Positions 1 to 64,000 of a stretch of 64,000 bases of DNA are shown here, piece after piece. The stretch spans positions 23,086-87,085 of the forward strand of contig JAERSO010000102.1 in NCBI GenBank assembly GCA_016845585.1, written 5' to 3'. The notes below the pieces were generated by a model, which made no database searches, had not been told where the DNA came from, and worked only from the letters and a program-made list of their open reading frames with translations. Origin of the DNA: Acidimicrobiaceae bacterium (GTDB lineage Bacteria > Actinomycetota > Acidimicrobiia > Acidimicrobiales > Aldehydirespiratoraceae). How positions within the stretch are numbered: the stretch's first letter is position 1; each line of letters opens with the position of its first letter. The translations under genes and the position numbers were made by a program.

Positions 1-1
1 C

Positions 2-700
2 GAGCACGACGAGACGCTGTTCATCGTCATCCACCAGGTCTACGAACTCTGGTTCAAGCAGATCCTCCATGAGGTCGACTTCATCATCGGCGCCCTCGAC
101 GAGGACCGGATCAGCGCCGCGCAGAATCATCTCAAGCGGGTGTTGAAGATCCTCAAGACCCTGGTCGGTCAACTCGACGTGCTCGAGACCATGACCCCGG
201 CCGAGTTCGCCAGTTTCCGCGACTTCCTGGCCAATGCCAGCGGGTTCCAATCCGCACAGTTCCGTGAGCTCGAATTCGTCCTCGGGATCAAGGATCGCAT
301 CCAGCTCGACTGGTTCACCGGCGACGAGGGCGCACGCCTGCACCATCGCTACGAGTCCCCCACCGTGTGGGATGCGTTCGTCGGCGTCCTGCATCGCCAG
401 GGCGCACCAGTGCCCGCCGAGCTTCTGGAACGCGATGTCACCGAACCCGTCGTCGAGAACCCAGATCTCCAGGCGGTCATCATCGACCGCTATGGCGACG
501 AGGGGTTCGCCGGATTGTGCGAAACGCTGACCGACCTCGACGAAGGTCTGCAGGAATGGCGGTATCGCCACGTCATGATGGTCAAACGCACCATCGGCAC
601 GAAGATGGGGACAGGTGGCTCCGATGGAGCGGCCTATCTCGCCACCACACTCTTCCGGCCGGCCTTTCCCGACCTGTGGGCGGTGCGTACCGCGTTCTAG
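2..700 (+). CDS. kynA: Tryptophan 2,3-dioxygenase (5'-truncated by window edge)
   Basis: Frame 2 is open from the window start: EHDETLFIVIHQVYELWFKQ; also ASGFQSAQFRELE, WRYRHVMMVKRTIG and GTGGS, all TDO motifs; stop TAG at 698-700. Confidence 0.93.
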   Translation, partial: EHDETLFIVIHQVYELWFKQILHEVDFIIGALDEDRISAAQNHLKRVLKILKTLVGQLDVLETMTPAEFASFRDFLANASGFQSAQFRELEFVLGIKDRIQLDWFTGDEGARLHHRYESPTVWDAFVGVLHRQGAPVPAELLERDVTEPVVENPDLQAVIIDRYGDEGFAGLCETLTDLDEGLQEWRYRHVMMVKRTIGTKMGTGGSDGAAYLATTLFRPAFPDLWAVRTAF

Positions 701-733
701 ACAGGGTTGCTCCCTGTGGAGCAGGGTGAGCCC

Positions 734-1399
734 ATGAGCAATCCCGTAAGCCCGATCGTCGACTCCGCCGGAGCCCGAGCCCTCGTCGTGGAAGCAGTCG
801 AGGCTGCGGCCGGCTTCATCGGCCAGGAGGCCGTCGCAGAGCGATGGGACCAACCGTCTGCACTGGAGGGGATGACGGTCGGAGCACTCGCGGCCCACCT
901 CGTCCGGGCTGCCGGTTCGACCATCGCCTACCTCGACCGCACGCCAAGGGATGCGAAGCCCGATGGGGAACTCCTCACGCCGGTCACCTACTTCCACGCC
1001 GCCATCGATTCACCCATCCATGAGCAGATCAAGGATGTCTCCGCGGCGGAGGCCTCGGTCGGTCACGCCGAGATCGCGGCGAAGGCCCAGCAGCTGGCGG
1101 TGGATCTCGAGGTGCGCCTCGGCCAGGAACCCTCTGACCGTCTCGTGGCCGCCCTCGGCGGACGGCATCTCACCCTCGACGACTTCTGCCGCACGCGAAT
1201 GATCGAAGTGTTGCTCCATCTCGACGACCTCGCCGCGAGCGTGGACGAACCCCGACCGGAGACGGATCCGGCAGGGCCGGCGATCGTGATCGACATCTGC
1301 ATCGGGATCGCACGCAACCTCCACGGCGAGTGGGGCGTGCTCCACGCCCTGAGTCGTGCCGAGCGGGCGACGGGACCGGCCGTCTTCCCCGTCTTCTGA
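734..1399 (+). CDS. Mycothiol-dependent maleylpyruvate isomerase (MDMPI) N-terminal / DinB-superfamily protein
   Basis: WDQPSALEGMTVGALAAHL and RMIEVLLHLDDLA metal-binding His pattern; ATG at 734. Confidence 0.75.
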   Translation: MSNPVSPIVDSAGARALVVEAVEAAAGFIGQEAVAERWDQPSALEGMTVGALAAHLVRAAGSTIAYLDRTPRDAKPDGELLTPVTYFHAAIDSPIHEQIKDVSAAEASVGHAEIAAKAQQLAVDLEVRLGQEPSDRLVAALGGRHLTLDDFCRTRMIEVLLHLDDLAASVDEPRPETDPAGPAIVIDICIGIARNLHGEWGVLHALSRAERATGPAVFPVF

Positions 1400-1474
1400 C
1401 GCGTGGGCCGGGCTTCTCACCCCGGGCCAGGAGACGCGAAACTCGTACCGCTCACACCACTCTCGGGAGTCCCG

Positions 1475-3100
1475 ATGCCGAACATGACCGACTACGCCAC
1501 CGAACGCGAATCGTTCCACATCGATGTCCCGGAGACCTTCAACGCGGTTCGCGATGTCGTCGACGCTCAGGCCGCGGCCAACCCCGACGCCGCCGCGCTC
1601 CTCATGGTTTCACCCGACGGACTCGACGCGGACCGCTACTCCTTCGCCGAACTGAAGGACCGCACCAGCCAGGTTGCGAATGTGCTCGACGGACTCGGCG
1701 TCACCAAAGGTGACCGTGTGTTCGTGATGCTGCCTCGGGTCATCGGGTGGTACGACACGGTGCTGGGTACCGTGCGCCTCGGCGCAATTCCGATGCCGGG
1801 CACCTCACAGCTCACGCCCAAGGACATCGCCTACCGGATCAACCGGGCCGAGGCGAGCGTCGCGGTGACCGACGCAGACGGGGTGGCGAAGATCGACGCC
1901 ATACGCGACGAATGTCCCTCGCTGACGACGGTGATCGTGGCCGGGAGCGAGGCCGACGGCTGGATCGACCTCGATTCCGAGCGTGCCGCGGCGTCGACAT
2001 CGCCTCCTGACTCCGAGCCGACGTCCTCCACCGACCCTCTTCTCATCTACTTCACCTCCGGCACCACGGGTAACCCGAAGATGGTGCTCCACACCCATGC
2101 GTCGTACGGAATCGGTCACCAGATCACGGCCCGCTACTGGCAGGACCTCCAGGCCGGTGACGTCTTCTGGGGAGTCTCCGACACCGGGTGGGCGAAAGCC
2201 GCTTGGTCGAAGCTCTTCGGCCAGTGGGCGCTCGGTGCCACGGTCATGGCGTGGAACGCTCAGGGGAAGCCGGAGTTCTCCCAGATGCTTCGCATGATCA
2301 TCGATCACGGCGTCACCGTCTTCTGCGCGCCGCCGACGATCTACCGCAACTTCGTGGTCGAGGATCTCTCGCAGTACGCCTTCTCGAACCTGCGCCACTG
2401 CCTTGCCGCAGGCGAGGCGCTCAACCCGGAGACCTTCGAGAGCTGGAAAGCCGCCACCGGCACGGAGATCCATGACGGCTATGGTCAGACGGAGACGGTG
2501 AACCTGCTCGCCAACTACCAGTGCATGGACATCAAACCCGGCTCCCTCGGCAAGCCCACGCCCGGACTCGACGTCGCCGTCGTCGACGAGAACGGCACGC
2601 CGCTCCCGCCCAACTCCGAGGGTGTCATCGCCGTCAGGGTCAAGCCCGAGCGTCCGCGCTGGTTGTTCACCGAGTACTGGCGCGACGAGGAAGCCACCGC
2701 CAAGTCGCACGTCGGCGACTACTACCTCACCGGCGACCGGGCGTATCTCGACGAGGACGGCTACTTCTGGTTCCAGAGCCGCGACGACGACATCATCATC
2801 TCGGCGGGTTATCGCATCGGTCCCTTCGAGGTCGAGTCGGTGATCATGCAGCACCCGGCCGTCACCGAAGTGGCGGTCATCGGTGTACCCGACGATGTTC
2901 GCGGCGAAGTGGTGAAGGCATTCATCATCCTCGCCCCGGGCCATGATGCGTCGGACGACCTGGCGAGCGAGATCCAGAAGTACGTGCAGGAGACCACCGC
3001 GCCCTACAAGTACCCGCGCCACATCGAGTTCATCGACGAACTCCCGAAGACCGTTTCGGGCAAGGTGCGCCGAATCGACCTGCGCAAGCGCCCGGTCTGA
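1475..3100 (+). CDS. Acyl-CoA synthetase (AMP-binding, ACSM/short- to medium-chain type)
   Basis: YFTSGTTGNPK P-loop, GYGQTET, TGDRAY, YKYPR and LPKTVSGK. Confidence 0.92.
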   Translation: MPNMTDYATERESFHIDVPETFNAVRDVVDAQAAANPDAAALLMVSPDGLDADRYSFAELKDRTSQVANVLDGLGVTKGDRVFVMLPRVIGWYDTVLGTVRLGAIPMPGTSQLTPKDIAYRINRAEASVAVTDADGVAKIDAIRDECPSLTTVIVAGSEADGWIDLDSERAAASTSPPDSEPTSSTDPLLIYFTSGTTGNPKMVLHTHASYGIGHQITARYWQDLQAGDVFWGVSDTGWAKAAWSKLFGQWALGATVMAWNAQGKPEFSQMLRMIIDHGVTVFCAPPTIYRNFVVEDLSQYAFSNLRHCLAAGEALNPETFESWKAATGTEIHDGYGQTETVNLLANYQCMDIKPGSLGKPTPGLDVAVVDENGTPLPPNSEGVIAVRVKPERPRWLFTEYWRDEEATAKSHVGDYYLTGDRAYLDEDGYFWFQSRDDDIIISAGYRIGPFEVESVIMQHPAVTEVAVIGVPDDVRGEVVKAFIILAPGHDASDDLASEIQKYVQETTAPYKYPRHIEFIDELPKTVSGKVRRIDLRKRPV

Positions 3101-3103
3101 GCG

Positions 3104-4192
3104 TCAGTCGAGGGTGAGAACCAACGCTTCGGTGGGTCTCGCCCCCGACGCGAGGGCGTCCAGGTAGGCCGCCTGTATCGCCATCGGGCCGGACTCGGTG
3201 CGGACGTCGAGCCAGCCGCTCACCCATTCGGCGAACCGTGCCCAAGCGTCCGCGAAACGTTGGTGATAGGCAGCGTGTCCCTCCGCGGCCGCATGTTGCT
3301 CCGCGACGTCGGGGATGAAGAAGAACTTCGGCTCCGGTCCCGCAAGGGCGCCGCCCCCACCTCGAGCGTGGCGGTGCGTGCCTCCGACCCGGTAGCTCTT
3401 CGTGAGGCGATCACCGAACGCAGCGTGCACCTCGGTGGTGAGCGCGCCGTTCCCGGCCATGTCGACGAATGCCGCGGGTCCGTCGATCGACCCCAAGTCG
3501 AGCGAGTCGTAGGTGAGCACCCGGTCGTAGCACCCGAAGCTCCTGACGAGTTCGTCGTTGCTCGCCGAGGTGAGACCGACGATCTCGATGCCGGTGTCCG
3601 CAGCCGCGAGGCAATGGGCCATGGAGTACGCCGTCTTGCTGGAGGCGCTGGCGATCAGGACGGAACCAGCGCCGTGGTTGTCGCTGTCGATGAAGTCGTT
3701 GGCGAGTTCCCAGCCGGTCATGAACAACGCCCACAGCACCGGCTGCACGTCGTCGAAGCCGGCCCCGGAGACCGGGTCGGAGCCTGTGCGGTAGTACCGG
3801 TTGTACCAGGGGTGCGAGGCAGCACGATGCGCCGACGCGTCGAAGAAGCAGAGGTCGGAGACGTGATCAGCTTCGAGGACGAAGCGGATGGCCATCGGCA
3901 CATACCCGAAGATCCGCTCGCCAACCGGCATGTCGGCGTGCTCGCTGCGAGTCACCGCGGCGTATCCCCACGCCGGTACGCGGCCCCACTCCAATTCCGG
4001 AGCAGGGAAGAACGCCCAGTAGCCGAGCATGTCGCCTGCACCGGCATAGGAGATGTTGTTGGCGGTGAGACCGAAGCGCTCGACCTCGACCAGGACTTGA
4101 CCGGCCGTCAGCTCCACATCCGAATCAAGCTCCTCGATCAGGCGGACGTTCTCCAGCGAGGCCTTCTCGACGATCAGATCTGTGCGGGCCAC
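3104..4192 (-). CDS. DUF2855 family protein (MDR-like fold)
   Basis: ERFGLTANNISYA, GYWAFFP, WGRVPAWGYA, SASSKTA, FVDMAGN and FFFIP pattern; GTG start at 4192 chosen so it does not overlap the upstream gene. Confidence 0.75.
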   Translation of the reverse strand: MARTDLIVEKASLENVRLIEELDSDVELTAGQVLVEVERFGLTANNISYAGAGDMLGYWAFFPAPELEWGRVPAWGYAAVTRSEHADMPVGERIFGYVPMAIRFVLEADHVSDLCFFDASAHRAASHPWYNRYYRTGSDPVSGAGFDDVQPVLWALFMTGWELANDFIDSDNHGAGSVLIASASSKTAYSMAHCLAAADTGIEIVGLTSASNDELVRSFGCYDRVLTYDSLDLGSIDGPAAFVDMAGNGALTTEVHAAFGDRLTKSYRVGGTHRHARGGGGALAGPEPKFFFIPDVAEQHAAAEGHAAYHQRFADAWARFAEWVSGWLDVRTESGPMAIQAAYLDALASGARPTEALVLTLD

Positions 4193-4202
4193 GATCGGTC
4201 GA

Positions 4203-5246
4203 TCAGCCCGCAACCGGAGTGAGCCAGCCATGGGCGTCGGGAGCGGCGCCGATCTGAATGTCGGTGAGCGCCTGTCGGAGCTTCAGCGTGTTCGCACCGG
4301 GCTGGCCATCACCGACCGAGACCGTCTCACCGTGGAGCTTCAGGGTGCCAACCGGCGCGATGACGGCAGCCGTGCCGGAGAGGAATGCCTCACCCCGGCC
4401 GGCGTGCTCGGCGAGTTCCTCGAGGGAGATGTGGCGCTCCTCGATCCGGTAGCCGAGGTCGGCGCCGATGGCCAACACTGAGGAACGGGTGACACCGTGC
4501 AGGAATGAATCATCGAGTTCGCGCGTGATCAGACGGTCATCGTCGACGAGGAAGAAGTTGGCCGCACCCGTCTCGGTGATGTCGCCCTCCGAAGCGAAGA
4601 GAACCTGATCGGCTCCGTGGGCCGCCTTCGCATCCAACGTTGGGCCGAGCGCCATGGCGTAGTTGGCCCCGGCCTTCGCCCGACCGAACTGGGGCGTCGT
4701 CCGGGGCGTCTCGGTCTCCACATGAATCGTCAGTGGCCGCACGCCGCCGGCGAAGTAGTCCCCGACCGGCGAACAGAAGACGAAGAGCATCGAGGAGTCA
4801 CTCGGCGTGGCAGCGGCGCCGATGTTGATCTGGGTGCCGATCAGGGTCGGACGAATGTAGAGCGATCCTGGTGAATCAGGGGCGTACGCCGCGTTGGCTT
4901 CAACCGCGTCGATGATCATCGTCTTGACCAATTCGGTGTCGGGCACGGCCATGTAGAGCTGGGCCACCGTCTTCGTCATGCGGGCAGCGTGGTCATCGAG
5001 ACGAAAGATCGCCAGCGATCCGTCTTGCTGGCGGAACGCCTTGAGCCCCTCGAAGCACGTGCTCCCGTAGTGCAGCGCGTGGGTGGCCGGGTGCATGGAG
5101 AAGTTCTCCATCTGCTCAGCCGAACCGCTGTACTCGTACTCGCCGCCGGCCTCACGCTTCGCGATCGTGATCTGATCGCCGAACAGCGAGCCGAACGGCG
5201 CAGTGAAGGGGTCCCCGATCTCGACGGGTGTGGCTGGACTGGTCAT
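4203..5246 (-). CDS. ilvE: Branched-chain amino acid aminotransferase (PLP fold IV)
   Basis: LHYGSTCFEGLKA, LYIRP, AKAGANY (PLP lysine), ETGAANFF, LHGVTRSS, GTAAVIAPV. Confidence 0.88.
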   Translation of the reverse strand: MTSPATPVEIGDPFTAPFGSLFGDQITIAKREAGGEYEYSGSAEQMENFSMHPATHALHYGSTCFEGLKAFRQQDGSLAIFRLDDHAARMTKTVAQLYMAVPDTELVKTMIIDAVEANAAYAPDSPGSLYIRPTLIGTQINIGAAATPSDSSMLFVFCSPVGDYFAGGVRPLTIHVETETPRTTPQFGRAKAGANYAMALGPTLDAKAAHGADQVLFASEGDITETGAANFFLVDDDRLITRELDDSFLHGVTRSSVLAIGADLGYRIEERHISLEELAEHAGRGEAFLSGTAAVIAPVGTLKLHGETVSVGDGQPGANTLKLRQALTDIQIGAAPDAHGWLTPVAG

Positions 5247-5331
5247 GGTTCTCCCAATGTCGACCGGGCGTTCTTGGTGCAGCGTACGTGTGATCGGCAG
5301 TGTCGGGAAGCCATGGCGCTACTGTTCGGCC

Positions 5332-6339
5332 ATGCTCGCTGATTCACCGATCTCTTCGACCATTCCGTTGGACCAGTCGGGGGTTCACCACGGCCACCTG
5401 CATCTGCCCCACAGCCGTGATGATTCCGCCTACGGAGCGATCATGATCCCGATCTCGGTCATCAAGAATGGGGACGGACCGACCATTCTGCTCACCGGCG
5501 GGAACCATGGTGACGAGTACCACGGCCCGCTGGCCTTGACCCGCTTTCTCAGCACCATCGATCCCGACTCGATCACCGGGCGAGTCATCGTCGTGCCGTA
5601 CATGAACTACCCGGCGTTCACCGCGGGAGCCCGCACCTCACCCATCGACAGCGGCAATCTGAACCGCGTGTTCCCCGGGGCCCCGACGGGCACCGTCACC
5701 GAGAAGATCGCCGACTACATGACGCGGTACCTGCTCCCGATGGCCGATGCCGTTCTCGACATTCACGACGGCGGCCGCACGCTCGAGTTCATGCCGATGG
5801 CGTCCACCCATGTGTTGCACGACAAGGCCGACGAGGAACGGAACCGCAGAGCCGCCGCCGCCTTCGGTGCGCCGTACGTGACCTGCCTGGTCGAACTCGA
5901 CATGCTCGGCATGTGGGACTGCACCGTCGAAGAATCCGGCACACCATTCGTCACCACGGAGATCGGTGGCGGCGGCACAACCCGTCCCGAATGGATGCGA
6001 ATCACCAACGAGGGCGTGGTCAACATGCTGCGCCACTGGGGCGCCATGACCGGTGAGTGCACTCCAGCGCCATCGGCGGTGCTCGACATCCCCGAAGAGG
6101 GGGCCTACGTCGTGAGTACGAGCGAGGGCCTGCTCGAGTGGCTCGTCGATCTCGGCGAGGAGATCACCGACGGGCAGCCGATCGCCCGGGTCTACAGCAC
6201 GGTGCTCATGGGCTCGCCCGCCGAGGACATCCTCGCCACGATGGACGGCGTGCTCGCCATGCGCCACTTTCCCGGCAAGGTGAAGATGGGTGATGCAATC
6301 GCCATGCAGGCGACGCTGACCCCCGCGCCTAGTTCTTGA
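5332..6339 (+). CDS. doeB: N-alpha-acetyl-diaminobutyrate deacetylase (AstE/AspA family, DoeB/EutE)
   Basis: HLPHSRDDSAYGAIMIPISVIKNGDGPT, GGNHGDE, NLNR, DIHDGG and TEIGGGG match EutE/DoeB; adjacent to doeA. Confidence 0.85.
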   Translation: MLADSPISSTIPLDQSGVHHGHLHLPHSRDDSAYGAIMIPISVIKNGDGPTILLTGGNHGDEYHGPLALTRFLSTIDPDSITGRVIVVPYMNYPAFTAGARTSPIDSGNLNRVFPGAPTGTVTEKIADYMTRYLLPMADAVLDIHDGGRTLEFMPMASTHVLHDKADEERNRRAAAAFGAPYVTCLVELDMLGMWDCTVEESGTPFVTTEIGGGGTTRPEWMRITNEGVVNMLRHWGAMTGECTPAPSAVLDIPEEGAYVVSTSEGLLEWLVDLGEEITDGQPIARVYSTVLMGSPAEDILATMDGVLAMRHFPGKVKMGDAIAMQATLTPAPSS

Positions 6340-7513
6340 CGAAGAGTTGGCGCGGCACATCCGCGAGCAGCTCGTAGCCGGTCTCGGTGACGAGTACCGA
6401 CTCCGTGATCTCCAAACCCCAGTCGTCCTGCCAGAGCGCGGGCATGAAGTGGAATGTCATCCCCGGTTTCATCTCCGTGAGCTCGCCCGGGCGGATACTG
6501 ATGTTTCTCTCCCCCCAATCCGGCGGATAGCTGAGGCCGATGCCATATCCGGCCCGGCTCTCCTTGTCGAAGCCGTGGGAGCGGAGCTCGGTGATGAACG
6601 CGCGGTGCATCTCCTCGAACGTGGTGCCTGGTGCCACCGTGGCCAATCCGGCCGCGATCGATGACAGCAGCCCTTCCTCCGCAGCCAGCCATCGAGCCGG
6701 CGGCGGACCGAGGTGGACGGTGCGGGACAACGGCACGTGATAGCGGCGGAACACACCGGCGATCTCGAAGAATGTCCCCTCCCCCATCCGGAGCTCCCGG
6801 TCGTCCCAGGTCAGGTGGGCCGCGCTCGCATCAGCCCCCGTCGGCAGCATCGGCACGATGGCCGGATAGTCGCCGCCGTGTTCTCGAGTGCCGGTCACGC
6901 CCGTGTGATAGATCTCGGCGACCAGATCGTTCTTCCGCATGCCCGGTGTCATGATCTCGAGGATCCGTGCGTGCATTTTCGACACGATGGTGCCGGCGAT
7001 CCGCATGTACTCGATCTCCCGGGGCGATTTCACGAGCCGGAGCCAGTTCACGAGGCTGGTGGCATCGACCATCGATGCTCCGGGGAGATGCTCGAACAGT
7101 CGATCGTGCGCCCGAGCTGAGTAGTAGTAGTTGTCGTACTCGACACCGATCCGTCCCGCCGCCCAACCACGATCAGTCAGGATGGTCGCGGCGAGGTAGT
7201 CCATGGCGTGGCGTTGGGTCGACATCACGTAGTGGTCGGGATAGCCCACGATGTCCTCGTCGGTCAGGTAGGTGGTCCGCCTGGCGCCATTGGCGTCCAT
7301 GCCGCGGCCGAACCACACGGGATCGCCCAGAGCGCCGACGATCACGCACTGAGGCGTGTAGAAGGACCAGCCGTCGTAGCCGGTGAGCCACGACATGTTC
7401 GACGGGTCGTGGACGATCAGGGTGTCGATCCCGGCGTCGTCCATCGCGGCCCGAGTTGCGTTGAGACGGTCCGCGAACTCCTCGCGACTGAAATTGAGCG
7501 TCGCCGCACTCAT
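6329..7513 (-). CDS. doeA: Ectoine hydrolase (M24 fold, DoeA/EutD)
   Basis: DPSNMSWLTGYDGWSFY, GGDYPAIVPMLPTGADASAAHLTW, GYGIGLSYPPDWGER and MTFHFMPALWQDDWGLEITES. Confidence 0.9.
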   Translation of the reverse strand: MSAATLNFSREEFADRLNATRAAMDDAGIDTLIVHDPSNMSWLTGYDGWSFYTPQCVIVGALGDPVWFGRGMDANGARRTTYLTDEDIVGYPDHYVMSTQRHAMDYLAATILTDRGWAAGRIGVEYDNYYYSARAHDRLFEHLPGASMVDATSLVNWLRLVKSPREIEYMRIAGTIVSKMHARILEIMTPGMRKNDLVAEIYHTGVTGTREHGGDYPAIVPMLPTGADASAAHLTWDDRELRMGEGTFFEIAGVFRRYHVPLSRTVHLGPPPARWLAAEEGLLSSIAAGLATVAPGTTFEEMHRAFITELRSHGFDKESRAGYGIGLSYPPDWGERNISIRPGELTEMKPGMTFHFMPALWQDDWGLEITESVLVTETGYELLADVPRQLFVKN

Positions 7514-8694
7514 GTCGCGTCCAGCGCCTGAGCGAGATCCGCGAGCAGGTCATCGATGTGCTCGACCCCGGCGGAGTAGCGAACCAAGCCCTCGGGAATC
7601 CCCAGCGCTGCCCGCTCCTCGGGTGAGCACTCCACATGGCTCGTGGTGGCCGGCGGACCCACGGTCGTCTCCACCGCACCGAGGTTCGCGGCCCGGTGCG
7701 CGAGCCGCAGGTGGGGCAGGAACCGTCTCACCGCCTCGAGACCCCCGTCGATGGCGAAGCTGAGCATTCCGCCGAACCCGGTCATCTGCCCGGCCGCCAC
7801 CTCGTGCTGCGGGTGTGAGACCAGGCCCGGGTAGTTGACGGCGGTGACCTTGGGGTGTGACTCCAGAAAGGTCGCGACGGCCATGGCGTTCGCGGCCTGG
7901 CGCTCCACCCGCAACTGGAGTGTCTTCATTCCGCGCAGGAGTAGGTAGGCGGCCATGGGGTCGAGGGTTGCACCATTGATCTCGCGGTACTCGTAGACCT
8001 TCTTCACGAGATCCTCTCGTCCGACCACGACACCGCCGAGAGCGTCGGCGTGACCGCCGAGGAACTTCGTGGCGCTGTGGACCACCAGATCGGCCCCGAG
8101 GCTGATCGGAAGCTGGTTCACCGGTGTGGCGAACGTGTTGTCGACCACCACGGTGGCGCCCACGGCATGTCCCGCCGCGATGAGGCGCCGGAGGTCCAGC
8201 ACCTTGAGCGTGGGGTTCGTCGGGGTCTCGAGGTAGAGGAGATCGCAACCCGAGGCCACCGCGGCCTCGATCGCATCGGTGTCGGTGGTGTCGATCAGCT
8301 CACAGTGGATGCCGAATGCCGGCAGGAACTCCGTGAACAGCAGGCTGGTGCCACCGTAGGTGTCCTTCACCGAGACGACACGATTCCCGGGACGCAGCAA
8401 GGCATGCAACATGTTCGAGATCGCGGCCATGCCCGTCGAGGCGGAAGTCGCCGCTTCGCCTCCTTCGAGCAGGCGAACCTTCTCTTCGAACACCGCAACG
8501 GTCGGGTTGGTGTTCCGGCCGTAGATGTGGCCTTCCGCCGCGCCGGTCGCGACGTCGTACCACTCCTCGAAGTCGGGGTAGCCGAACGCAACGCTGTGCA
8601 CGACCGGCACCTGGGTGGCCCGATCGAGGAGGTAGTGCTCCTCGCCGCCCCACACCGTGAGTGAGGCAACGTCGAGTTCTCGAGGATTGGTCAT
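7510..8694 (-). CDS. Cystathionine gamma-synthase/methionine gamma-lyase family PLP enzyme
   Basis: YGRNTNPT, TGMAAI, LETPTNP, VDNTFATP, HSATKFLGGH (PLP lysine); ATGA overlap with doeA. Confidence 0.88.
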   Translation of the reverse strand: MTNPRELDVASLTVWGGEEHYLLDRATQVPVVHSVAFGYPDFEEWYDVATGAAEGHIYGRNTNPTVAVFEEKVRLLEGGEAATSASTGMAAISNMLHALLRPGNRVVSVKDTYGGTSLLFTEFLPAFGIHCELIDTTDTDAIEAAVASGCDLLYLETPTNPTLKVLDLRRLIAAGHAVGATVVVDNTFATPVNQLPISLGADLVVHSATKFLGGHADALGGVVVGREDLVKKVYEYREINGATLDPMAAYLLLRGMKTLQLRVERQAANAMAVATFLESHPKVTAVNYPGLVSHPQHEVAAGQMTGFGGMLSFAIDGGLEAVRRFLPHLRLAHRAANLGAVETTVGPPATTSHVECSPEERAALGIPEGLVRYSAGVEHIDDLLADLAQALDAT

Positions 8695-8755
8695 GCACGC
8701 CCTCTCAGCGTCGAATGGTGCGGCAAAGCTAGCCGCGGAGTCGTAGGTTCGTTCG

Positions 8756-9421
8756 GTGGACGATCAGCGACGCCAGGAGCTCTTCGAGGCTGCACTCGAC
8801 GGGTACGAAGAGGGGCCCGATGCCACGCTGCGGGCGACGGCCACCGGTCTCGCAGCAGCCGAGACGGCTCGATCAATCGTGCTCGTCGAAGGCGTCAGCG
8901 ACCAGATCGCACTCGAAACACTGGCTCACATCCTCGGCCGAGACCTCGCCGCGGAAGCCACTGTCGTTCTGCCGATGGGTGGGGCCCACGGCGTCGGTCG
9001 CTTCCTCACCCGGTTCGGTCCCCTCGGTAGCGGGCGCGTGATCGCCGGGCTCTGCGATGTCGGCGAAGAGGGGATCTTCCGCCGCGCCATCGTCGACGCG
9101 CGGCTCGGCACGCCGAAGGGCCGCAACGACCTCGCTGACCTGGGCTTTCACGTCTGCGACCTGGACCTCGAGGACGAACTCATCCGCGCCGCCGGCCAAT
9201 CGATGCTCGAATCACTGTTCGAGTCGCAGGGCGACCTCGGGTCCTTCCGAACGATGCAGAAGCAGCCGGAGTGGCGCGATCGGCCGTTCGAGTCGCAGGT
9301 TCGGCGATACTTCGGCTCCGGCCACCGGAGGAAGAGCCGCTATGCCGGTCTCATCGTCTCCGCCCTCGGGGCCGATGCTGCTCCCATGCCTCTTCGGGCC
9401 GCGCTCGATCATGTTGCCTAG
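8756..9421 (+). CDS. Stand-alone OLD-family-like TOPRIM domain protein
   Basis: VLVEGVSD, PMGGA, LCDVGE and DLEDEL match the OLD-type TOPRIM pattern; no ATPase domain. Confidence 0.7.
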   Translation: MDDQRRQELFEAALDGYEEGPDATLRATATGLAAAETARSIVLVEGVSDQIALETLAHILGRDLAAEATVVLPMGGAHGVGRFLTRFGPLGSGRVIAGLCDVGEEGIFRRAIVDARLGTPKGRNDLADLGFHVCDLDLEDELIRAAGQSMLESLFESQGDLGSFRTMQKQPEWRDRPFESQVRRYFGSGHRRKSRYAGLIVSALGADAAPMPLRAALDHVA

Positions 9422-9430
9422 GCTGACGCA

Positions 9431-9754
9431 ATGAGCGACGCACCAGAAGGCTGGACATTCACCGACTCCGGGAGCATGGCCTGGCAGGTCGTGGGCGAAG
9501 GCGTGGCCATGAAGGCGCTCGGCGCGGCCGACGGCCGCATGATCGCAACGTTCCAGTTCCAGCCCGGTTACGTGGGTGGCGCCCATCAACACGGCGAGCC
9601 CGAGTTCTCCTACATCCTCGAAGGCTCGCTGATCTCCCAGGGGGTACTCATGACGGCCGGTCACGCCTATGCCGCGCAATCCGGCACCGCCCACGACGAC
9701 TTCCGCACCGAGACGGGCTGCACGCTCGTCTCGGTCTTCGCAGTTCCCGGCTGA
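9431..9754 (+). CDS. Cupin domain protein
   Basis: GAHQHGEPEFSYILEG ... GTAHD cupin motifs. Confidence 0.8.
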   Translation: MSDAPEGWTFTDSGSMAWQVVGEGVAMKALGAADGRMIATFQFQPGYVGGAHQHGEPEFSYILEGSLISQGVLMTAGHAYAAQSGTAHDDFRTETGCTLVSVFAVPG

Positions 9755-9769
9755 GCCGTCCGGGCCACG

Positions 9770-10329
9770 GTGGCTCACCACGTAGCGGTCCACTGGAGCA
9801 GTGTCGAGCTCGACAGCTCGGAGCGTTGCACGACCCACGCCGTGCCCGGCCCGGCGGTGATCGCGGGCTCGCACGGATGTCGATCGATGGCAACCCGGCC
9901 GAGATCGAATACGTCGTCTCCACCGACGACGTCTGGGCCACGACGTCGGCGCGGATCAGGGTGAATGGGCCCGTGTCCCGGACCATCGACATCGAACACC
10001 GAGCCGACGGATGGTGGGTGAACGGGACAGAGCGAACGGACCTGGCCCGATGCCTCGACGTGGACCTCGGATGGACGCCGGCCACGAACGTCCTACCGCT
10101 GAGACGCCACCCGCTGGTCGCCGGCCAGTCGATGACGACGAACGCGGCGTGGCTCCGCTTTCCCGAGCTCGACGTCGTTTCGAGCGAGCAGTACTACACA
10201 CGAGTCGCCGCGGACCGCATGCGTTATGAATCCGGCGAGTTCAGCGCCGAACTGACCGTCACGGACGACGACATCGTCACGACGTACGGCGACGACCTGT
10301 GGTTCGCCGAGAGGATCGACCGGATCTAG
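9770..10329 (+). pseudogene. Putative glycolipid-binding-domain protein, apparently frameshifted near 9870
   Basis: C-terminal part has RTDLARCLDVDLGWTPATNVLPLRR, EQYYTR and RYESGEFSAELTVTDD; the family-like N-terminus (VHWSSVELDSSERC) is in another frame starting 9770; one added base near 9870 joins them. Confidence 0.6.
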
Positions 10330-11519
10330 CTCAGCTCGGCTGCGAGGAAACGCCCGATCACGTCGATCGCCTCCGCCATGTGCTCGCGACCGTCAGGGCC
10401 GTTGTAGTAGTGGGTCGCCCCTCGCACCACGTGCAGCTGCTTGCGATCGTGTACCACGGATGCGTGGAGCCGCTCGGTGTGGCTCGGAGTGCATGCGTCG
10501 TCCGCGGAGTTGCCCACGACCAGGACCGGAACCGAGATCTGTGCCCCGGCAGTGATGGCGTCGCAGCGCGCATCGTCGTAGCTCCATTGGCTGAGCCAGC
10601 TCCGCAGACTGCAGAACCGGGCGAGGCCGACGGGACCGTCGTTCACCACCTTCGGATCGCCGAGGTAGCACGTGCCCGGAGCGCGATCACTGGGCTCGAT
10701 CGCCGGGTCGAGCCATCGCGGATCGGCCATGGTGCCATGGACGGTGAACGCGAATTCCTGGTTCGGGCTGGCCGACGCCCGGATCTCGCCCAGCTTGTCC
10801 CTTACCCACGCCGTGATGCGGCGGTTGCGCGCGATCTGTGCCTCCCTGAATCGGGCGACGTACTCCGGGCCGTAGGGTGGCTGGTTCGGGTTCGCCGGGT
10901 CGTAGAGGTTGAGCTCCGGATCCCGCACGTGGGGTCGAGTCTCGTCGTGAATGGAGGGATCCAACCACTCGGTGAAGATCCGGTGTCGACTCACGTGCGA
11001 CGCCAACATCAGCAGCGCATCAGCCGGCGGGATGCGGCTCGGGTCCACCGTGTACGGATCCCCGGCCGCGGTATCGGAGATCCCCTCCCCCGCCTCGGCC
11101 AGAGCCTGATACCACATGGACAAGGAGCCTCCGCCCGACCATCCGGCCAGCACGATCCTCGAATAGCCGAGCCGATCCTTGGCGTCGCAGATGGCTTCGC
11201 CGAGATCGGCGGCCACCTTCTCCATGATCAACGCGTAGTCGGCGCCCCGGTACCGGGAGTTGGCCCACAGCACGTGGTGGCCCGCGGCAGCCAACCCGCG
11301 GACCATCGGCAGGTACATCCCACCGCCCACCGGATGCATGAAGACGATGAGCGTGTCGGAGGGGGTGTCCACCGGCCGGATCAGGTGGCAGTCGAGTCCC
11401 ACCACCGCACCGCCGCCGCCGTACACGTCGCTGTAGGTGGCGCTTTCCTTGAACCCGACCGCGTACGCGATGCGCTCACAGCCACGCGGGGTTCCCGGCG
11501 TCGACGTCTGCTCGGCCAT
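10326..11519 (-). CDS. Alpha/beta hydrolase
   Basis: AGWSGGGS nucleophile elbow, NSADD acid, GATHYY histidine. Confidence 0.85.
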   Translation of the reverse strand: MAEQTSTPGTPRGCERIAYAVGFKESATYSDVYGGGGAVVGLDCHLIRPVDTPSDTLIVFMHPVGGGMYLPMVRGLAAAGHHVLWANSRYRGADYALIMEKVAADLGEAICDAKDRLGYSRIVLAGWSGGGSLSMWYQALAEAGEGISDTAAGDPYTVDPSRIPPADALLMLASHVSRHRIFTEWLDPSIHDETRPHVRDPELNLYDPANPNQPPYGPEYVARFREAQIARNRRITAWVRDKLGEIRASASPNQEFAFTVHGTMADPRWLDPAIEPSDRAPGTCYLGDPKVVNDGPVGLARFCSLRSWLSQWSYDDARCDAITAGAQISVPVLVVGNSADDACTPSHTERLHASVVHDRKQLHVVRGATHYYNGPDGREHMAEAIDVIGRFLAAELS

Positions 11520-11540
11520 GTCGATCTCTCTTCTGCTCGG

Positions 11541-12779
11541 CTACTGGCCGCGACTCACGAGGAACCCAGGCCCCCGCTTCGGTGGATGGGCCAGAATCAC
11601 TTCCTCGATCGGTTCGCAGCCCCACCCCGGGGTGTCGGTCACGACGAGTTCGCCGTTCTCGATCGTCGGCGTGACGGTGAAGAGTTCATCGTCCAGCGCG
11701 ATGCGGTCGATGTCGGTCTCCATGATCCGCAGATGTGGAACCGCTGCGGCGAATTGGGCCACCATCATCGTGCAGAGGTGTCCGTAGAAGTTGTGTGGCG
11801 CGACCTGGATCTCGTGAGCGGCCGCCATCGCCGCGATCTTCATCGACTGCCATGTGCCGTTCCAGACGGTGTCGATGATCGCGACGTCCACCGACTGCTG
11901 GTTGAAGTACGGCACGAACGCCGGCAGACCGATCTTGGTCTCGAGCGATGCCACCTGCGTGTCGGCGCGATCACGGATGAGACGCAGTGCCTCGGGCGAA
12001 TCATTGTCGTACTCCAGCCAAAAGAGGTCGATGTCGTCGAGATGGCGGAGCAACTCGAGCACACCAGCGGTCTTCATGTTGAAGTTGAGATCCAGCAGGA
12101 GGCCGACATCGTCCCCCGCGCCCTCCCGGAACGCGGAGAGGACCTTGTGAACCCCGTCGAGCATCGGTCGGTCGGCGTTGAGTTCAGGACCCCCCGTGAT
12201 GCCGAAGCCCGGGGCCCACGGGAGGAGCGCACCATCGATATCGAGGAAGAGATTCGTCTTCAGCGCCGAGAATCCACGATCACGCACCTCCTCACCAAGC
12301 GCCTTCACGCCGGCGAGATCCGTGACGGTGTTGCCCACGTAGCGGCCGTACGCGATCCGCCACGTGCCGCAGTGCGACCAATAGACCGGCACCCGATCCC
12401 TGATGCGGCCGCCCAGCAGGGCGGCCACCGGCACCTGCATGGCCTTGGCCTTGGCGTCGAGCAGGGCGTTCTCGATCGCGCCGATTCCCTGCCCCACCAC
12501 CGAGCCGGCCGCCGGGCGGGTGGCGTACAGCAGGTCGATGTAGATGGGTTCGTGGTCGAAGACGGAGCGGCCGACCAGACGCGGGGTCAACGCCTGGATG
12601 ACCGTGCTGACGCCGGGTGAGCCGAATCCTTCGTCGAACTCGCTCCAGCCGACGATCCCCTCGTCGGTCGTGATCTTGCAGAAGTGGTAGTTCCGCCATC
12701 CCGCGTGACAGTGCAACGTTTCGACATCGACGATCCGGACCGGTTCAGCTCCCATCGCTTGATCTTCGCGGAATGTCAC
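11541..12779 (-). CDS. Mandelate racemase/muconate lactonizing enzyme family (galactonate dehydratase-like)
   Basis: GIVGWSE, AIENALLDAKAK, LKTN, DLN, WLE, APHN, PGWG; the start could be a few codons downstream. Confidence 0.85.
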   Translation of the reverse strand: MTFREDQAMGAEPVRIVDVETLHCHAGWRNYHFCKITTDEGIVGWSEFDEGFGSPGVSTVIQALTPRLVGRSVFDHEPIYIDLLYATRPAAGSVVGQGIGAIENALLDAKAKAMQVPVAALLGGRIRDRVPVYWSHCGTWRIAYGRYVGNTVTDLAGVKALGEEVRDRGFSALKTNLFLDIDGALLPWAPGFGITGGPELNADRPMLDGVHKVLSAFREGAGDDVGLLLDLNFNMKTAGVLELLRHLDDIDLFWLEYDNDSPEALRLIRDRADTQVASLETKIGLPAFVPYFNQQSVDVAIIDTVWNGTWQSMKIAAMAAAHEIQVAPHNFYGHLCTMMVAQFAAAVPHLRIMETDIDRIALDDELFTVTPTIENGELVVTDTPGWGCEPIEEVILAHPPKRGPGFLVSRGQ

Positions 12780-12816
12780 GGCGGATGCGAAACCTGGTCA
12801 GTTTCGACGACTGCTC

Positions 12817-13467
12817 TCAACCCTGCCCCTCCACCAGAGGCACGACGCGGACCGCGCAGAGGTCCTCCTCGACGAAATCGTCACCACGACGGCGGATCCG
12901 CACGAGTTGCTGGTCCCCCGTCTCCGCGCCGACCGGGATGATGAGCCGACCGCCATCGGCGAGCTGCTCCAGCAGCGCCGGCGGGATCGCGGAGCCACCC
13001 GCTGTGACCACGATGGTATCGAAGGGCGCCTCGTCAGGAACCCCCTTGGTCCCATCGCCGTGTGCGACGTGCACATTCTCATGGCCGAGGTCACGCAGCC
13101 GGACCCGAGCCCGATCGGCCAGGCGCTCCAATCGCTCGACCGTGAAGACCCGACCAGCGATTCGGCTGAGGACGGCAGCGCCATAGCCCGACCCCGTTCC
13201 GACCTCGAGAACCCGGCTATTCGGCTCGAGTTCCGCCGCCTCACTCATCAGGGCGACCATGAAGGGCTACGAAATCGTTTGGCCCTCACCGATCGGGAGT
13301 GGGTTGTCCTCATAGGCGGAGTCGGCCAGACGGCGGGGAACGAACGCTTCGCGCGGCACCATCCGCATCGCCTCGATCACTTCCGGATCGGCGACTCCGC
13401 GGCGCACGATGTCGCGCTCGACCATCGCGTTGCGTCGCTCCTCCGCGGTGCCTCGCTCGAACCGCAT
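12817..13467 (-). pseudogene. pcm: Protein-L-isoaspartate O-methyltransferase interrupted by an in-frame TAG
   Basis: [57 protein letters not shown] and QLADGGRLIIPVG all in one frame; TAG at 13267-13269 replaces the conserved Gln. Confidence 0.85.
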
Positions 13468-13526
13468 ACCCGTACCGTACGGCTCATCGCCTTGCCGCTT
13501 GGAGGGCCGAAGGTCACCACCGACGG

Positions 13527-14366
13527 CTAGAAGTTTCTCCTACGACTCGCTCCGTCGTACAACACCGCCGAGAGCGCAGCATTCGCGGACGCGCGCGTGG
13601 CGACGGCAGACGGGGTGAGTTCAGCCGTGGGTGCCTCGACGACCGTGAAGCGTTCGTCGGGCGCCGCTCCCCGAATCGGCAGGACGTGGTGCTCCCCGCT
13701 CACCGGGCGGACCCCGGGACCCATGTAGCTCTGGAACGCGATCCCCACACGACGGTTGGCGGTCCGGTTCGGCCGGGACCCGTGAATCAGCCACGGGTGA
13801 TGGAACGACATCTGTCCGGGGCGCAGCATCAGATCGACCGCGCTGCTCTCATCGACGTCGGACACGGTCTGGCCCCGTGTCAGGATGTTGTGCTCCGCAA
13901 ACGTGTCGTGGTGCTCGGCACGGCCGGTGTGCGTGCCGGGGAGAACCGACACGCACCCGCTTTGTCGCGTCGACTCGCTCAACGCCAACCATGCGGTCAC
14001 CATGCTGCGAGGAGCGGCATCGCCTGAATCCAGTCCCATGTAGAAGGCGTCCTGGTGCCAGCTCACGAAGCCGTCCGAGCCGGGCTCCTTGATGAATAAC
14101 ACCGTCGACCACAATGAGATGTCGGGCCCCACGATGCTCTCTGCGGCGTCGACGATCCGATCATCGAGGGCCAGTTCGGCGAGGAACGGAAACGCGAGAT
14201 GAGCATTGTTTCGGTGCTCCGCGTGGAGATCGTCCGGATGCTGTTGCTCCGCCGCCTCCAGGAGCCCGAGTACCGCCGCCGCCTCGCTCTCACCCATCAC
14301 GTCGACCGGAGCCAGCCAACCATGTTCGTGGTAGTGGGCGACCTGCTCGGCCGACAGTCCAGACAT
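13527..14366 (-). CDS. PhyH-family Fe(II)/2-oxoglutarate dioxygenase
   Basis: [25 protein letters not shown] and NRRVG (HxD...H triad plus Arg). Confidence 0.88.
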
Positions 14367-14429
14367 CTGTCGATGCTACGACAACGCACCGGGTAGGCCC
14401 TGCTCGCGTCGGTGGTGTAGCAAGTCTCG

Positions 14430-15644
14430 GTGACCACGTTCCTGCGCCGGCTTCGCGATTCCCAGGAGCTGATCATCCTCTGCGGGACCACCTTCCTGGT
14501 CATGGCCGGCCAGGGTGTCGTGTCACCGGTGCTGCCGTTGTACGCGAAGGAGTTCGGGGTGGGGGCGACGATGGTCGGCCTCACGTTGACCGTGTTCGCG
14601 CTCGCGCGCCTGATCGTCAACGTGCCTGCTGGGTTGATCGCCGATCGGTACGGGCGGCGCATCCTCCTCGCCGGAGGGCCACTCATCACCTCGGTCGGCA
14701 TGTTCGGGTCCGGTCAGGCCGACGGGATCTGGGAGCTCCTGGTCTGGCGCTTCGTCGCCGGTGGCGGATCGGCGTTCTACATGTCGGGGGCGATGATCTA
14801 TCTGATCGACATCGCTCCACCGGAATCGCGGACTCGCTACGTCGCCACCAACCAATGGGCGCTGAGTGTCGGGGTCGCGCTCGGCCCTGGCATCGGTGGA
14901 GTCGTCGGTGACGCCTACGGATTGGCCGCGCCGTTCTACCTGGTGGGCATCCTCGCGGTGCTCACGGCTCTCTATGCCGGTGTACGCCTTCCCGAGACCA
15001 AGGGAAAGCTCGCGGAGGAGACGTCCGCTGATCACGGCCCGCCGATGAGCACCCGCAGCTTCCTCATGAGTCGGCGTTTCCTTCTCGTCGCCTTCGTGAC
15101 CGCCACGATCTTCATGACCCGCGCCGGCACCCGCGGCACCCTGATTCCTCTCCACGCCGACGACGCGCTGGGATGGGGCCCATCGCAGATCGGTGTCGTC
15201 TTCATGGCCACCGGACTCCTGACACTGTTCACCCTGATGCCTTCGGCGTGGGCCGCCGACGCCATCGGCCGCCGAAACGTCATGTGCTTCTCCGGCCTTT
15301 TCGCCGGACTCGGCGCCATCCTCGTCGGCACGTTCACCAGCTCGATCGGTTTCGTACTCGGCAACATCACCATGTCGCTCGGCACCGGCACCGCCGGGCC
15401 CGCGCCCGCCGCCTACGTCGCCGACATCGCGCCGCCCGAGAGACGTGGCCTCGCCATCGCCTTGTACCGCTCGGCCGGTGACGTCGGATTCCTGGCCGCT
15501 CCTCCCCTGCTCGGGTTGCTGAGCGAGTCGACCTCGATCGCCACCGCGCTCGTGGTGGCGGGCATCATCGTCGCTGCGGCAGGCATCGTCTTCTTCATCG
15601 GGTCCTTTGGCGACCCGGCCGCAGGCCGCCGTGCCGTCCCGTAA
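14430..15644 (+). CDS. MFS transporter
   Basis: About 12 hydrophobic segments; GLIADRYGRR and WAADAIGRR motif A in both halves. Confidence 0.9.
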   Translation: MTTFLRRLRDSQELIILCGTTFLVMAGQGVVSPVLPLYAKEFGVGATMVGLTLTVFALARLIVNVPAGLIADRYGRRILLAGGPLITSVGMFGSGQADGIWELLVWRFVAGGGSAFYMSGAMIYLIDIAPPESRTRYVATNQWALSVGVALGPGIGGVVGDAYGLAAPFYLVGILAVLTALYAGVRLPETKGKLAEETSADHGPPMSTRSFLMSRRFLLVAFVTATIFMTRAGTRGTLIPLHADDALGWGPSQIGVVFMATGLLTLFTLMPSAWAADAIGRRNVMCFSGLFAGLGAILVGTFTSSIGFVLGNITMSLGTGTAGPAPAAYVADIAPPERRGLAIALYRSAGDVGFLAAPPLLGLLSESTSIATALVVAGIIVAAAGIVFFIGSFGDPAAGRRAVP

Positions 15645-15654
15645 CCTCCTGCGC

Positions 15655-16674
15655 ATGCGGAAACGGCTGTCGGCGGCGGCGACCAGAGTCTTGCGATCGA
15701 CGCTCAGCTTCGGGGCAACGAGGCTCGCGTCCAGTGATCGGCTCATGGGCGCGATCTACGACCTCACGAACGAAACGAACTTCTCGGGGCTGTCCGAGCA
15801 CGAGGAGATGCTCAACGACCAGGTTCGGGTCGAGGCATACCACGAAGGAATCCGACGCAACGTGAAACACGGCGACGTCGTCCTCGACCTCGGCACCGGT
15901 TCGGGGCTGCTCGCCTTCATGGCCAGTCGTGGCGGCGCCAAGAAGGTCTACGCCGTCGAGCACTCCGACTTCATCGAGGTCGCCCGCGAGATCGCCTCCC
16001 ACAACCGCATCACCAATATCGAGTTCGTGCAGGCCAACAGTCGGGAGTTCACCCCGCCCGAGCCGATCGATGTGATCCTGCACGAGCAGATGGGCGACGA
16101 GCTCTTCAACGAGAACATGCTCGAGAACATCCTCGACCTACGCGACCGTGTCCTGGCGCCCGAAGGGCGGATCCTGCCGGCCCGTTTTTCGCTCTTCGTC
16201 GAGCCTGTGTGTTTTCGCGACGAGATGCGCGTCCGCCGGTTCTGGAACACCGCGCTTCCCGACGGCATCGACCTGCGACCGCTCGAACGGTCTCCGACGG
16301 CTGCCCGCTTCGACACGGGACGGACCGAGCAGCTGTGGGTCCGCCCCGGCTCGGTGAAGTGCACCCTTGGTCCCCCGTCCCCGATCCTTGAATTGGACCT
16401 GCACACGCTCGAGTCGGTCGAGTCCGTCCCGCTCGACCACGTCGTTGCACGCGAGGCCACCGAGAACGCGATCGTCGACGGCTGGTGCGTCTGGTTCGAA
16501 GCCCGCTTCGACGACCACACGGGGCTGTCCACATCGCCACTCGAGCCGGTCACGAGCTGGGGAAACCGGATGTTCCGCCTCGACGAGGAGATCCCGGTGG
16601 GTGACACCCTGCGATGCCATGTGAACCTCGGCCAACTCGCCGAGCCGGCGACATGGAGCGTGGAACGGCTGTGA
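15655..16674 (+). CDS. Class I SAM-dependent methyltransferase, protein arginine methyltransferase (PRMT)-like
   Basis: HEEMLNDQVRVEAY, VLDLGTGSG, VYAVE, IDVILHEQMGDELFNENML (double-E loop), LAPEGRILP, GWCVWFE, LSTSP...TSW (THW-like loop). Confidence 0.8.
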   Translation: MRKRLSAAATRVLRSTLSFGATRLASSDRLMGAIYDLTNETNFSGLSEHEEMLNDQVRVEAYHEGIRRNVKHGDVVLDLGTGSGLLAFMASRGGAKKVYAVEHSDFIEVAREIASHNRITNIEFVQANSREFTPPEPIDVILHEQMGDELFNENMLENILDLRDRVLAPEGRILPARFSLFVEPVCFRDEMRVRRFWNTALPDGIDLRPLERSPTAARFDTGRTEQLWVRPGSVKCTLGPPSPILELDLHTLESVESVPLDHVVAREATENAIVDGWCVWFEARFDDHTGLSTSPLEPVTSWGNRMFRLDEEIPVGDTLRCHVNLGQLAEPATWSVERL

Positions 16675-16749
16675 CACGGGGCGTCGATCGACCGTGACGG
16701 GAGGCCGATTGTCGGTAGTCGGCCTCGCTCGCCCTACGATGCGCACCCG

Positions 16750-17163
16750 ATGACTGAGCTGACGAACGACGAAGAACCCCACGAGCTGTTGCAGACGCTC
16801 GGCGACGGCAAGGTCCGTGAGCTCGATGCCGAGGGCGGCCGGTCCGTACTGGAGTTCGTCTGCAAGCCCGAGATGTGTCACTCCGGCGGTGTTGCCCAGG
16901 GCGGCTTCGTCACCGGCTGGATCGACTCGGCGATGGCCCACGCCTGCGTCGCTCGCTACACGACCGAGTTCTGGATCGCCACGCTCGAACTCAAGATCAG
17001 CTTCTTTCGCCCCGCCACACCAGGACCCGTAGTCGCCGAGGGTTGGATCGAGCGGGCCGGCAAGCAGACGGTCTTCACCGAAGGCCGGCTCCTCGACAGC
17101 GACGGCCAGGTCCTCGCCAAGGCCACCTCGACCATCAGGCTCGTACCGAACCGGGTCGCGTAG
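16750..17163 (+). CDS. PaaI-family hotdog thioesterase
   Basis: GVAQGGFVTGWIDSAM, TLELKISFFRP, AKATST. Confidence 0.87.
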   Translation: MTELTNDEEPHELLQTLGDGKVRELDAEGGRSVLEFVCKPEMCHSGGVAQGGFVTGWIDSAMAHACVARYTTEFWIATLELKISFFRPATPGPVVAEGWIERAGKQTVFTEGRLLDSDGQVLAKATSTIRLVPNRVA

Positions 17164-17172
17164 ACCTCGGAC

Positions 17173-18384
17173 TCAGACCCCCTGGGCCTCCGCCGTCGCC
17201 GCGGCGAGCGTCACCGCGTTCGCTGCATCGCGTGCCTCCAACGCGTCGATGACCTCGTCGGCCACTCCGATCGCGCTCAGGACCTCACGGGTGTCATCAC
17301 CGATGTAGGGCGCGTGGCGCTCCGGGAATATCGGGACCCCGAGATCGACCGGTGGTCGCGGCATACGCATTGAGCCGACTCGTGGGTGATCGGTCTCGAT
17401 CAGGGACCCGGCGTGGATGATCTGCTCGTCTTCGTGGAGATCGTCGAGCGTGTTGACGCGCGCGACCGGCACGCCGAAGGCGTCGAGGGTTTCGCAGATC
17501 TCGGCCGTGGTCACATCGGCGATCAACGCCTCGATCTCGGCGTTGAACGCATCGGCGCGAGAGAGGCGGGCGGGCAGGGTCGAGTAGCGCTCGTCGAGGT
17601 GAAGCTCGCTTCCCCGCCAGATCGACAGCAACTCGAGCGAGTCGTCGGACACCAGGACGATCGAGACATAGCCGTCCTTGGCCCGAAAGACCGGGAAGTA
17701 GTCGGCCAACTCGCCTTGATGACGGATGTCGTCACCGAGGAGGGTGCGGGACCACATCATGTCGGGCCACATGTAGTAGAGGGCCGAGTCGAGCATGGAC
17801 ACCGGCAGATGCCGGCCGCGGCCGGTCTTCGCCCGCTCGAGGAGTGCGGCGGTCACGGCCTGGGCGGCCGTCATCGCGGTGACTTTGTCGTAGACGATCG
17901 CGCGCATATTGGTTGGGCGGTCACCGCCCTGCTCGGCCGCGGTGCCCGCGGTTGCCTGGATCAGCGGATCGAAGACGCGCCGGTTCTGGTAGGGGCCGTC
18001 CTGCCCGTAGCCCGTGATCGAGGCATAGACCAGACCGGGATTCAGTTCGGACAGGGTCTCATAGTCGAGTCCCAGACTCTCCATGACCCCCGGACGATAG
18101 TTCTCCACGAGCACGTCCGCCGTCTCCACCAACGCCAGGAACGCGGCCTTCTCCTCATCCACCTTCAGGTCGAGCGCCACCGAGCGCTTGTTGCGGTTGA
18201 GCACGGCGAACATCGACCCCATGCCGGCGCGAATGCTGCCCAGGTACCGGGCCGTGTCGCCGAAAAGAGGGGGCTCGATCTTGATGACCTCGGCACCCTG
18301 ATCGGCGAGCACCATCGCCGCCATCGGCCCGGAGACCGTCGTCGTCAACTCCAGAACGCGGTATCCGCTCAGCGGTCCGGTCAT
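17173..18384 (-). CDS. CaiB/BaiF (family III) CoA-transferase
   Basis: PLSGYRVLELT, GPMAAMVLADQGAEVIKIE, NRNKRSV, ENYRPG, FDPLIQA. Confidence 0.9.
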   Translation of the reverse strand: MTGPLSGYRVLELTTTVSGPMAAMVLADQGAEVIKIEPPLFGDTARYLGSIRAGMGSMFAVLNRNKRSVALDLKVDEEKAAFLALVETADVLVENYRPGVMESLGLDYETLSELNPGLVYASITGYGQDGPYQNRRVFDPLIQATAGTAAEQGGDRPTNMRAIVYDKVTAMTAAQAVTAALLERAKTGRGRHLPVSMLDSALYYMWPDMMWSRTLLGDDIRHQGELADYFPVFRAKDGYVSIVLVSDDSLELLSIWRGSELHLDERYSTLPARLSRADAFNAEIEALIADVTTAEICETLDAFGVPVARVNTLDDLHEDEQIIHAGSLIETDHPRVGSMRMPRPPVDLGVPIFPERHAPYIGDDTREVLSAIGVADEVIDALEARDAANAVTLAAATAEAQGV

Positions 18385-18504
18385 CTGATCACCCCCACGT
18401 GTCGAGCACACCCTAGAACGGGCACCCTCTCGGCTCCGAAACTACGCTGCGCCGATGATCACTGCACGTGGGCGCAGCTCCACTACCTGAAGTACCTGCT
18501 CGCG

Positions 18505-18708
18505 ATGGCGCACACCGTCTATCAGGGTCAGATCGATCCTCGGGTCACGCCGCGACGGGTCAAGCTGCAGGCAGCCCGCCGAGGATGGCGCAACGGCAGC
18601 CACCAGGGCACGTTGAAGGCGATGTCGCCGCGCTACGACCCCCGCCGAGTCACGATTCCCGACGATGTGCGGGCCGTCACCGACATGTTCGGAATCGATC
18701 TGGGCTGA
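18505..18708 (+). CDS. Small hypothetical protein (67 aa)
   Basis: ATG at 18505 (MAHTVYQGQIDPR...MFGIDLG) fills the gap between flanking minus-strand genes; no motif recognised. Confidence 0.4.
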   Translation: MAHTVYQGQIDPRVTPRRVKLQAARRGWRNGSHQGTLKAMSPRYDPRRVTIPDDVRAVTDMFGIDLG

Positions 18709-18714
18709 ATCGCG

Positions 18715-18930
18715 TCAGCGCCGTTCGACGTGGGCCAGAATCTCCTGCGAGTCGGCGCTCAACCACCCCTTCGTCGCCGCGTAGGTGAGCATCCCGGCGA
18801 AGGCCGACTCCCACGACTCGTCGCCGTCGGCTATGTCTGCGGCGGCGTCGGACTCGACCTGGAACGAGGTGAACACACCGGGCTCGCGCATGCCCACGGT
18901 GCCGGTCTCGACGTGCACCTCGACGATCAC
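18715..18930 (-). CDS. Small hypothetical protein coupled to the LLM oxidoreductase
   Basis: 4-nt overlap with the LLM gene; C-terminus WESAFAGMLTYAATKGW...AHVE resembles small actinobacterial proteins seen beside flavin enzymes (recollection, unverified). Confidence 0.55.
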   Translation of the reverse strand: MIVEVHVETGTVGMREPGVFTSFQVESDAAADIADGDESWESAFAGMLTYAATKGWLSADSQEILAHVERR

Positions 18931-19988
18931 GATGCATCCTCCCGGTCGGCCGGGCCACCGAGACCACGGACGTCACCCATGACCCCGGCGAAGAGCTCCA
19001 GCGAACGCATCGCGATCGGCCAGGGCTGACCGCCGTAGTCGCCCTGGTAGCTGAATCGGTCGAAGTCGCTGAGCTCGAGCAACGCCCCGATGCGGTCGAC
19101 CACCTCAGCGGGGCTGCCGTTCACGACCGCACACTCCGGGCTCTCGAAGTCGGTGATGCGCTCGGGCAGGTCAACCTCGTCCGCGGGAATCCCGAGTTTC
19201 TTGCCGAAGACCCAACGTTGAAAGGGGGCCTGATAGATCCCGAGATGATCTCGAGCTTCCTGAGAAGTCGGCGCCACGTGCACATGTGCATTCAGATCCA
19301 CCCACGGCGCGTGGACGTGGCCGGCGTCGGCAAAGGCCTGCCGGTACGCATCGACCACGGGACGCAGGTTCTTGCGGTCGAACGACAACATGGTGATCGC
19401 GATACCCAGCCCGAGCTTGGCCGCAGCCACTGCGCTCTCACGTCGTGAGACGGCGACCTTGATCGGCGGATGGGGGATCTGCACCGGCCGGGGCTGGAGC
19501 GTCACACCGTTCAAGGGCGGTCTGAATTCACCGGACCAGGTGATGTTCGGTTCGGTCCACAGCTTGACGAGAAGCTCGAGGCCCTCCTGTTGCATCTCGA
19601 CGGCGCGGGACTCGTCCTGACCGAAGTAGGCGTAGGCGTAGGGCTCCACGCCCCGGCCCACCCACATCTCGGCCCGACCGCCGGACACGACATCGAGCGT
19701 GCCGAAGTCCTCGGCCAACTTCACGGCGTCGTGATGAGGAAGCAGCGTGACCCCGGATCCGAGCGTGATGGTCGACGTGCGACCGGCCAACCAGGCGAGA
19801 AACACCGGCGGTGACGACGTGAGGAAGTCACTGAAATGATGCTCTCCGACGAACACCGCGTCGAAACCTGCCGGTTCCGCGAAATCCAGATACTCGAGGA
19901 TCTCTGCGTGGCGTTCGGCCTGGGAGCTCTGCTTCCCCGTGGCGGGGTCCGCCCGATGGTCGCCCAGTGTCAGCAGTCCGATTTCCAT
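18927..19988 (-). CDS. LLM-class (luciferase-like) flavin-dependent oxidoreductase
   Basis: FVGEHHF, LGSGVTLLPHH, AEDFGTLDVVSGGRAE, VGRG, PRPVQ. Confidence 0.9.
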   Translation of the reverse strand: MEIGLLTLGDHRADPATGKQSSQAERHAEILEYLDFAEPAGFDAVFVGEHHFSDFLTSSPPVFLAWLAGRTSTITLGSGVTLLPHHDAVKLAEDFGTLDVVSGGRAEMWVGRGVEPYAYAYFGQDESRAVEMQQEGLELLVKLWTEPNITWSGEFRPPLNGVTLQPRPVQIPHPPIKVAVSRRESAVAAAKLGLGIAITMLSFDRKNLRPVVDAYRQAFADAGHVHAPWVDLNAHVHVAPTSQEARDHLGIYQAPFQRWVFGKKLGIPADEVDLPERITDFESPECAVVNGSPAEVVDRIGALLELSDFDRFSYQGDYGGQPWPIAMRSLELFAGVMGDVRGLGGPADREDAS

Positions 19989-20041
19989 GGCGTCGGTCTA
20001 GCCAACCGAATCCGACTTGTCAGCTCGATGGTCGTGTCGGC

Positions 20042-20887
20042 TCACACCGCTCTCAGACGGCCAAGATACCTGGAGACATCCGGGGGCTGAACCGTGGCGG
20101 CTCGGATCAGTTCATCGAAGTCGTGGATCAGCAATCTGATGTGCTCCGCCGAAGTGAGCACGAGATAGTTGGGCCCGAGGTACAACGCCGCCCGATGAGG
20201 CCCGAAGATCGTGACCGGCGCCGCGTAGCGCTTGGAACCGTCGAAGAGGAACCAGCGGAAGCGGGGGTAGAGCTCGGCCGTCAACTCCGCGATCTGGTCG
20301 AGTTGTTCCCGGCGGTCCTGGAGACTGAGCCTCGACCAGACCCCCTCGCCGTTGACGATCGCGGTGATCGCCTGGATCGGCGAGCAGACCTCGATCTCGG
20401 TGGCCGGGCTTCTCATGAGTGCCCGTCGCTCGACGGAAGCCTCCACCTGCGCTTCGGTGTCGACGGCCGCGTCATCGCGCCGGGCGGATTCGAATCGGAT
20501 GACCGCCTCCGACTTCACCAGATCCGGGATCGTGGACGGCACGTGGCGCACCTTGTGTCCCGTCGTCTCGACGAACCACGAGAGGAGGCGTCCATCGTCC
20601 TGCACGTGCTCGGACAGAGCGAACTCCGTGTCGATCATCCGCGCCTGCATCGGGCCTTCATTCGACAGACCCACCAGCCAGTCGATCGAGACGTCCTGGT
20701 CCTGGGCGAGCGCTACCACCGTGTCGAGACGCGGCAGCCGTTGATTCCGGGGGCTGAGGAGCTGGGTCAACGTCGAGCGATCGACGCCGGCACGCTCCGC
20801 CAAGGCACCGCGGGTCGTGCCCGCATGCTCGATCACGTCGATCAGCCGATCCCGAAAAACCGCGAGGATCGTCTCTTTGTCCACCAT
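20042..20887 (-). CDS. XRE-family HTH transcriptional regulator with a C-terminal extension
   Basis: ALAERAGVDRSTLTQLL...VSIDWLVGL N-terminal HTH; divergent from the desaturase. Confidence 0.8.
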   Translation of the reverse strand: MVDKETILAVFRDRLIDVIEHAGTTRGALAERAGVDRSTLTQLLSPRNQRLPRLDTVVALAQDQDVSIDWLVGLSNEGPMQARMIDTEFALSEHVQDDGRLLSWFVETTGHKVRHVPSTIPDLVKSEAVIRFESARRDDAAVDTEAQVEASVERRALMRSPATEIEVCSPIQAITAIVNGEGVWSRLSLQDRREQLDQIAELTAELYPRFRWFLFDGSKRYAAPVTIFGPHRAALYLGPNYLVLTSAEHIRLLIHDFDELIRAATVQPPDVSRYLGRLRAV

Positions 20888-20993
20888 TGTCTGGAGCATA
20901 TACACCGCAACCGGCGTGTTCGCACCACATATGGCCCGTTTTGTGCCCAAATGCCCATATACGAAGCAATGTCGGGAACGAGACTATGTGTCA

Positions 20994-21959
20994 ATGCCCA
21001 CGCGAACCGGCCTCAGCGAGCGTATGGAGACGCTGCCGTCCGGCGCGCTCGTTCCCGCTGTGTCGCCGCCGCCGAATCCGCCCGGCATTGAGTGGCCCAC
21101 CATCATGGTGATCGCCTGCTTCTTCGGTCTCCTCGGCCTGGTGATCGCATACGGGGAGACGTGGCCACTCCCGATCACGCTCCTCGCGCTCGGGCTACTC
21201 GGCGCCTGGTACGGCTCGATTCAGCACGAAGCCGTACACGGGCATCCGACGCCGTGGCCACGTGTGAACCTGGTGTTGACACAGGCCCCCCTCTGCCTGC
21301 TCTACCCGTTCTGGCTCTACCGCGATCTCCATCTCATCCATCACCGCGACGAGAACCTGACCGACCCAGAACTCGATCCCGAGAGCATGTACGACACCCC
21401 GGGGGACTGGGAGCGGGCCAATCCCGTCTACCGCAGCGTGCGAAACATCAACCAGACACTCATCGGTCGATTGGTGATCGGACCGGCGTTGTGCACTCAC
21501 GCGGTGCTGCGTCACCTCCTTCGGCGCATCCGCACCGGTGACAACCGCGCCGGTGTGGCCCGCTGGGCCGTCGCGGTGACGATCATCCTCTTGTCCGTCG
21601 ACAGCCTCGGGCTCCCGGCGTGGAAGTTCGCACTGGGCTTCGGTTACATCGGACTCTCGATCACCTTCATCCGCTCGTTCGCCGAGCATCGCGCCGTCGA
21701 TGACGCCACGCCGTGTGCCGTGGTGCGCAGTCGCTGGTTCTGGGGGTTGCTGTTCCTCAGTGTCAACCTGCACGTCACGCATCACCACAACCCTTCGCTC
21801 TCGTGGTACGAGGTCCGACGCAAGTACCGCGAGGGACACGATGATCAACTCGCCGCGGACGGCGCCGGCCTCTACTCCGGATATCCGACACTGATCGCCC
21901 GGTTCCTCTTCCGGCGCGTCGAACAGGTGCCGTACCCGCTCTCGCCGATCGCCGACTGA
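20994..21959 (+). CDS. Membrane fatty-acid desaturase superfamily protein
   Basis: Histidine boxes QHEAVHGH, HLIHH, AEH and HVTHH, plus hydrophobic segments. Confidence 0.85.
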   Translation: MPTRTGLSERMETLPSGALVPAVSPPPNPPGIEWPTIMVIACFFGLLGLVIAYGETWPLPITLLALGLLGAWYGSIQHEAVHGHPTPWPRVNLVLTQAPLCLLYPFWLYRDLHLIHHRDENLTDPELDPESMYDTPGDWERANPVYRSVRNINQTLIGRLVIGPALCTHAVLRHLLRRIRTGDNRAGVARWAVAVTIILLSVDSLGLPAWKFALGFGYIGLSITFIRSFAEHRAVDDATPCAVVRSRWFWGLLFLSVNLHVTHHHNPSLSWYEVRRKYREGHDDQLAADGAGLYSGYPTLIARFLFRRVEQVPYPLSPIAD

Positions 21960-21993
21960 CCCGACGCGGTGCCCAACCATCCGGCGGGCCATC

Positions 21994-22523
21994 ATGTCGA
22001 AACGGGGGAAGGAGCCGATCGTGGGAAGGACGCTGACCACCGAGGAGATCGGCGCATTCCATCGCGACGGGTTCGTGTCGCCGATCGACGTGTTCTCCGA
22101 GAGCGATGCGCTCCGCCTTCGACGCGAACTGGAAGCAGCCGAAGCGCGGTGGCCCGAGGCCTTCGTCGGCGCCTCGCGCAACAACGCGCATCTGAATCTC
22201 ATGTGTCTCGACGAGATCGTCCACAACCCGATCCTCGTGGACGCCATCGAGGACCTCATCGGCCCCGACATCCTGAACTACGGAACCGTCCTGTTCATCA
22301 AGGAGCCGGACGATCCCGGGTTCGTCAGCCGGCATCAGGACGCCCGGTACATGGGACTCGAACCAGATGATGCGGTTGCGGTCGAGACGTCTACGGACAC
22401 TTCGATCTCGTCGGCCGCCCCGGATCGGACATGGACCCGCAGGGGTTGGCAGCCCGCGACCACGCGAACCGAACGTGGGCCGACACCCTGTACGACGGCG
22501 CCGATCAGAACCGAGATCTCTAG
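21994..22523 (+). pseudogene. PhyH-family dioxygenase with an internal deletion and frameshift
   Basis: N-half (LFIKEPD, SRHQDARYMGL) runs to about 22370; the C-terminus GRDVYGHF...ANRTWADTLYDGADQNRDL* (stop 22521-22523) is in another frame; the middle with the distal His is missing relative to the paralog at 13527-14366. Confidence 0.8.
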
Positions 22524-22542
22524 GGCGACTCTCCGACGCCGG

Positions 22543-23745
22543 TCAATCGATGACGTGGACGGCCCGGGGGAAGCGAGTGAGGCACTCCACGCCGGTGTCG
22601 GTGACGACCGTGGTCTCGCTCATCTCCATGCCCCAGTCATCCATCCACATGCCGAGCATCACGTGGAGCGTCATGTTCTTCTCGAGCACGGTGTCGTCGC
22701 CACCACGAAGACTGATGGTGTGCTCACCCCAGTCCGGTCCGTACGCCACACCGATGCTGTAACCGATTCGGCTGTCCTTGGTCAGCCCGTACCGGTCGAG
22801 GACCTCCTGCCACGCCCGATGGGTGTCGAGGGCCAGCGCACCCGGCTTGATCACCGACAGGACGGCTTCAAGGCCCTCCTCCACGGCGCGGGCCGTGTCG
22901 AAGAGTTCTCGCGTACCCCGGCCGAGCTGGATCGTGCGGGCGAGGCCGGCGTTGTACCGGTTGCGACAACCACCGAGTTCCAAGGCCACGGTCTGCCCGA
23001 CTTCGAAGACCTCGTCGGTCCACATCGGGTGAGCGGTCATCGCCGCTTCGCCGGCCAGGATCAGTGGGGAGAGCGCAGTGAGATCGCCACCGAATTCCGC
23101 GGTCCCGCCCACCTGCGTGGCGACGATCGCCGACATCAGATCGCACTGGCGTAGGCCGGGTCGGACCGTCTCGTAGGCGGTGGTCATCGCACCCTCCGCC
23201 AGGCGGGCTGCCTGGCGCATGGTGGCCACCTCGGCATCGCTCTTCACCGCACGGCACCAATTGACGAGGAGGTCGGCATCGACCCACCGAGCAGTGGGCA
23301 ATGAGGCCTGCAGACTGATCACCGCCTTGTAAGGCAGGAAGTAGGTGTCGCCCTCGAACCCGATCGTCTTGCCGTCGAGCCCCATCTCCGCCATGTACCC
23401 ACCGGCCACGGTCATCGGATGTGTGCCCACCTGCTGGACACAGTCCTCGGGATACGGGCGGACCTGGTCATCGGCCAGGTACGTCGTCAGCTTCGCCGCA
23501 CCGGCATCCATCTTGCGACCGATCCACACGGGGCCGACATCGTGTTGCACGACCACGATCTGGGGTGTGTAGAAGGACCACGCGTCATAGCCCGTCAACC
23601 AGTTGTGGTTGTTCGGGTCTCCGATCACGAGCGCATCGAGGCCACGGCGCTCCATCTCGGCGCGGACCCTGGCGAGGCGAGCGTCGTACTCGTCCCTACT
23701 GAAAGCGGGCGGCATCCGGCGGCTCCTCGTCGGTTCGGTGGACAT
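22543..23745 (-). CDS. Second DoeA/EutD-like M24-fold hydrolase
   Basis: DPNNHNWLTGYDAWSFYTPQ, AHPMW, SRIGYSIGVAYGPDWGEHT and WMDDWGMEMSE; a divergent paralog of 6329-7513; start may be the second Met (MPPAFS). Confidence 0.82.
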   Translation of the reverse strand: MSTEPTRSRRMPPAFSRDEYDARLARVRAEMERRGLDALVIGDPNNHNWLTGYDAWSFYTPQIVVVQHDVGPVWIGRKMDAGAAKLTTYLADDQVRPYPEDCVQQVGTHPMTVAGGYMAEMGLDGKTIGFEGDTYFLPYKAVISLQASLPTARWVDADLLVNWCRAVKSDAEVATMRQAARLAEGAMTTAYETVRPGLRQCDLMSAIVATQVGGTAEFGGDLTALSPLILAGEAAMTAHPMWTDEVFEVGQTVALELGGCRNRYNAGLARTIQLGRGTRELFDTARAVEEGLEAVLSVIKPGALALDTHRAWQEVLDRYGLTKDSRIGYSIGVAYGPDWGEHTISLRGGDDTVLEKNMTLHVMLGMWMDDWGMEMSETTVVTDTGVECLTRFPRAVHVID

Positions 23746-24616
23746 CCTGGTGGGCGAAGATCGACGTGTAACCGTGGGTCCAGTCGGGTGGCAGGATCAA
23801 CGTCAGCTCCTCATGGTGAGCCAGACCCGGCTCCTCACCGAGGACCAACTCGCCGTAATGCGAGCTGCGGTACGGCGGTGCCGTGTACGGAATCGCATCG
23901 GCGGCACTGTAGGTGATGACGAGGACCGGCCGGCCGCACTCACTGAGGTTCGGCGCTGAGTAGTGAAGGGTGAGTCCGTGGTGAACGCTCACGGTGCCGG
24001 CCGGGCCGATCAGCTCGATGGCCCCGGCGAGATCCTCATGGCGCAGCAGGTCTGGGTCGATCGCACCGGTCCAGGTGCCATCGGGGGCGTAGTGGGAGAA
24101 GATCTCGCCACGATGACTCCCCGGCACGACCATGAGCGGACCGCGGTCAGCCGCGACCGCCTCGAGACCCACGATGAACTGGATCGTGCCCGTGTTGGTG
24201 TGGGGATAGAAGGCCAGATCCTGGTGCCACTCGACGGCTGCTCCCCCTCCCGCCCATTTCAGGTTGGCGAACGCGTCGCGGAATCGGACGTTGGGGCCGA
24301 GGAGGTCGGCCGCGATCTCGACGAGAACGGAATCACGACAGAAACTCCAGAACACGTCGTCGACATCATCGATGCATGCGGCGCGGCGAAGGCGGGGCGA
24401 TGCCGCACTGTGACCTGTGTCGAGGTCGAGGTAGTGGGTGGACTCCGAGACGGAGCGACTCTCCTCGATGATCCCGTCGAGCGCGGCTCGAAGAGGCGCG
24501 AGCTCTTCCGCGCCGATCAGGCCGGGAAACGCCAGATAGCCGTTCGTGTCGTACTCCGCATGCCCATCGGGGCCGATCGCGCGCGGCGGGTGTGCCGTCA
24601 CATCCTCCCAGCGCAC
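23696..24616 (-). CDS. PhyH-family Fe(II)/2OG dioxygenase
   Basis: PRLRR, NLKWAGGG, WHQDLAFYPHTN, PGSH, HHGLTLHYSAPN. Confidence 0.87.
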   Translation of the reverse strand: MRWEDVTAHPPRAIGPDGHAEYDTNGYLAFPGLIGAEELAPLRAALDGIIEESRSVSESTHYLDLDTGHSAASPRLRRAACIDDVDDVFWSFCRDSVLVEIAADLLGPNVRFRDAFANLKWAGGGAAVEWHQDLAFYPHTNTGTIQFIVGLEAVAADRGPLMVVPGSHRGEIFSHYAPDGTWTGAIDPDLLRHEDLAGAIELIGPAGTVSVHHGLTLHYSAPNLSECGRPVLVITYSAADAIPYTAPPYRSSHYGELVLGEEPGLAHHEELTLILPPDWTHGYTSIFAHQDVHRTDEEPPDAARFQ

Positions 24617-24678
24617 ATGACCTCCTCGTCAACCATCAGACCTTCTCCAGGGGTCGAGGAGCGGGCGGACAGTGGTGG

Positions 24679-25791
24679 TCATCCGCGGGTGTAGCCCGCC
24701 ACCGGCTCACCGAGCACAGTCTCGTCGATCACCAGCCCGAGCCCGGGTCCGCCGGCCGGGAGGGTCACTGCCCCGTTCTCCAGACGTGGTCCGTTGCCCT
24801 CGTCGTAGTGGACCTGGTGGTACGGGTGCGAGAGCCATGCCCCCCGACTCAACTGCGAGAGCAGGGTGGCACCGAGTGCCGCGCCCGCGGCCGCGACCAC
24901 GTCGCCTCCCCATGCATCGTCCGCGCTCATCGGTACGGAAGCGGCCATACAGAGGTCCCGCACGGCGCGCATCGTCGACAGTCCCCCGAGCCGGCTGATC
25001 TTCAGGCCGAAGCCGTCAGCGAGCCCGGTCGAGATCATGCGAGCGATCGTGCGGAGGTCCGTGGCGTTCTCATCGACCACGAGCGGGTGATGGAGCTGAG
25101 GCTTGATGATCCGCAATTCGGCCTCGGTCGCACAGGGCTGCTCCATCGACATGCGGATGCCGGCGCACGCGTTGGAGACCTGGATGGCCTCCACCGTCGA
25201 CCAGCCCCGGTTCGTGTCCACAGCGAGGTCGGTTCCGGGGCGGCACACCTCGGCCACCGCGTGGATGCTCCCAATGTCCTCGTGAATCGGTCGGCCACCC
25301 GCCTTCAGCTGCAACCGGGTGATCCCCTCGACCTGCAAACGCTCGGCCTCCGCGGCGGCGTACTCGGGTGAGCCGATGCCGACGACGTGATACGTCATCC
25401 CGCTTCCGTCGACCACCCCACCGAGCAGATCGACGACCGGCGTGTCGAGTCGCTTGCCGGCCAGATCCCAGCAGGCGATGTCGAGCACGGCCTTGGCCTC
25501 GTTGTTGCCGTCGACCGCTGCGTGCATCGCGGTGTTCAGGGTGGCGGTGTTCACCGGGTCGAGCCCGAGCACGACGGGTGCGAGGATCTCGAGTGTGTTG
25601 CGCACGCCGTCGTTGTTCGCGGGCTGCGCGTGGTGGCTGGCAAGGCACACCTCACCGAAACCGACGCGCCCGGCGTCGTCCTCCATGGCCACCACGGTCG
25701 ACATCGGCGTGGCGACCTTCGAACTCGACATGTTGTAGGTCACCACCGCGGGCAGCGGCACCGCGTAGACGCGGATCTCCTCAATCCCCAT
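24679..25791 (-). CDS. hpbD: Enolase-superfamily (hydroxy)proline betaine 2-epimerase-like protein
   Basis: QLKAGGRP, LAVDTNR, EQPC, VDEN, DGFGLKISRLGGL and DDAWGGD closely follow my recollection of HpbD. Confidence 0.75.
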   Translation of the reverse strand: MGIEEIRVYAVPLPAVVTYNMSSSKVATPMSTVVAMEDDAGRVGFGEVCLASHHAQPANNDGVRNTLEILAPVVLGLDPVNTATLNTAMHAAVDGNNEAKAVLDIACWDLAGKRLDTPVVDLLGGVVDGSGMTYHVVGIGSPEYAAAEAERLQVEGITRLQLKAGGRPIHEDIGSIHAVAEVCRPGTDLAVDTNRGWSTVEAIQVSNACAGIRMSMEQPCATEAELRIIKPQLHHPLVVDENATDLRTIARMISTGLADGFGLKISRLGGLSTMRAVRDLCMAASVPMSADDAWGGDVVAAAGAALGATLLSQLSRGAWLSHPYHQVHYDEGNGPRLENGAVTLPAGGPGLGLVIDETVLGEPVAGYTRG

Positions 25792-25809
25792 CGGACAACG
25801 CTCTCACGC

Positions 25810-26691
25810 TCACGACGTAGCGACAACCTCATCGGTCTTCGCCTGCTGCGAGAAGAATGAGGCGCCCGTCGGCACCTCCGGGAACTCCATCTCATACGAC
25901 GAGCAGCGCACCATGTTCGTGGCAACCCCGCGCACGACCTCACCTTGATAGATGCTCGGGATGTGGTTCTCCTGCAGCGGCTTGGAATCCTCGGCGCGGT
26001 ACTCGTTGATGAGCAGGGTGCGCGGGTGGTCAGAGTGGTTCGGTGCGGAGCCGTGGAGGAGTCGGGTGTGCATCAGGACCGCTGACCCTGCGGGTCCGGT
26101 CACCGGAATCGCCCGATCGACATGGGCATCCTCGACCTGCTTGCTGACGGTGCCCGTGTACACGCCCTCGTGCCAGTGGTCGAACAACGGCGAACGATGC
26201 GTGCCCGGCACGACGTTGAGTGGGCCGTTCTCCAGCGTCACATCATCCAGGAAGAACAGGACCGTGATGAGGTCTTCGTTGCTGTGGGGCTGAAACATGA
26301 AGTCCTGGTGGTACTTCACCTCGGTCGACGCCCCCGGCTGCTTCGCATTGATCTTCGCATTGTTGAACGAGACATTCGGCCCGATCAGCTGGGCAACCGC
26401 ATCGAGCGCCCGGTTGTTGCGCATGGCATCGAGGTACGCGTCGGAGACCTCCAGGGGGGAGGCCACACGGCGCAAACGTGGCGTCTCCGCGGTGTGCTCG
26501 GGGGCGATGTCGAACCGAGGGCGACTGGCGAGGGTCTCGCCATACGGCTCGGTGTGCTGACGGCTCTCCTCGACCCAACCGTCGAAGTCGGCGATGAGCG
26601 CCTGCAACTGCTCGCCCGTGACCGCGTTCTCGACGAACGCAAAGCCATCACGCCAGTAGGCGTCAATCTGATCTTGGTTGAGAACGGTCAT
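25810..26691 (-). CDS. PhyH-family Fe(II)/2OG dioxygenase
   Basis: PRLRRVASP, KINAKQPG, YHQDFMFQPHSN, PGTH, MHTRLLHGSAPN, PRTL. Confidence 0.88.
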   Translation of the reverse strand: MTVLNQDQIDAYWRDGFAFVENAVTGEQLQALIADFDGWVEESRQHTEPYGETLASRPRFDIAPEHTAETPRLRRVASPLEVSDAYLDAMRNNRALDAVAQLIGPNVSFNNAKINAKQPGASTEVKYHQDFMFQPHSNEDLITVLFFLDDVTLENGPLNVVPGTHRSPLFDHWHEGVYTGTVSKQVEDAHVDRAIPVTGPAGSAVLMHTRLLHGSAPNHSDHPRTLLINEYRAEDSKPLQENHIPSIYQGEVVRGVATNMVRCSSYEMEFPEVPTGASFFSQQAKTDEVVATS

Positions 26692-26775
26692 GGGGCAAGC
26701 GTACGGACACCCAAGGCACTGGTGAAGCGAATACATTGATGCCTAAGACCCAAGAATCCTGGAGGCTCTGACACC

Positions 26776-27690
26776 ATGACCGGGCAACTCCCACCACTAC
26801 TCGGACTGGAGGCCTTCGAGGTCTCGGCTCGCTACGAGAGTTTCGCCGCGGCAGCGACCGAACTCGCCGTGTCCCAGTCCACGGTCAGCCATCGCATTCG
26901 CTCGCTGGAGGCGTATCTCGGCCATCGACTCTTCGAGCGGCTCCCCCGCGGGGTTCGGCTCACCGAGCGGGGCCGGGCCTACCTCCCGTCGGTTCGTGAT
27001 GCGTTCGAACAGGTCCTGGGATCGACGGCCGGCGTCTTCGGACAGCCGACCAGAGTCCGTCTCACGATGCGCGCCCCTGTGGCCTACAACGCCCTCTGGC
27101 TGCCGCCGTTCGTCGACCGATTCACCGCTGAGCACCCCAACATCGAGATCACGTTGACCAGCTCGATCTTCACCGCGATGCTGAGCGCCGAGGACGTCGA
27201 CCTGGAGCTCTGGCTCGGCAGCGGGAGCTGGCCCGGGTTCCAGAACGAGCTGCTCTTCAACGATCCCTTGATCGTCGTCGCCTCGCCGCGGACCGCCGAC
27301 ACGCTGGTCGACGGCTCCGACCTCGACGAGGTCATCCGGCAGCCGGTCGCCCATGTGATGGGGAGCGAGGATCATTGGGCGAACCTGTTGAGTCTCGTCT
27401 CACGGGAGCGACCCGATGTCGCCCGCGACGTCCGCGTCGACACGAGCATCGTCTCCCTCGGCCAAGTCCTCGCCACGGAGCGGATCGCGTTGGCCCCACG
27501 CCGGCTGGTCGAGACGTTGATTCGACGAGGCGACCTCGTTCAACTCCTCGATGTCGAGGTCGCCCCCGTCGAGAGTCTCTACCTCACCGTTCCGCAGCGC
27601 GACACGAGGGCGAAGGCCCAGGCCCTTCTCTTCCGAGACTGGCTCCTGGAACGCGGTCGTCCCGAAAGCGCTGGTTCCCCCCCGCCGTGA
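26776..27690 (+). CDS. LysR-family regulator (GcvA-like)
   Basis: LPPLLGLEAFEVSARYESFAAAATELAVSQSTVSHRIRSLE...LFERLPRGVRLT; divergent from the PhyH-HpbD operon. Confidence 0.92.
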   Translation: MTGQLPPLLGLEAFEVSARYESFAAAATELAVSQSTVSHRIRSLEAYLGHRLFERLPRGVRLTERGRAYLPSVRDAFEQVLGSTAGVFGQPTRVRLTMRAPVAYNALWLPPFVDRFTAEHPNIEITLTSSIFTAMLSAEDVDLELWLGSGSWPGFQNELLFNDPLIVVASPRTADTLVDGSDLDEVIRQPVAHVMGSEDHWANLLSLVSRERPDVARDVRVDTSIVSLGQVLATERIALAPRRLVETLIRRGDLVQLLDVEVAPVESLYLTVPQRDTRAKAQALLFRDWLLERGRPESAGSPPP

Positions 27691-27716
27691 CCATGCGCCG
27701 ACTAGCGTCGGCGGCA

Positions 27717-30700
27717 ATGGGGAACCACAGTGGTGCGGACGCGTCGACGGTGGAGGCAGTGGAGCACGTTGTCGCTCACGCCCGCGCTTCTGGCGGCGAT
27801 CAAGCGGGAGTCGACGAGGCATACCTCCGGTGCTATTTCGCACATATCGACGAGAACGACCTGGCGGATCGAGCGCCCGGCGATCTCTTCGGCCTCGCCG
27901 CCGATCACGCGCAGCTCGCCGCGGATTGGACGCGCGGCACGACGGCCATCTCGGTCGTCAACCCGCGGATCGACGTCGATGGATGGGAGAACTCCCGCAC
28001 CGTCGTGATGCTGGTGGCCGACGATATGCCCTTCATCGTCGATTCGGTGACCAACGAGTTGAGCCGGATGAACCTCGGCATACATCTCGTCGTGCACCCC
28101 ATTCTCACCGACCTGCGCCAGGACGGCGGAGGGTTCGCCGACCCCCGAGACCACCCGGACGTGATTCACCGCAACGCCTCGTTCATGTCGATCGAGGTCG
28201 ATCGGCAGCTGGAGGCGGAGTCCCGCGCCGCGATCGAAGCGGGCTTGGATCGGGTACTGGACGACGTCGCCGCCGCGATCGACGACTGGGCCGCCATGAG
28301 GGACCGGATGTTGGAGATCGCCGACGGCCTGTCGTCCGAGCCCATTCCGCGATCGCCCGAGGAGGTCGGCGACACCCAGGAGTTGCTCGATTGGCTCAGC
28401 AACGACCACTTCGTCTTCCTCGGGTACCGCGAGTACACACTCGACGGCGACCTCCTGGGCGCAGACCCCGCCACGGGACTCGGCATTCTCCGCACCACTC
28501 CCGAGACGGCACCCCAGCCCCGGCTCCTCAGTGAGATGGCCCCGCGCGCCGCCGCCCTCGCTCGAGCTCCGGAGTTGTTGAACATCACGAAGGCGAGGGC
28601 CAAGTCGACCGTTCACCGAGCCGCGCACCTCGACTACATCGGCATCAAGATGTTCAATGACGACGGCGAGGTCACCGGTGAGCGGCGGTTCCTCGGCCTG
28701 CTCACCGCGGAGGCCTACACCAGACCCACGTCACAGATTCCGATCCTGCGGCGCCTGGTGGCCGAAGTCGTCCAGCGCTCCGGGTTCCCCCCGAACGGGC
28801 ACGATCAGAAGCGACTGATCACGATTCTCGAGGAGTACCCGCGCGACGAACTCTTCCAGATCAGTGTCGACCAATTGTTCGACACGGCGATGGCGATCGC
28901 CCGTCTCCAGGAACGTCGCCGGGTCCGGCTGTTCGCTCGTCCCGAGCTCTTCGGCCGGTTCGTGACCTGCATGGTCTACATGCCACGCGATCGCTACAAC
29001 ACGGATTCCCGAACGGGGATCCAGGACCTGCTTCTCGACGCCTACGGCGGTACCCACGCCGACTGGAGCACCGATATCTCCGAAAGCGTGCTCGCGCGCA
29101 CGATCTTCCACATACGGGTCGACGATGGTGTCGTCAACGAGGTCGACACCGCCGAGCTCGAAGCGAAGATCGAGGAGATCGTCCGTGACTGGCAGGACGA
29201 TCTCATCGCCGAACTCCTGCGCGATTTCGGTGACGATCATGGCGCGGCCATCGCCCAGCGCTACGCCGAGGCGTTCGCGGTCGACTACCGCGAAGCCTTC
29301 ACCCCCCGAGCTGCAGCCGCCGACGTGCACCAGCTCGAGGACCTTCGTGACAACGGTGAACTCCACCTGAGTGTGTACCGAGAACCGGGGCAGCCGCGCA
29401 ACGCGTTCAAGATCAAGCTCTACCGAAGTGGAGAACAACTCTCACTGACGTCGGTGATGCCCATTCTCAACAACCTCGGCGTGACGGTGCTCGACGAGCG
29501 ACCGTACGAGGTCCGGCCGAACGACGCCGACTCGATCTGGGTGTACGACTTCGCCCTCGAGTCGCCCGCGGACTCACTCGACTTCGCACAGGTCTCCGCT
29601 CTGCTCGCCGAGACATTCGATGCCGTGTGGCGCGGCGATGTCGCCAACGACGGGTTCAACCGCTTGGTTCTGGGCGCAGCGATGGGGCCCCGCGAGGTCT
29701 GGGTGTTGCGCGCCTACTCCCGCTACCTCCAACAGACCCGCGTTGCCCACAGCCAGCTCTTCGTCGAGCAGACACTCGTCGAGCACGCCGACGCGGCCCG
29801 CCTCCTGGTCGAGTTGTTCGAGGCCCGGTTCGACCCGGCCGGCGACGACGGCACCCGGTACGACCGTATGGAGCCGCTGAGTCGGGCGTTCTTCGAGCTC
29901 GTGGACGAGATCAGCAGCCTCGACCAGGACCGAGTCCTGCGCCGCTTCCACAATCTGATCGAGAGCACCCTGCGGACCAACTGCTACCAGACCATCGACG
30001 GAGCGTCGCCGCCCTACCTTGCGTTCAAGCTCGACCCGAAGACGATCACCGATCTGCCCGAACCACGGCCGAAGTACGAGATCTACGTCTATTCCCCACG
30101 CTTCGAGGGCGTCCATCTGCGCTCCGGCACGGTCGCTCGTGGCGGATTGCGATGGTCGGATCGCCTCGACGACTACCGCACCGAGGTGCTCGGCCTGGTC
30201 AAGGCCCAGATGGTCAAGAACGCGGTCATCGTTCCGTCCGGGGCCAAGGGTGGGTTCGTGCTCAAACGAGCGCCCACCGATCCCGCGGAGCTGCGTGAGG
30301 AGGTCGTCACCTGCTACCAGCTGTTCGTGTCGGCCCTGCTGGATCTCACCGACAATCTCGTCGATGACGCGGTGATCCCTCCCGAGGACACGGTCCGCTA
30401 CGACGGTGACGACACCTACCTCGTCGTGGCCGCCGACAAGGGGACGGCCACGTTCTCCGACATCGCCAACGAGCTCGCGATCAACCGGGGTATGTGGCTC
30501 GGCGACGCGTTCGCGTCGGGCGGCTCCAACGGGTACGACCACAAGGCGATGGGAATCACGGCCCGGGGCGGCTGGGAGTCCGTGAAGCGCCACTTCCGCG
30601 AGCTCGGCCGCAACATCCAGGAGGAGCCGTTCACGGCCGTCGGGATCGGCGACATGTCGGGCGACGTGTTCGGCAACGGAATGCTGCTCTCGCCGTTCAC

Positions 30701-32537
30701 CCGCCTCATCGCGGCCTTCGACCACCGCCATGTGTTCGTCGACCCCGACCCCGACCCCGCGCCGTCGTTCGCCGAGCGGCAGCGGCTCTTCGACGTCCCC
30801 CGCTCGAACTGGGCCGACTACGACGAGTCGCTGATCTCCGACGGTGGCGGCATCTTCCCCCGCACGGCCAAGTCGATCGAGATCACGCCCCAGATGCGCG
30901 ACGCGCTCGGGATCGATGCGAAGACCGGCTCGCTCACTCCTGAGCAACTGATCTCCGCTGTCCTGTGGGCACCCGTCGAACTGCTCTGGAACGGAGGCAT
31001 CGGCACCTACATCAAGGCCAGCCACGAGTCGCATGCCGATGTCGGCGACAAGGCCAATGATGCGATCCGCATCGACGGACGCGATCTTCGAGTGAGCGTC
31101 CTCGGCGAGGGCGGCAATCTCGGGGTCACCCAGCTGGGCCGAATCGAATTCGCCTCCAATGGGGGTCGCATCTACACCGACGCCATCGACAATGCCGGGG
31201 GCGTCGACTGCTCGGACCATGAGGTCAACATCAAGATCCTCCTCGATCAGGTCACGGCCGCAGGCGACATGACCGAGAAGCAGCGCAACGAGTTGCTCGA
31301 GGAGATGACGGACGAGGTCGCCGCACTGGTCCTCGCCAACAACTACAGCCAGACGCAAGCCCTGAGTACCGCTCGGTCCGAGGCGGCCAGCATGGCGGAC
31401 GTGCACGCCCGCTATCTGTCGTCGCTCGAGAGCCAGGGCCTGATCGATCGCCGGCTCGAAGGGCTCCCCGACGTCGAGACCATGGCCGACCGCATGCTCG
31501 CGGCGAACGGACTCACGACACCGGAACTCGCCGTGCTGCTCGCGTACACGAAGAACATCGTGAGCGATGCGCTGCTCGAATCAGATGTGCCGGACGACGC
31601 GACCTTCGAGCGAATCCTCGTCGACTACTTCCCGACCGCAATGCGCGATCGCTACGCCGCCGAGATCAGGAGCCACCGCCTTCGGCGCGAGATCATCGCC
31701 AATCGCATCGCGAATCTCGTGGTCGATCGAGCAGGCATGTCGATGGCGTACCGCCTCGGCCAGGAGACCTCCGCTCCCACCCACGACGTCGCCGCGGCGC
31801 ATATGGCGGTGTGGCAGATCTTCGAGCTCGACGGCCTCAGCACGGCGGTCAATCAGCTGGACGGGCAGCTGCCTGTGGTCCGCCAGCTCGCGGCGCATCT
31901 CTCCGCCCGCCAACTCGCCGAACGGGCCACCCGTCTCATGCTTCGGAGTCACCCCTATCCGTTCTCGGCCGCCGATGCCGTCGCAGATCTCGCCGAGCCG
32001 GTCCAGGCGATCCTCGGCGGCCTTCCCGACTTCCTTCAAGGCGCCGATCTCACGGCCTTCGAGCAACTGGCCGTCGAGCTCGAGGCGGATGGCATGCCAG
32101 CCGAGCTGGCGCGCCGAGTGGCAGCCCTGTCTCCATCGATCGCCGCGCTCGACATCGTCGGCGTGTCGGCGCAGACCGGCACGCCCACCAACACCGCCGC
32201 CTCCGTTCATTTCGCCATCGCCGACCACCTCGAGCTGAACTGGCTGCGAGACCGCATCCTGGCCCTGCCCCGCGACACGCAGTGGTCATCGCTCGCCCGA
32301 CTCACCCTCCGCGGTGATCTCTACGCCGACCATCGCGAGCTCACGACGCAGATCGTCGACAATGACGCCCAGGCCGACGCCACCGAGCTCGTTGCCCGGT
32401 GGATGGCCCACAACACGGGGCCGGTCGAGTACTTCCGCCGCACCATCACCGACATCCGTGCCGCCGGTCCAACTGATCTGACGACCCTGCTCGTCGCCGC
32501 TCGCGAGCTGCGGAACCTGATCTCGCGGACCACCTGA
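27717..32537 (+). CDS. gdh: Large NAD-specific glutamate dehydrogenase (about 1600 aa)
   Basis: DDMPFIVDSV, EGVHLR, RGGLRWSDR, KAQMVKNAVIVPSGAKGGF, VAADKGTATFSD, GIGDMSGDVFGNG, DAIDNAGGVDCSDHEVNIKI. Confidence 0.95.
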   Translation: MGNHSGADASTVEAVEHVVAHARASGGDQAGVDEAYLRCYFAHIDENDLADRAPGDLFGLAADHAQLAADWTRGTTAISVVNPRIDVDGWENSRTVVMLVADDMPFIVDSVTNELSRMNLGIHLVVHPILTDLRQDGGGFADPRDHPDVIHRNASFMSIEVDRQLEAESRAAIEAGLDRVLDDVAAAIDDWAAMRDRMLEIADGLSSEPIPRSPEEVGDTQELLDWLSNDHFVFLGYREYTLDGDLLGADPATGLGILRTTPETAPQPRLLSEMAPRAAALARAPELLNITKARAKSTVHRAAHLDYIGIKMFNDDGEVTGERRFLGLLTAEAYTRPTSQIPILRRLVAEVVQRSGFPPNGHDQKRLITILEEYPRDELFQISVDQLFDTAMAIARLQERRRVRLFARPELFGRFVTCMVYMPRDRYNTDSRTGIQDLLLDAYGGTHADWSTDISESVLARTIFHIRVDDGVVNEVDTAELEAKIEEIVRDWQDDLIAELLRDFGDDHGAAIAQRYAEAFAVDYREAFTPRAAAADVHQLEDLRDNGELHLSVYREPGQPRNAFKIKLYRSGEQLSLTSVMPILNNLGVTVLDERPYEVRPNDADSIWVYDFALESPADSLDFAQVSALLAETFDAVWRGDVANDGFNRLVLGAAMGPREVWVLRAYSRYLQQTRVAHSQLFVEQTLVEHADAARLLVELFEARFDPAGDDGTRYDRMEPLSRAFFELVDEISSLDQDRVLRRFHNLIESTLRTNCYQTIDGASPPYLAFKLDPKTITDLPEPRPKYEIYVYSPRFEGVHLRSGTVARGGLRWSDRLDDYRTEVLGLVKAQMVKNAVIVPSGAKGGFVLKRAPTDPAELREEVVTCYQLFVSALLDLTDNLVDDAVIPPEDTVRYDGDDTYLVVAADKGTATFSDIANELAINRGMWLGDAFASGGSNGYDHKAMGITARGGWESVKRHFRELGRNIQEEPFTAVGIGDMSGDVFGNGMLLSPFTRLIAAFDHRHVFVDPDPDPAPSFAERQRLFDVPRSNWADYDESLISDGGGIFPRTAKSIEITPQMRDALGIDAKTGSLTPEQLISAVLWAPVELLWNGGIGTYIKASHESHADVGDKANDAIRIDGRDLRVSVLGEGGNLGVTQLGRIEFASNGGRIYTDAIDNAGGVDCSDHEVNIKILLDQVTAAGDMTEKQRNELLEEMTDEVAALVLANNYSQTQALSTARSEAASMADVHARYLSSLESQGLIDRRLEGLPDVETMADRMLAANGLTTPELAVLLAYTKNIVSDALLESDVPDDATFERILVDYFPTAMRDRYAAEIRSHRLRREIIANRIANLVVDRAGMSMAYRLGQETSAPTHDVAAAHMAVWQIFELDGLSTAVNQLDGQLPVVRQLAAHLSARQLAERATRLMLRSHPYPFSAADAVADLAEPVQAILGGLPDFLQGADLTAFEQLAVELEADGMPAELARRVAALSPSIAALDIVGVSAQTGTPTNTAASVHFAIADHLELNWLRDRILALPRDTQWSSLARLTLRGDLYADHRELTTQIVDNDAQADATELVARWMAHNTGPVEYFRRTITDIRAAGPTDLTTLLVAARELRNLISRTT

Positions 32538-32610
32538 CCGGCCCAGCCGCGCCCGACGGCCAATCGGGGTCGAGCGAACCGGGCGGCGTTGGCGCGATAC
32601 TGCACGCAGC

Positions 32611-33657
32611 ATGGAGCCGCCGACCTCGAAGCTAACCGATCTGCGGGTTCGACTCGTCGGAACGGAGTCGTCTCCGCGGGTGGGCAGCCTTGCTCGACCC
32701 CTCCGGCCGGTCCTCCGGCCGATGATCCGCAAACTCTTCAGCGTCGATGTCCGCGGTCTCGAGAACCTCCCGGTGTCCGGTCCGGCGATTCTCAGTCCGA
32801 ACCATCGCTCGTTCTTCGATTCGCCACTCTTGATGATCATGGCGCCGCGGCCAGTGGTGTTCCTCGGCAAGGCCGAGTACATGGACAGCGCGAAGACGAA
32901 GTACCTGTTCCCCGCATTCGGCATGGTGCCGATCAAGCGCGAGGCACAACGAGCGTCGATGGCGGCGCTCGACACCGCTGCGGACCTGCTGGACGAAGGC
33001 AGGCTCGTCGGGATCTATCCAGAAGGGACACGCTCGCGCGACGGAATGCTCCATCGGGGCCACACCGGTGTCACTCACTTGGCTCTGATGACGAACGCAC
33101 CGATCATCCCGGTCGGCCTCACCGGCACCGAACGGGTCCAGCCCATCGATGCTCCGCTACCACGTCCGTTCCAGGGCCCGGTCACCATGACCTTCGGTCG
33201 CGCGATACGACCAGCCGACTACCGTTTCGGCGGGAAGCGGCACCGCCGCCAGCAAATGCTCGATGACGTGATGGCCTCCGTCGCCTCGATGAGCTCGCAG
33301 ACCAGGTCACCCGACTTCGCATCCGGCGAACCGCCGCTGATCCGTGGTGGGAGCGAAACGGTGTACCGGGTCTCACGTCATGGCGCGGTCGGCTCCGGCT
33401 GGCGTCAAGCGGCGGAGCAGGCTCTGGGCGAGGCGATCGGCCAGTTCGACGACGGCCGCGTCGGAGAGGTCGCCGACCTGTCGGTCCGGGTCCTGCCATC
33501 CGGTGACATCCGGTTCGCGGCCGAGATCACCGTGTCCACGCGCTTTCGCCCGGAAGCCGCCCCCGGATCCACTGATCCGGGGCCCGGGGCGTCAACCGGA
33601 TCGAAGCGATCGAGCATTCCAGAACTGTCCAGAATAGGGAGAGGCCGACATGGCTGA
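32611..33657 (+). CDS. PlsC/lysophospholipid acyltransferase with a C-terminal dodecin-like domain
   Basis: NHRSFFD (HX4D), FLGKAE and GIYPEGTRS; residues 248-312 (nt 33352-33546) align with the adjacent dodecin. Confidence 0.85.
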   Translation: MEPPTSKLTDLRVRLVGTESSPRVGSLARPLRPVLRPMIRKLFSVDVRGLENLPVSGPAILSPNHRSFFDSPLLMIMAPRPVVFLGKAEYMDSAKTKYLFPAFGMVPIKREAQRASMAALDTAADLLDEGRLVGIYPEGTRSRDGMLHRGHTGVTHLALMTNAPIIPVGLTGTERVQPIDAPLPRPFQGPVTMTFGRAIRPADYRFGGKRHRRQQMLDDVMASVASMSSQTRSPDFASGEPPLIRGGSETVYRVSRHGAVGSGWRQAAEQALGEAIGQFDDGRVGEVADLSVRVLPSGDIRFAAEITVSTRFRPEAAPGSTDPGPGASTGSKRSSIPELSRIGRGRHG

Positions 33658-33862
33658 GAGTGTGTACCAGGTCGTCGAGTTGATCGGCTCGAGCAGCGAC
33701 TCGTGGGAGGACGCAGCGCGCAACGCGGTTCGTGAGGCGGCCAAGGTCTACCAGGATCTCCGCGTCGCGGAAGTCACCGAGATGGATGTGCTCATCGAGG
33801 ACGGGAACATCATCGCGTTCCGGACCAAGCTCCGGCTCAGCTACAAGAGCACCAACGCCTGA
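33650..33862 (+). CDS. Dodecin-family protein (70 aa)
   Basis: SVYQVVELIGSSSDSWEDAARNAV...LRVAEV...FRTKLRLSYK; GGAGAGG RBS; overlaps the upstream gene by 8 nt. Confidence 0.9.
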   Translation: MAESVYQVVELIGSSSDSWEDAARNAVREAAKVYQDLRVAEVTEMDVLIEDGNIIAFRTKLRLSYKSTNA

Positions 33863-33864
33863 TG

Positions 33865-33893
33865 GCCCTCGGCGCGTGATCCCCGAGGGTTTT
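33865..33893 (+). terminator. Probable intrinsic terminator after the dodecin gene
   Basis: GCCCTCGG-N10-CCGAGGGT stem followed by TTT, just after the stop codon. Confidence 0.5.
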
Positions 33894-33946
33894 CGCGTCC
33901 GCTCATTCTTTGGGGCACACTGGACCGCAGAACGAGGAGCTCTCCG

Positions 33947-35263
33947 ATGACCGATACCACCGAAGAACCGACGATCTTCGACCCGAACATCCGCACGCCC
34001 GAGATGGAGATGGCCGAGCTCGGAGAGGGTGTTCCCGCCGCGGCCGACCTCGCGCTCGAGGACATCAACCCGCTCAATGCGCACCTCTTCAAGGAGGACC
34101 GCTGGCAGGACCACTTCGCTCGCCTCCGCGCCGAGGATCCCGTCCACTTCAACGAACTCGAGACAGCCGGCCGATTCTGGTCGGTCACCAAGTACGACGA
34201 CGTCCGCGCGGTCGACGGCGACTGGAAGACCTACTCCTCGGCCCGTGGCATCACCCTCGGCCTGAAGCGCAGTCCGGAGGTCGATCGAATGACCACCAGC
34301 GCCACCTCGTTCATCTCCATGGATCCACCCACACACACCGAACAGCGCAAAACCGTCCGGAGTGTTTCCGCGCCGTCCAATCTGCGAAACATCGAGCCGC
34401 TGATCCGCGAGCGCACCATCAGCGTCCTCGACTCGCTCCCGGACGGTGAGACCTTCGACTGGGTCGACACCGTCTCCATCGAACTCACGACGCTGCTTCT
34501 CGCCACCCTCTTCGACTTCCCCCTCGAGGATCGCCGCAAGCTCACTCGCTGGTCCGACATCGTCTTCGCCATCCCGGAACCCGGAGGCGTCGTCGAGACG
34601 CAGCAACAAAAGATCGACGAGATGCTCGAGATGGTCGGCTACTTCGAGGGCCTCTGGGCCGAGCGTCGCAAGAACCCCGGATTCGACCTCGTTTCCATGC
34701 TGGCCAATGGTGAGGCCACCAAAGACATGCCCACGATGGCGCACCTCGGCAACCTCCTGTTGTTGATCGTCGGCGGCAACGACACCACTCGCAACACCAT
34801 GTCGGGCAGCGTGTACGGGCTCAACAAGTTCGGCGATCAGTACGACAAGCTCATCGCCGACCCGGGGCTCGTTCCGAAGATGGTGCCGGAGATCATCCGG
34901 TGGCAGACGCCGCTGTCCTACATGCGCCGCACGGCCACCTGCGACACCGAACTCGGCGGGAAGCAGATCCGCAAGGACGACCAGGTCCTCATGTGGTACA
35001 TCTCCGCGAACCAGGACGAAGACGTCTTCACCAACGCCGAGGTGATCGACATCGATCGCCACAACGCCGACCGGCAGCTCTCGTTCGGCTACGGCATCCA
35101 CTTCTGTATGGGAAGCCGCTTGGCCGAGCTCCAGCTCCGGATTCTGTGGGAGGAAGTGCTGGCGCGCTTCGAACGCGTCGAGGTTCAAGACGAGCCCGAG
35201 CGCACCTTCTCGTCGTTCGTGCACGGCTATGCCACGCTCCCGGTGAAGGTCACCCGGAAGTGA
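33947..35263 (+). CDS. Cytochrome P450, CYP153 (alkane omega-hydroxylase)-like
   Basis: FISMDPPTH, DWVDTVSIELTT, LGNLLLLIVGGNDTTRN (CYP153 I-helix), EIIRWQTPLSYMRR, FGYGIHFCMG heme cysteine. Confidence 0.88.
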   Translation: MTDTTEEPTIFDPNIRTPEMEMAELGEGVPAAADLALEDINPLNAHLFKEDRWQDHFARLRAEDPVHFNELETAGRFWSVTKYDDVRAVDGDWKTYSSARGITLGLKRSPEVDRMTTSATSFISMDPPTHTEQRKTVRSVSAPSNLRNIEPLIRERTISVLDSLPDGETFDWVDTVSIELTTLLLATLFDFPLEDRRKLTRWSDIVFAIPEPGGVVETQQQKIDEMLEMVGYFEGLWAERRKNPGFDLVSMLANGEATKDMPTMAHLGNLLLLIVGGNDTTRNTMSGSVYGLNKFGDQYDKLIADPGLVPKMVPEIIRWQTPLSYMRRTATCDTELGGKQIRKDDQVLMWYISANQDEDVFTNAEVIDIDRHNADRQLSFGYGIHFCMGSRLAELQLRILWEEVLARFERVEVQDEPERTFSSFVHGYATLPVKVTRK

Positions 35264-35267
35264 TCGG

Positions 35268-35286
35268 GCGGCGAGCTGCTCGCCGC
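35268..35286. terminator. Inverted repeat between convergent genes (possible bidirectional terminator)
   Basis: GCGGCGAGC-T-GCTCGCCGC perfect inverted repeat between the CYP153 and Na/Pi cotransporter stops. Confidence 0.5.
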
Positions 35287-35291
35287 TCCAC

Positions 35292-36959
35292 TCAGCTCGT
35301 GGCCTGGTCCTCCACCGGGATCGCCACCCGGGCCGTTCGTTTCGCGAAGTAGAAGATCCGGCGCAGGTTGGCGATGACGTCCGTTTCGAACCGGTAGAGC
35401 TCGATTCGATTCGCCTCGTCGGCGGTCAGCCGTGCCGCATAGTGCTCGGCGATGACCTGGGCCTTCGCATCCACATCGTCCTTCATCGCGCCGACCTGGC
35501 GAGCATCTTCCTCGTTGGCTTGCACGAGGGCGGCGATGGCCAGATCGAGGGCCTGGCTGACCTGCCCATGGAACTCCTCGATCATGCGACGGGTCTCGTC
35601 GCTGACCTGGAGGTCGTTGGCCAGCCGATCGAGGCCGAGTGTGACCAGGTTGGTCTCGATGAGGTCACCGATGGCCTCGAGGTTGTTCGTGGCCTCCATG
35701 AGGCGCATGAGCTGTTGCGTGGAGCCTGCACTCAGCGACCGTTGTCCGACCCGGCCCAGGTACAGGATGATCTGTCCATGGAGGTCGTCGACCTCGTCAT
35801 CGAGATCCCTCACCGCCTTCAGGGCCTCGGCAGGGCCATCGAGGATCGCCGGCAAGACGTCCCGGAGCATGACGCCGACCCGGTTGGTCATGCGCAGCAG
35901 TTCGAGCCTGGCCCGTTCGAGCGCGATCGTCGGCGTCTTCAGGAGCGAATCGTCGAGATACTTGAGCCGGATCGGCTCCGCTTCGGGGTGGTCCGGCACG
36001 AATCGAGTGACGACCTGCTCGAGCTGCCGCACCAGGCCGAGAAAGACGACCGTGTTGACGACGTTGAAGATGGTGTGGGCGTTGGCGATCTGACGGGCGA
36101 GAGGACCACCGATCGACTCGACCACTCCCGCCAGTATCCCCACCAGAGGAATCCAGATGAGGGCACCCATCAGGTTGAAGACCGTGTGAACCGCGGCCGC
36201 GCGAGCCGCCTCCGGTGGCTTGCCGATCGCCGCGAGCTGGGCCGTGACCGAGGTGCCGACGTTGGCGCCGAGCACCAGCGCGATCCCGGCCTCCGGGCTG
36301 ATGAGCCCTTCGCTCGCCAACACGATCACGATGCCCGTCGTCGCTGACGAAGACTGGACGAGCGCGGTGAACACCAGACCGACGAGAACCGCGAGGAGCG
36401 GGTTCTTCATCGCCGCCAGGAGATCGATGAAGGGTTCGTATGACCGAAGCGGCTCCATGGCAGCTCCCATCACCGACATGCCGAAGAAGATCAGCCCGAG
36501 GCCCATGATCAGGTTGCCCTGTACGGTTCGCCGATCCGTCTTGGCGAAGAAGGCCAGCCCGTAGCCGACGGCCACGATCAGGAGCGCATAGCGCGCCACG
36601 GAGAACGCCACGACCTGGGCGGTGATCGTGGTGCCGACATTGGCTCCGAGAATCACGGGAATCGCCTGGCTGAGGCTCAGCACGCCCGACGAGATGAAGC
36701 CCACGACGAGAACGGTCGTGACCGACGACGACTGGATGACCGCCGTGACGCCGGCGCCCGAGGCCGCACCCAGGAATCGGTTCCGGGTCATGCGTGCGAG
36801 GGCAAACCGAATTCGACTACCGGCGGCGACTCGCAGGGCCCCCGTCATTCGATCCATCCCGAACAGGAAGATCGCCAGGCCGCCGAACAAGCCGGTGACC
36901 ACGATGAACCAATCGATCGCTTCGCCGGGATCGATCGCCGCATCCACAGCGGCAAGCAT
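35292..36959 (-). CDS. Na+/Pi cotransporter with PhoU-like C-terminal domains
   Basis: GGLAIFLFGM; QSSS twice; GANVGT twice; helical C-terminus with NLEAIGD. Confidence 0.92.
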   Translation of the reverse strand: MLAAVDAAIDPGEAIDWFIVVTGLFGGLAIFLFGMDRMTGALRVAAGSRIRFALARMTRNRFLGAASGAGVTAVIQSSSVTTVLVVGFISSGVLSLSQAIPVILGANVGTTITAQVVAFSVARYALLIVAVGYGLAFFAKTDRRTVQGNLIMGLGLIFFGMSVMGAAMEPLRSYEPFIDLLAAMKNPLLAVLVGLVFTALVQSSSATTGIVIVLASEGLISPEAGIALVLGANVGTSVTAQLAAIGKPPEAARAAAVHTVFNLMGALIWIPLVGILAGVVESIGGPLARQIANAHTIFNVVNTVVFLGLVRQLEQVVTRFVPDHPEAEPIRLKYLDDSLLKTPTIALERARLELLRMTNRVGVMLRDVLPAILDGPAEALKAVRDLDDEVDDLHGQIILYLGRVGQRSLSAGSTQQLMRLMEATNNLEAIGDLIETNLVTLGLDRLANDLQVSDETRRMIEEFHGQVSQALDLAIAALVQANEEDARQVGAMKDDVDAKAQVIAEHYAARLTADEANRIELYRFETDVIANLRRIFYFAKRTARVAIPVEDQATS

Positions 36960-36982
36960 GGCGGGGCCCGTCGCCAGGATGG

Positions 36983-37402
36983 CTACAACATCTCCTGCAG
37001 CAACCTGATGAGGTCGGTGCTCGTGACGATGCCGGCCAATTCACCCAGGGCGTCGGTGATCAGCACCGAGTGGATCTCGCCTGACGCCATGAGGTCGGCG
37101 GCGGCGCGAACCGCCTGATCGGACGAGACGCTGACCAGGTCGGTGGTCATCGCATCCTCGAGCGTGAACTGATGATCGAGATAGCTGCGCAGCATCTGCT
37201 CGTCGTGGCCGTCGACGTCGTAGACGAGACGCAAGATGTCCGTGGCCGAGATCATCCCGACGGGCCTCTTCCCGTCGACCACGGGCACATGGTGAAAGGG
37301 AAGCTCCTTGAACAAGCGGTACACGTCGGACAACGGCTGGCCGAGATGAACCGTGATCGGTTCAGGGGTCATCACATCGAGCATCTTCGGTCTGTTCTTC
37401 AC
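36983..37402 (-). CDS. CBS-pair domain protein
   Basis: DVMTPEPITV, HHVPVVD, GMISATD, DAMTTDLVSV, GIVTSTD; GTG start at 37402. Confidence 0.85.
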   Translation of the reverse strand: MKNRPKMLDVMTPEPITVHLGQPLSDVYRLFKELPFHHVPVVDGKRPVGMISATDILRLVYDVDGHDEQMLRSYLDHQFTLEDAMTTDLVSVSSDQAVRAAADLMASGEIHSVLITDALGELAGIVTSTDLIRLLQEML

Positions 37403-37501
37403 GGCCGCAACTCTTCTACCACGGCCGATTTCTGTCCAGGGCACAACGTCCCGAGGGGCACGCGCCGGACGCCCCAGGCGGCCACGCGTCGATGACACGC
37501 C

Positions 37502-37770
37502 ATGCGGCTACGCAAGACCGCCACCCGAGAAGCACTCGCCGGTGACGGCGAACGGCTCCTGGTCCAACAGGCCCACCGAGCCACAACCGCACCCAAGGAC
37601 GGCAAACGCCCCCTGCCCCGTCGTCGTCATCCACACCGGCCCGGACACCCTCAAGACCGAACTCGCCCGCACCCCCGGGGTGGAACCCCCACCACCACTC
37701 CACACCCGACGACTCTGCGAAACCGACTCCGGCACCACCCACCAGACCACCGCCACAAGAAACCCGAACC
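37502..37770 (+). mobile_element. Degraded fragment of a DUF222/HNH (13E12-repeat-like) gene
   Basis: Strongly C/A-skewed tract; two frames give TTAPKDGKRP and PVVVIHTGPDTLKTELA...RRLCETDSGT, resembling the middle of actinobacterial DUF222 proteins; no start, HNH motif or element ends visible. Confidence 0.45.
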
Positions 37771-37827
37771 GGGCTGAGCCCCGGAGCCGGCACCGGCGCA
37801 AGACAGATTGGGCGACGCCGCCGCCAT

Positions 37828-39864
37828 TCAGAGCGATTGGCAGAGGCGACGCGCTTCGAAGATCGATGCGGCGATGCCGCGGCTGGCCACGGCGTCCCCG
37901 ACTCGGTACAGCGCACAGCCGTCACCGCGCTCGGGTTGCTGCTCGCCGGCGACCAGGGCGTGGATGTCGAGGACACCATCGTTTGCCGACGAATCCCGCA
38001 GCGTGAGATAGAGGTCATCGTCGGGTATGACGCCGTGCTCGGTCACCACGGAATCGACGAGGCGTTCCGTCTCGAGGCGGGTGAACACGTTTCGTAGCAC
38101 CGCGCAGAGTCGGCCCCCGGACCGCTCGACGCGGACCAGGGAGTGGTCGGGGGTCATCCGGACATCGTTCTCGTAGAGCATGCGCAGATAGGCGGGGCCC
38201 GTGGTGGCGGCCAGATCCTGAGCCACGAGACGGTCCGGCGTGACGAGTTCGATCGGCCCGACGTCACGATCCGCCAGGTACTCCACCACGGATGGGGCGT
38301 GTTCGCGCCCGTTGTCGTCATACACCAACACATCGCCACTGATCGCCACGTGACCACCGAGAACGTCCCAGGACGTGTGAACGAGCTCCGCTCCCCCGTC
38401 CAGGAAACTCGTGTCCGGCCATCCGCCGGTCGCCACGATCACGACATCGGGCGCCTCGGCCGCAACCTCGACCGCGTCGACGGGCGAGTTCAACCGCACA
38501 TCCACACCGAGATGGCCGAGTTCCTCCCCCAACCATCCCACGATGCCGAGCAACTCGGCCTGACGCTCGCTCGCCCGGGCGGCGAGCACGACCTGACCAC
38601 CGACACGATCCTGCGCCTCGAACAGCACGACGCGATGGCCCCGCTCGGCGAGAACCCGAGCCGACTCGAGCCCGGCGGGGCCCGCCCCGATGACCACCAC
38701 CTTCTTGCCCGGCGCCGCCGAGACCGGCACCAGCTGCGGAATGTGTGTCTCGCGCCCGGTCGCAGGATTCTGGATACACACCGAATCCAGGCCCTGGTGG
38801 AGACGATTGATGCACTCCGAGGCACCGACGCACACGCGGACCCGTTCGGCTTCGCCGCGTTCGAGCTTGGCGACGATGTGCGGATCGGCGATGTGGGCCC
38901 GGGTCATCCCCGCCAGGTCGATCAATCCGGAGCTGATGGCGTGCCGGGCCGATGCGAGATCGGTGATGCGAGCCGCGTGGAGCACGGGCAGATCGATCAA
39001 TCGTTTGATGGAAGCGGCCAGCGGCACATACGGCATCAGCGGGGTGCCCGACGGCGGGATGGCCCTGGACAGGCCCTCCTCGGTCGCCAGCGACGATCCC
39101 GCGACATTGACGAAGTCCAGCAGGCCCGACGCGGCCAACCGCAGCGCGATGTCGGCGCTCTCGGCAGTGCTGAGCCCGCCGATCTGATCCTCGTCACCGA
39201 TCATGCGGATTCCGACGAGCAGATCGGTGCCCGTGGCCTCACGAATCGACTGCAGCACCTCGATGGTGAAACGCAGTCTGTTCTCGATCGAGCCGCCGTA
39301 CTCGTCGGTTCGACGGTTCGACAAGGGCGTCCAGAACTGGTCGATCAGGTGGCTGGTGGCACACAGTTCGATGCCGTCGAGTCCTCCGGCCCGCCCCCGA
39401 ACCGCCGCCGCGCCGAAGTCGTCGACGACGCGACGGATGTCGGACTTCTCCATCTCCTTGGGCCAACCGCGGTGCATCGGCTCGCGGATTGGTGACGGCG
39501 CGATCGTCGGCAACCAGTCACCATCGTTGGAGACATTCCGCCGGCCCATGTGGGTGACCTGGCACATCACGGCGGCACCATGCCGATGGATCCGATCGGT
39601 CATCTCGGACAGCGGGTCGATGATCGCGTCGGAACCGAAGTACATCTGACCCCACAGCGATGCCGAGTCAGGCGAGACATTGCTCGACCCGCCGATCATG
39701 GTGAGCCCGATGCCGCCCTTGGCCTTCTCCTCGTGGTACGCGATGTAGCGCTCATTGGGGGTGCCGTCGGTGTTGTAGCCGGGCGCATGGCTGCTCGAGA
39801 AGATGCGGTTCCTGAGCGTCAACTGCCCGATGGTGAAGGGCTCGAGAAGCGGATCGGTGCTCAT
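37828..39864 (-). CDS. stcD: OYE-family NADH:flavin oxidoreductase, N-methylproline demethylase (StcD/HpbA)-like
   Basis: MSTDPLLEPF..LRNRI..SH, YHEEKAKGG, HLIDQF, CVGASECI (Fe-S), CIQNPATGRE, IGAGPAGLE, RVGDAVASR. Confidence 0.72.
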   Translation of the reverse strand: MSTDPLLEPFTIGQLTLRNRIFSSSHAPGYNTDGTPNERYIAYHEEKAKGGIGLTMIGGSSNVSPDSASLWGQMYFGSDAIIDPLSEMTDRIHRHGAAVMCQVTHMGRRNVSNDGDWLPTIAPSPIREPMHRGWPKEMEKSDIRRVVDDFGAAAVRGRAGGLDGIELCATSHLIDQFWTPLSNRRTDEYGGSIENRLRFTIEVLQSIREATGTDLLVGIRMIGDEDQIGGLSTAESADIALRLAASGLLDFVNVAGSSLATEEGLSRAIPPSGTPLMPYVPLAASIKRLIDLPVLHAARITDLASARHAISSGLIDLAGMTRAHIADPHIVAKLERGEAERVRVCVGASECINRLHQGLDSVCIQNPATGRETHIPQLVPVSAAPGKKVVVIGAGPAGLESARVLAERGHRVVLFEAQDRVGGQVVLAARASERQAELLGIVGWLGEELGHLGVDVRLNSPVDAVEVAAEAPDVVIVATGGWPDTSFLDGGAELVHTSWDVLGGHVAISGDVLVYDDNGREHAPSVVEYLADRDVGPIELVTPDRLVAQDLAATTGPAYLRMLYENDVRMTPDHSLVRVERSGGRLCAVLRNVFTRLETERLVDSVVTEHGVIPDDDLYLTLRDSSANDGVLDIHALVAGEQQPERGDGCALYRVGDAVASRGIAASIFEARRLCQSL

Positions 39865-41372
39865 CTCTGAACGTCCTTGGGGATCTCGGTCATGCGGCGG
39901 GAAACATAGTCGAGCAGCTCCTCCTCGACCGCAGTGTCGATCGGTGGTTTCTCGTACTCGCCCAGGAGCGCGTCGACACGTTCGAATCCGATCCGCTCGG
40001 TGTCCTTCGAACCCGCCTCCTCCCACTGTTCAAAGCTGGTCTGATCCATCACCTCGGGCATGTGGAAGGCCATCGTGTAGTTGGCGACCGTGTGGGCGGC
40101 CCCGAGATAGTGACCCTGGGGCCCGACCTCGCGAACCGCAGCCATGGCATCGGCGAAGTCGTCGAGCCTGGGCCCCTGTGCATAACGGATCCATCCTGCT
40201 GCGATGTCACTGTCGGTCACGTACTTGGCCAGGTTGGCCGTCAACCCGTGTTCCATCCATCCGCCGCAGTGCGTGATCAGGTTGATCCCGCCCAGAATCG
40301 ACGCATGCATGTTCATGTTGGCTTCGTACCCGGCCTGGGCGTCGAGCTTCTTCGAACCGGTGTGCATCCCCACGCTGCGGACCGGGAGCCCATAGAAGCG
40401 GGCGAGCTGCCCCGCCATGAGCAACATGTGAGCGAGGTCGGGCGTACCGGTCATCGGCGAACCCGTGCGCATGTCGACGATCATCAGGAACATGCCGTAG
40501 ATCGTCGGTGAGCCAGGGTTGATCGCCTGTGTGAACGCGCAACCGGCGAGAGCCTCCGCGTTGAGTTGGGCGATGCCCCCGACCGTGCTGGCCGGCGTGT
40601 TCGCTCCCGCGAGCGCAAACGGCGAGTAGTAGACGGGTTGCCCCGCCCGGGCGTAGACCATCGCCGCACCGAGCATCGACTCGTCCCACACGAGCGGCGA
40701 GTTGCCGTTCATGAAGCCGGTGATGACCGCGTTGTTCGCGACCGACTCCGAACCATGCACGATCCTCGCCATCGCAAGCGTGTCCTCGGCCTGCTCGGCG
40801 CCCTGGCAGGAGCCGATGCTTATCTTGTCGGTGAACCGCATCGAATCGGCGTAGTACGCCAGGTGACGATGCGGGATGTCGACGTCTGTCGCCTCGCAGT
40901 GGAAGCCACCGGCGATGTTGATCGTCGCGAGTTGGTGGCTGAGCTTGATGCAGGTGATGTTGTCGCCACGGGTGGCATAGCGCCTCGACCCGTCGCGGTC
41001 GAGGAAGAACGGGGCTCCCGAGACGGGCGACATGGCCAGGTTCCGCCCGCCGATCTCGACCGACTGCGCCGAATTCCGGGCGTGCAGGGTGAACTGTGAG
41101 GGCGCACGGGATATCAGGTCCATCAGCAACTCGCGGCCGATCCGCACACGACTGTCGTCGACCTCGGCTCCCGCTTCGCGCCACACGTCGAGAGCGGGGC
41201 CGTAGCGGAACTCGATGCCGACCTCCTCCAGGATTCGCATGGAGCCGTCGTGAACCATCTCGACGGTCTCTCGAGGGAGCAACTCGTAGAGGGGGATCTT
41301 CCGCTCCAGCGAGATCGGCACCGTCGCGGAATCAGCAGAGCGGTCTCGGCGCCGCCGCACCCGCGAACTCAT
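39861..41372 (-). CDS. Trimethylamine methyltransferase (MttB) superfamily, non-pyrrolysine
   Basis: SMRILEEVGIEF, NGNSPLVWD, NAEALAG, VDMRTGSP, SKKLDAQAGYE, HCGGWME, EVGPQGHYLG; no in-frame TAG. Confidence 0.9.
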   Translation of the reverse strand: MSSRVRRRRDRSADSATVPISLERKIPLYELLPRETVEMVHDGSMRILEEVGIEFRYGPALDVWREAGAEVDDSRVRIGRELLMDLISRAPSQFTLHARNSAQSVEIGGRNLAMSPVSGAPFFLDRDGSRRYATRGDNITCIKLSHQLATINIAGGFHCEATDVDIPHRHLAYYADSMRFTDKISIGSCQGAEQAEDTLAMARIVHGSESVANNAVITGFMNGNSPLVWDESMLGAAMVYARAGQPVYYSPFALAGANTPASTVGGIAQLNAEALAGCAFTQAINPGSPTIYGMFLMIVDMRTGSPMTGTPDLAHMLLMAGQLARFYGLPVRSVGMHTGSKKLDAQAGYEANMNMHASILGGINLITHCGGWMEHGLTANLAKYVTDSDIAAGWIRYAQGPRLDDFADAMAAVREVGPQGHYLGAAHTVANYTMAFHMPEVMDQTSFEQWEEAGSKDTERIGFERVDALLGEYEKPPIDTAVEEELLDYVSRRMTEIPKDVQR

Positions 41373-42904
41373 CAGTCTTCCTTCTCACGCAGGCTGAATC
41401 CGTAGGCCCAGTCGTTGTAGGTCTCATCGTCGCGGAGCACACGTCCACCGGCTTGGTCCGGCGGCACATGGCTCCAGTCGGGTGATCCCGTCGCCGCGGC
41501 GACGGATCGGAGAAACCTTCGCCGGCGCTGGCTGGCCGCGACCTGCTCATGGAGGGCTTCGATGTCCCATCGGCGCACCGCCGCGGCGCGGAGATCGGCG
41601 ACTGACGCTGCGTACTCCGGTGAGTCGGCGACGTTTCGCATCTCGAACGGATCCTCGTCGAGATCGAACAACTGTTCGGGGTCACAGCCGCTGGTGATGA
41701 ACTTCAGCGACCCGCGCTTGACCATGAGGATCGGTGCGGTCGCTCCTTCGGCCAGGTTCTCCCCGTACACCGTGTCGTCCAGGGACGGATCCTCGCCGGT
41801 CTCCAGGAGCGGAACGAGATTGCGGCCATCGAGTGGGTCGGCTGCCTCCGCCAGGTGGGCATCGCCTGCGAGACCACAGAACGTCGGAACCAGATCCACG
41901 AGTGAAACATTGTCGGACACTCGTTTCGGGTCGAACCGTTCCGGCCACGACACCATGAGCGGAATCCGCGAAGCCCCCTCGAAGAACGTCTTCTTGTACC
42001 AGAGGCCGCGCTCTCCCATCATGTCGCCGTGGTCGGTGGTGAAGACGATCACGGTGTTCTCCGCCAGGCCCGTCTCACGAAGCGTCGCCAGCAGATCACC
42101 GACGAGATCGTCGATGTAGGAGATCGAGCCGTAGTACCCATGACGAGCCCGTCGAATCTGCGCCTCGCTCGGCGCGAAGTCCGAAAGGCCGTACTGCGTA
42201 CGGAGCCGGAGGCTGTACGGGTCGCATTCGGCCTCATCGATTCTCCCCACGATAGGAAGGTCGATCGCGTCGGCGTCGTAGAGGTCCCAGTGTTCAGGAC
42301 GGCATTGGTAGGGGTCGTGCGGATGGGTGAACGAGGCCGTGACCAGCCATGGCCGGTCATCGTCGATCGAGCCCCGGGCGAGGTCGTAGAGCTTCCTCTT
42401 CGACCGGTGGGCCACTTCGTCGTCATAGTCCATCTGCACGGTCCGGAGCAGTGGCCCGGCGAGTTCGAACGATCGGGCATCATTGCTGTGCTCTTCGCGG
42501 ACCTGGGTCCAGTCACCGGTCCAGCCGAAGCTCGACGGGTAGATGTCCGTCGTCAGCCGCTCATCGAAGCCGTGCAGCTGGTCGGCGCCGACGAAGTGCA
42601 TCTTGCCGACCAGGGCCGTGTGATATCCGGCGGCACGTAGATAGTGAGCGAAGGTCGGCGTCGAGCTGACGAACTCGGCACCATTGTCGAACGCGCCGAT
42701 CTCCGAAGCCAACCGGCCCGAGAGCATGGAGAATCGCGACGGCGCACACAATGCGAAGTTCGTGTAGGCCGCATCGAAGATCACCGATCTCCCGGCCAGC
42801 GCATCGAGATGGGGCGTTTTGGCCACATGGTTCCCGTAGGCGGGCAGGAATGACGCGGCAAGCTGATCGACCTGGATCAGCAAGATGTTCGGCGAGCGGG
42901 TCAT
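41372..42904 (-). CDS. betC: Choline-sulfatase
   Basis: PNILLIQVDQL, LCAPSR (formylglycine motif), GKMHFVGADQLHGFDERLTTDIYP, SFTHPHDPY, DHGDMMGERGLWYK, SQRRR. Confidence 0.9.
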   Translation of the reverse strand: MTRSPNILLIQVDQLAASFLPAYGNHVAKTPHLDALAGRSVIFDAAYTNFALCAPSRFSMLSGRLASEIGAFDNGAEFVSSTPTFAHYLRAAGYHTALVGKMHFVGADQLHGFDERLTTDIYPSSFGWTGDWTQVREEHSNDARSFELAGPLLRTVQMDYDDEVAHRSKRKLYDLARGSIDDDRPWLVTASFTHPHDPYQCRPEHWDLYDADAIDLPIVGRIDEAECDPYSLRLRTQYGLSDFAPSEAQIRRARHGYYGSISYIDDLVGDLLATLRETGLAENTVIVFTTDHGDMMGERGLWYKKTFFEGASRIPLMVSWPERFDPKRVSDNVSLVDLVPTFCGLAGDAHLAEAADPLDGRNLVPLLETGEDPSLDDTVYGENLAEGATAPILMVKRGSLKFITSGCDPEQLFDLDEDPFEMRNVADSPEYAASVADLRAAAVRRWDIEALHEQVAASQRRRRFLRSVAAATGSPDWSHVPPDQAGGRVLRDDETYNDWAYGFSLREKED

Positions 42905-42922
42905 GTGAGAGAGTAGATCACC

Positions 42923-43261
42923 ATGTTCGAGATCCGGAACTACCACTTCGACCCAGAACTGTTCGATCAGTACAAGGCCTGGGCCACCACCAGCGCCCTG
43001 CCCTACATCCGATCCCAGGTCGACCTCGTCGGTTTCTGGACGTCGCTCGACGAACCGGCACAGGTCGGTGGTGAGCCACTCGATGATCTCGGCTCGGCCA
43101 ACGTCACGTGGATCATTCGATGGCCCGATCAGCCCACACGCGAAGCCGAGTTCAAACGAGTCTTCACCTCACCCGAGTGGGCCGAGATCTTCAAGGACGT
43201 ACCCGGTGGCGCCCGCAGCTATCGACGAGCGGAAGCGAAGTTCGCCGAACAGTTGGCCTAG
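42923..43261 (+). CDS. NIPSNAP-family protein
   Basis: MFEIRNYH..., LVGFW, VTWIIRW...REA pattern. Confidence 0.7.
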   Translation: MFEIRNYHFDPELFDQYKAWATTSALPYIRSQVDLVGFWTSLDEPAQVGGEPLDDLGSANVTWIIRWPDQPTREAEFKRVFTSPEWAEIFKDVPGGARSYRRAEAKFAEQLA

Positions 43262-43318
43262 CCGACGCACCCGTCGTGCCGGCGACGTCAACTGACCTGT
43301 CGTTCTGCCGACAGGCTC

Positions 43319-44832
43319 ATGATGACATGGACGCGCTCCGCCGTTGTGATGACCCTGTGGGTCGGCGGCTCGTCCTTCGCGCCCGCTTCTGCGCAGGGAA
43401 CGGATCCCAGCGGGGCAGCCGACCACCTCGACCTCTTTGACCAGGCACTCGCCGCACTCGCGGACGAGATCAGCCATATCGTCGCCCTTGACCGCGTGGA
43501 AGGACCGCTGCCTCCCGAGTTCGCTGAGCTCCCCGATCTCGACAGTCTCGGCACCTTCTCGGCGGGAGAGCCCCAGATGCAACTCGAGCTCATCGACAAT
43601 GAGGACGGCCCCGGAGCGCTCGCAGAACTCCATCACAACGACCTGGCGGTCAGCCACGCAGCGGAGGACACTCTCTGCACCAATTGTCTCCCGCTGGGAT
43701 CCCGTCGATCCCACGGCCTATGTCATCGCCTACAACGATCTCCTCGCCGCATGGTGGCGTGCCGGAGTGGCACAGATCGGACTGGACCACACACCGATCC
43801 CGGCGTGGGAACCGGCGGGGACCCCGAACCGGACCCCGAGCCGGCGACTGCGCCCCAGAACGAGGCCGTCGCCGAGGATCCCGCCGACCCTTCCGGACGA
43901 GGCGCCGCCGACAGACCACTGGCTCTGGCGATCGGCACGCGCGGAAGCCGGAGGATGTACTCGAGGCAGGCCGACGGTTGCTCAGCGCGTCCTCCGTCGA
44001 TGAACTCGGCCGGCGGGTGGCCGAAGAGGCGCAGCGCCTTTGTGCCCCACCCGGCGCGGTCTTCGCCACCAACCACGGTTCCTGGACGGCGGGCGACGAA
44101 CCGACACTTCCCCGTGACCTCGTTCACCAGGTCGGCTCCGTCGGCCGGACCGCAGCGCGAGATGGTGCTGTCGTGGTGCCGGTCCTGGCCAACGGCCGGG
44201 TGGTCGGCATCATCGGTGTCTCGGAACCGCGGAACGGGGCGGACCCGGCCGAGCAACTCGCACCGCTGGTCGGCGAGGGGTTGGCCAACGCCGCGGAGAA
44301 GTCGGCAACGGAGCAGCTCGCCTTCGTCGATGGGCTCACGTCGGGGCCCAATCGCCGCCGTTTCGATCTCGACCTCGCCCACCGGTCCCAGGAAGCCGCG
44401 AGCGAGGAGCGACCGGTCGCCGTCGCCATGATCGACATCGACCACTTCAAGACCTACAACGACTCGAACGGGCACCAGCGAGGCGACGAAGCGCTCCGCA
44501 TCGTCGCCCAGCTGATCTCCGAGAACATCCGATCAGAGGACGCCGTCTACCGCTACGGCGGTGAAGAGTTCGCGGTCCTTCTCCCGGGTGCTGATCTGGA
44601 GACGGCGCGAGACGTCGTCGAACGCGTCCGCCAGGTCGTGGCCGGCCACGCCTTCGCGGGCGGACCGCAGCAACCGGGTGGTCGTGTGACGATCTCCGCC
44701 GGGGTCGCGGCGGCACCGCCGCCCGATGGCACGGCAATGCTCCAGGCAGCTGACGAGGCGCTCTATCGATCCAAAGCGGGCGGTCGCAACCGCATCAGCC
44801 TCGCGCCACCGGCCACGGCTGACCGCCGCTAG
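43319..44832 (+). pseudogene. Diguanylate cyclase (GGDEF) with a fragmented N-terminal region
   Basis: C-terminal frame has DGLT..NRR, MIDIDHFK, NDSNGHQRGD, RSED I-site and RYGGEEF; the signal-peptide-like N-terminus (43319) and linker are spread over three frames. Confidence 0.65.
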
Positions 44833-44889
44833 GACCAAGCGGTCCGGATCGGTGCGTGACGGGTCGAGCCGACGAGCTAGCGTGCCTTC

Positions 44890-45876
44890 GTGGAGATCGA
44901 ACCGGCGTACACCGAGGTTCCCCGTCTTGCGGCTGGGTCAGACGAGAGCATCGACCATCTGGAGTCCGAGGGGTTCGTGGTCATCGCCGACGCGCTGTCG
45001 CCCGAGCAGACCACCCGGGCGCTCGATCTGACATGGGACTATCTGGAGGCGCTCGGCACCGGGATCGACCGCGCCGACCCGATGACGTGGGGCGATGACC
45101 GTTGGCCGGTCGCCGTTCACGGCGGCATCATTCCCAGCCAGGGAATCGGCCACTGCGCGGCGCAGTGGTTCATCCGTTCTGCGCCGGCAGTGAAGCGGGC
45201 CTTCGCCGCGATCTGGGAGGACGATGATCTGCTGGTCAGCTTCGACGGGATGGCGCTCTGGCGCCCGACCGCCGTGAATCCCGACTGGCAGACGAATCGC
45301 GGGGGCTCGTGGCTCCACATCGACCAGCACCCGATCGGGCGGCCGGGCTTCCACTGCGTCCAGGGCCTCGTGTCGTTGCTGCCCACATCGCCGGCGACCG
45401 GGGGCAACGTCCTGATCCCCGGCTCGCACCGACTCTTCGACTCCATTCCCGACCGCTACGAAGCGCGCCTCGCCCGGATCGATCCGACCATCGACCACTT
45501 CCGCTACCCGGCCGATGACCCGCAGCTGCTCTCGACCCCTCCGATCATGCCGCACCTCGAAGCCGGCGACCTGCTGCTGTGGGACTCACGCACCGTGCAC
45601 TGCTCGAGCCCGGCCCTGGCACCGGACCCGGATCATCGAGACCTCCTACGCGCCGCCAGCCTGGTGTGCATGATGCCCGCCGCGCGATCGAACCCGTCGG
45701 TCATCGCTCGCCGCCGCGCCGCAGTGGCCGACCTCACGTCGACCACCAACTGGAGCGACCGATTCATCGACGCGGACCGGTTCCCCCAGGTTCTCGCCGA
45801 ATCAGGGCGGACATTCGTTCTGCCCCCGGTGCCGGCGCTGACCCCGGCGCAGCAAGCTCTGGTCGGCGGGCGGTAG
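44890..45876 (+). CDS. PhyH-like Fe(II)/2OG dioxygenase
   Basis: DLLVSFDG, WLHIDQ, CVQGLV, PGSH, GDLLLWDSRTVHC. Confidence 0.82.
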   Translation: MEIEPAYTEVPRLAAGSDESIDHLESEGFVVIADALSPEQTTRALDLTWDYLEALGTGIDRADPMTWGDDRWPVAVHGGIIPSQGIGHCAAQWFIRSAPAVKRAFAAIWEDDDLLVSFDGMALWRPTAVNPDWQTNRGGSWLHIDQHPIGRPGFHCVQGLVSLLPTSPATGGNVLIPGSHRLFDSIPDRYEARLARIDPTIDHFRYPADDPQLLSTPPIMPHLEAGDLLLWDSRTVHCSSPALAPDPDHRDLLRAASLVCMMPAARSNPSVIARRRAAVADLTSTTNWSDRFIDADRFPQVLAESGRTFVLPPVPALTPAQQALVGGR

Positions 45877-45895
45877 AAGACCGGGCCGGCAACCT

Positions 45896-47056
45896 TCAGC
45901 CGGCCGCGGCCAAACGCTTGTTGGGATCGTAGAAAGGCTTCGGTGACACCGTGCCGGTCCGGATCCCTTCGGGCAGCTCCACATGGACGGCAGTACCGAG
46001 TGGGCTCGACCGGGTTTCGACGATCGCCAGAGCGATGTTCTGCTCCAGTCGCGGCGAGTAGACGGCCGAGGTGACGTGGCCGACGGGCCCCCCGTCGTGG
46101 CTCACGGTCCACTTCTCCGGATTCGACCCGACCAGTGGGGGTCCATCGAGGACGAGACCGACGAATCGCCGGTCGACGCCGTCCGCCTGAATCCGACGAA
46201 GCGCGGCCTTCCCCACGAAGTCGGAGTCGAGGTCGAGATCGATCAGCCGATCCATTCCCAGCTCGAACGGGTTGACGGAGAGGTCCATATCGGCTTGATA
46301 GGACAGCATCGCACCCTCGATTCGCCGGATGCTCGATGTGTGCCCAGGGTGAAGTCCCATCGGCTGCCCGACCTCCATCAGTCGCTCCCAGAGCCGGTCG
46401 CCGGCCGAGCCATCGCGGAGGAAGATCTCGTAGCCCAGCTCGCTCGACCAGCCGGTGCGGGAGATGACGAGCGGCACTCCATCCCACTCGTGTTCGACGA
46501 ACCGGTAGTAGCGCAGATCGCGGAGGTGTTCGCCGAACGTCGCGCGCAGGATGTCACGCGACTTCGGACCCTGGAGCTGCAACGGCGCGACGTCGGGCTC
46601 TCGGATGGTCACCTCCATGCCGGAGTTCACGGCCAGGCCCTTCGCCCAGAGGATCACGTCGCTGTCCGCGATCGGCAGCCAGAAGTGATCCTCGGCGAGC
46701 TTCAGCAGGATCGGATCATTGATCACGCCGCCCTGGTCATCGACGAGGATCACGTACTTGCACTGGCCGACCTCGCAGGTGGACAGGTCGCGGGGGCACA
46801 GGAGTTGCGTGAAGCGAGCGGCATCGGGACCCGTGATCTCGACCTGGCGCTCGACGGCGACATCACACAGGATCGCCTCGTTGACCAGGTTCCAGAAGTT
46901 CTGGGTCTGGTCGCCGAAGTCGCGGGGAATGTACATGTGGTTGTAGACCGAGAGACCGGTCGCACCCCAACGCAGCGCTGCATCCGTGTAGGGCGACTTT
47001 CGAACCTGTGTACCGAAGCTCAGCGAGCTGAAGTCCTGGCGCGTTGGCGCTTCCAC
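45896..47056 (-). CDS. GcvT-family aminomethyltransferase, DmdA-related
   Basis: RKSPY, VYNHM, DVAVERQVEITGPDA, INDP, LQLQGP, SRTGWSSELGYE, RRIEG, PFYDP. Confidence 0.85.
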   Translation of the reverse strand: MEAPTRQDFSSLSFGTQVRKSPYTDAALRWGATGLSVYNHMYIPRDFGDQTQNFWNLVNEAILCDVAVERQVEITGPDAARFTQLLCPRDLSTCEVGQCKYVILVDDQGGVINDPILLKLAEDHFWLPIADSDVILWAKGLAVNSGMEVTIREPDVAPLQLQGPKSRDILRATFGEHLRDLRYYRFVEHEWDGVPLVISRTGWSSELGYEIFLRDGSAGDRLWERLMEVGQPMGLHPGHTSSIRRIEGAMLSYQADMDLSVNPFELGMDRLIDLDLDSDFVGKAALRRIQADGVDRRFVGLVLDGPPLVGSNPEKWTVSHDGGPVGHVTSAVYSPRLEQNIALAIVETRSSPLGTAVHVELPEGIRTGTVSPKPFYDPNKRLAAAG

Positions 47057-47113
47057 GTTCCCCCCGAGGATTGCCTCCGCTTAGCCTACGGCTAATACCG
47101 GTCCGATCGAACG

Positions 47114-48196
47114 TCAGATCTCAAAGACCGGCGCGGGCTGACGGATCCGCCCGACCTCGGGATGATCGACCTCTCGGATGCTCTGCGTTGCCAGGACCTG
47201 CGGGTGATCGTGCAGCGTTGCCCGGGATTCCACTCGAGACGCCGGCACGTCGTGAGCCCAGAGCGTCGAAAGCAACCCATCGAGATCGTCATGGGCACGT
47301 ACGGCCTCATCGACCATCTCCAGCAACTCAGCACGCCCCTTTCGGCGCGCCTGCTCGTCGGCATAGGTCGGGTCGGCGAGCAGGTACTCGAGCCCCAGGG
47401 CGGTCAACGCGCCGACCATCTCACTGTCGGTCACGACGCTGTACGCCAGGTGGCCGTCGCCGGCGGTGCTCAGGAAATAAAGGCCCGAGTAGTCGGGCCG
47501 TGCAACCACGCCGTCCTCCTCCACGAATGTGTGGTTGTACATCCCGTCGGGCCAGTTGAAGTGGACGCCACAGTCGAACATGTTGAGGTCGACGTGTTTT
47601 CCGACACTCGTCCCGCTGGTCAGGCGCTGCTGCGCCCGATCGAGAAGGGCTCCGAGTGCCGCCTGCACGGCATAGAGCGACGTGACCTTGTCGACGATGA
47701 TCCCCTGGAAGAGCTGGGGACCACCGGTCAACGAGTCGACCTGGGTGTCACAGATTCCCGAGGCAGCCTGGATGATCGGGTCGTACACACGAAAGCCCGA
47801 CATCGGACCCTCCGGGCCGAATCCCGAAATCGAGAGACAGATCAGCTCGGGATTGCGCTCGTGAAGCGCCTCCCAACCGAGGCCCATTCGATCCATGGTT
47901 CCCGGACGGAAGTTCTGCACCACCATGTCGGCGCCGTCGATGAGGGCGAGGAGCTCCGCCAACCCGGCCTCGGACTTCGCGTCGATCGTCACCACCTCCT
48001 TGCCGATGTTGCAGGTCGTGTACATGGCCGAGATGCCGTTGCGCATGGTGCCGATGAACCGAGCGATGTCGCCCAGCCCGGGGGCTTCGACCTTGATCAC
48101 GCGTGCGCCCTGATCGCTGAGCATCTGTGCCGCGAACGGACCCGACACGACCGTCGAGAGATCGACGATGACGACGCCTTCGAGAAGTTGTCCCAT
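47114..48196 (-). CDS. CaiB/BaiF CoA-transferase (paralog of 17173-18384)
   Basis: LEGVVIVDLS, GPFAAQMLSDQGARVIKVE, QNFRPG, YDPIIQA. Confidence 0.88.
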   Translation of the reverse strand: MGQLLEGVVIVDLSTVVSGPFAAQMLSDQGARVIKVEAPGLGDIARFIGTMRNGISAMYTTCNIGKEVVTIDAKSEAGLAELLALIDGADMVVQNFRPGTMDRMGLGWEALHERNPELICLSISGFGPEGPMSGFRVYDPIIQAASGICDTQVDSLTGGPQLFQGIIVDKVTSLYAVQAALGALLDRAQQRLTSGTSVGKHVDLNMFDCGVHFNWPDGMYNHTFVEEDGVVARPDYSGLYFLSTAGDGHLAYSVVTDSEMVGALTALGLEYLLADPTYADEQARRKGRAELLEMVDEAVRAHDDLDGLLSTLWAHDVPASRVESRATLHDHPQVLATQSIREVDHPEVGRIRQPAPVFEI

Positions 48197-48419
48197 GGCT
48201 CCCTACTCCCCTGCTGCCTGCGCAGCGTCGTCGGTCATGGACATGACGGGCACCCTAGATCACGGCGATGAACCGGACTTGGTGGCATCGTCATGTCAAG
48301 TCGCCAGGCTCACCCAGATGGTCATCAGGCACCTGAGTTGGACCGCCACCAAACAAGATCGCCAAGAGACCATTGTCTCGGATCGTGCAGGTTCGGTTCA
48401 GCCAGATTCTCACACGTAT

Positions 48420-48431
48420 TGGTGTACACCA
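48420..48431. promoter_or_regulatory. GntR/HutC (PhnF/DasR-type) operator
   Basis: Perfect palindrome TGGTGTACACCA about 50 nt upstream of tmpA; weaker copy TCGTCTCTACCA at 48439-48450; a HutC-type regulator is encoded in the operon. Confidence 0.7.
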
Positions 48432-48479
48432 TTGAAGTTCGTCTCTACCATCACTCCCACCGAGTGGGCAGGAGCATGC

Positions 48480-49577
48480 ATGGCCATCAGCACCGTCGAC
48501 CATGACCAGCAGTGGCTGGATGTCCGGTTCAGCGACGGCACCGTGTCGCGCTTCCTCGGCTCGTGGTTGCGCGACAACATCGGCGCCGGGCGTCACATCA
48601 GCGGCGGGCAGCGAACCTTCGACATCAACTCCCTCCCCGCGATGACGATCGCCGATGCTCGCCACGACCACCGGGCAGTGACCGTGTCGTTCGCCCCGGA
48701 GGGTCTGGATGAGACGTTCGACGAGGACTGGCTCCGGTCCTTCGGTCGAGAGAGCCCCGACGTCGTCCCCGCGCCGACCCTGTGGGGTGCCGAGCTCCAG
48801 GGCTCACTGCACTTCGAGGACTTCCCGTCGCTGGTCGATGATTCGAAGCGGCTCGCCGCCTGGCTGACCCATGTCCGCGACCATGGCTTCGGGTTGTTGG
48901 AGAACGTACCGACCGAACCCGAATCCATCTTCACGGTCGTGGACCTCTTCGGCTACGTGCGCGAGACGAACTACGGCCGATTGTTCGACGTCCGCGTCGA
49001 GCCGGATCCCGCGAACCTCGCGTTCACGAGTCTGCGGATCGGGATGCACACCGACAATCCCTACCGCGATCCCGTGCCCGGTCTCCAACTGTTGCACTGT
49101 CTGATCAATGACTCCGATGGTGGCGAGAACCAGCTCTGCGATGGCTTCGCCGTCGCCGACCGAATCCGCCGGGATCACCCCGATGCCTTCGAACTGCTCA
49201 CGACCCAGCGGGTCCGATTCCGGTTCCTGGAGGAGGGTTCCACCGATCTACAGTCGTACGTGCCGCTCATCGATCTCGACGCAGCCGGGAACGCGCGCGG
49301 GCTTCGCTACAACAGTCGATCGATCCAGGCGTTCGACATGCCTGCGGATGTCATCGCCGGCTACTACGACGCCTACCGGATTCTCGGGGAGGCCCTGCAC
49401 GACCCCGAAGGACTGATCGAGTTCCGGCTGGAGCCGGGTCAGCTGATGGTGTTCGACAATCAGCGGGTGCTCCATGGCCGCTCGGCGTACAACGAAGGAC
49501 GGCGCCACCTCCAGGGGTGCTACGCCGACAAGGACTCCCTCCACTCACGGATCCGTACCCTGGAGGCGCAGGGATGA
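48480..49577 (+). CDS. tmpA: Gamma-butyrobetaine hydroxylase-like Fe/2OG dioxygenase; probable TMAEP (2-trimethylaminoethylphosphonate) dioxygenase
   Basis: WLRDN..SGGQR N-domain, RETNYG, NLAFT, HTDNPYRDPVPGLQLLHC, FDNQRVLHGR, RHLQGCYAD; ATGA-coupled to an HD oxygenase. Confidence 0.78.
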   Translation: MAISTVDHDQQWLDVRFSDGTVSRFLGSWLRDNIGAGRHISGGQRTFDINSLPAMTIADARHDHRAVTVSFAPEGLDETFDEDWLRSFGRESPDVVPAPTLWGAELQGSLHFEDFPSLVDDSKRLAAWLTHVRDHGFGLLENVPTEPESIFTVVDLFGYVRETNYGRLFDVRVEPDPANLAFTSLRIGMHTDNPYRDPVPGLQLLHCLINDSDGGENQLCDGFAVADRIRRDHPDAFELLTTQRVRFRFLEEGSTDLQSYVPLIDLDAAGNARGLRYNSRSIQAFDMPADVIAGYYDAYRILGEALHDPEGLIEFRLEPGQLMVFDNQRVLHGRSAYNEGRRHLQGCYADKDSLHSRIRTLEAQG

Positions 49578-50116
49578 ACGCCGTCGACGAACTGGCCGAA
49601 CTCATGGCCGCCCGCGGCGGACGCAACTACGGCGAAAACATCTCCATCGCCGAACACTCACTGCTGACCGCGGCGTCGGCGGAGTCGCACGGCGCGCCCG
49701 ACGCCCTCGTCGCCGCCTGTCTGTTGCACGACGTCGGACATTGGCTCGACGAGCCCGACGATGAGTACGGCATTCACTCCCACGGTGACACGGGAGCCGA
49801 CTGGGTGGCCAAGCGATGGCCCGCGGCCGTCGCCGAGCCGGTGCGTCTGCATGTGGCCGCCAAGCGATATCTGTGTGCCACCGACCCGGACTACCACGAC
49901 CGCCTCTCCCCAGCCTCGCAGTACACCCTCACCAAGCAGGGCGGACCGATGTCGGCCGAGGAAGTCGCTGCCTTCGAGGCCCGACCGCACTCCGACGACG
50001 CCGTGCAGCTGCGCCAATGGGAAGACGATTTCGGGAAGCTCTCGGGTCGCACGATCCCGCCGCTTTCACACTTCCGACCACTCCTCGAGCGGCTCGCGAC
50101 GGGGTCGCCCACATGA
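49574..50116 (+). CDS. tmpB: HD-domain diiron phosphonate oxygenase (TmpB/PhnZ family)
   Basis: YGENISIAEHSL, LLHDVGH, HGDTGA, VRLHVAAKRYLC, LSPAS..TL..QGG. Confidence 0.8.
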   Translation: MNAVDELAELMAARGGRNYGENISIAEHSLLTAASAESHGAPDALVAACLLHDVGHWLDEPDDEYGIHSHGDTGADWVAKRWPAAVAEPVRLHVAAKRYLCATDPDYHDRLSPASQYTLTKQGGPMSAEEVAAFEARPHSDDAVQLRQWEDDFGKLSGRTIPPLSHFRPLLERLATGSPT

Positions 50117-50877
50117 CGGCCCGCGACTTCCCCGTCTACATGCAGATCGTGGACACCCTGCTCGATCGGATCGAGAGCGCCGAACTCACTCCGGGCGACC
50201 GACTCCCCTCGGAACGGGCGCTCGCCGCGGAGTTCACGGTCAATCGACGCACGATTCGCCAGGCCCTCGAAGTCCTCGAACGGCGCGGCCTCGTGGAACG
50301 GCGCCGGGGGGCGGGCACGTTCGTCTCCGAGCCCCGGCTCGAACGCGGTGCAGCGGAGTTCTTCCACTTCACCGAGCGGATCCGCGAGCGGGGCTTCGCT
50401 CCCGGCGCACAAGTCCTCAGCCTCGAAGAGGTCGCACCCTCGCCAACCGTCGCCACCGAACTCGAACTGGCGCCTGGAGCGATGATCTATCGCTGCCATC
50501 GCCTGAGGTCGATCAACGCGCAGCCCATCCTGATCGAGACGTTCGCGCTACCCGCCGACCTGGTGCCCGGGTTCGAACGGTGCGATGTCGGCCAGAGGTC
50601 CGTGTACGACGTGATGCGCACCGAGTACGGCATCGAGGTCGAGTACGCCCGTCAGAGCCTCGAAGCCGTCGCTCTCAGCGAAATCGAGGCCCAGTGGCTC
50701 GGTGCCACCCCGGGCGCACCCGCCATGCTCGAACGCCGCCTGGCCTACGACAAGAAGGGTCGACCGGTCGATCACGGCACCGACCTCTACCGCGGCGACC
50801 GCATCCGCTTCGTCACCGACGCGGCCGCCGTCGCCGTGCCGCTGGACGGCACCCTCGACAGTCTCCATGCCCCGTAG
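50113..50877 (+). CDS. GntR-family regulator, HutC/PhnF subfamily (UTRA domain)
   Basis: PGDRLPSERALAAEFTVNRRTIRQAL...GAGTFV; UTRA ending LYRGDRIRF; ATGA overlap with tmpB. Confidence 0.92.
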   Translation: MTARDFPVYMQIVDTLLDRIESAELTPGDRLPSERALAAEFTVNRRTIRQALEVLERRGLVERRRGAGTFVSEPRLERGAAEFFHFTERIRERGFAPGAQVLSLEEVAPSPTVATELELAPGAMIYRCHRLRSINAQPILIETFALPADLVPGFERCDVGQRSVYDVMRTEYGIEVEYARQSLEAVALSEIEAQWLGATPGAPAMLERRLAYDKKGRPVDHGTDLYRGDRIRFVTDAAAVAVPLDGTLDSLHAP

Positions 50878-52183
50878 ATCGTCGAGCCACAGCCCGGACT
50901 GGGGTGAGTTCGGGCGCCGGCCGGCCTTCATCCTCGCGGCCGTCGTCTTCATCGACGCCGTGGAACGAGGAATCCTCCCCGGCGTCCTGTCCGATGCGCA
51001 GGATGACCTCGGATTCAACGATTTCCAGGCCGGGTTACTCGGAAGCGCCGTCATCGCCGCCAGTGCGGTGATCGTGATCCCCGCGGGGCGCATGGCCGAC
51101 CGATTCAACCGCCCCCGCATGATCGCCGCGGTGTTGGCCTCCTGGGGCCTCGTCGCGGCATGCACGGCCGGAGTTCGGAGCTTCGGACAGTTCCTGGCTG
51201 CCCGTGCCGCGCTCGGCATCGCCGACACGATCGACAATCCGGCGTCCGCCTCGCTCGTCGCCGACTACTACCCGGCCACCGTTCGCGGACGAGCATTCGG
51301 AATCCTCCGTATCGCACCATTGATCGGCACCGCGGTCGGCACCGGGGTCGGTGGATTGGTTGCGTCGACCCTCGGGTGGCGGTGGGCGTTCTTGATCGTC
51401 GGCGTACCCGGGTCGTTGTTCGCGCTCGTCGTTCTGAGCCTCCCCAACCCGACCCGAGGCCGGCAGGAAGGTGTGGTCGAGGAGATCCGCGACCCATCCG
51501 TTTCAACTCTCGCCCAACTCCGATTGCTCTGGCGCATACCGTCGCTTCGCGGCCTCGCGATCGGGCTGGGCGCGATCGGAATGGTCCTCGGAATCGCGTT
51601 CTGGTCGCCGAGCTTCTTCGAGCGGCACTACGACATGTCGACGAGTGCTGCGGCAGGCTCGTCGTCGTTGGCGATTCTCGTCGGCGGTCTCGTCGGCACC
51701 TGGCTCGGGGCGCGGCGAACCGACCATCGACGCGCTGCCGATCCGGCGAGCGCGGCGAGGGACGCCGGGCTCGCCTTTGCCGCGGCCACGGCGGCGTTCA
51801 TGGTCGGTTTCGGCGTGGTTCTGCCGGCCGGCCCGGCCATCGTTCTGCTCACGATCGGGGTCGCCGCGATGGCTTCCACCCTGCCGGGCTTGTTCGCCAC
51901 CATTGCTGAAATCGTTCCTGTCTCGGATCGCGGAATGGCGTTCTCGCTGGCAGCCTTCGTCTCCACGGCCATCAGTGCGATCTCCGCACCGCTCATCGGT
52001 GTGATCGCCGATCAGTTCGAATTCACATCGACCGCAGGGGCCGCCGATGCCGCCGTCGAGGGAGATCTCAGACTCGCCCTGCTGATCGTGATGCCATCGA
52101 TCGCCGTTGGCGGCCTGCTCGTGCGCTCAGCATCTCGGCACATCCTGGCTGACCGGCGACAGGCAGGCACCGCGGGCGAGTGA
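50867..52183 (+). CDS. MFS transporter (spinster-like)
   Basis: GRMADRFNRPR, SLVADYYPATVRGRA, GWRWAFLIVGVPG. Confidence 0.88.
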   Translation: MPRRSSSHSPDWGEFGRRPAFILAAVVFIDAVERGILPGVLSDAQDDLGFNDFQAGLLGSAVIAASAVIVIPAGRMADRFNRPRMIAAVLASWGLVAACTAGVRSFGQFLAARAALGIADTIDNPASASLVADYYPATVRGRAFGILRIAPLIGTAVGTGVGGLVASTLGWRWAFLIVGVPGSLFALVVLSLPNPTRGRQEGVVEEIRDPSVSTLAQLRLLWRIPSLRGLAIGLGAIGMVLGIAFWSPSFFERHYDMSTSAAAGSSSLAILVGGLVGTWLGARRTDHRRAADPASAARDAGLAFAAATAAFMVGFGVVLPAGPAIVLLTIGVAAMASTLPGLFATIAEIVPVSDRGMAFSLAAFVSTAISAISAPLIGVIADQFEFTSTAGAADAAVEGDLRLALLIVMPSIAVGGLLVRSASRHILADRRQAGTAGE

Positions 52184-52250
52184 CCGACCGCCGATGGACG
52201 GTCCGATTGATCGGCCCCGACGCCGTTGGGCGCCCACCTAAGCTGCGACG

Positions 52251-54149
52251 ATGGTCGATCCAACACCCACGAGCCCCCGTGAAGCCACGACGCACACCCG
52301 TGCCGCCAACGAAGCGGTGGCATTCTCGTTCGATGACCCCGGTGACACCGAGCGGGCGACCCGGGGCCTGATCACGACCCACCCGACGGGCCAGATCCCG
52401 AAGCTCGACGGCGGCGTGTCGTGGGACACGTCGCGTCACGACTTCATCCGCGAGAACGAGGTCTCGCCGCCGACCGTCAATCCGAGCCTGTGGCGCCAGG
52501 CCCGTCTCAACACCGTCCACGGGTTGTTCGAGGTGGCCGACGGGATCTGGCAGGCCCGCGGCTACGACATCTCGAACATCACGTTCATCGCCGGCACCGA
52601 CGGCTGGCTGATCATCGACCCGCTCACGCACGAGGAGACCGCTCGCGCCTGTTTGGAGCTGGCCAACCAGACCCTGGGCGAACGACCGGTCACCACTGTC
52701 ATCTACACCCACAGCCACACCGATCACTACGGCGGTGTCCTCGGCGTCACCACCCGTGAGGACGTGGCGGCCGGGAAGGTCCGCATCGTCGCCCCCGAGG
52801 GGTTCATGCACGAGGTCGTGGCCGAGAACGCCGTCGCGGGGCCGATCATGCTGCGCCGTGCGATGTACCAGTTCGGAGCACTCCTCCCGGCGAACGAGCG
52901 CCAACACGTCGATTGCGGCCTCGGAACGGCCATACCCGCCGGTCTGCCGGGCCTGATCGCACCGACCGACCTCATCACCGAGACCGGTCAGGAGATGACG
53001 CTGTCGGGCCTCCGGGTCGTGTTCCAGAACACGCCGAATGCCGAAGCCCCAGCGGAGATGAACTTCTACTTCCCGGACAAGCGCGCCCTCTGCATGGCCG
53101 AGAACTGCACCCACACGATGCACAACCTGTACCCGATTCGTGGTGCCCTCGCGCGCGACTCGCTTGCCTGGAGCAAGTACATCCATGAGGCCCTCTCCCT
53201 GTGGGGAGACGACGCCGAGGTGCTCTTTTCCAGCCACCACTGGCCCCGCTTCGGCACCGACGACGTCTCGGCGTTTCTGGAGCTGCAGCGCGACGTGTAC
53301 CGCTGGCTTCACGATCAGACGATGCGGCTCGCCAACCACGGCTATGTGCCGACGGAGATCGCAGAGGCGTTGGAGTTGCCCGCATGCTTCGGCGAGTCCC
53401 ACGTGCAGGGCTACTACGGCACGGTCTCGCACAACTCCCGATCGGTCTACAACCGCTACCTCGGTTGGTACGACGGCAACCCGGCAAACCTCGATCCCCT
53501 CCCCGTCGTGGAGGCCGGGCGCCGGTATGTCGACATGATGGGTGGTGCCGACGCCGTTCTCGCGCAGGCTCGGGGCTACTTCGACGACGGCGAGTATCGG
53601 TGGGTCGTCCAGGTCGTGAATCATGTCGTGTTCGCCGACCCGACCAACCAGGAGGCGCGCGAACTCCAGGCCGATGCCCTCGAGCAGCTCGGCTATCAGG
53701 CCGAGTCGGCCACCTGGCGCAACGCGTATCTGACCGGCGCCCACGAAATGCGCCACGGAAGCCTGGAGTTTCGCAACCGGGGCGGGAGGAACCTGGTCGA
53801 GGCCATGGAAGCCGACCACATCTTCGACGTGCTCGGCGTGCGGTTCGATCCCGCCCGGTTCACGCGCGGCGCCACGACCGTCAACTGGGCGATCGAGGAT
53901 CTCGACGAGCTTCACACCCTCGGAATCCACAACGCCGCGATCCATCACACGCCTTGGCAGCACGCCCCCGATGCGGATGCGACGATCACGCTCCGTCGTT
54001 CCACGATCTTCGGCCTGTTCGAGGACGGCGGCGGCATCGACGCCGCCATCGCCGCGGGCACGCTGGTCGTCGACGGCGATCTCGAGGCCGTCCGAGAGCT
54101 GTTCGGCTCACTCGACGTGTTCTACTCCCCCAACATCGTCGAACCCTGA
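52251..54149 (+). CDS. Alkyl/aryl sulfatase (SdsA1/BDS1, metallo-beta-lactamase fold with SCP2-like C-terminus)
   Basis: TVNPSLWRQARLN, RGYDISN, YTHSHTDHYGG, EAPAEM, HNLYPIRGA, HHWP, WYDGNPANL, WRNAYLTGA. Confidence 0.92.
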   Translation: MVDPTPTSPREATTHTRAANEAVAFSFDDPGDTERATRGLITTHPTGQIPKLDGGVSWDTSRHDFIRENEVSPPTVNPSLWRQARLNTVHGLFEVADGIWQARGYDISNITFIAGTDGWLIIDPLTHEETARACLELANQTLGERPVTTVIYTHSHTDHYGGVLGVTTREDVAAGKVRIVAPEGFMHEVVAENAVAGPIMLRRAMYQFGALLPANERQHVDCGLGTAIPAGLPGLIAPTDLITETGQEMTLSGLRVVFQNTPNAEAPAEMNFYFPDKRALCMAENCTHTMHNLYPIRGALARDSLAWSKYIHEALSLWGDDAEVLFSSHHWPRFGTDDVSAFLELQRDVYRWLHDQTMRLANHGYVPTEIAEALELPACFGESHVQGYYGTVSHNSRSVYNRYLGWYDGNPANLDPLPVVEAGRRYVDMMGGADAVLAQARGYFDDGEYRWVVQVVNHVVFADPTNQEARELQADALEQLGYQAESATWRNAYLTGAHEMRHGSLEFRNRGGRNLVEAMEADHIFDVLGVRFDPARFTRGATTVNWAIEDLDELHTLGIHNAAIHHTPWQHAPDADATITLRRSTIFGLFEDGGGIDAAIAAGTLVVDGDLEAVRELFGSLDVFYSPNIVEP

Positions 54150-54770
54150 GGGTCACGGGGCGCTCGACGAAGGAGCCAGACGAGCACGGCACCTGTCGCC
54201 GCGCCATGGAACGCGCCGAGCGCCGGAGGTCCGGCCATGTCGCCGAGCGGCAGACTCAGCGCCCACGCGCCGCTGCTGGCGAGAATCCACCAGCCGGCGC
54301 GGGAAGGCGGGCTCTCAACACACGCCATTGCGCCAGGCCGACCACCGGCCCGAAGATCGAGACGCCGAGGAGCCAGCCGATCTCTCGATCGACCAGTCCG
54401 ATGCCGTATACGACCAGCGCGCCGGCTCCCGATGCCGGGAGCGTCGCCGACAGCATGCGGCCGGGACTGACTCCGTGGTGCCTCAGGACCAAGGACTGGA
54501 GAGCCGTCGTGACCAACGCTCCGACGATCAACCCCAGAGAACCGGCCCTCAGGTCGATTGGGACCGACTCGGCCGGGTCCGGGCCCACGAGACCGCAACG
54601 GCCGCCGCTATCGCGACCGCGGCTCCGTTCAGCGTGATCTCCAGCAGATCACGCTCCCGAAGTTCTCTGCCACCGTTCGCGCCGGGCCGAGCGTCGCGTA
54701 GATCGCGAGGATGGTGGCGAGCGTCCACAGCCAGAGCCATCCCTCTCGGCGGGAAGTGAAGATGCGGTCA
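54122..54770 (-). pseudogene. Fragmented membrane protein
   Basis: Hydrophobic segments (WLWLWTLATIL; GLAQWRVLR; AGWWILASSGAWALS...GAVLVWLLR) lie in different minus-strand frames. Confidence 0.45.
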
Positions 54771-54832
54771 GGTGGGGCCACAGCTCGAGGGTGCCCCATC
54801 GAGCATCACTCGACTATCCGGAGAATCCCCTA

Positions 54833-55168
54833 CTACGCGGTGGGGTCCGGGCGCCCCGAGCCCGTCCAGGCGATGTCGAAGACCTCACCGACCGTCGCCT
54901 CACCGATGGGTGTAGCCAACACCTGATTCAGGTCGGTGGCCAGCTCACCGCGGTCCCTGCGGCCCGTCCACCGACCGTAGGCGGCCCGGTCCGTCCATGT
55001 CGCGGTGACAGTCGCAACCCGTTCATCCTCGCTGAGCGTCAACTCCGCCGACAAGCAGCCGTCCTGCGCCACCGAGGTCTCGAGGACGCGGTGGCTCCGA
55101 AACAGCTCGACGAACTGACCAGCCCGGCCCTCGATCAGCTCGAAGCGCAGATACGTGCGAATCATCAC
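54833..55168 (-). CDS. ABM (antibiotic biosynthesis monooxygenase)-like dimeric alpha/beta barrel protein
   Basis: GRAGQFVELF, QDGCLSAEL, VTATWTDRAAYGRW pattern; 4-nt overlap with the amidase. Confidence 0.72.
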   Translation of the reverse strand: MMIRTYLRFELIEGRAGQFVELFRSHRVLETSVAQDGCLSAELTLSEDERVATVTATWTDRAAYGRWTGRRDRGELATDLNQVLATPIGEATVGEVFDIAWTGSGRPDPTA

Positions 55169-56592
55169 CCGAGCCGATCGTGCAAGGAGCAGAGCGGGTG
55201 ACCGAGAATCTTCTCGGCGAGCTCGCCGAAGCGCAGGACCGCGAGATCATCCATGAAGGGGCCGAGGATCTGCAGGCCAACGGGGAGGCCATCGACGGCA
55301 ATTCCTGCCGGCATCGCCAGCGCGGGGAGATACGTGGGATTCGCGAGGCTGGCCCAGAACCACTGATCGAGAATCGATCGCTCCTCCCCATTGACCGTCA
55401 AGGTCCGATCCCCGAACGACCGATCGGTGTCGTGAGGCGGGGCCGTCGTGGCAGTGATCGGCGTGAGGAGTAGATCGACATTCGCAAAGTACTCGCGCCA
55501 GGCGAGTCGGCAGCGCTCCCGTTCATTGTTGAGATCGATCCACTCCCGATACGTGATCCGAGAGGCGTTGGCCTGGAGAGCGGCGTAGTCACGGGCGCCG
55601 GCGTCGTAGCGGCCGAGATCATGCGACGACGGCGGGTCGTCGGGACCAGAAGCCGCGGCGCGCCCGATTTCGAGGCCGACCTCGTGGCCGCGGGTCATGA
55701 GGTCCAGCTCCGGCGGCTCGGCGAGCTCCATCCCGGCGTCGCTCAGGAGGTCCACTGCCGACTGGAGCACGGCGGTGACGCCGGCGTCCTGGTCACCAAG
55801 CGGGTTCTCCAACAACACACCGACGGTGAACTGCGAGAGTGACGTCTTCGACGTCACCGGGGGGCGGAGGTGGGGCTGCCACATGACCGGCAACGCGAGC
55901 GAGAGATCGGCGACAGCCCGGCCGATCGGTCCGAGGACGTTGTTGTCGACGATGCCTTCGTGGCCGGGATAGCTGTGGCCGTGTTGGGAGACCAGCCCGA
56001 AACTCGTCTTCAGCCCGGCGACCCCGTTGTAGTTGGCGGGCCAGCGAATCGACCCACCGATGTCGCTCCCGACCTCGAGCGACGCCATACCGGTGGCCAA
56101 CGAGACGGCCGAGCCACCCGACGAGCCCCCGGCGCTTCGTTCGAGATCCCACGGGTTGCTGGTGCGGCCGTGGATGTCGTTGAACGTCTGCCAGTCGCCG
56201 AGATGTCTCGGCACATTTGTCTTTCCGTAGATGACCGCGCCGGCGCCCTTCAGCTGTCTCACGACATCGGCGTCCTCGGTCGGCCGGTTCCCAACATGAC
56301 GAACGTCGCCCCAGGTCGACGGAGCTCCGGCCATGTCGATGGAGTCCTTGATCGTCATCGGGAGGCCGTGCAGAGGCCCGAGCGACTCCCCCGCGGCGTG
56401 GGCGGCGTCGGCCGCTTCCGCGGCCGCGCGAGCGCCCACGGTTTCGGTGAAGACGACGGCATTCAGGTCGGCGTTGTGCCGGTCGAACTGCGCGAGACAG
56501 GAGTCGAGCAGTTCCACCGCAGAGATCTCACCGCTCGTGAGCCGGCGACGTTGTTCGGTGGCGGACAGCAACACGACACTCGACGGATCCAA
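55165..56592 (-). CDS. Amidase (amidase-signature family)
   Basis: GPLHGLPMTIKD, GKTNVP, GGSSGGS, GSDIGGSIR (Ser-cisSer-Lys triad), GLPVGLQI; TTG start at 56592. Confidence 0.9.
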   Translation of the reverse strand: MDPSSVVLLSATEQRRRLTSGEISAVELLDSCLAQFDRHNADLNAVVFTETVGARAAAEAADAAHAAGESLGPLHGLPMTIKDSIDMAGAPSTWGDVRHVGNRPTEDADVVRQLKGAGAVIYGKTNVPRHLGDWQTFNDIHGRTSNPWDLERSAGGSSGGSAVSLATGMASLEVGSDIGGSIRWPANYNGVAGLKTSFGLVSQHGHSYPGHEGIVDNNVLGPIGRAVADLSLALPVMWQPHLRPPVTSKTSLSQFTVGVLLENPLGDQDAGVTAVLQSAVDLLSDAGMELAEPPELDLMTRGHEVGLEIGRAAASGPDDPPSSHDLGRYDAGARDYAALQANASRITYREWIDLNNERERCRLAWREYFANVDLLLTPITATTAPPHDTDRSFGDRTLTVNGEERSILDQWFWASLANPTYLPALAMPAGIAVDGLPVGLQILGPFMDDLAVLRFGELAEKILGHPLCSLHDRLG

Positions 56593-56596
56593 CTGG

Positions 56597-58372
56597 TCAG
56601 GACCCTTCTGTCCCCACCGGGAGCGGAAGCCCCTCGGCCGAGTTGAGAAGTTGCAGCAGCGTCGGGACGTGTTCATCGGCGCCGCCGGCAGGCCGCGCCT
56701 CGACCGAACCCTCGCCCCCGAGCAGGAAGCGGGGTCCTTCCGCCGAGTCGAACCGACTCGCATCGGTGAAGAGTCGAGGCTTGATCTGGGCGGGGTCGCC
56801 GTCTTCGGGGCAGAAGGTCATGCAATTGCCGCACTCGTTGCAGAGCTCGGTGAACACCATGTACTGCTGGCGCCCTTCGAGCCCCTCGACATCCCCGGTG
56901 GGGATCTTGAAGAACGCGTCGTTGGGGCACACGGTGACGCAGAAGTTGCAGGCCACACAGCCCCACGTCTCCAGCTCATGGTCGACTGAACGCGGAAGCT
57001 TCGAATTGCCCGCGAGGCTGTAGCGCTCGACGTCCTCACCCAGCACGTGCGCGAGGTGGGACGCGACGAGGTCGCGATGCCCCTGGGCCCGAACATCGGC
57101 CAGCCGACTCGTGCGCCAACCATCGAGATCGGCCGCACCGGCATCGCTCACCGCAGCGGTGAGCGACTTCAGCATCGGCGCGAGACGGCCGTAGCCGCCT
57201 GGCTTCAGCAGATCCGAGCAGATCGTGGCCGGGCGCACACCCATGGCGATGGTGTCGGCCAGGTTCTCCTTGGTGACACCAGCCGAGAAGCTGACCTGCA
57301 CGTCGCCGTCGTGGCCGGGCAGCATCAAAACGCCCGGGAGCGCGGTGGCCAACGCTTCGGCGAGCGTTGTGGCGAGCACGTGGAGGGGCGGGCCGGACAG
57401 GTACAGCGTGTCCTCGGGCATCCACTGCTTGTTGTTGGCGACCACCAGCGTGTTGGTGAGCTTGATCCCGAAGCGGTGGCCCCGGTCCTTGGCGTGGGTG
57501 TTGAGCTCGCCGATGAGCTCGATCGCCCGGCCGAACTGCAGATCCTCCTCGAACGCCGTGGGAACGAGCGTGACGGTGTCGTAGCCGAGCTGATCGTTCA
57601 CGATCTCGGTGACCCGTTCGAGACCGAGCAGGGTGGGGTTGAGCTTGGCGATGACATCGACGTCGTGATCGTCGATCAGGTGCTTCGTGATCGCCTCGAT
57701 CTCGTCGGGCGGACAGCCGTGGAATGTCGACAGCGTCACGGTGTCGGAGACGACCGTGGGGAAGTCGATGTCGGCGATGTGCGAGAACCCTGCGGGGATC
57801 TGGGGGCGCAGTCGCTCGATCTCTTCAGCAGCGTTGCCCATCGATCGAATGAAGCCTGCGACCTTCTCACTCTTGATGCCCTCGAGGTCATAACCGACGG
57901 ACAGGTCGAACACGTGAGCGCCGGTGTCGGGGCCGAGGTGTTCGGCGAGCGGTTCCCAGCGGCGGAGGATCTCGATGATCATCCATGCCTTGACGTATTC
58001 CTCGAGGCTCTGGTGCACCTCGAGTTCCTGGCTCCATTCGATGTTGTAGCCGATCGTCTCCATGTCGATGCACGGACGGGCGATGTCGAGATCGTCGAGG
58101 ATCTGCACGGTCTTGAGCTCGAACAGCCGAGAGCCGCCGAGCCACGCGAGCACGATGTTCTGCGCCATTTGTGAGTGCGGACCCGCGGCCGGGCCGATCG
58201 GGGTGGCCGCCGGCCGGCCGAGGAACTCAAAGGACAGGTCGACGTCTTCGGCGGGCTTCCAGATGCGCGCCGACGGCAGATCGAAGATCCGCTGGCGCGA
58301 GGTCCACTCGTGCTCGATCCGCAACAGCAGCTGTTCGAGCGACATCGGCGTGAGCGGTGGTGAATCAGTCAT
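56597..58372 (-). CDS. YgfK-like oxidoreductase (N-terminal flavin barrel plus C-terminal 4Fe-4S motifs) lacking the central GltD-like domain
   Basis: TPIGPAAGPHSQMAQNI, ELKTVQ, PCID, YNIEWSQEL, DLSVGYDLEGI, STFHGCPPDEIE, KLNPTLLG, KLTNT, LKPGGYGRL; CVACNFCVTVCPN and CNECGNCMTFCP; 591 aa. Confidence 0.8.
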   Translation of the reverse strand: MTDSPPLTPMSLEQLLLRIEHEWTSRQRIFDLPSARIWKPAEDVDLSFEFLGRPAATPIGPAAGPHSQMAQNIVLAWLGGSRLFELKTVQILDDLDIARPCIDMETIGYNIEWSQELEVHQSLEEYVKAWMIIEILRRWEPLAEHLGPDTGAHVFDLSVGYDLEGIKSEKVAGFIRSMGNAAEEIERLRPQIPAGFSHIADIDFPTVVSDTVTLSTFHGCPPDEIEAITKHLIDDHDVDVIAKLNPTLLGLERVTEIVNDQLGYDTVTLVPTAFEEDLQFGRAIELIGELNTHAKDRGHRFGIKLTNTLVVANNKQWMPEDTLYLSGPPLHVLATTLAEALATALPGVLMLPGHDGDVQVSFSAGVTKENLADTIAMGVRPATICSDLLKPGGYGRLAPMLKSLTAAVSDAGAADLDGWRTSRLADVRAQGHRDLVASHLAHVLGEDVERYSLAGNSKLPRSVDHELETWGCVACNFCVTVCPNDAFFKIPTGDVEGLEGRQQYMVFTELCNECGNCMTFCPEDGDPAQIKPRLFTDASRFDSAEGPRFLLGGEGSVEARPAGGADEHVPTLLQLLNSAEGLPLPVGTEGS

Positions 58373-58401
58373 GGCGCCAGCTTTCGTCGGGTCTCCTGCA
58401 C

Positions 58402-58416
58402 TTTACAAAATGTTAA
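58402..58416. promoter_or_regulatory. AT-rich imperfect palindrome upstream of the ygfK-like operon
   Basis: TTTACA-AAA-TGTTAA in otherwise GC-rich DNA, 30 nt upstream of the start codon. Confidence 0.45.
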
Positions 58417-58446
58417 GAATGCGCACTGTGCCGGCACGCTGCGTCG

Positions 58447-60150
58447 TCATCGATCGTGCGACACGAGTCGTTTCGCCTGCTGGGCCCTCGCGTTCGCCGC
58501 TCGACGCGCCCGCAAGCGTTCGCCTCTGCTGTATTCCAGTGGATCGAAGTCGTCAGGGTCGGCCGGGATGGACGTGGGGTCGATGAGCTGTTCGCCCAGG
58601 TAGAACTCCGCGATGAGCGGCCGATCGAGGATCGCGCTGGCGCAGAAGACACCGCCGCTCACGGCGCCGGCGATTCCGTGCCCACCGACGGTGTTCGCAC
58701 CGACCACATACAACCCGTCGATCTCGGTGCGGTACTGCGGTCGCTTCTCGCCAATTTGATCGGGGCTGTGCATGTAGCCGTAGCTCGTGCCGCCGGTGCT
58801 GTGGGTGTAGCGCTCATGCGAAAGCGTCGTCGCCGTCTCCACATGCACGATGTTGTCACGGAACGGACCGAGCACACGCTCGGCGGCCTCGATCAGAGCG
58901 TCGGAGAGCTCCTCCTTCCGGGTCCGGTAGGTCTCGTTGCGGCGATAGCTCCCGCCATCGGCCGGGCCGGCGTCGACGCCCCAGAAGTCGTTGCCCCGCG
59001 GGGCAAGCGTCATGATCTGGAAGTTGGTGTGGCCTGGCGGACACAGCTCCGGGTTCGCCGGATCCTTCCGGCTCGCGGGCGCGATGTAGGCGAAGGGCAC
59101 GTTCCCGTCCGGAAGCTGCCCGGCGTCGAGATCGGCGTACAGCTCATCCGTGCGGTAGTCGTGGAACACGAAGTAGTTCGTGTTCGGCCCCGTCAGCTCC
59201 TTGTCGACGACCACGTACGTGCACACCAACCCGAGGGTCATGATCGCGTCCTGGGCCCAGCTGACGGTGCCGGGCGACAGGTGCTCTTCCCCGATCAGGT
59301 GCTCGACGGTTCGACGATAATCGGCATTGCTGACCACGAGCGGCGCGTCGATTCGATCACCGTTCTCGAGCAGTACACCGGTGGCGGTGCCGCCTTCCAC
59401 GATGATGTGATCGACCGGCGACAGCGTGCGCACCTCTCCCCCGCACGCCTCGATCGCCTGGATCAAGCGTGCTGCGATCATCTGCCCGCCTCCCGCCGGG
59501 TAGTACGCGCCTCCCATGTAGTGCCCGATGATCCGGGCGTGCATGACGACCGCTGTCTGTTCGGGCGACCCCGCGTACAGGCCGGACCAGTGGTCGATCA
59601 CTGCCATCGCCTGCTGGGACAACTCGCACTCGTCGAACAGTTCGGAGAGCGGCCGCGTGGCCCACTCGTCGTAGGTGGGTCGGTCTTCCCCGAAGATGAG
59701 CCGACCCTCCTCCGCCACGGTTCGCAATGTCGTCAGGCAACGCTCGATACCGGCTCGATCGTTGGGGAACTGCTCGACCAGACGGTCCTGATATCGCTCC
59801 CATCCAGCGGGCACACGAACGGTGAAGTCCGCGAACACGAGGGTGTCGAAGCCGTCGTCGTCCAAGGGGCGAAAGTCGAAGCGGTCACCGATGCCGAGGC
59901 CGTTGAAGACCTGGGTGAACAGGCCGCCCGGGCCGCATTCGCCGATGTAGTGCACACCGACATCGAATTCGTACCAGTCGTCGCCGTGGTGGCGTCGAAA
60001 CACCTGCGTGTTGCCTCCCGCAAGATCATGTCGTTCCAGGACGAGGACGCGCCGACCGGCGCCGGCCAAACAGGCCGCCGTGGTGAGTCCGCCCGGTCCT
60101 GAGCCGATGACGACGGCGTCCCAGGCCTCGACCTCAGTCATGGTTGTCAT
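58447..60150 (-). CDS. FAD-dependent oxidoreductase, phytoene desaturase/retinol saturase family
   Basis: VVIGSGPGGL, EFDVGVHYIG, YYPAGGGQ, VVSNAD, RKDP, STGGTSYG, GLYVVGA...GHGI. Confidence 0.85.
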   Translation of the reverse strand: MTTMTEVEAWDAVVIGSGPGGLTTAACLAGAGRRVLVLERHDLAGGNTQVFRRHHGDDWYEFDVGVHYIGECGPGGLFTQVFNGLGIGDRFDFRPLDDDGFDTLVFADFTVRVPAGWERYQDRLVEQFPNDRAGIERCLTTLRTVAEEGRLIFGEDRPTYDEWATRPLSELFDECELSQQAMAVIDHWSGLYAGSPEQTAVVMHARIIGHYMGGAYYPAGGGQMIAARLIQAIEACGGEVRTLSPVDHIIVEGGTATGVLLENGDRIDAPLVVSNADYRRTVEHLIGEEHLSPGTVSWAQDAIMTLGLVCTYVVVDKELTGPNTNYFVFHDYRTDELYADLDAGQLPDGNVPFAYIAPASRKDPANPELCPPGHTNFQIMTLAPRGNDFWGVDAGPADGGSYRRNETYRTRKEELSDALIEAAERVLGPFRDNIVHVETATTLSHERYTHSTGGTSYGYMHSPDQIGEKRPQYRTEIDGLYVVGANTVGGHGIAGAVSGGVFCASAILDRPLIAEFYLGEQLIDPTSIPADPDDFDPLEYSRGERLRARRAANARAQQAKRLVSHDR

Positions 60151-60173
60151 CTGGATCCCTCCCGGTCATGGCT

Positions 60174-61346
60174 CTACCGACGCCAGCCGGCCATTCGATC
60201 GTTCAAGAAGACGCCGGTCGGATCGACAGCATCGCGTGCTGCCCACCAATCGTCCCAGCGGGGATGCGCTTCGGCCAATTGTGCGCCGTCCAGGTAATGC
60301 ACCTTCCCCCAGTGTGGGCGTCCGCCGTAGGCGAGGAATACCTCCTCACAGGCCCGGAAGAAGGGCTCGCTCGGCTGATCGATGCCCTGATGGACTGAAA
60401 TGGTGGCGACGTCCTGCCCGTAGGCCTGGGAGAGCCAGACATCGTCGGCGGCAACCCGCCGGTACTCGACCGGCCAGTAGACGTCGGTGAATCGGTTCAG
60501 CAACAGGTTCCGGATCTCGTCGAGGCACTCGAGCGAACCTTCTGCCGCGACCGCGTACTCCATCTCGGTGTGAAGATGAGGCCGATGGTTGGGCAGGACC
60601 TCATAGCTCCAGTTGCAGCGACTCCCCTCCTCACCGACCGGGTAGACGGCTGGTTCATCGGTGATGTCCAAATGCTTGGCCGCAGCAGTGTCGCTCCGCG
60701 GCGCCCAGAAGAACTCGAAATGGCGATGGGTCTCGTTGAGTTCGTCGATCGACGGCCGAAGCGCGTCGTAGGAGGCCTCCCAGCCCGTTTCGGCCAACCG
60801 ATACGCAGGGCGAACCGTGAGCTCGACTTCGGTCACGATGCCGAACGCTCCCATACCGAGGCGAGCTGCTTCGAGCAGCGACTGGTTCTGCGAGTCACTG
60901 CACTCGACCACACTGCCGTCCGCCATCACCATCGTCATGGCTGTGACTCCCGTGGAGAGGTTGCCGAGCGTTGTCCCCGTTCCGTGGGTTCCCGTCGATG
61001 TGGCACCGACGATCGCCTGGCGATCGATGTCGCCCTGGTTGAGAAGCCCGACCCCCGCGTCATGAAGTGGTCGACCGAGGGCGGTGATGGGTGTGCCGGC
61101 TCGAACCCTTGCCCGCAGCCGCGACTCATCGACGGCGACGACTCCGGCCATACCCGTGAGATCGACGATCACATCGTCGGTCGGCACCAGTCGGTAGTGG
61201 CTGTGACCGGATCCAGCGGCGCGAACAGTCAGGCCTCGCTCGGCGCTCTCGGCCACGATGGCGCGGATGTCGTCGATGTGGCGGGGGAAGCGGAGCTGTG
61301 CCGGCTTGCTCTGCTCGCTCTGTGACCAGTTCGACCATTTGGGCAT
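60174..61346 (-). CDS. FAD-linked oxidase, D-arabinono-1,4-lactone oxidase/alditol oxidase family
   Basis: WSNWS, VRAAGSGHS (covalent-FAD His), NQGDID, TGTHGTG, EMEY, PVEYR, GRPHWGK, DPTGVFLN. Confidence 0.88.
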   Translation of the reverse strand: MPKWSNWSQSEQSKPAQLRFPRHIDDIRAIVAESAERGLTVRAAGSGHSHYRLVPTDDVIVDLTGMAGVVAVDESRLRARVRAGTPITALGRPLHDAGVGLLNQGDIDRQAIVGATSTGTHGTGTTLGNLSTGVTAMTMVMADGSVVECSDSQNQSLLEAARLGMGAFGIVTEVELTVRPAYRLAETGWEASYDALRPSIDELNETHRHFEFFWAPRSDTAAAKHLDITDEPAVYPVGEEGSRCNWSYEVLPNHRPHLHTEMEYAVAAEGSLECLDEIRNLLLNRFTDVYWPVEYRRVAADDVWLSQAYGQDVATISVHQGIDQPSEPFFRACEEVFLAYGGRPHWGKVHYLDGAQLAEAHPRWDDWWAARDAVDPTGVFLNDRMAGWRR

Positions 61347-61501
61347 GTGATTGGGCTTTCCGAGAAGCGAGCACAGAGCTCGCGTGCGACATGGGGTGCG
61401 ACCGTCGGTAATTCGTTCGACAACTCGGCGGATCCTTCGTACCTTCGCACCTACGAGTGACCGCGGCCACCTGGCCGCACGGACCGACGAAAGGAGATCC
61501 C

Positions 61502-61564
61502 ATGATTCTCGTCAACACCTTCATCGCCGATCTCCCCGCCGGCGCCTCCAACGGCGTCGCCTGA
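61502..61564 (+). CDS. Possible 20-aa small ORF (MILVNTFIADLPAGASNGVA)
   Basis: Strong RBS AAAGGAG 5 nt upstream of the ATG; GC-type codon usage; not in the ORF track. Confidence 0.35.
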   Translation: MILVNTFIADLPAGASNGVA

Positions 61565-61911
61565 TTCGGCGACCGACGCTTCGGCGCCGGCTCCCCTTCG
61601 CTCGTCAGCCCCGCTGACCATCCGGCTCTGACCGGACGGTCCGCTGCGCCTCGTGCCTGTCCCCCACCCGCGTTCGAATCATCAGACCCTGGCCTGTCCG
61701 CCGGCGTCTCCGAGGAGCACTCATGCACGAACTCAACTATCACGCGGTCCTTGCCGAGCGACGCCGACAGGTGCGCTCAGTGGAGGAGCGATATCGCCGG
61801 TACGGCCGACCCGTCCGGCAACCCATGTTGCCGTTGCATCGCCGCCGCGCGGCCGATAGGTCACACCGGCCCGGGAGGCTCCCGCTCGTTCGACGAGTGG
61901 GAGTCTCCCGG

Positions 61912-62169
61912 CTATCCGGCCACGACCCAGAGCACCGCCATCGAGATCCAGCTTCCGATGACCGCCCAGAACACGACCGGATGCTCGGTTCTGGTGATGC
62001 GCTGGATGAAGTTGCTCTCGCCGGTGAACACATCGAACAGGGCCCACGCGATGAACAACACCGCGAAGATCCACACCTGGTTGGCGAGAGCAGCGCCCCA
62101 CAGCACGGCCAGCCCCACGATGGTCGGCCACACCCCGGAACGTTCGACGATCTCTGTTGCCCCTCTCAC
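61912..62169 (-). CDS. Small membrane protein (85 aa)
   Basis: Three hydrophobic segments; 4-nt overlap with the Rieske gene stop. Confidence 0.65.
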   Translation of the reverse strand: MRGATEIVERSGVWPTIVGLAVLWGAALANQVWIFAVLFIAWALFDVFTGESNFIQRITRTEHPVVFWAVIGSWISMAVLWVVAG

Positions 62170-63299
62170 AGCGACGCAGCCTCGTTCTGGCGGGGAATCC
62201 CGACGTCGGCAGATGTGCGAACCGGAGGCACATCGGCGCCGTGAAGCTGTCGATTCAGGTAGTGGTGAAAGTCAGAGATCACCTGTTCCATGGGGACGAG
62301 CACGCCCGGGGTGTAGTCACCCGATGCAGCTCGCTGCCCACGGAGACAGATCGCCTCGTCTTCGGGCAGGAAATCGGGGAGCATCGCTCCGGCGGACGCT
62401 GCGGCCTTGCCGGCCAGCTTGGCGAGCCCCTTCGAGTTCTCAGGTGAAGGGCTTCGGTAGGCGCCTCCAGTCACGATCCGAGTGCGGTTCCACGCCAGCG
62501 GCTGAACCGCCTGCCACAGCAGGCTGTCGCCGGTGAGCACGCCGACGAAGTTCGGGAGCAGGCTCAGCAGCGTGTAGTCGCCACCGCCGCCACGAGACGA
62601 GATGCCGCCGGTGGCGGTGGCATCCGCATTCCCGACGATGTAGTAAGCGCCAGAGGTCGGCGAATACGGTTCGAGTGTTTCCTCGTGCACCTTGAACAGG
62701 TGGTAGCTCTCCATCGCGTTGGAGATCACCAGCTTCCAGTTCGCCTCCCACGTCTCATCGCCACGATGCGCTGTCCAATGGTTGAGGCCCGCCATGTCGG
62801 CCTCCGACGCGATCGCGTCGAGGTGGGCGAAGCGCTCAGCGAGAGGTGCGACATCCGAGTTCAGACTGGCGAACACCAGCCCATGCCATTCGTCGGCCAC
62901 GTAGCTGGGAAGGCAATGAACATCCCGATCGACGTCATCACGGTTGGTGTAGGGGACCGCGAGCAAGCGGCCGTCATCGGCAAATGTCCATGCGTGATAG
63001 GGGCACTGGAAACGCTTGGTGTTGCCGTGCCCCTCGACCAAAAGCGTGCCGCGGTGGGCGCACATGTTCGACATTGCGGTCAGGCGGCCTTCTTGGTTTC
63101 GCTGGACGATCACCGGTTGCCCGCCGAGCTCGGTGGTCACGAAGTCGCCGGGTTCCGCCACCTCGTCGGCAGTGCCGACGAACACCCAGTCGTTTCGGTA
63201 GATGTGCGCAACGTCGGCGCCGAAAGCCGCCTCGCGGTATGCCGCTGCGGGGAGCGCTCTCAAGGGATCAATGTCGTACAGCCGAGTCATAACGATCAT
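62166..63299 (-). CDS. Rieske non-heme iron oxygenase alpha subunit
   Basis: NMCAHRG and CPYHAW (Rieske ligands), ANWKL..NAMESYHLFKVH and ED (mononuclear Fe site). Confidence 0.9.
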   Translation of the reverse strand: MIVMTRLYDIDPLRALPAAAYREAAFGADVAHIYRNDWVFVGTADEVAEPGDFVTTELGGQPVIVQRNQEGRLTAMSNMCAHRGTLLVEGHGNTKRFQCPYHAWTFADDGRLLAVPYTNRDDVDRDVHCLPSYVADEWHGLVFASLNSDVAPLAERFAHLDAIASEADMAGLNHWTAHRGDETWEANWKLVISNAMESYHLFKVHEETLEPYSPTSGAYYIVGNADATATGGISSRGGGGDYTLLSLLPNFVGVLTGDSLLWQAVQPLAWNRTRIVTGGAYRSPSPENSKGLAKLAGKAAASAGAMLPDFLPEDEAICLRGQRAASGDYTPGVLVPMEQVISDFHHYLNRQLHGADVPPVRTSADVGIPRQNEAASL

Positions 63300-63347
63300 T
63301 CCACCGACGGTCGTCTGTTAGACAAACGTTTCTACTATGCTTCTGGT

Positions 63348-64000
63348 GTGACTCCCTCCACACCCAACGACCTCGCTCCCTCGGCACGTTCGTTCGTCTA
63401 CGGGCTTGCTGACGGCGCGGGTCATGTCGACACGGAAGTCCTGTATGCGACCGCGGAGGTCATTGGATTCAGCAGCACCAAGCTGAGGCTGGCGCTGAAG
63501 CGAATGGTCGAGGCCGGCCTGATCTCCTCAAACGGCCGTGGACGGAAGGCCGAGATCGAACTGACCGCGTCGGGACTCGCCGACCGCTCCCCCGACCTCG
63601 CATGGACCGCGGTGGCCTACCGTGCCGATGCCGGCTTGGACATCTGGGACGGGGTCTGGCATCTGGCGGGATTCGAGATCCCCGAGTCGCAGCGGTCAGC
63701 GCGAAACGCCGTGCGCCAACAACTCGTCGATCTTCTCGGCGGCCAACTGAGCGGTGGCCTGTACGTGTCACCGCTCAGCTGGGAGCCCTGGTTGATCGCC
63801 GTCGCTCACCAGCAGGGCGTATCGGATCGGATCACTCTGGCAACCACAACCGACCTCTCCCATGCCGGTCGTACCGCTCCGCGCGAAGTGGCCGCGACGA
63901 TCTGGCCGGTCGAGGAGATGCATCATGGTTACAGGCAATTCATGACGCGCTGGGAACCGCGGCTGGGCGATCTTCCAGATGACGGACTCCAGGCCGCCCG
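63348..64000 (+). CDS. PaaX-family transcriptional regulator (3'-truncated by window edge; missing from the ORF track)
   Basis: From GTG 63348: SARSFVYGL, KLRLALKRMVEAGLI..GRGRKA, WDGVWHLAGFEIPESQRSARNAVR, GGLYVSP; frame open to the window end. Confidence 0.82.
   Translation, partial: MTPSTPNDLAPSARSFVYGLADGAGHVDTEVLYATAEVIGFSSTKLRLALKRMVEAGLISSNGRGRKAEIELTASGLADRSPDLAWTAVAYRADAGLDIWDGVWHLAGFEIPESQRSARNAVRQQLVDLLGGQLSGGLYVSPLSWEPWLIAVAHQQGVSDRITLATTTDLSHAGRTAPREVAATIWPVEEMHHGYRQFMTRWEPRLGDLPDDGLQAA

What the first reader, a model, noticed from the sequence alone, without database searches (positions are those of the whole stretch)
32611..33893. Acyltransferase-dodecin fusion coupled to a stand-alone dodecin without flavin residues: possible cage-scaffolded acyltransferase
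Seen: the PlsC-type acyltransferase (HX4D, YPEGTRS) has an extra C-terminal segment, residues 248-312 (SETVYRVSRHGAVGSGWRQAAEQALGEA...DGRVGEV...F..EITVS). By hand it aligns to the next gene's dodecin (AESVYQVVELIGSSSDSWEDAARNAVREA...DLRVAEV...F..KLRLS) with 20 of 66 identities and one 1-residue gap. The genes overlap by 8 nt and are followed by a terminator-like hairpin. Both copies lack the canonical flavin-binding Trp, Arg and Gln (xWFEV is RVAEV/RVGEV here). Established: dodecins form hollow dodecamers, and bacterial ones such as Thermus thermophilus dodecin bind flavin and CoA; PlsC enzymes use acyl-CoA or acyl-ACP. Inference: free and fused dodecins co-assemble into a mixed cage that displays, clusters or CoA-regulates the acyltransferase. 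I do not know of this architecture being described.
Basis: partly seen in the sequence, partly recalled or inferred. Interest (0 to 1): 0.8.

Follow-up and report, generated by a model that had tools for sequence, protein, structure and literature searches.

The report
Acyltransferase fused to dodecin, beside free dodecin
A lipid acyltransferase in a marine actinobacterium ends in a diverged copy of the small cage-forming protein dodecin and is always followed by a gene for free dodecin, which looks like a natural form of the mixed dodecin scaffolds that engineers build.

Summary
ORF 32611-33657 (348 aa) is an LPLAT/PlsC-family acyltransferase. Its residues 248-312 are a real but diverged dodecin domain. 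Pfam and BLASTP miss it in this copy. Profile-profile comparison finds it (98.7%, E 2e-16; 30 shuffles E >= 0.077). The AlphaFold model shows beta-alpha-beta-beta, and Foldseek matches M. tuberculosis calcium dodecin Rv0379 (3ONR, TM 0.83, rmsd 1.4 A).

The next gene (33650-33862, 8-nt overlap) is a free dodecin of the same non-flavin type (RVAEV where flavin dodecins have WFEV). This type is widespread in the phylum and is not unusual in itself.

The fusion was found only in the window's order: 7 of 107 genomes of its family and 6 of 401 in the order sample. It was not found in 400 further class or 400 further phylum genomes. In 11 of 11 assessable genomes a free dodecin lies directly downstream, and no other neighbour is conserved.

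A modelled trimer of two free subunits and one fused domain passes its controls (0.73 against 0.00). Engineered mixed dodecamers are published. Co-assembly is therefore supported but unproven. A cage and CoA regulation are untested.

A second dodecin fusion, to a USP-like domain, also sits beside a free dodecin. Verdict: a new variant of a known kind, of moderate to high interest.

The parts
32611..33657 (+). Gene for the acyltransferase-dodecin fusion protein (348 aa plus stop).
   Evidence: ORF. The N-terminal 37 residues that the gene caller left off (P0001 is 311 aa) are conserved in homologues and modelled as helices 7-16 and 28-42.
32743..33120 (+). LPLAT/PlsC acyltransferase core (residues 45-170). 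HX4D lies at 32803-32820 and YPEGTRS at 33016-33036.
   Evidence: PF01553 scores 104.2 bits against a cut-off of 23. The motif residues are invariant in 60 homologues. The best fold match is T. maritima PlsC 5kym_A, E 7.4e-11.
33328..33351 (+). Conserved linker EPPLIRGG (residues 240-247) joining the enzyme to the dodecin-like domain.
   Evidence: P242 and G247 are invariant, and P241, L243, I244, R245 and G246 are at least 90% conserved in 60 homologues. In the 11 fused domains of A4, which span three families, E5, R10, G11 and G12 are invariant.
33352..33546 (+). Fused, diverged dodecin-fold domain (residues 248-312), of the non-flavin type (RVGEV).
   Evidence: hhalign 98.7%, E 2e-16, with shuffle controls. 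AF2 gives strand 250-261, helix 264-278, strand 282-294, strand 300-311. Foldseek matches 3onr_A at E 3.3e-5, TM 0.83, rmsd 1.4 A, 31% identity. The fused-domain profile has 3onr as its only significant PDB sequence hit, E 5.3e-6.
33547..33654 (+). Variable, probably disordered C-terminal tail (residues 313-348).
   Evidence: pLDDT is below 50 for residues 316-347. Its length and sequence are not conserved among homologues.
33637..33644 (+). Shine-Dalgarno-like GGGAGAGG, 5 nt before the dodecin ATG and inside the end of the acyltransferase gene.
   Evidence: Read directly from the sequence. That it acts as a ribosome-binding site is inference.
33650..33862 (+). Gene for the free dodecin (70 aa plus stop), Rv0379 type (RVAEV). 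It overlaps the acyltransferase gene by 8 nt.
   Evidence: PF07311 scores 77.4 bits against a cut-off of 22.5. The best PDB sequence match is 3onr_A, E 9.6e-13. It is the only PF07311 match in the genome.
33864..33893 (+). GC-rich hairpin followed by TTTT, just after the dodecin stop codon. It may be a weak terminator.
   Evidence: Folds at -20.4 kcal/mol, but z = -1.49. Not called by the terminator scan.

Best explanation
This is a two-gene operon. Gene 1 encodes an accessory LPLAT/PlsC-family acyltransferase. A conserved EPPLIRGG linker continues its C-terminus into a diverged dodecin-fold domain of the non-flavin Rv0379 type. Gene 2 encodes a highly conserved free dodecin of the same subfamily.

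Shown: the homology, the fold, the strict pairing of the two genes and their co-divergence.

Inferred: the fused domain takes a subunit position in dodecin-type trimers, and probably dodecamers, built mainly from the free protein. It would do so by the same strand-to-strand pairing that holds dodecin trimers together (its RVGEV strand against the neighbour's EMDVLI strand). The free protein would then supply the scaffold, and the enzyme would be held on it in few copies. This would be a natural counterpart of engineered heterododecamers, in which wild-type dodecin dilutes a fused cargo.

Unknown: the acyl acceptor, and any small ligand of the particle (Ca2+, CoA).
For: Homology and fold:
- hhalign 98.7%, E 2e-16, over 64 columns. 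30 shuffled controls reach at most 0.7%.
- A plain HMM of 120 free dodecins hits the fused domains of four other genomes at E 1.8e-9 to 2.7e-6.
- tblastn cross-hits between free dodecin and fused domains give 33-40% identity.
- AF2 gives beta-alpha-beta-beta. Foldseek finds 3onr and about 20 other dodecin entries at TM about 0.8.
- Pfam Dodecin is reached above its cut-off in a relative (29.3 bits against 22.5), in 3 of 11 fused domains and in 4 of 60 full proteins at E <= 0.01.

Pairing:
- The fusion occurs in 7 of 107 family genomes and 6 of 401 order genomes.
- A free dodecin lies directly downstream in 11 of 11 assessable genomes.
- None of the 14 other window genes compared (20-46 kb) lies within 16 kb of the pair in five other genomes.
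- Of the 120 listed homologues, 119 keep the domain.

Co-divergence:
- The fused domains form one group (100/99) and their free partners one clade (95/94), with similar sub-groupings.
- Pairwise identities of fused and free correlate (Spearman 0.68 over 45 pairs; related genomes inflate this).

Complex:
- Two free subunits plus one fused domain score ipSAE 0.73, against 0.00 for the best of 3 controls. The three runs share at least 87% of contacts and the partner's pLDDT is at least 71.
- That mark was reached by 58 of 80 solved complexes and 2 of 110 mismatched pairs.
- The invariant DDxRVG of the fused domain lies in the predicted interface.

Precedent:
- Dodecin termini are surface-exposed. 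Heterododecamers of fused and wild-type M. tuberculosis dodecin form in vivo from polycistronic expression (passages of bioRxiv 10.1101/2020.03.19.990861).
- Rv0379 is reported as dodecameric (passage of PMC12431886 citing Arockiasamy 2011).
Against: - There is no experimental evidence of any kind.
- The complex pass may only reflect likeness to solved dodecin homo-oligomers.
- The fused domain evolves much faster than its partner: mean pairwise identity 48%, against 82% for the free dodecin and 66% for the catalytic domain.
- It has lost residues that are invariant in free dodecins. E10, D46 and R58 of the free protein align to R, to S (window) or mostly R, and to a variable position. It may therefore not make all the interfaces of a dodecamer.
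- Twelve membrane-facing enzymes on a tetrahedral particle are hard to reconcile with a flat membrane. This is my inference.
- Most free dodecins of this type stand alone. None of 46 such loci has a PlsC domain within 1.5 kb.
- The 8-nt overlap is not conserved: the gap is about 30 nt in G001.
Confidence: 0.55

Rival explanations
1. The fused domain is only a self-association (homotrimerisation) module for the acyltransferase. The free dodecin forms its own particles with a separate job. The adjacency is left over from a tandem duplication followed by fusion, or reflects only shared regulation.
For: - The fused domain diverges fast (48% mean identity against 82%) and has lost several residues invariant in free dodecins. 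That fits a simpler set of interfaces.
- The fused domains sit on a long branch apart from all free dodecins.
- Free dodecins of this type mostly occur alone.
Against: - Adjacency is kept in 11 of 11 assessable genomes across at least three families, while every other neighbour changes.
- The free partners of fusion genes form their own clade.
- The heterotrimer model passes its controls.
- A second, unrelated dodecin fusion (to a USP-like domain) also sits beside a free dodecin of that clade.
Confidence: 0.22
2. The dodecin-like domain is a ligand sensor acting in cis on the enzyme. The ligand could be Ca2+, as for Rv0379, or CoA/acyl-CoA. The free dodecin would buffer the same ligand.
For: - The nearest solved relative is titled a calcium-chelating dodecin (3ONR).
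- Dodecins are described as stores for flavins and coenzyme A (passage of PMC8044443 citing Meissner 2007).
- PlsC enzymes use acyl-CoA or acyl-ACP (general knowledge).
- A DD pair is invariant in the fused domain and also present in Rv0379.
Against: - No binding site was tested. The Rv0379 paper is not held, so its calcium ligands could not be mapped.
- CoA binding is known for a flavin-type dodecin, not for this subfamily.
- Flavin-pocket residues are absent.
Confidence: 0.15
3. The extension is a non-functional relic or an assembly or gene-calling artefact.
For: - One homologue (P0108, 424 aa) shows a frameshift-like read-through into the dodecin gene.
- Pfam does not see the domain in the window's own copy.
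Against: - 119 of the 120 listed homologues keep an intact domain with invariant residues.
- It is found in 12 independent genomes, some of them single-contig assemblies.
- The fold is modelled with confidence: block-mean pLDDT of 76-94 over residues 251-310.
Confidence: 0.03

Closest known systems
Calcium dodecin Rv0379 ('SecE2', Mtb8) of Mycobacterium tuberculosis, PDB 3ONR
   Same: It is the best solved relative of both proteins. Free dodecin: E 9.6e-13. Fused domain: profile E 5.3e-6 and Foldseek TM 0.83, rmsd 1.4 A, 31% identity. It shows the same replacement of the flavin Trp motif (IRVARV against RVAEV/RVGEV) and the same DD before the strand. It is reported as dodecameric.
   Different: Rv0379 is a free 71-aa protein, and I know of no fused partner for it. 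Its calcium site could not be compared because the paper is not held.
Flavin-binding dodecins (H. salinarum 1MOG, T. thermophilus 2CZ8/2VYX, M. tuberculosis Rv1498A 2YIZ/3OQT, S. coelicolor 6R1E)
   Same: Same beta-alpha-beta-beta fold (TM about 0.8) and the same Pfam family for the free protein.
   Different: The Trp, Arg and Gln aligned in the flavin dodecins are V39, D46 and R58 in the free protein, and V, S and A in the fused domain. Genuine flavin-type dodecins (LDWFEV) occur elsewhere in the same order and are never next to the fusion. The roles of W38, R45 and R65 are recalled from the literature and from the mutant names in PDB titles.
PlsC (1-acyl-sn-glycerol-3-phosphate acyltransferase) of Thermotoga maritima, PDB 5KYM
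   Same: It is the best fold match of residues 1-230 or so (E 7.4e-11). The HX4D and PEGTR motifs are shared, as is an N-terminal helical pair.
   Different: The window protein misses NCBIfam's cut-off for AGP acyltransferase (86.7 bits against 102.95). It is one of 9 LPLAT-family matches in its genome. It carries the dodecin domain. Its substrate is unknown.
Engineered M. tuberculosis dodecin scaffold with heterododecamers (Bourdeaux et al., bioRxiv 10.1101/2020.03.19.990861; passages read)
   Same: Cargo is fused to a surface-exposed terminus. The fused subunit and the plain subunit are expressed from one polycistronic unit. Mixed dodecamers are used to thin out the cargo.
   Different: It is man-made, uses the flavin dodecin Rv1498A, and its two subunit types have identical cores. 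Here the fused core is only 25-36% identical to the free one, and assembly is not shown.

Membership tests
LPLAT / PlsC-type acyltransferases (Pfam PF01553) | Score above Pfam's gathering cut-off. | tested here: met
   104.2 bits against 23, residues 45-170. All 60 of 60 homologues match.
LPLAT / PlsC-type acyltransferases (Pfam PF01553) | Catalytic HX4D motif and the (F/Y)PEGTR motif. | tested here: met
   NHRSFFD (64-70) and YPEGTRS (136-142) are present. H65, D70 and P137-R141 are invariant in 60 sequences.
LPLAT / PlsC-type acyltransferases (Pfam PF01553) | PlsC-like fold. | tested here: met
   Foldseek 5kym_A, E 7.4e-11, TM(target) 0.66.
1-acylglycerol-3-phosphate O-acyltransferase proper (NCBIfam TIGR00530 / PRK15018) | Score above the curated cut-off; lysophosphatidate as acceptor. 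| tested here: not met
   TIGR00530 scores 86.7 bits against 102.95, and PRK15018 scores 25.2 against 501. The substrate cannot be tested with these tools.
Dodecin family (Pfam PF07311): free protein | Score above Pfam's gathering cut-off. | tested here: met
   77.4 bits against 22.5. The NCBIfam equivalog DodecBact scores 50 against 75, which is not met.
Dodecin family (Pfam PF07311): fused domain | Score above Pfam's gathering cut-off. | tested here: not met
   The window copy has no hit at E <= 1. A relative reaches 29.3 bits against 22.5. At E <= 0.01, 3 of 11 fused domains and 4 of 60 full proteins match.
Dodecin family (Pfam PF07311): fused domain | Homology to dodecins by profile comparison, and the beta-alpha-beta-beta fold. 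| tested here: met
   hhalign 98.7%, E 2e-16, with controls. AF2 topology. Foldseek finds 3onr and about 20 other dodecin entries. 3onr is the only significant PDB sequence hit.
Dodecin family | Dodecameric assembly with 23 symmetry. | not testable with these tools
   Only a trimer of two free and one fused subunit was modelled (ipSAE 0.73 against 0.00 for controls). That pass can come from likeness to solved dodecins.
Flavin-binding dodecins | Flavin-sandwiching Trp in the xWFEV strand, plus the partner Arg and Gln. | tested here: not met
   These align to V39, D46 and R58 in the free protein and to V, S and A in the fused domain. The residue roles are recalled, not read here.
Calcium dodecin (Rv0379-like) | Calcium-binding site of Rv0379. 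| not tested
   It is the closest solved relative by sequence and fold. The paper that defines the site is not held.

The most novel reading that the evidence does not exclude
Non-flavin (Rv0379-type) dodecins act as natural modular scaffolds. A strongly conserved free subunit co-assembles with diverged 'adaptor' subunits that are fused to different cargo: a PlsC-type acyltransferase here, a TT0030/USP-like domain in other Acidimicrobiales. The result would be mixed cages carrying a few copies of an enzyme or sensor, for example one fused trimer docking the particle to the membrane. That would give this orphan dodecin subfamily its first physiological role. It would also show that nature uses the heterododecamer trick that protein engineers devised.
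Probability: 0.35. Interest if true: 0.8.

Novelty: new variant of a known kind. Interest (0 to 1): 0.62.

Why it matters
Dodecins are known as small flavin-storing cages and as an engineering scaffold. The Rv0379-type branch, which includes a tuberculosis serodiagnostic antigen, has no established function. A natural enzyme-dodecin fusion kept together with a free dodecin gives a directly testable hypothesis for that branch: a scaffold or oligomerisation core, not cofactor storage.

It would also be a rare case of a lipid acyltransferase organised on a protein particle. It explains why annotation misses the architecture, since Pfam sees the domain in only 4 of 60 members. The second fusion type, to a USP-like domain, suggests the principle is general and not a one-off.

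Tried and rejected
- BLASTP of the window's fused segment against its free dodecin: no alignment at E <= 100. Pfam on residues 248-348: nothing at E <= 1. Both were superseded by profile methods.
- The search for homologous proteins restricted to residues 240-312 returned only 7 proteins, because few candidates share exact words. It gives no usable count of the family.
- The protein-atlas search on residues 236-312: best score 0.76, below the level of a lead.
- Terminator scan: none found.
- Sequencing runs: 3 DNA holders from one seawater-metagenome study, one of them possibly the source. No RNA holder is listed, so I did not lay reads.
- The Rv0379 structure paper is not held, either by DOI or by PMC id.
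- Long open frames around free dodecins in four phylum genomes looked like possible fusions. They are spurious high-GC frames.
- Tested whether free dodecins are generally linked to unfused PlsC genes: 0 of 46 loci within 1.5 kb.
- Tested whether the glutamate dehydrogenase or P450 neighbours belong to the unit. They are not conserved next to the pair.
- The table in PMC13674229 lists dodecin (1.3%) and PlsC (1.2%) among genes found near thiohistidine genes. This is only a lead. The paper does not discuss it, and its supplements were not opened.
Full report
WHAT IS THERE

The sequence shows an 8-nt overlap (ATGGCTGA) and a GGGAGAGG box 5 nt before the second ATG.

Pfam finds Acyltransferase PF01553 in residues 45-170 of the first protein (E 6e-30) and Dodecin PF07311 in the second (E 1e-21). 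It finds nothing in residues 248-348 at E <= 1.

NCBIfam places the enzyme in the LPLAT family but below every equivalog cut-off (TIGR00530: 86.7 bits against 102.95). It should therefore be called a PlsC-family acyltransferase of unknown substrate.

The gene caller behind the protein database starts the protein at M38 (P0001, 311 aa). The 37 residues before that are conserved in homologues and fold as two helices. I therefore keep the 348-aa reading.

IS THE C-TERMINAL SEGMENT A DODECIN?

- BLASTP does not find this pair.
- The segment is conserved in 119 of the 120 best homologues. The regex found 116, and three more carry small variants. P0108 has a frameshift-like read-through.
- A profile of 118 such segments against a profile of 120 free dodecins gives hhalign probability 98.7%, E 2e-16, over 64 columns.
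- 30 column-shuffled controls stay at or below 0.7% probability, with E >= 0.077.
- A plain HMM of the free dodecins hits the fused domains of four other genomes at E 1.8e-9 to 2.7e-6.
- tblastn gives cross-hits of 33-40% identity.
- The AlphaFold2 model (60-sequence alignment, mean pLDDT 82.6) shows strand 250-261, helix 264-278, strand 282-294 and strand 300-311, then a disordered tail from 316.
- Foldseek against the PDB ranks T. maritima PlsC first (E 7.4e-11). At rank 9 comes calcium dodecin Rv0379 (3onr_A: E 3.3e-5, TM 0.83, rmsd 1.4 A, 31% identity), followed by about twenty flavin-dodecin entries at TM about 0.8.
- The fused-domain profile has 3onr as its only significant PDB sequence hit (E 5.3e-6; the next hit is at 0.034).
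- In some relatives Pfam itself calls the domain: 29.3 bits against 22.5 in L030. At E <= 0.01 it matches 3 of 11 fused domains and 4 of 60 full proteins.

The domain is real but mostly below annotation thresholds.

WHAT KIND OF DODECIN?

The free protein's best solved relative is also Rv0379 (E 9.6e-13). Flavin dodecins follow at E 8e-8 to 7e-3.

In those alignments the Trp of xWFEV, the Arg after it and the Gln of HWQV align to V39, D46 and R58. That these residues bind flavin is recalled from the literature and from the mutant names in PDB titles (W38F, R45A, R65A).

This non-flavin type is not rare:
- The fused-domain profile finds 83 representatives at E <= 0.001 among 1.84 billion proteins. 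13 of them (E <= 1e-10) are fusions or fragments of fusions. Most of the rest are 70-150-aa free proteins with LRDLRVAEV.
- It matches 72 of 401 genomes of the order (E <= 0.001) and 57 of 401 of the phylum (E <= 1e-6). These tallies include the flagged genomes G147, G446 and G515.
- True flavin-type dodecins (LDWFEV) also occur in the order, but never beside the fusion.

DISTRIBUTION AND LINKAGE

Names that sources give to close homologues point to Ilumatobacteraceae / Acidimicrobiales.

- The fusion is present in 3 of 41 nearest relatives.
- It is present in 7 of 107 genomes of the family, in three genera.
- It is present in 6 of 401 genomes sampled across the order. These are G000, G419, G444, G372, G475, and G182, which is cut at a contig end. 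They span at least three further families.
- It was not found in 400 further genomes of the class at E <= 1e-12, nor in 400 further genomes of the phylum. Four suspicious long frames in the phylum sample proved spurious.
- In all 11 assessable genomes a free dodecin gene follows directly.
- In the 41 relatives, the three genomes with the fusion have their only PF07311 match right there.
- Nothing else is conserved. None of the 14 other window genes compared (20-46 kb), among them the glutamate dehydrogenase, P450 and Na/Pi transporter genes, lies within 16 kb of the pair in five other genomes.
- Two genera have a family III CoA-transferase upstream and an FMO-like monooxygenase downstream.
- The enzyme is an accessory paralogue. 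The window's genome has 9 LPLAT matches. Genomes without the fusion keep an unfused relative of about 260-290 aa at about 50% identity.

EVOLUTION

In a tree of 61 dodecin domains the fused domains form one group (100/99) on a long branch. Their free partners form one clade (95/94) with matching sub-groups. With 71 columns, deeper nodes and the root are unresolved, so I do not claim which free dodecin gave rise to the fused one.

Over 45 genome pairs, mean identity is 66% for the catalytic domain, 48% for the fused domain and 82% for the free dodecin. A fused domain is 25-36% identical to its own partner. The free protein is the most constrained part and the fused domain the least. The fused domain nevertheless keeps VY-V, DD-RVG, F and S invariant.

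DO THEY ASSEMBLE TOGETHER?

One complex job modelled two free subunits plus one fused domain, each given as an alignment. It scored ipSAE 0.73 in the median run, against 0.00 for the best of three controls. The runs agree in at least 87% of contacts and the partner's pLDDT is at least 71. The tool states that 58 of 80 solved complexes and 2 of 110 mismatched pairs reached that mark, and that the counts hold only roughly for this design.

The contacts are those of a dodecin-type trimer. Fused residues GRVGEV pair with EMDVLIEDG of one free copy. Fused residues DLSVRV pair with LRVAEV of the other. Dodecin oligomers are solved, so this pass shows that the fused domain is compatible with such an interface. 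It does not show that the domain prefers the free protein to itself.

Published engineering work supplies a precedent. Dodecin termini are exposed, and fused and wild-type M. tuberculosis dodecin form heterododecamers in vivo from bicistronic constructs, which was proposed as a way to dilute troublesome cargo (passages read).

MOST LIKELY MECHANISM

Probabilities are my judgement.
- The domain is a dodecin homologue: about 0.95.
- The two genes work together: about 0.8.
- They form hetero-oligomers: about 0.55.
- A mixed dodecameric cage specifically: about 0.4.
- CoA regulation: about 0.1.

The rivals are homo-oligomerisation only, a cis ligand sensor, and a relic. They are set out in their own section.

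A SECOND FUSION

In four other genomes of the order (L058-L061), a free dodecin of the same clade lies beside a protein of about 250 aa with an N-terminal dodecin domain (PF07311, E 1e-12 to 1e-21) and a C-terminal USP-like domain (Foldseek 2iel_A TT0030, E 4.3e-8; universal stress proteins at E about 2e-4).

In two genomes of another family the same two domains sit in the reverse order in one open frame.

Together these suggest that dodecin cores are reused as attachment modules.

NOVELTY

The literature searches were: 'dodecin' or 'Rv0379' (97 papers, 25 listed); 'calcium dodecin' (9 papers); 'dodecin' with 'acyltransferase' (6 papers); and dodecin-like, dodecin domain, dodecin fold, COG3360, PF07311 or DUF1458 (11 papers). 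None of the listed titles or abstracts describes a natural enzyme-dodecin fusion.

I read passages of five papers. Subscription papers and supplements were not searchable.

Both protein families are known. The architecture and its obligate partner gene appear to be undescribed, so I rate this a new variant of a known kind.

Noticed in passing
L058:1274-2328, L059:1877-2946, L060:1914-2981, L061:1331-2378 (genomes G398, G433, G466, G130): A second natural dodecin fusion. An N-terminal dodecin domain is joined to a C-terminal TT0030/USP-like domain in a protein of about 250 aa. It lies next to a free non-flavin dodecin that falls in the same clade as the partners of the acyltransferase fusion.
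   Followed up: partly
L053:937-1710 and L054:865-1710 (G136, G208): The same USP-like domain and a dodecin occur in the reverse order within one stop-free frame of 258/282 aa, with a possible internal start just before the dodecin. Similar long frames in G346, G423, G261, G472 and G274 were not examined.
   Followed up: partly
P0108 (424 aa): This homologue reads from the middle of the fused domain through about 100 arginine-rich residues into the downstream dodecin. It looks like a frameshift or sequencing error. It is the only listed homologue whose precomputed Pfam list holds both PF01553 and PF07311.
   Followed up: partly
P0248, P0252, P0255, P0258: These are short metagenomic proteins in which a fused-type dodecin domain follows unrelated N-terminal pieces: a GFO_IDH_MocA fragment, a bactofilin fragment, or no Pfam match. 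They may be assembly chimeras or further architectures.
   Followed up: partly
window 32611-32721: The gene call in the protein collection starts the acyltransferase at M38 (311 aa). The upstream 37 codons are conserved in relatives and modelled as helix, so the longer ORF is the likelier gene.
   Followed up: yes
window 27375-32537 (+), 33947-35263 (+), 35292-36959 (-), 37828-40026 (-): The neighbours are a large NAD-specific glutamate dehydrogenase (about 1,600 aa, eight GDH Pfam domains), a cytochrome P450, a Na/Pi cotransporter with a PhoU domain, and an Old-Yellow-Enzyme/FAD oxidoreductase fusion. None is conserved next to the pair in other genomes.
   Followed up: partly
L077:8538-9770 and 5810-7429; L079:6366-7610 and 8746-10653: In two other genera the pair is preceded, 16-20 nt upstream on the same strand, by a family III CoA-transferase. 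It is followed by a convergent FMO-like monooxygenase. This is a possible hint about the source of the acyl-CoA.
   Followed up: no
PMC13674229, table in section 7: Dodecin (COG3360, 1.3%) and PlsC (1.2%) are listed at nearly equal frequency among genes encoded near thiohistidine (NHISS) genes. This may reflect a PlsC-dodecin pair in some lineage. The paper does not comment on it, and I could not see its supplements.
   Followed up: no
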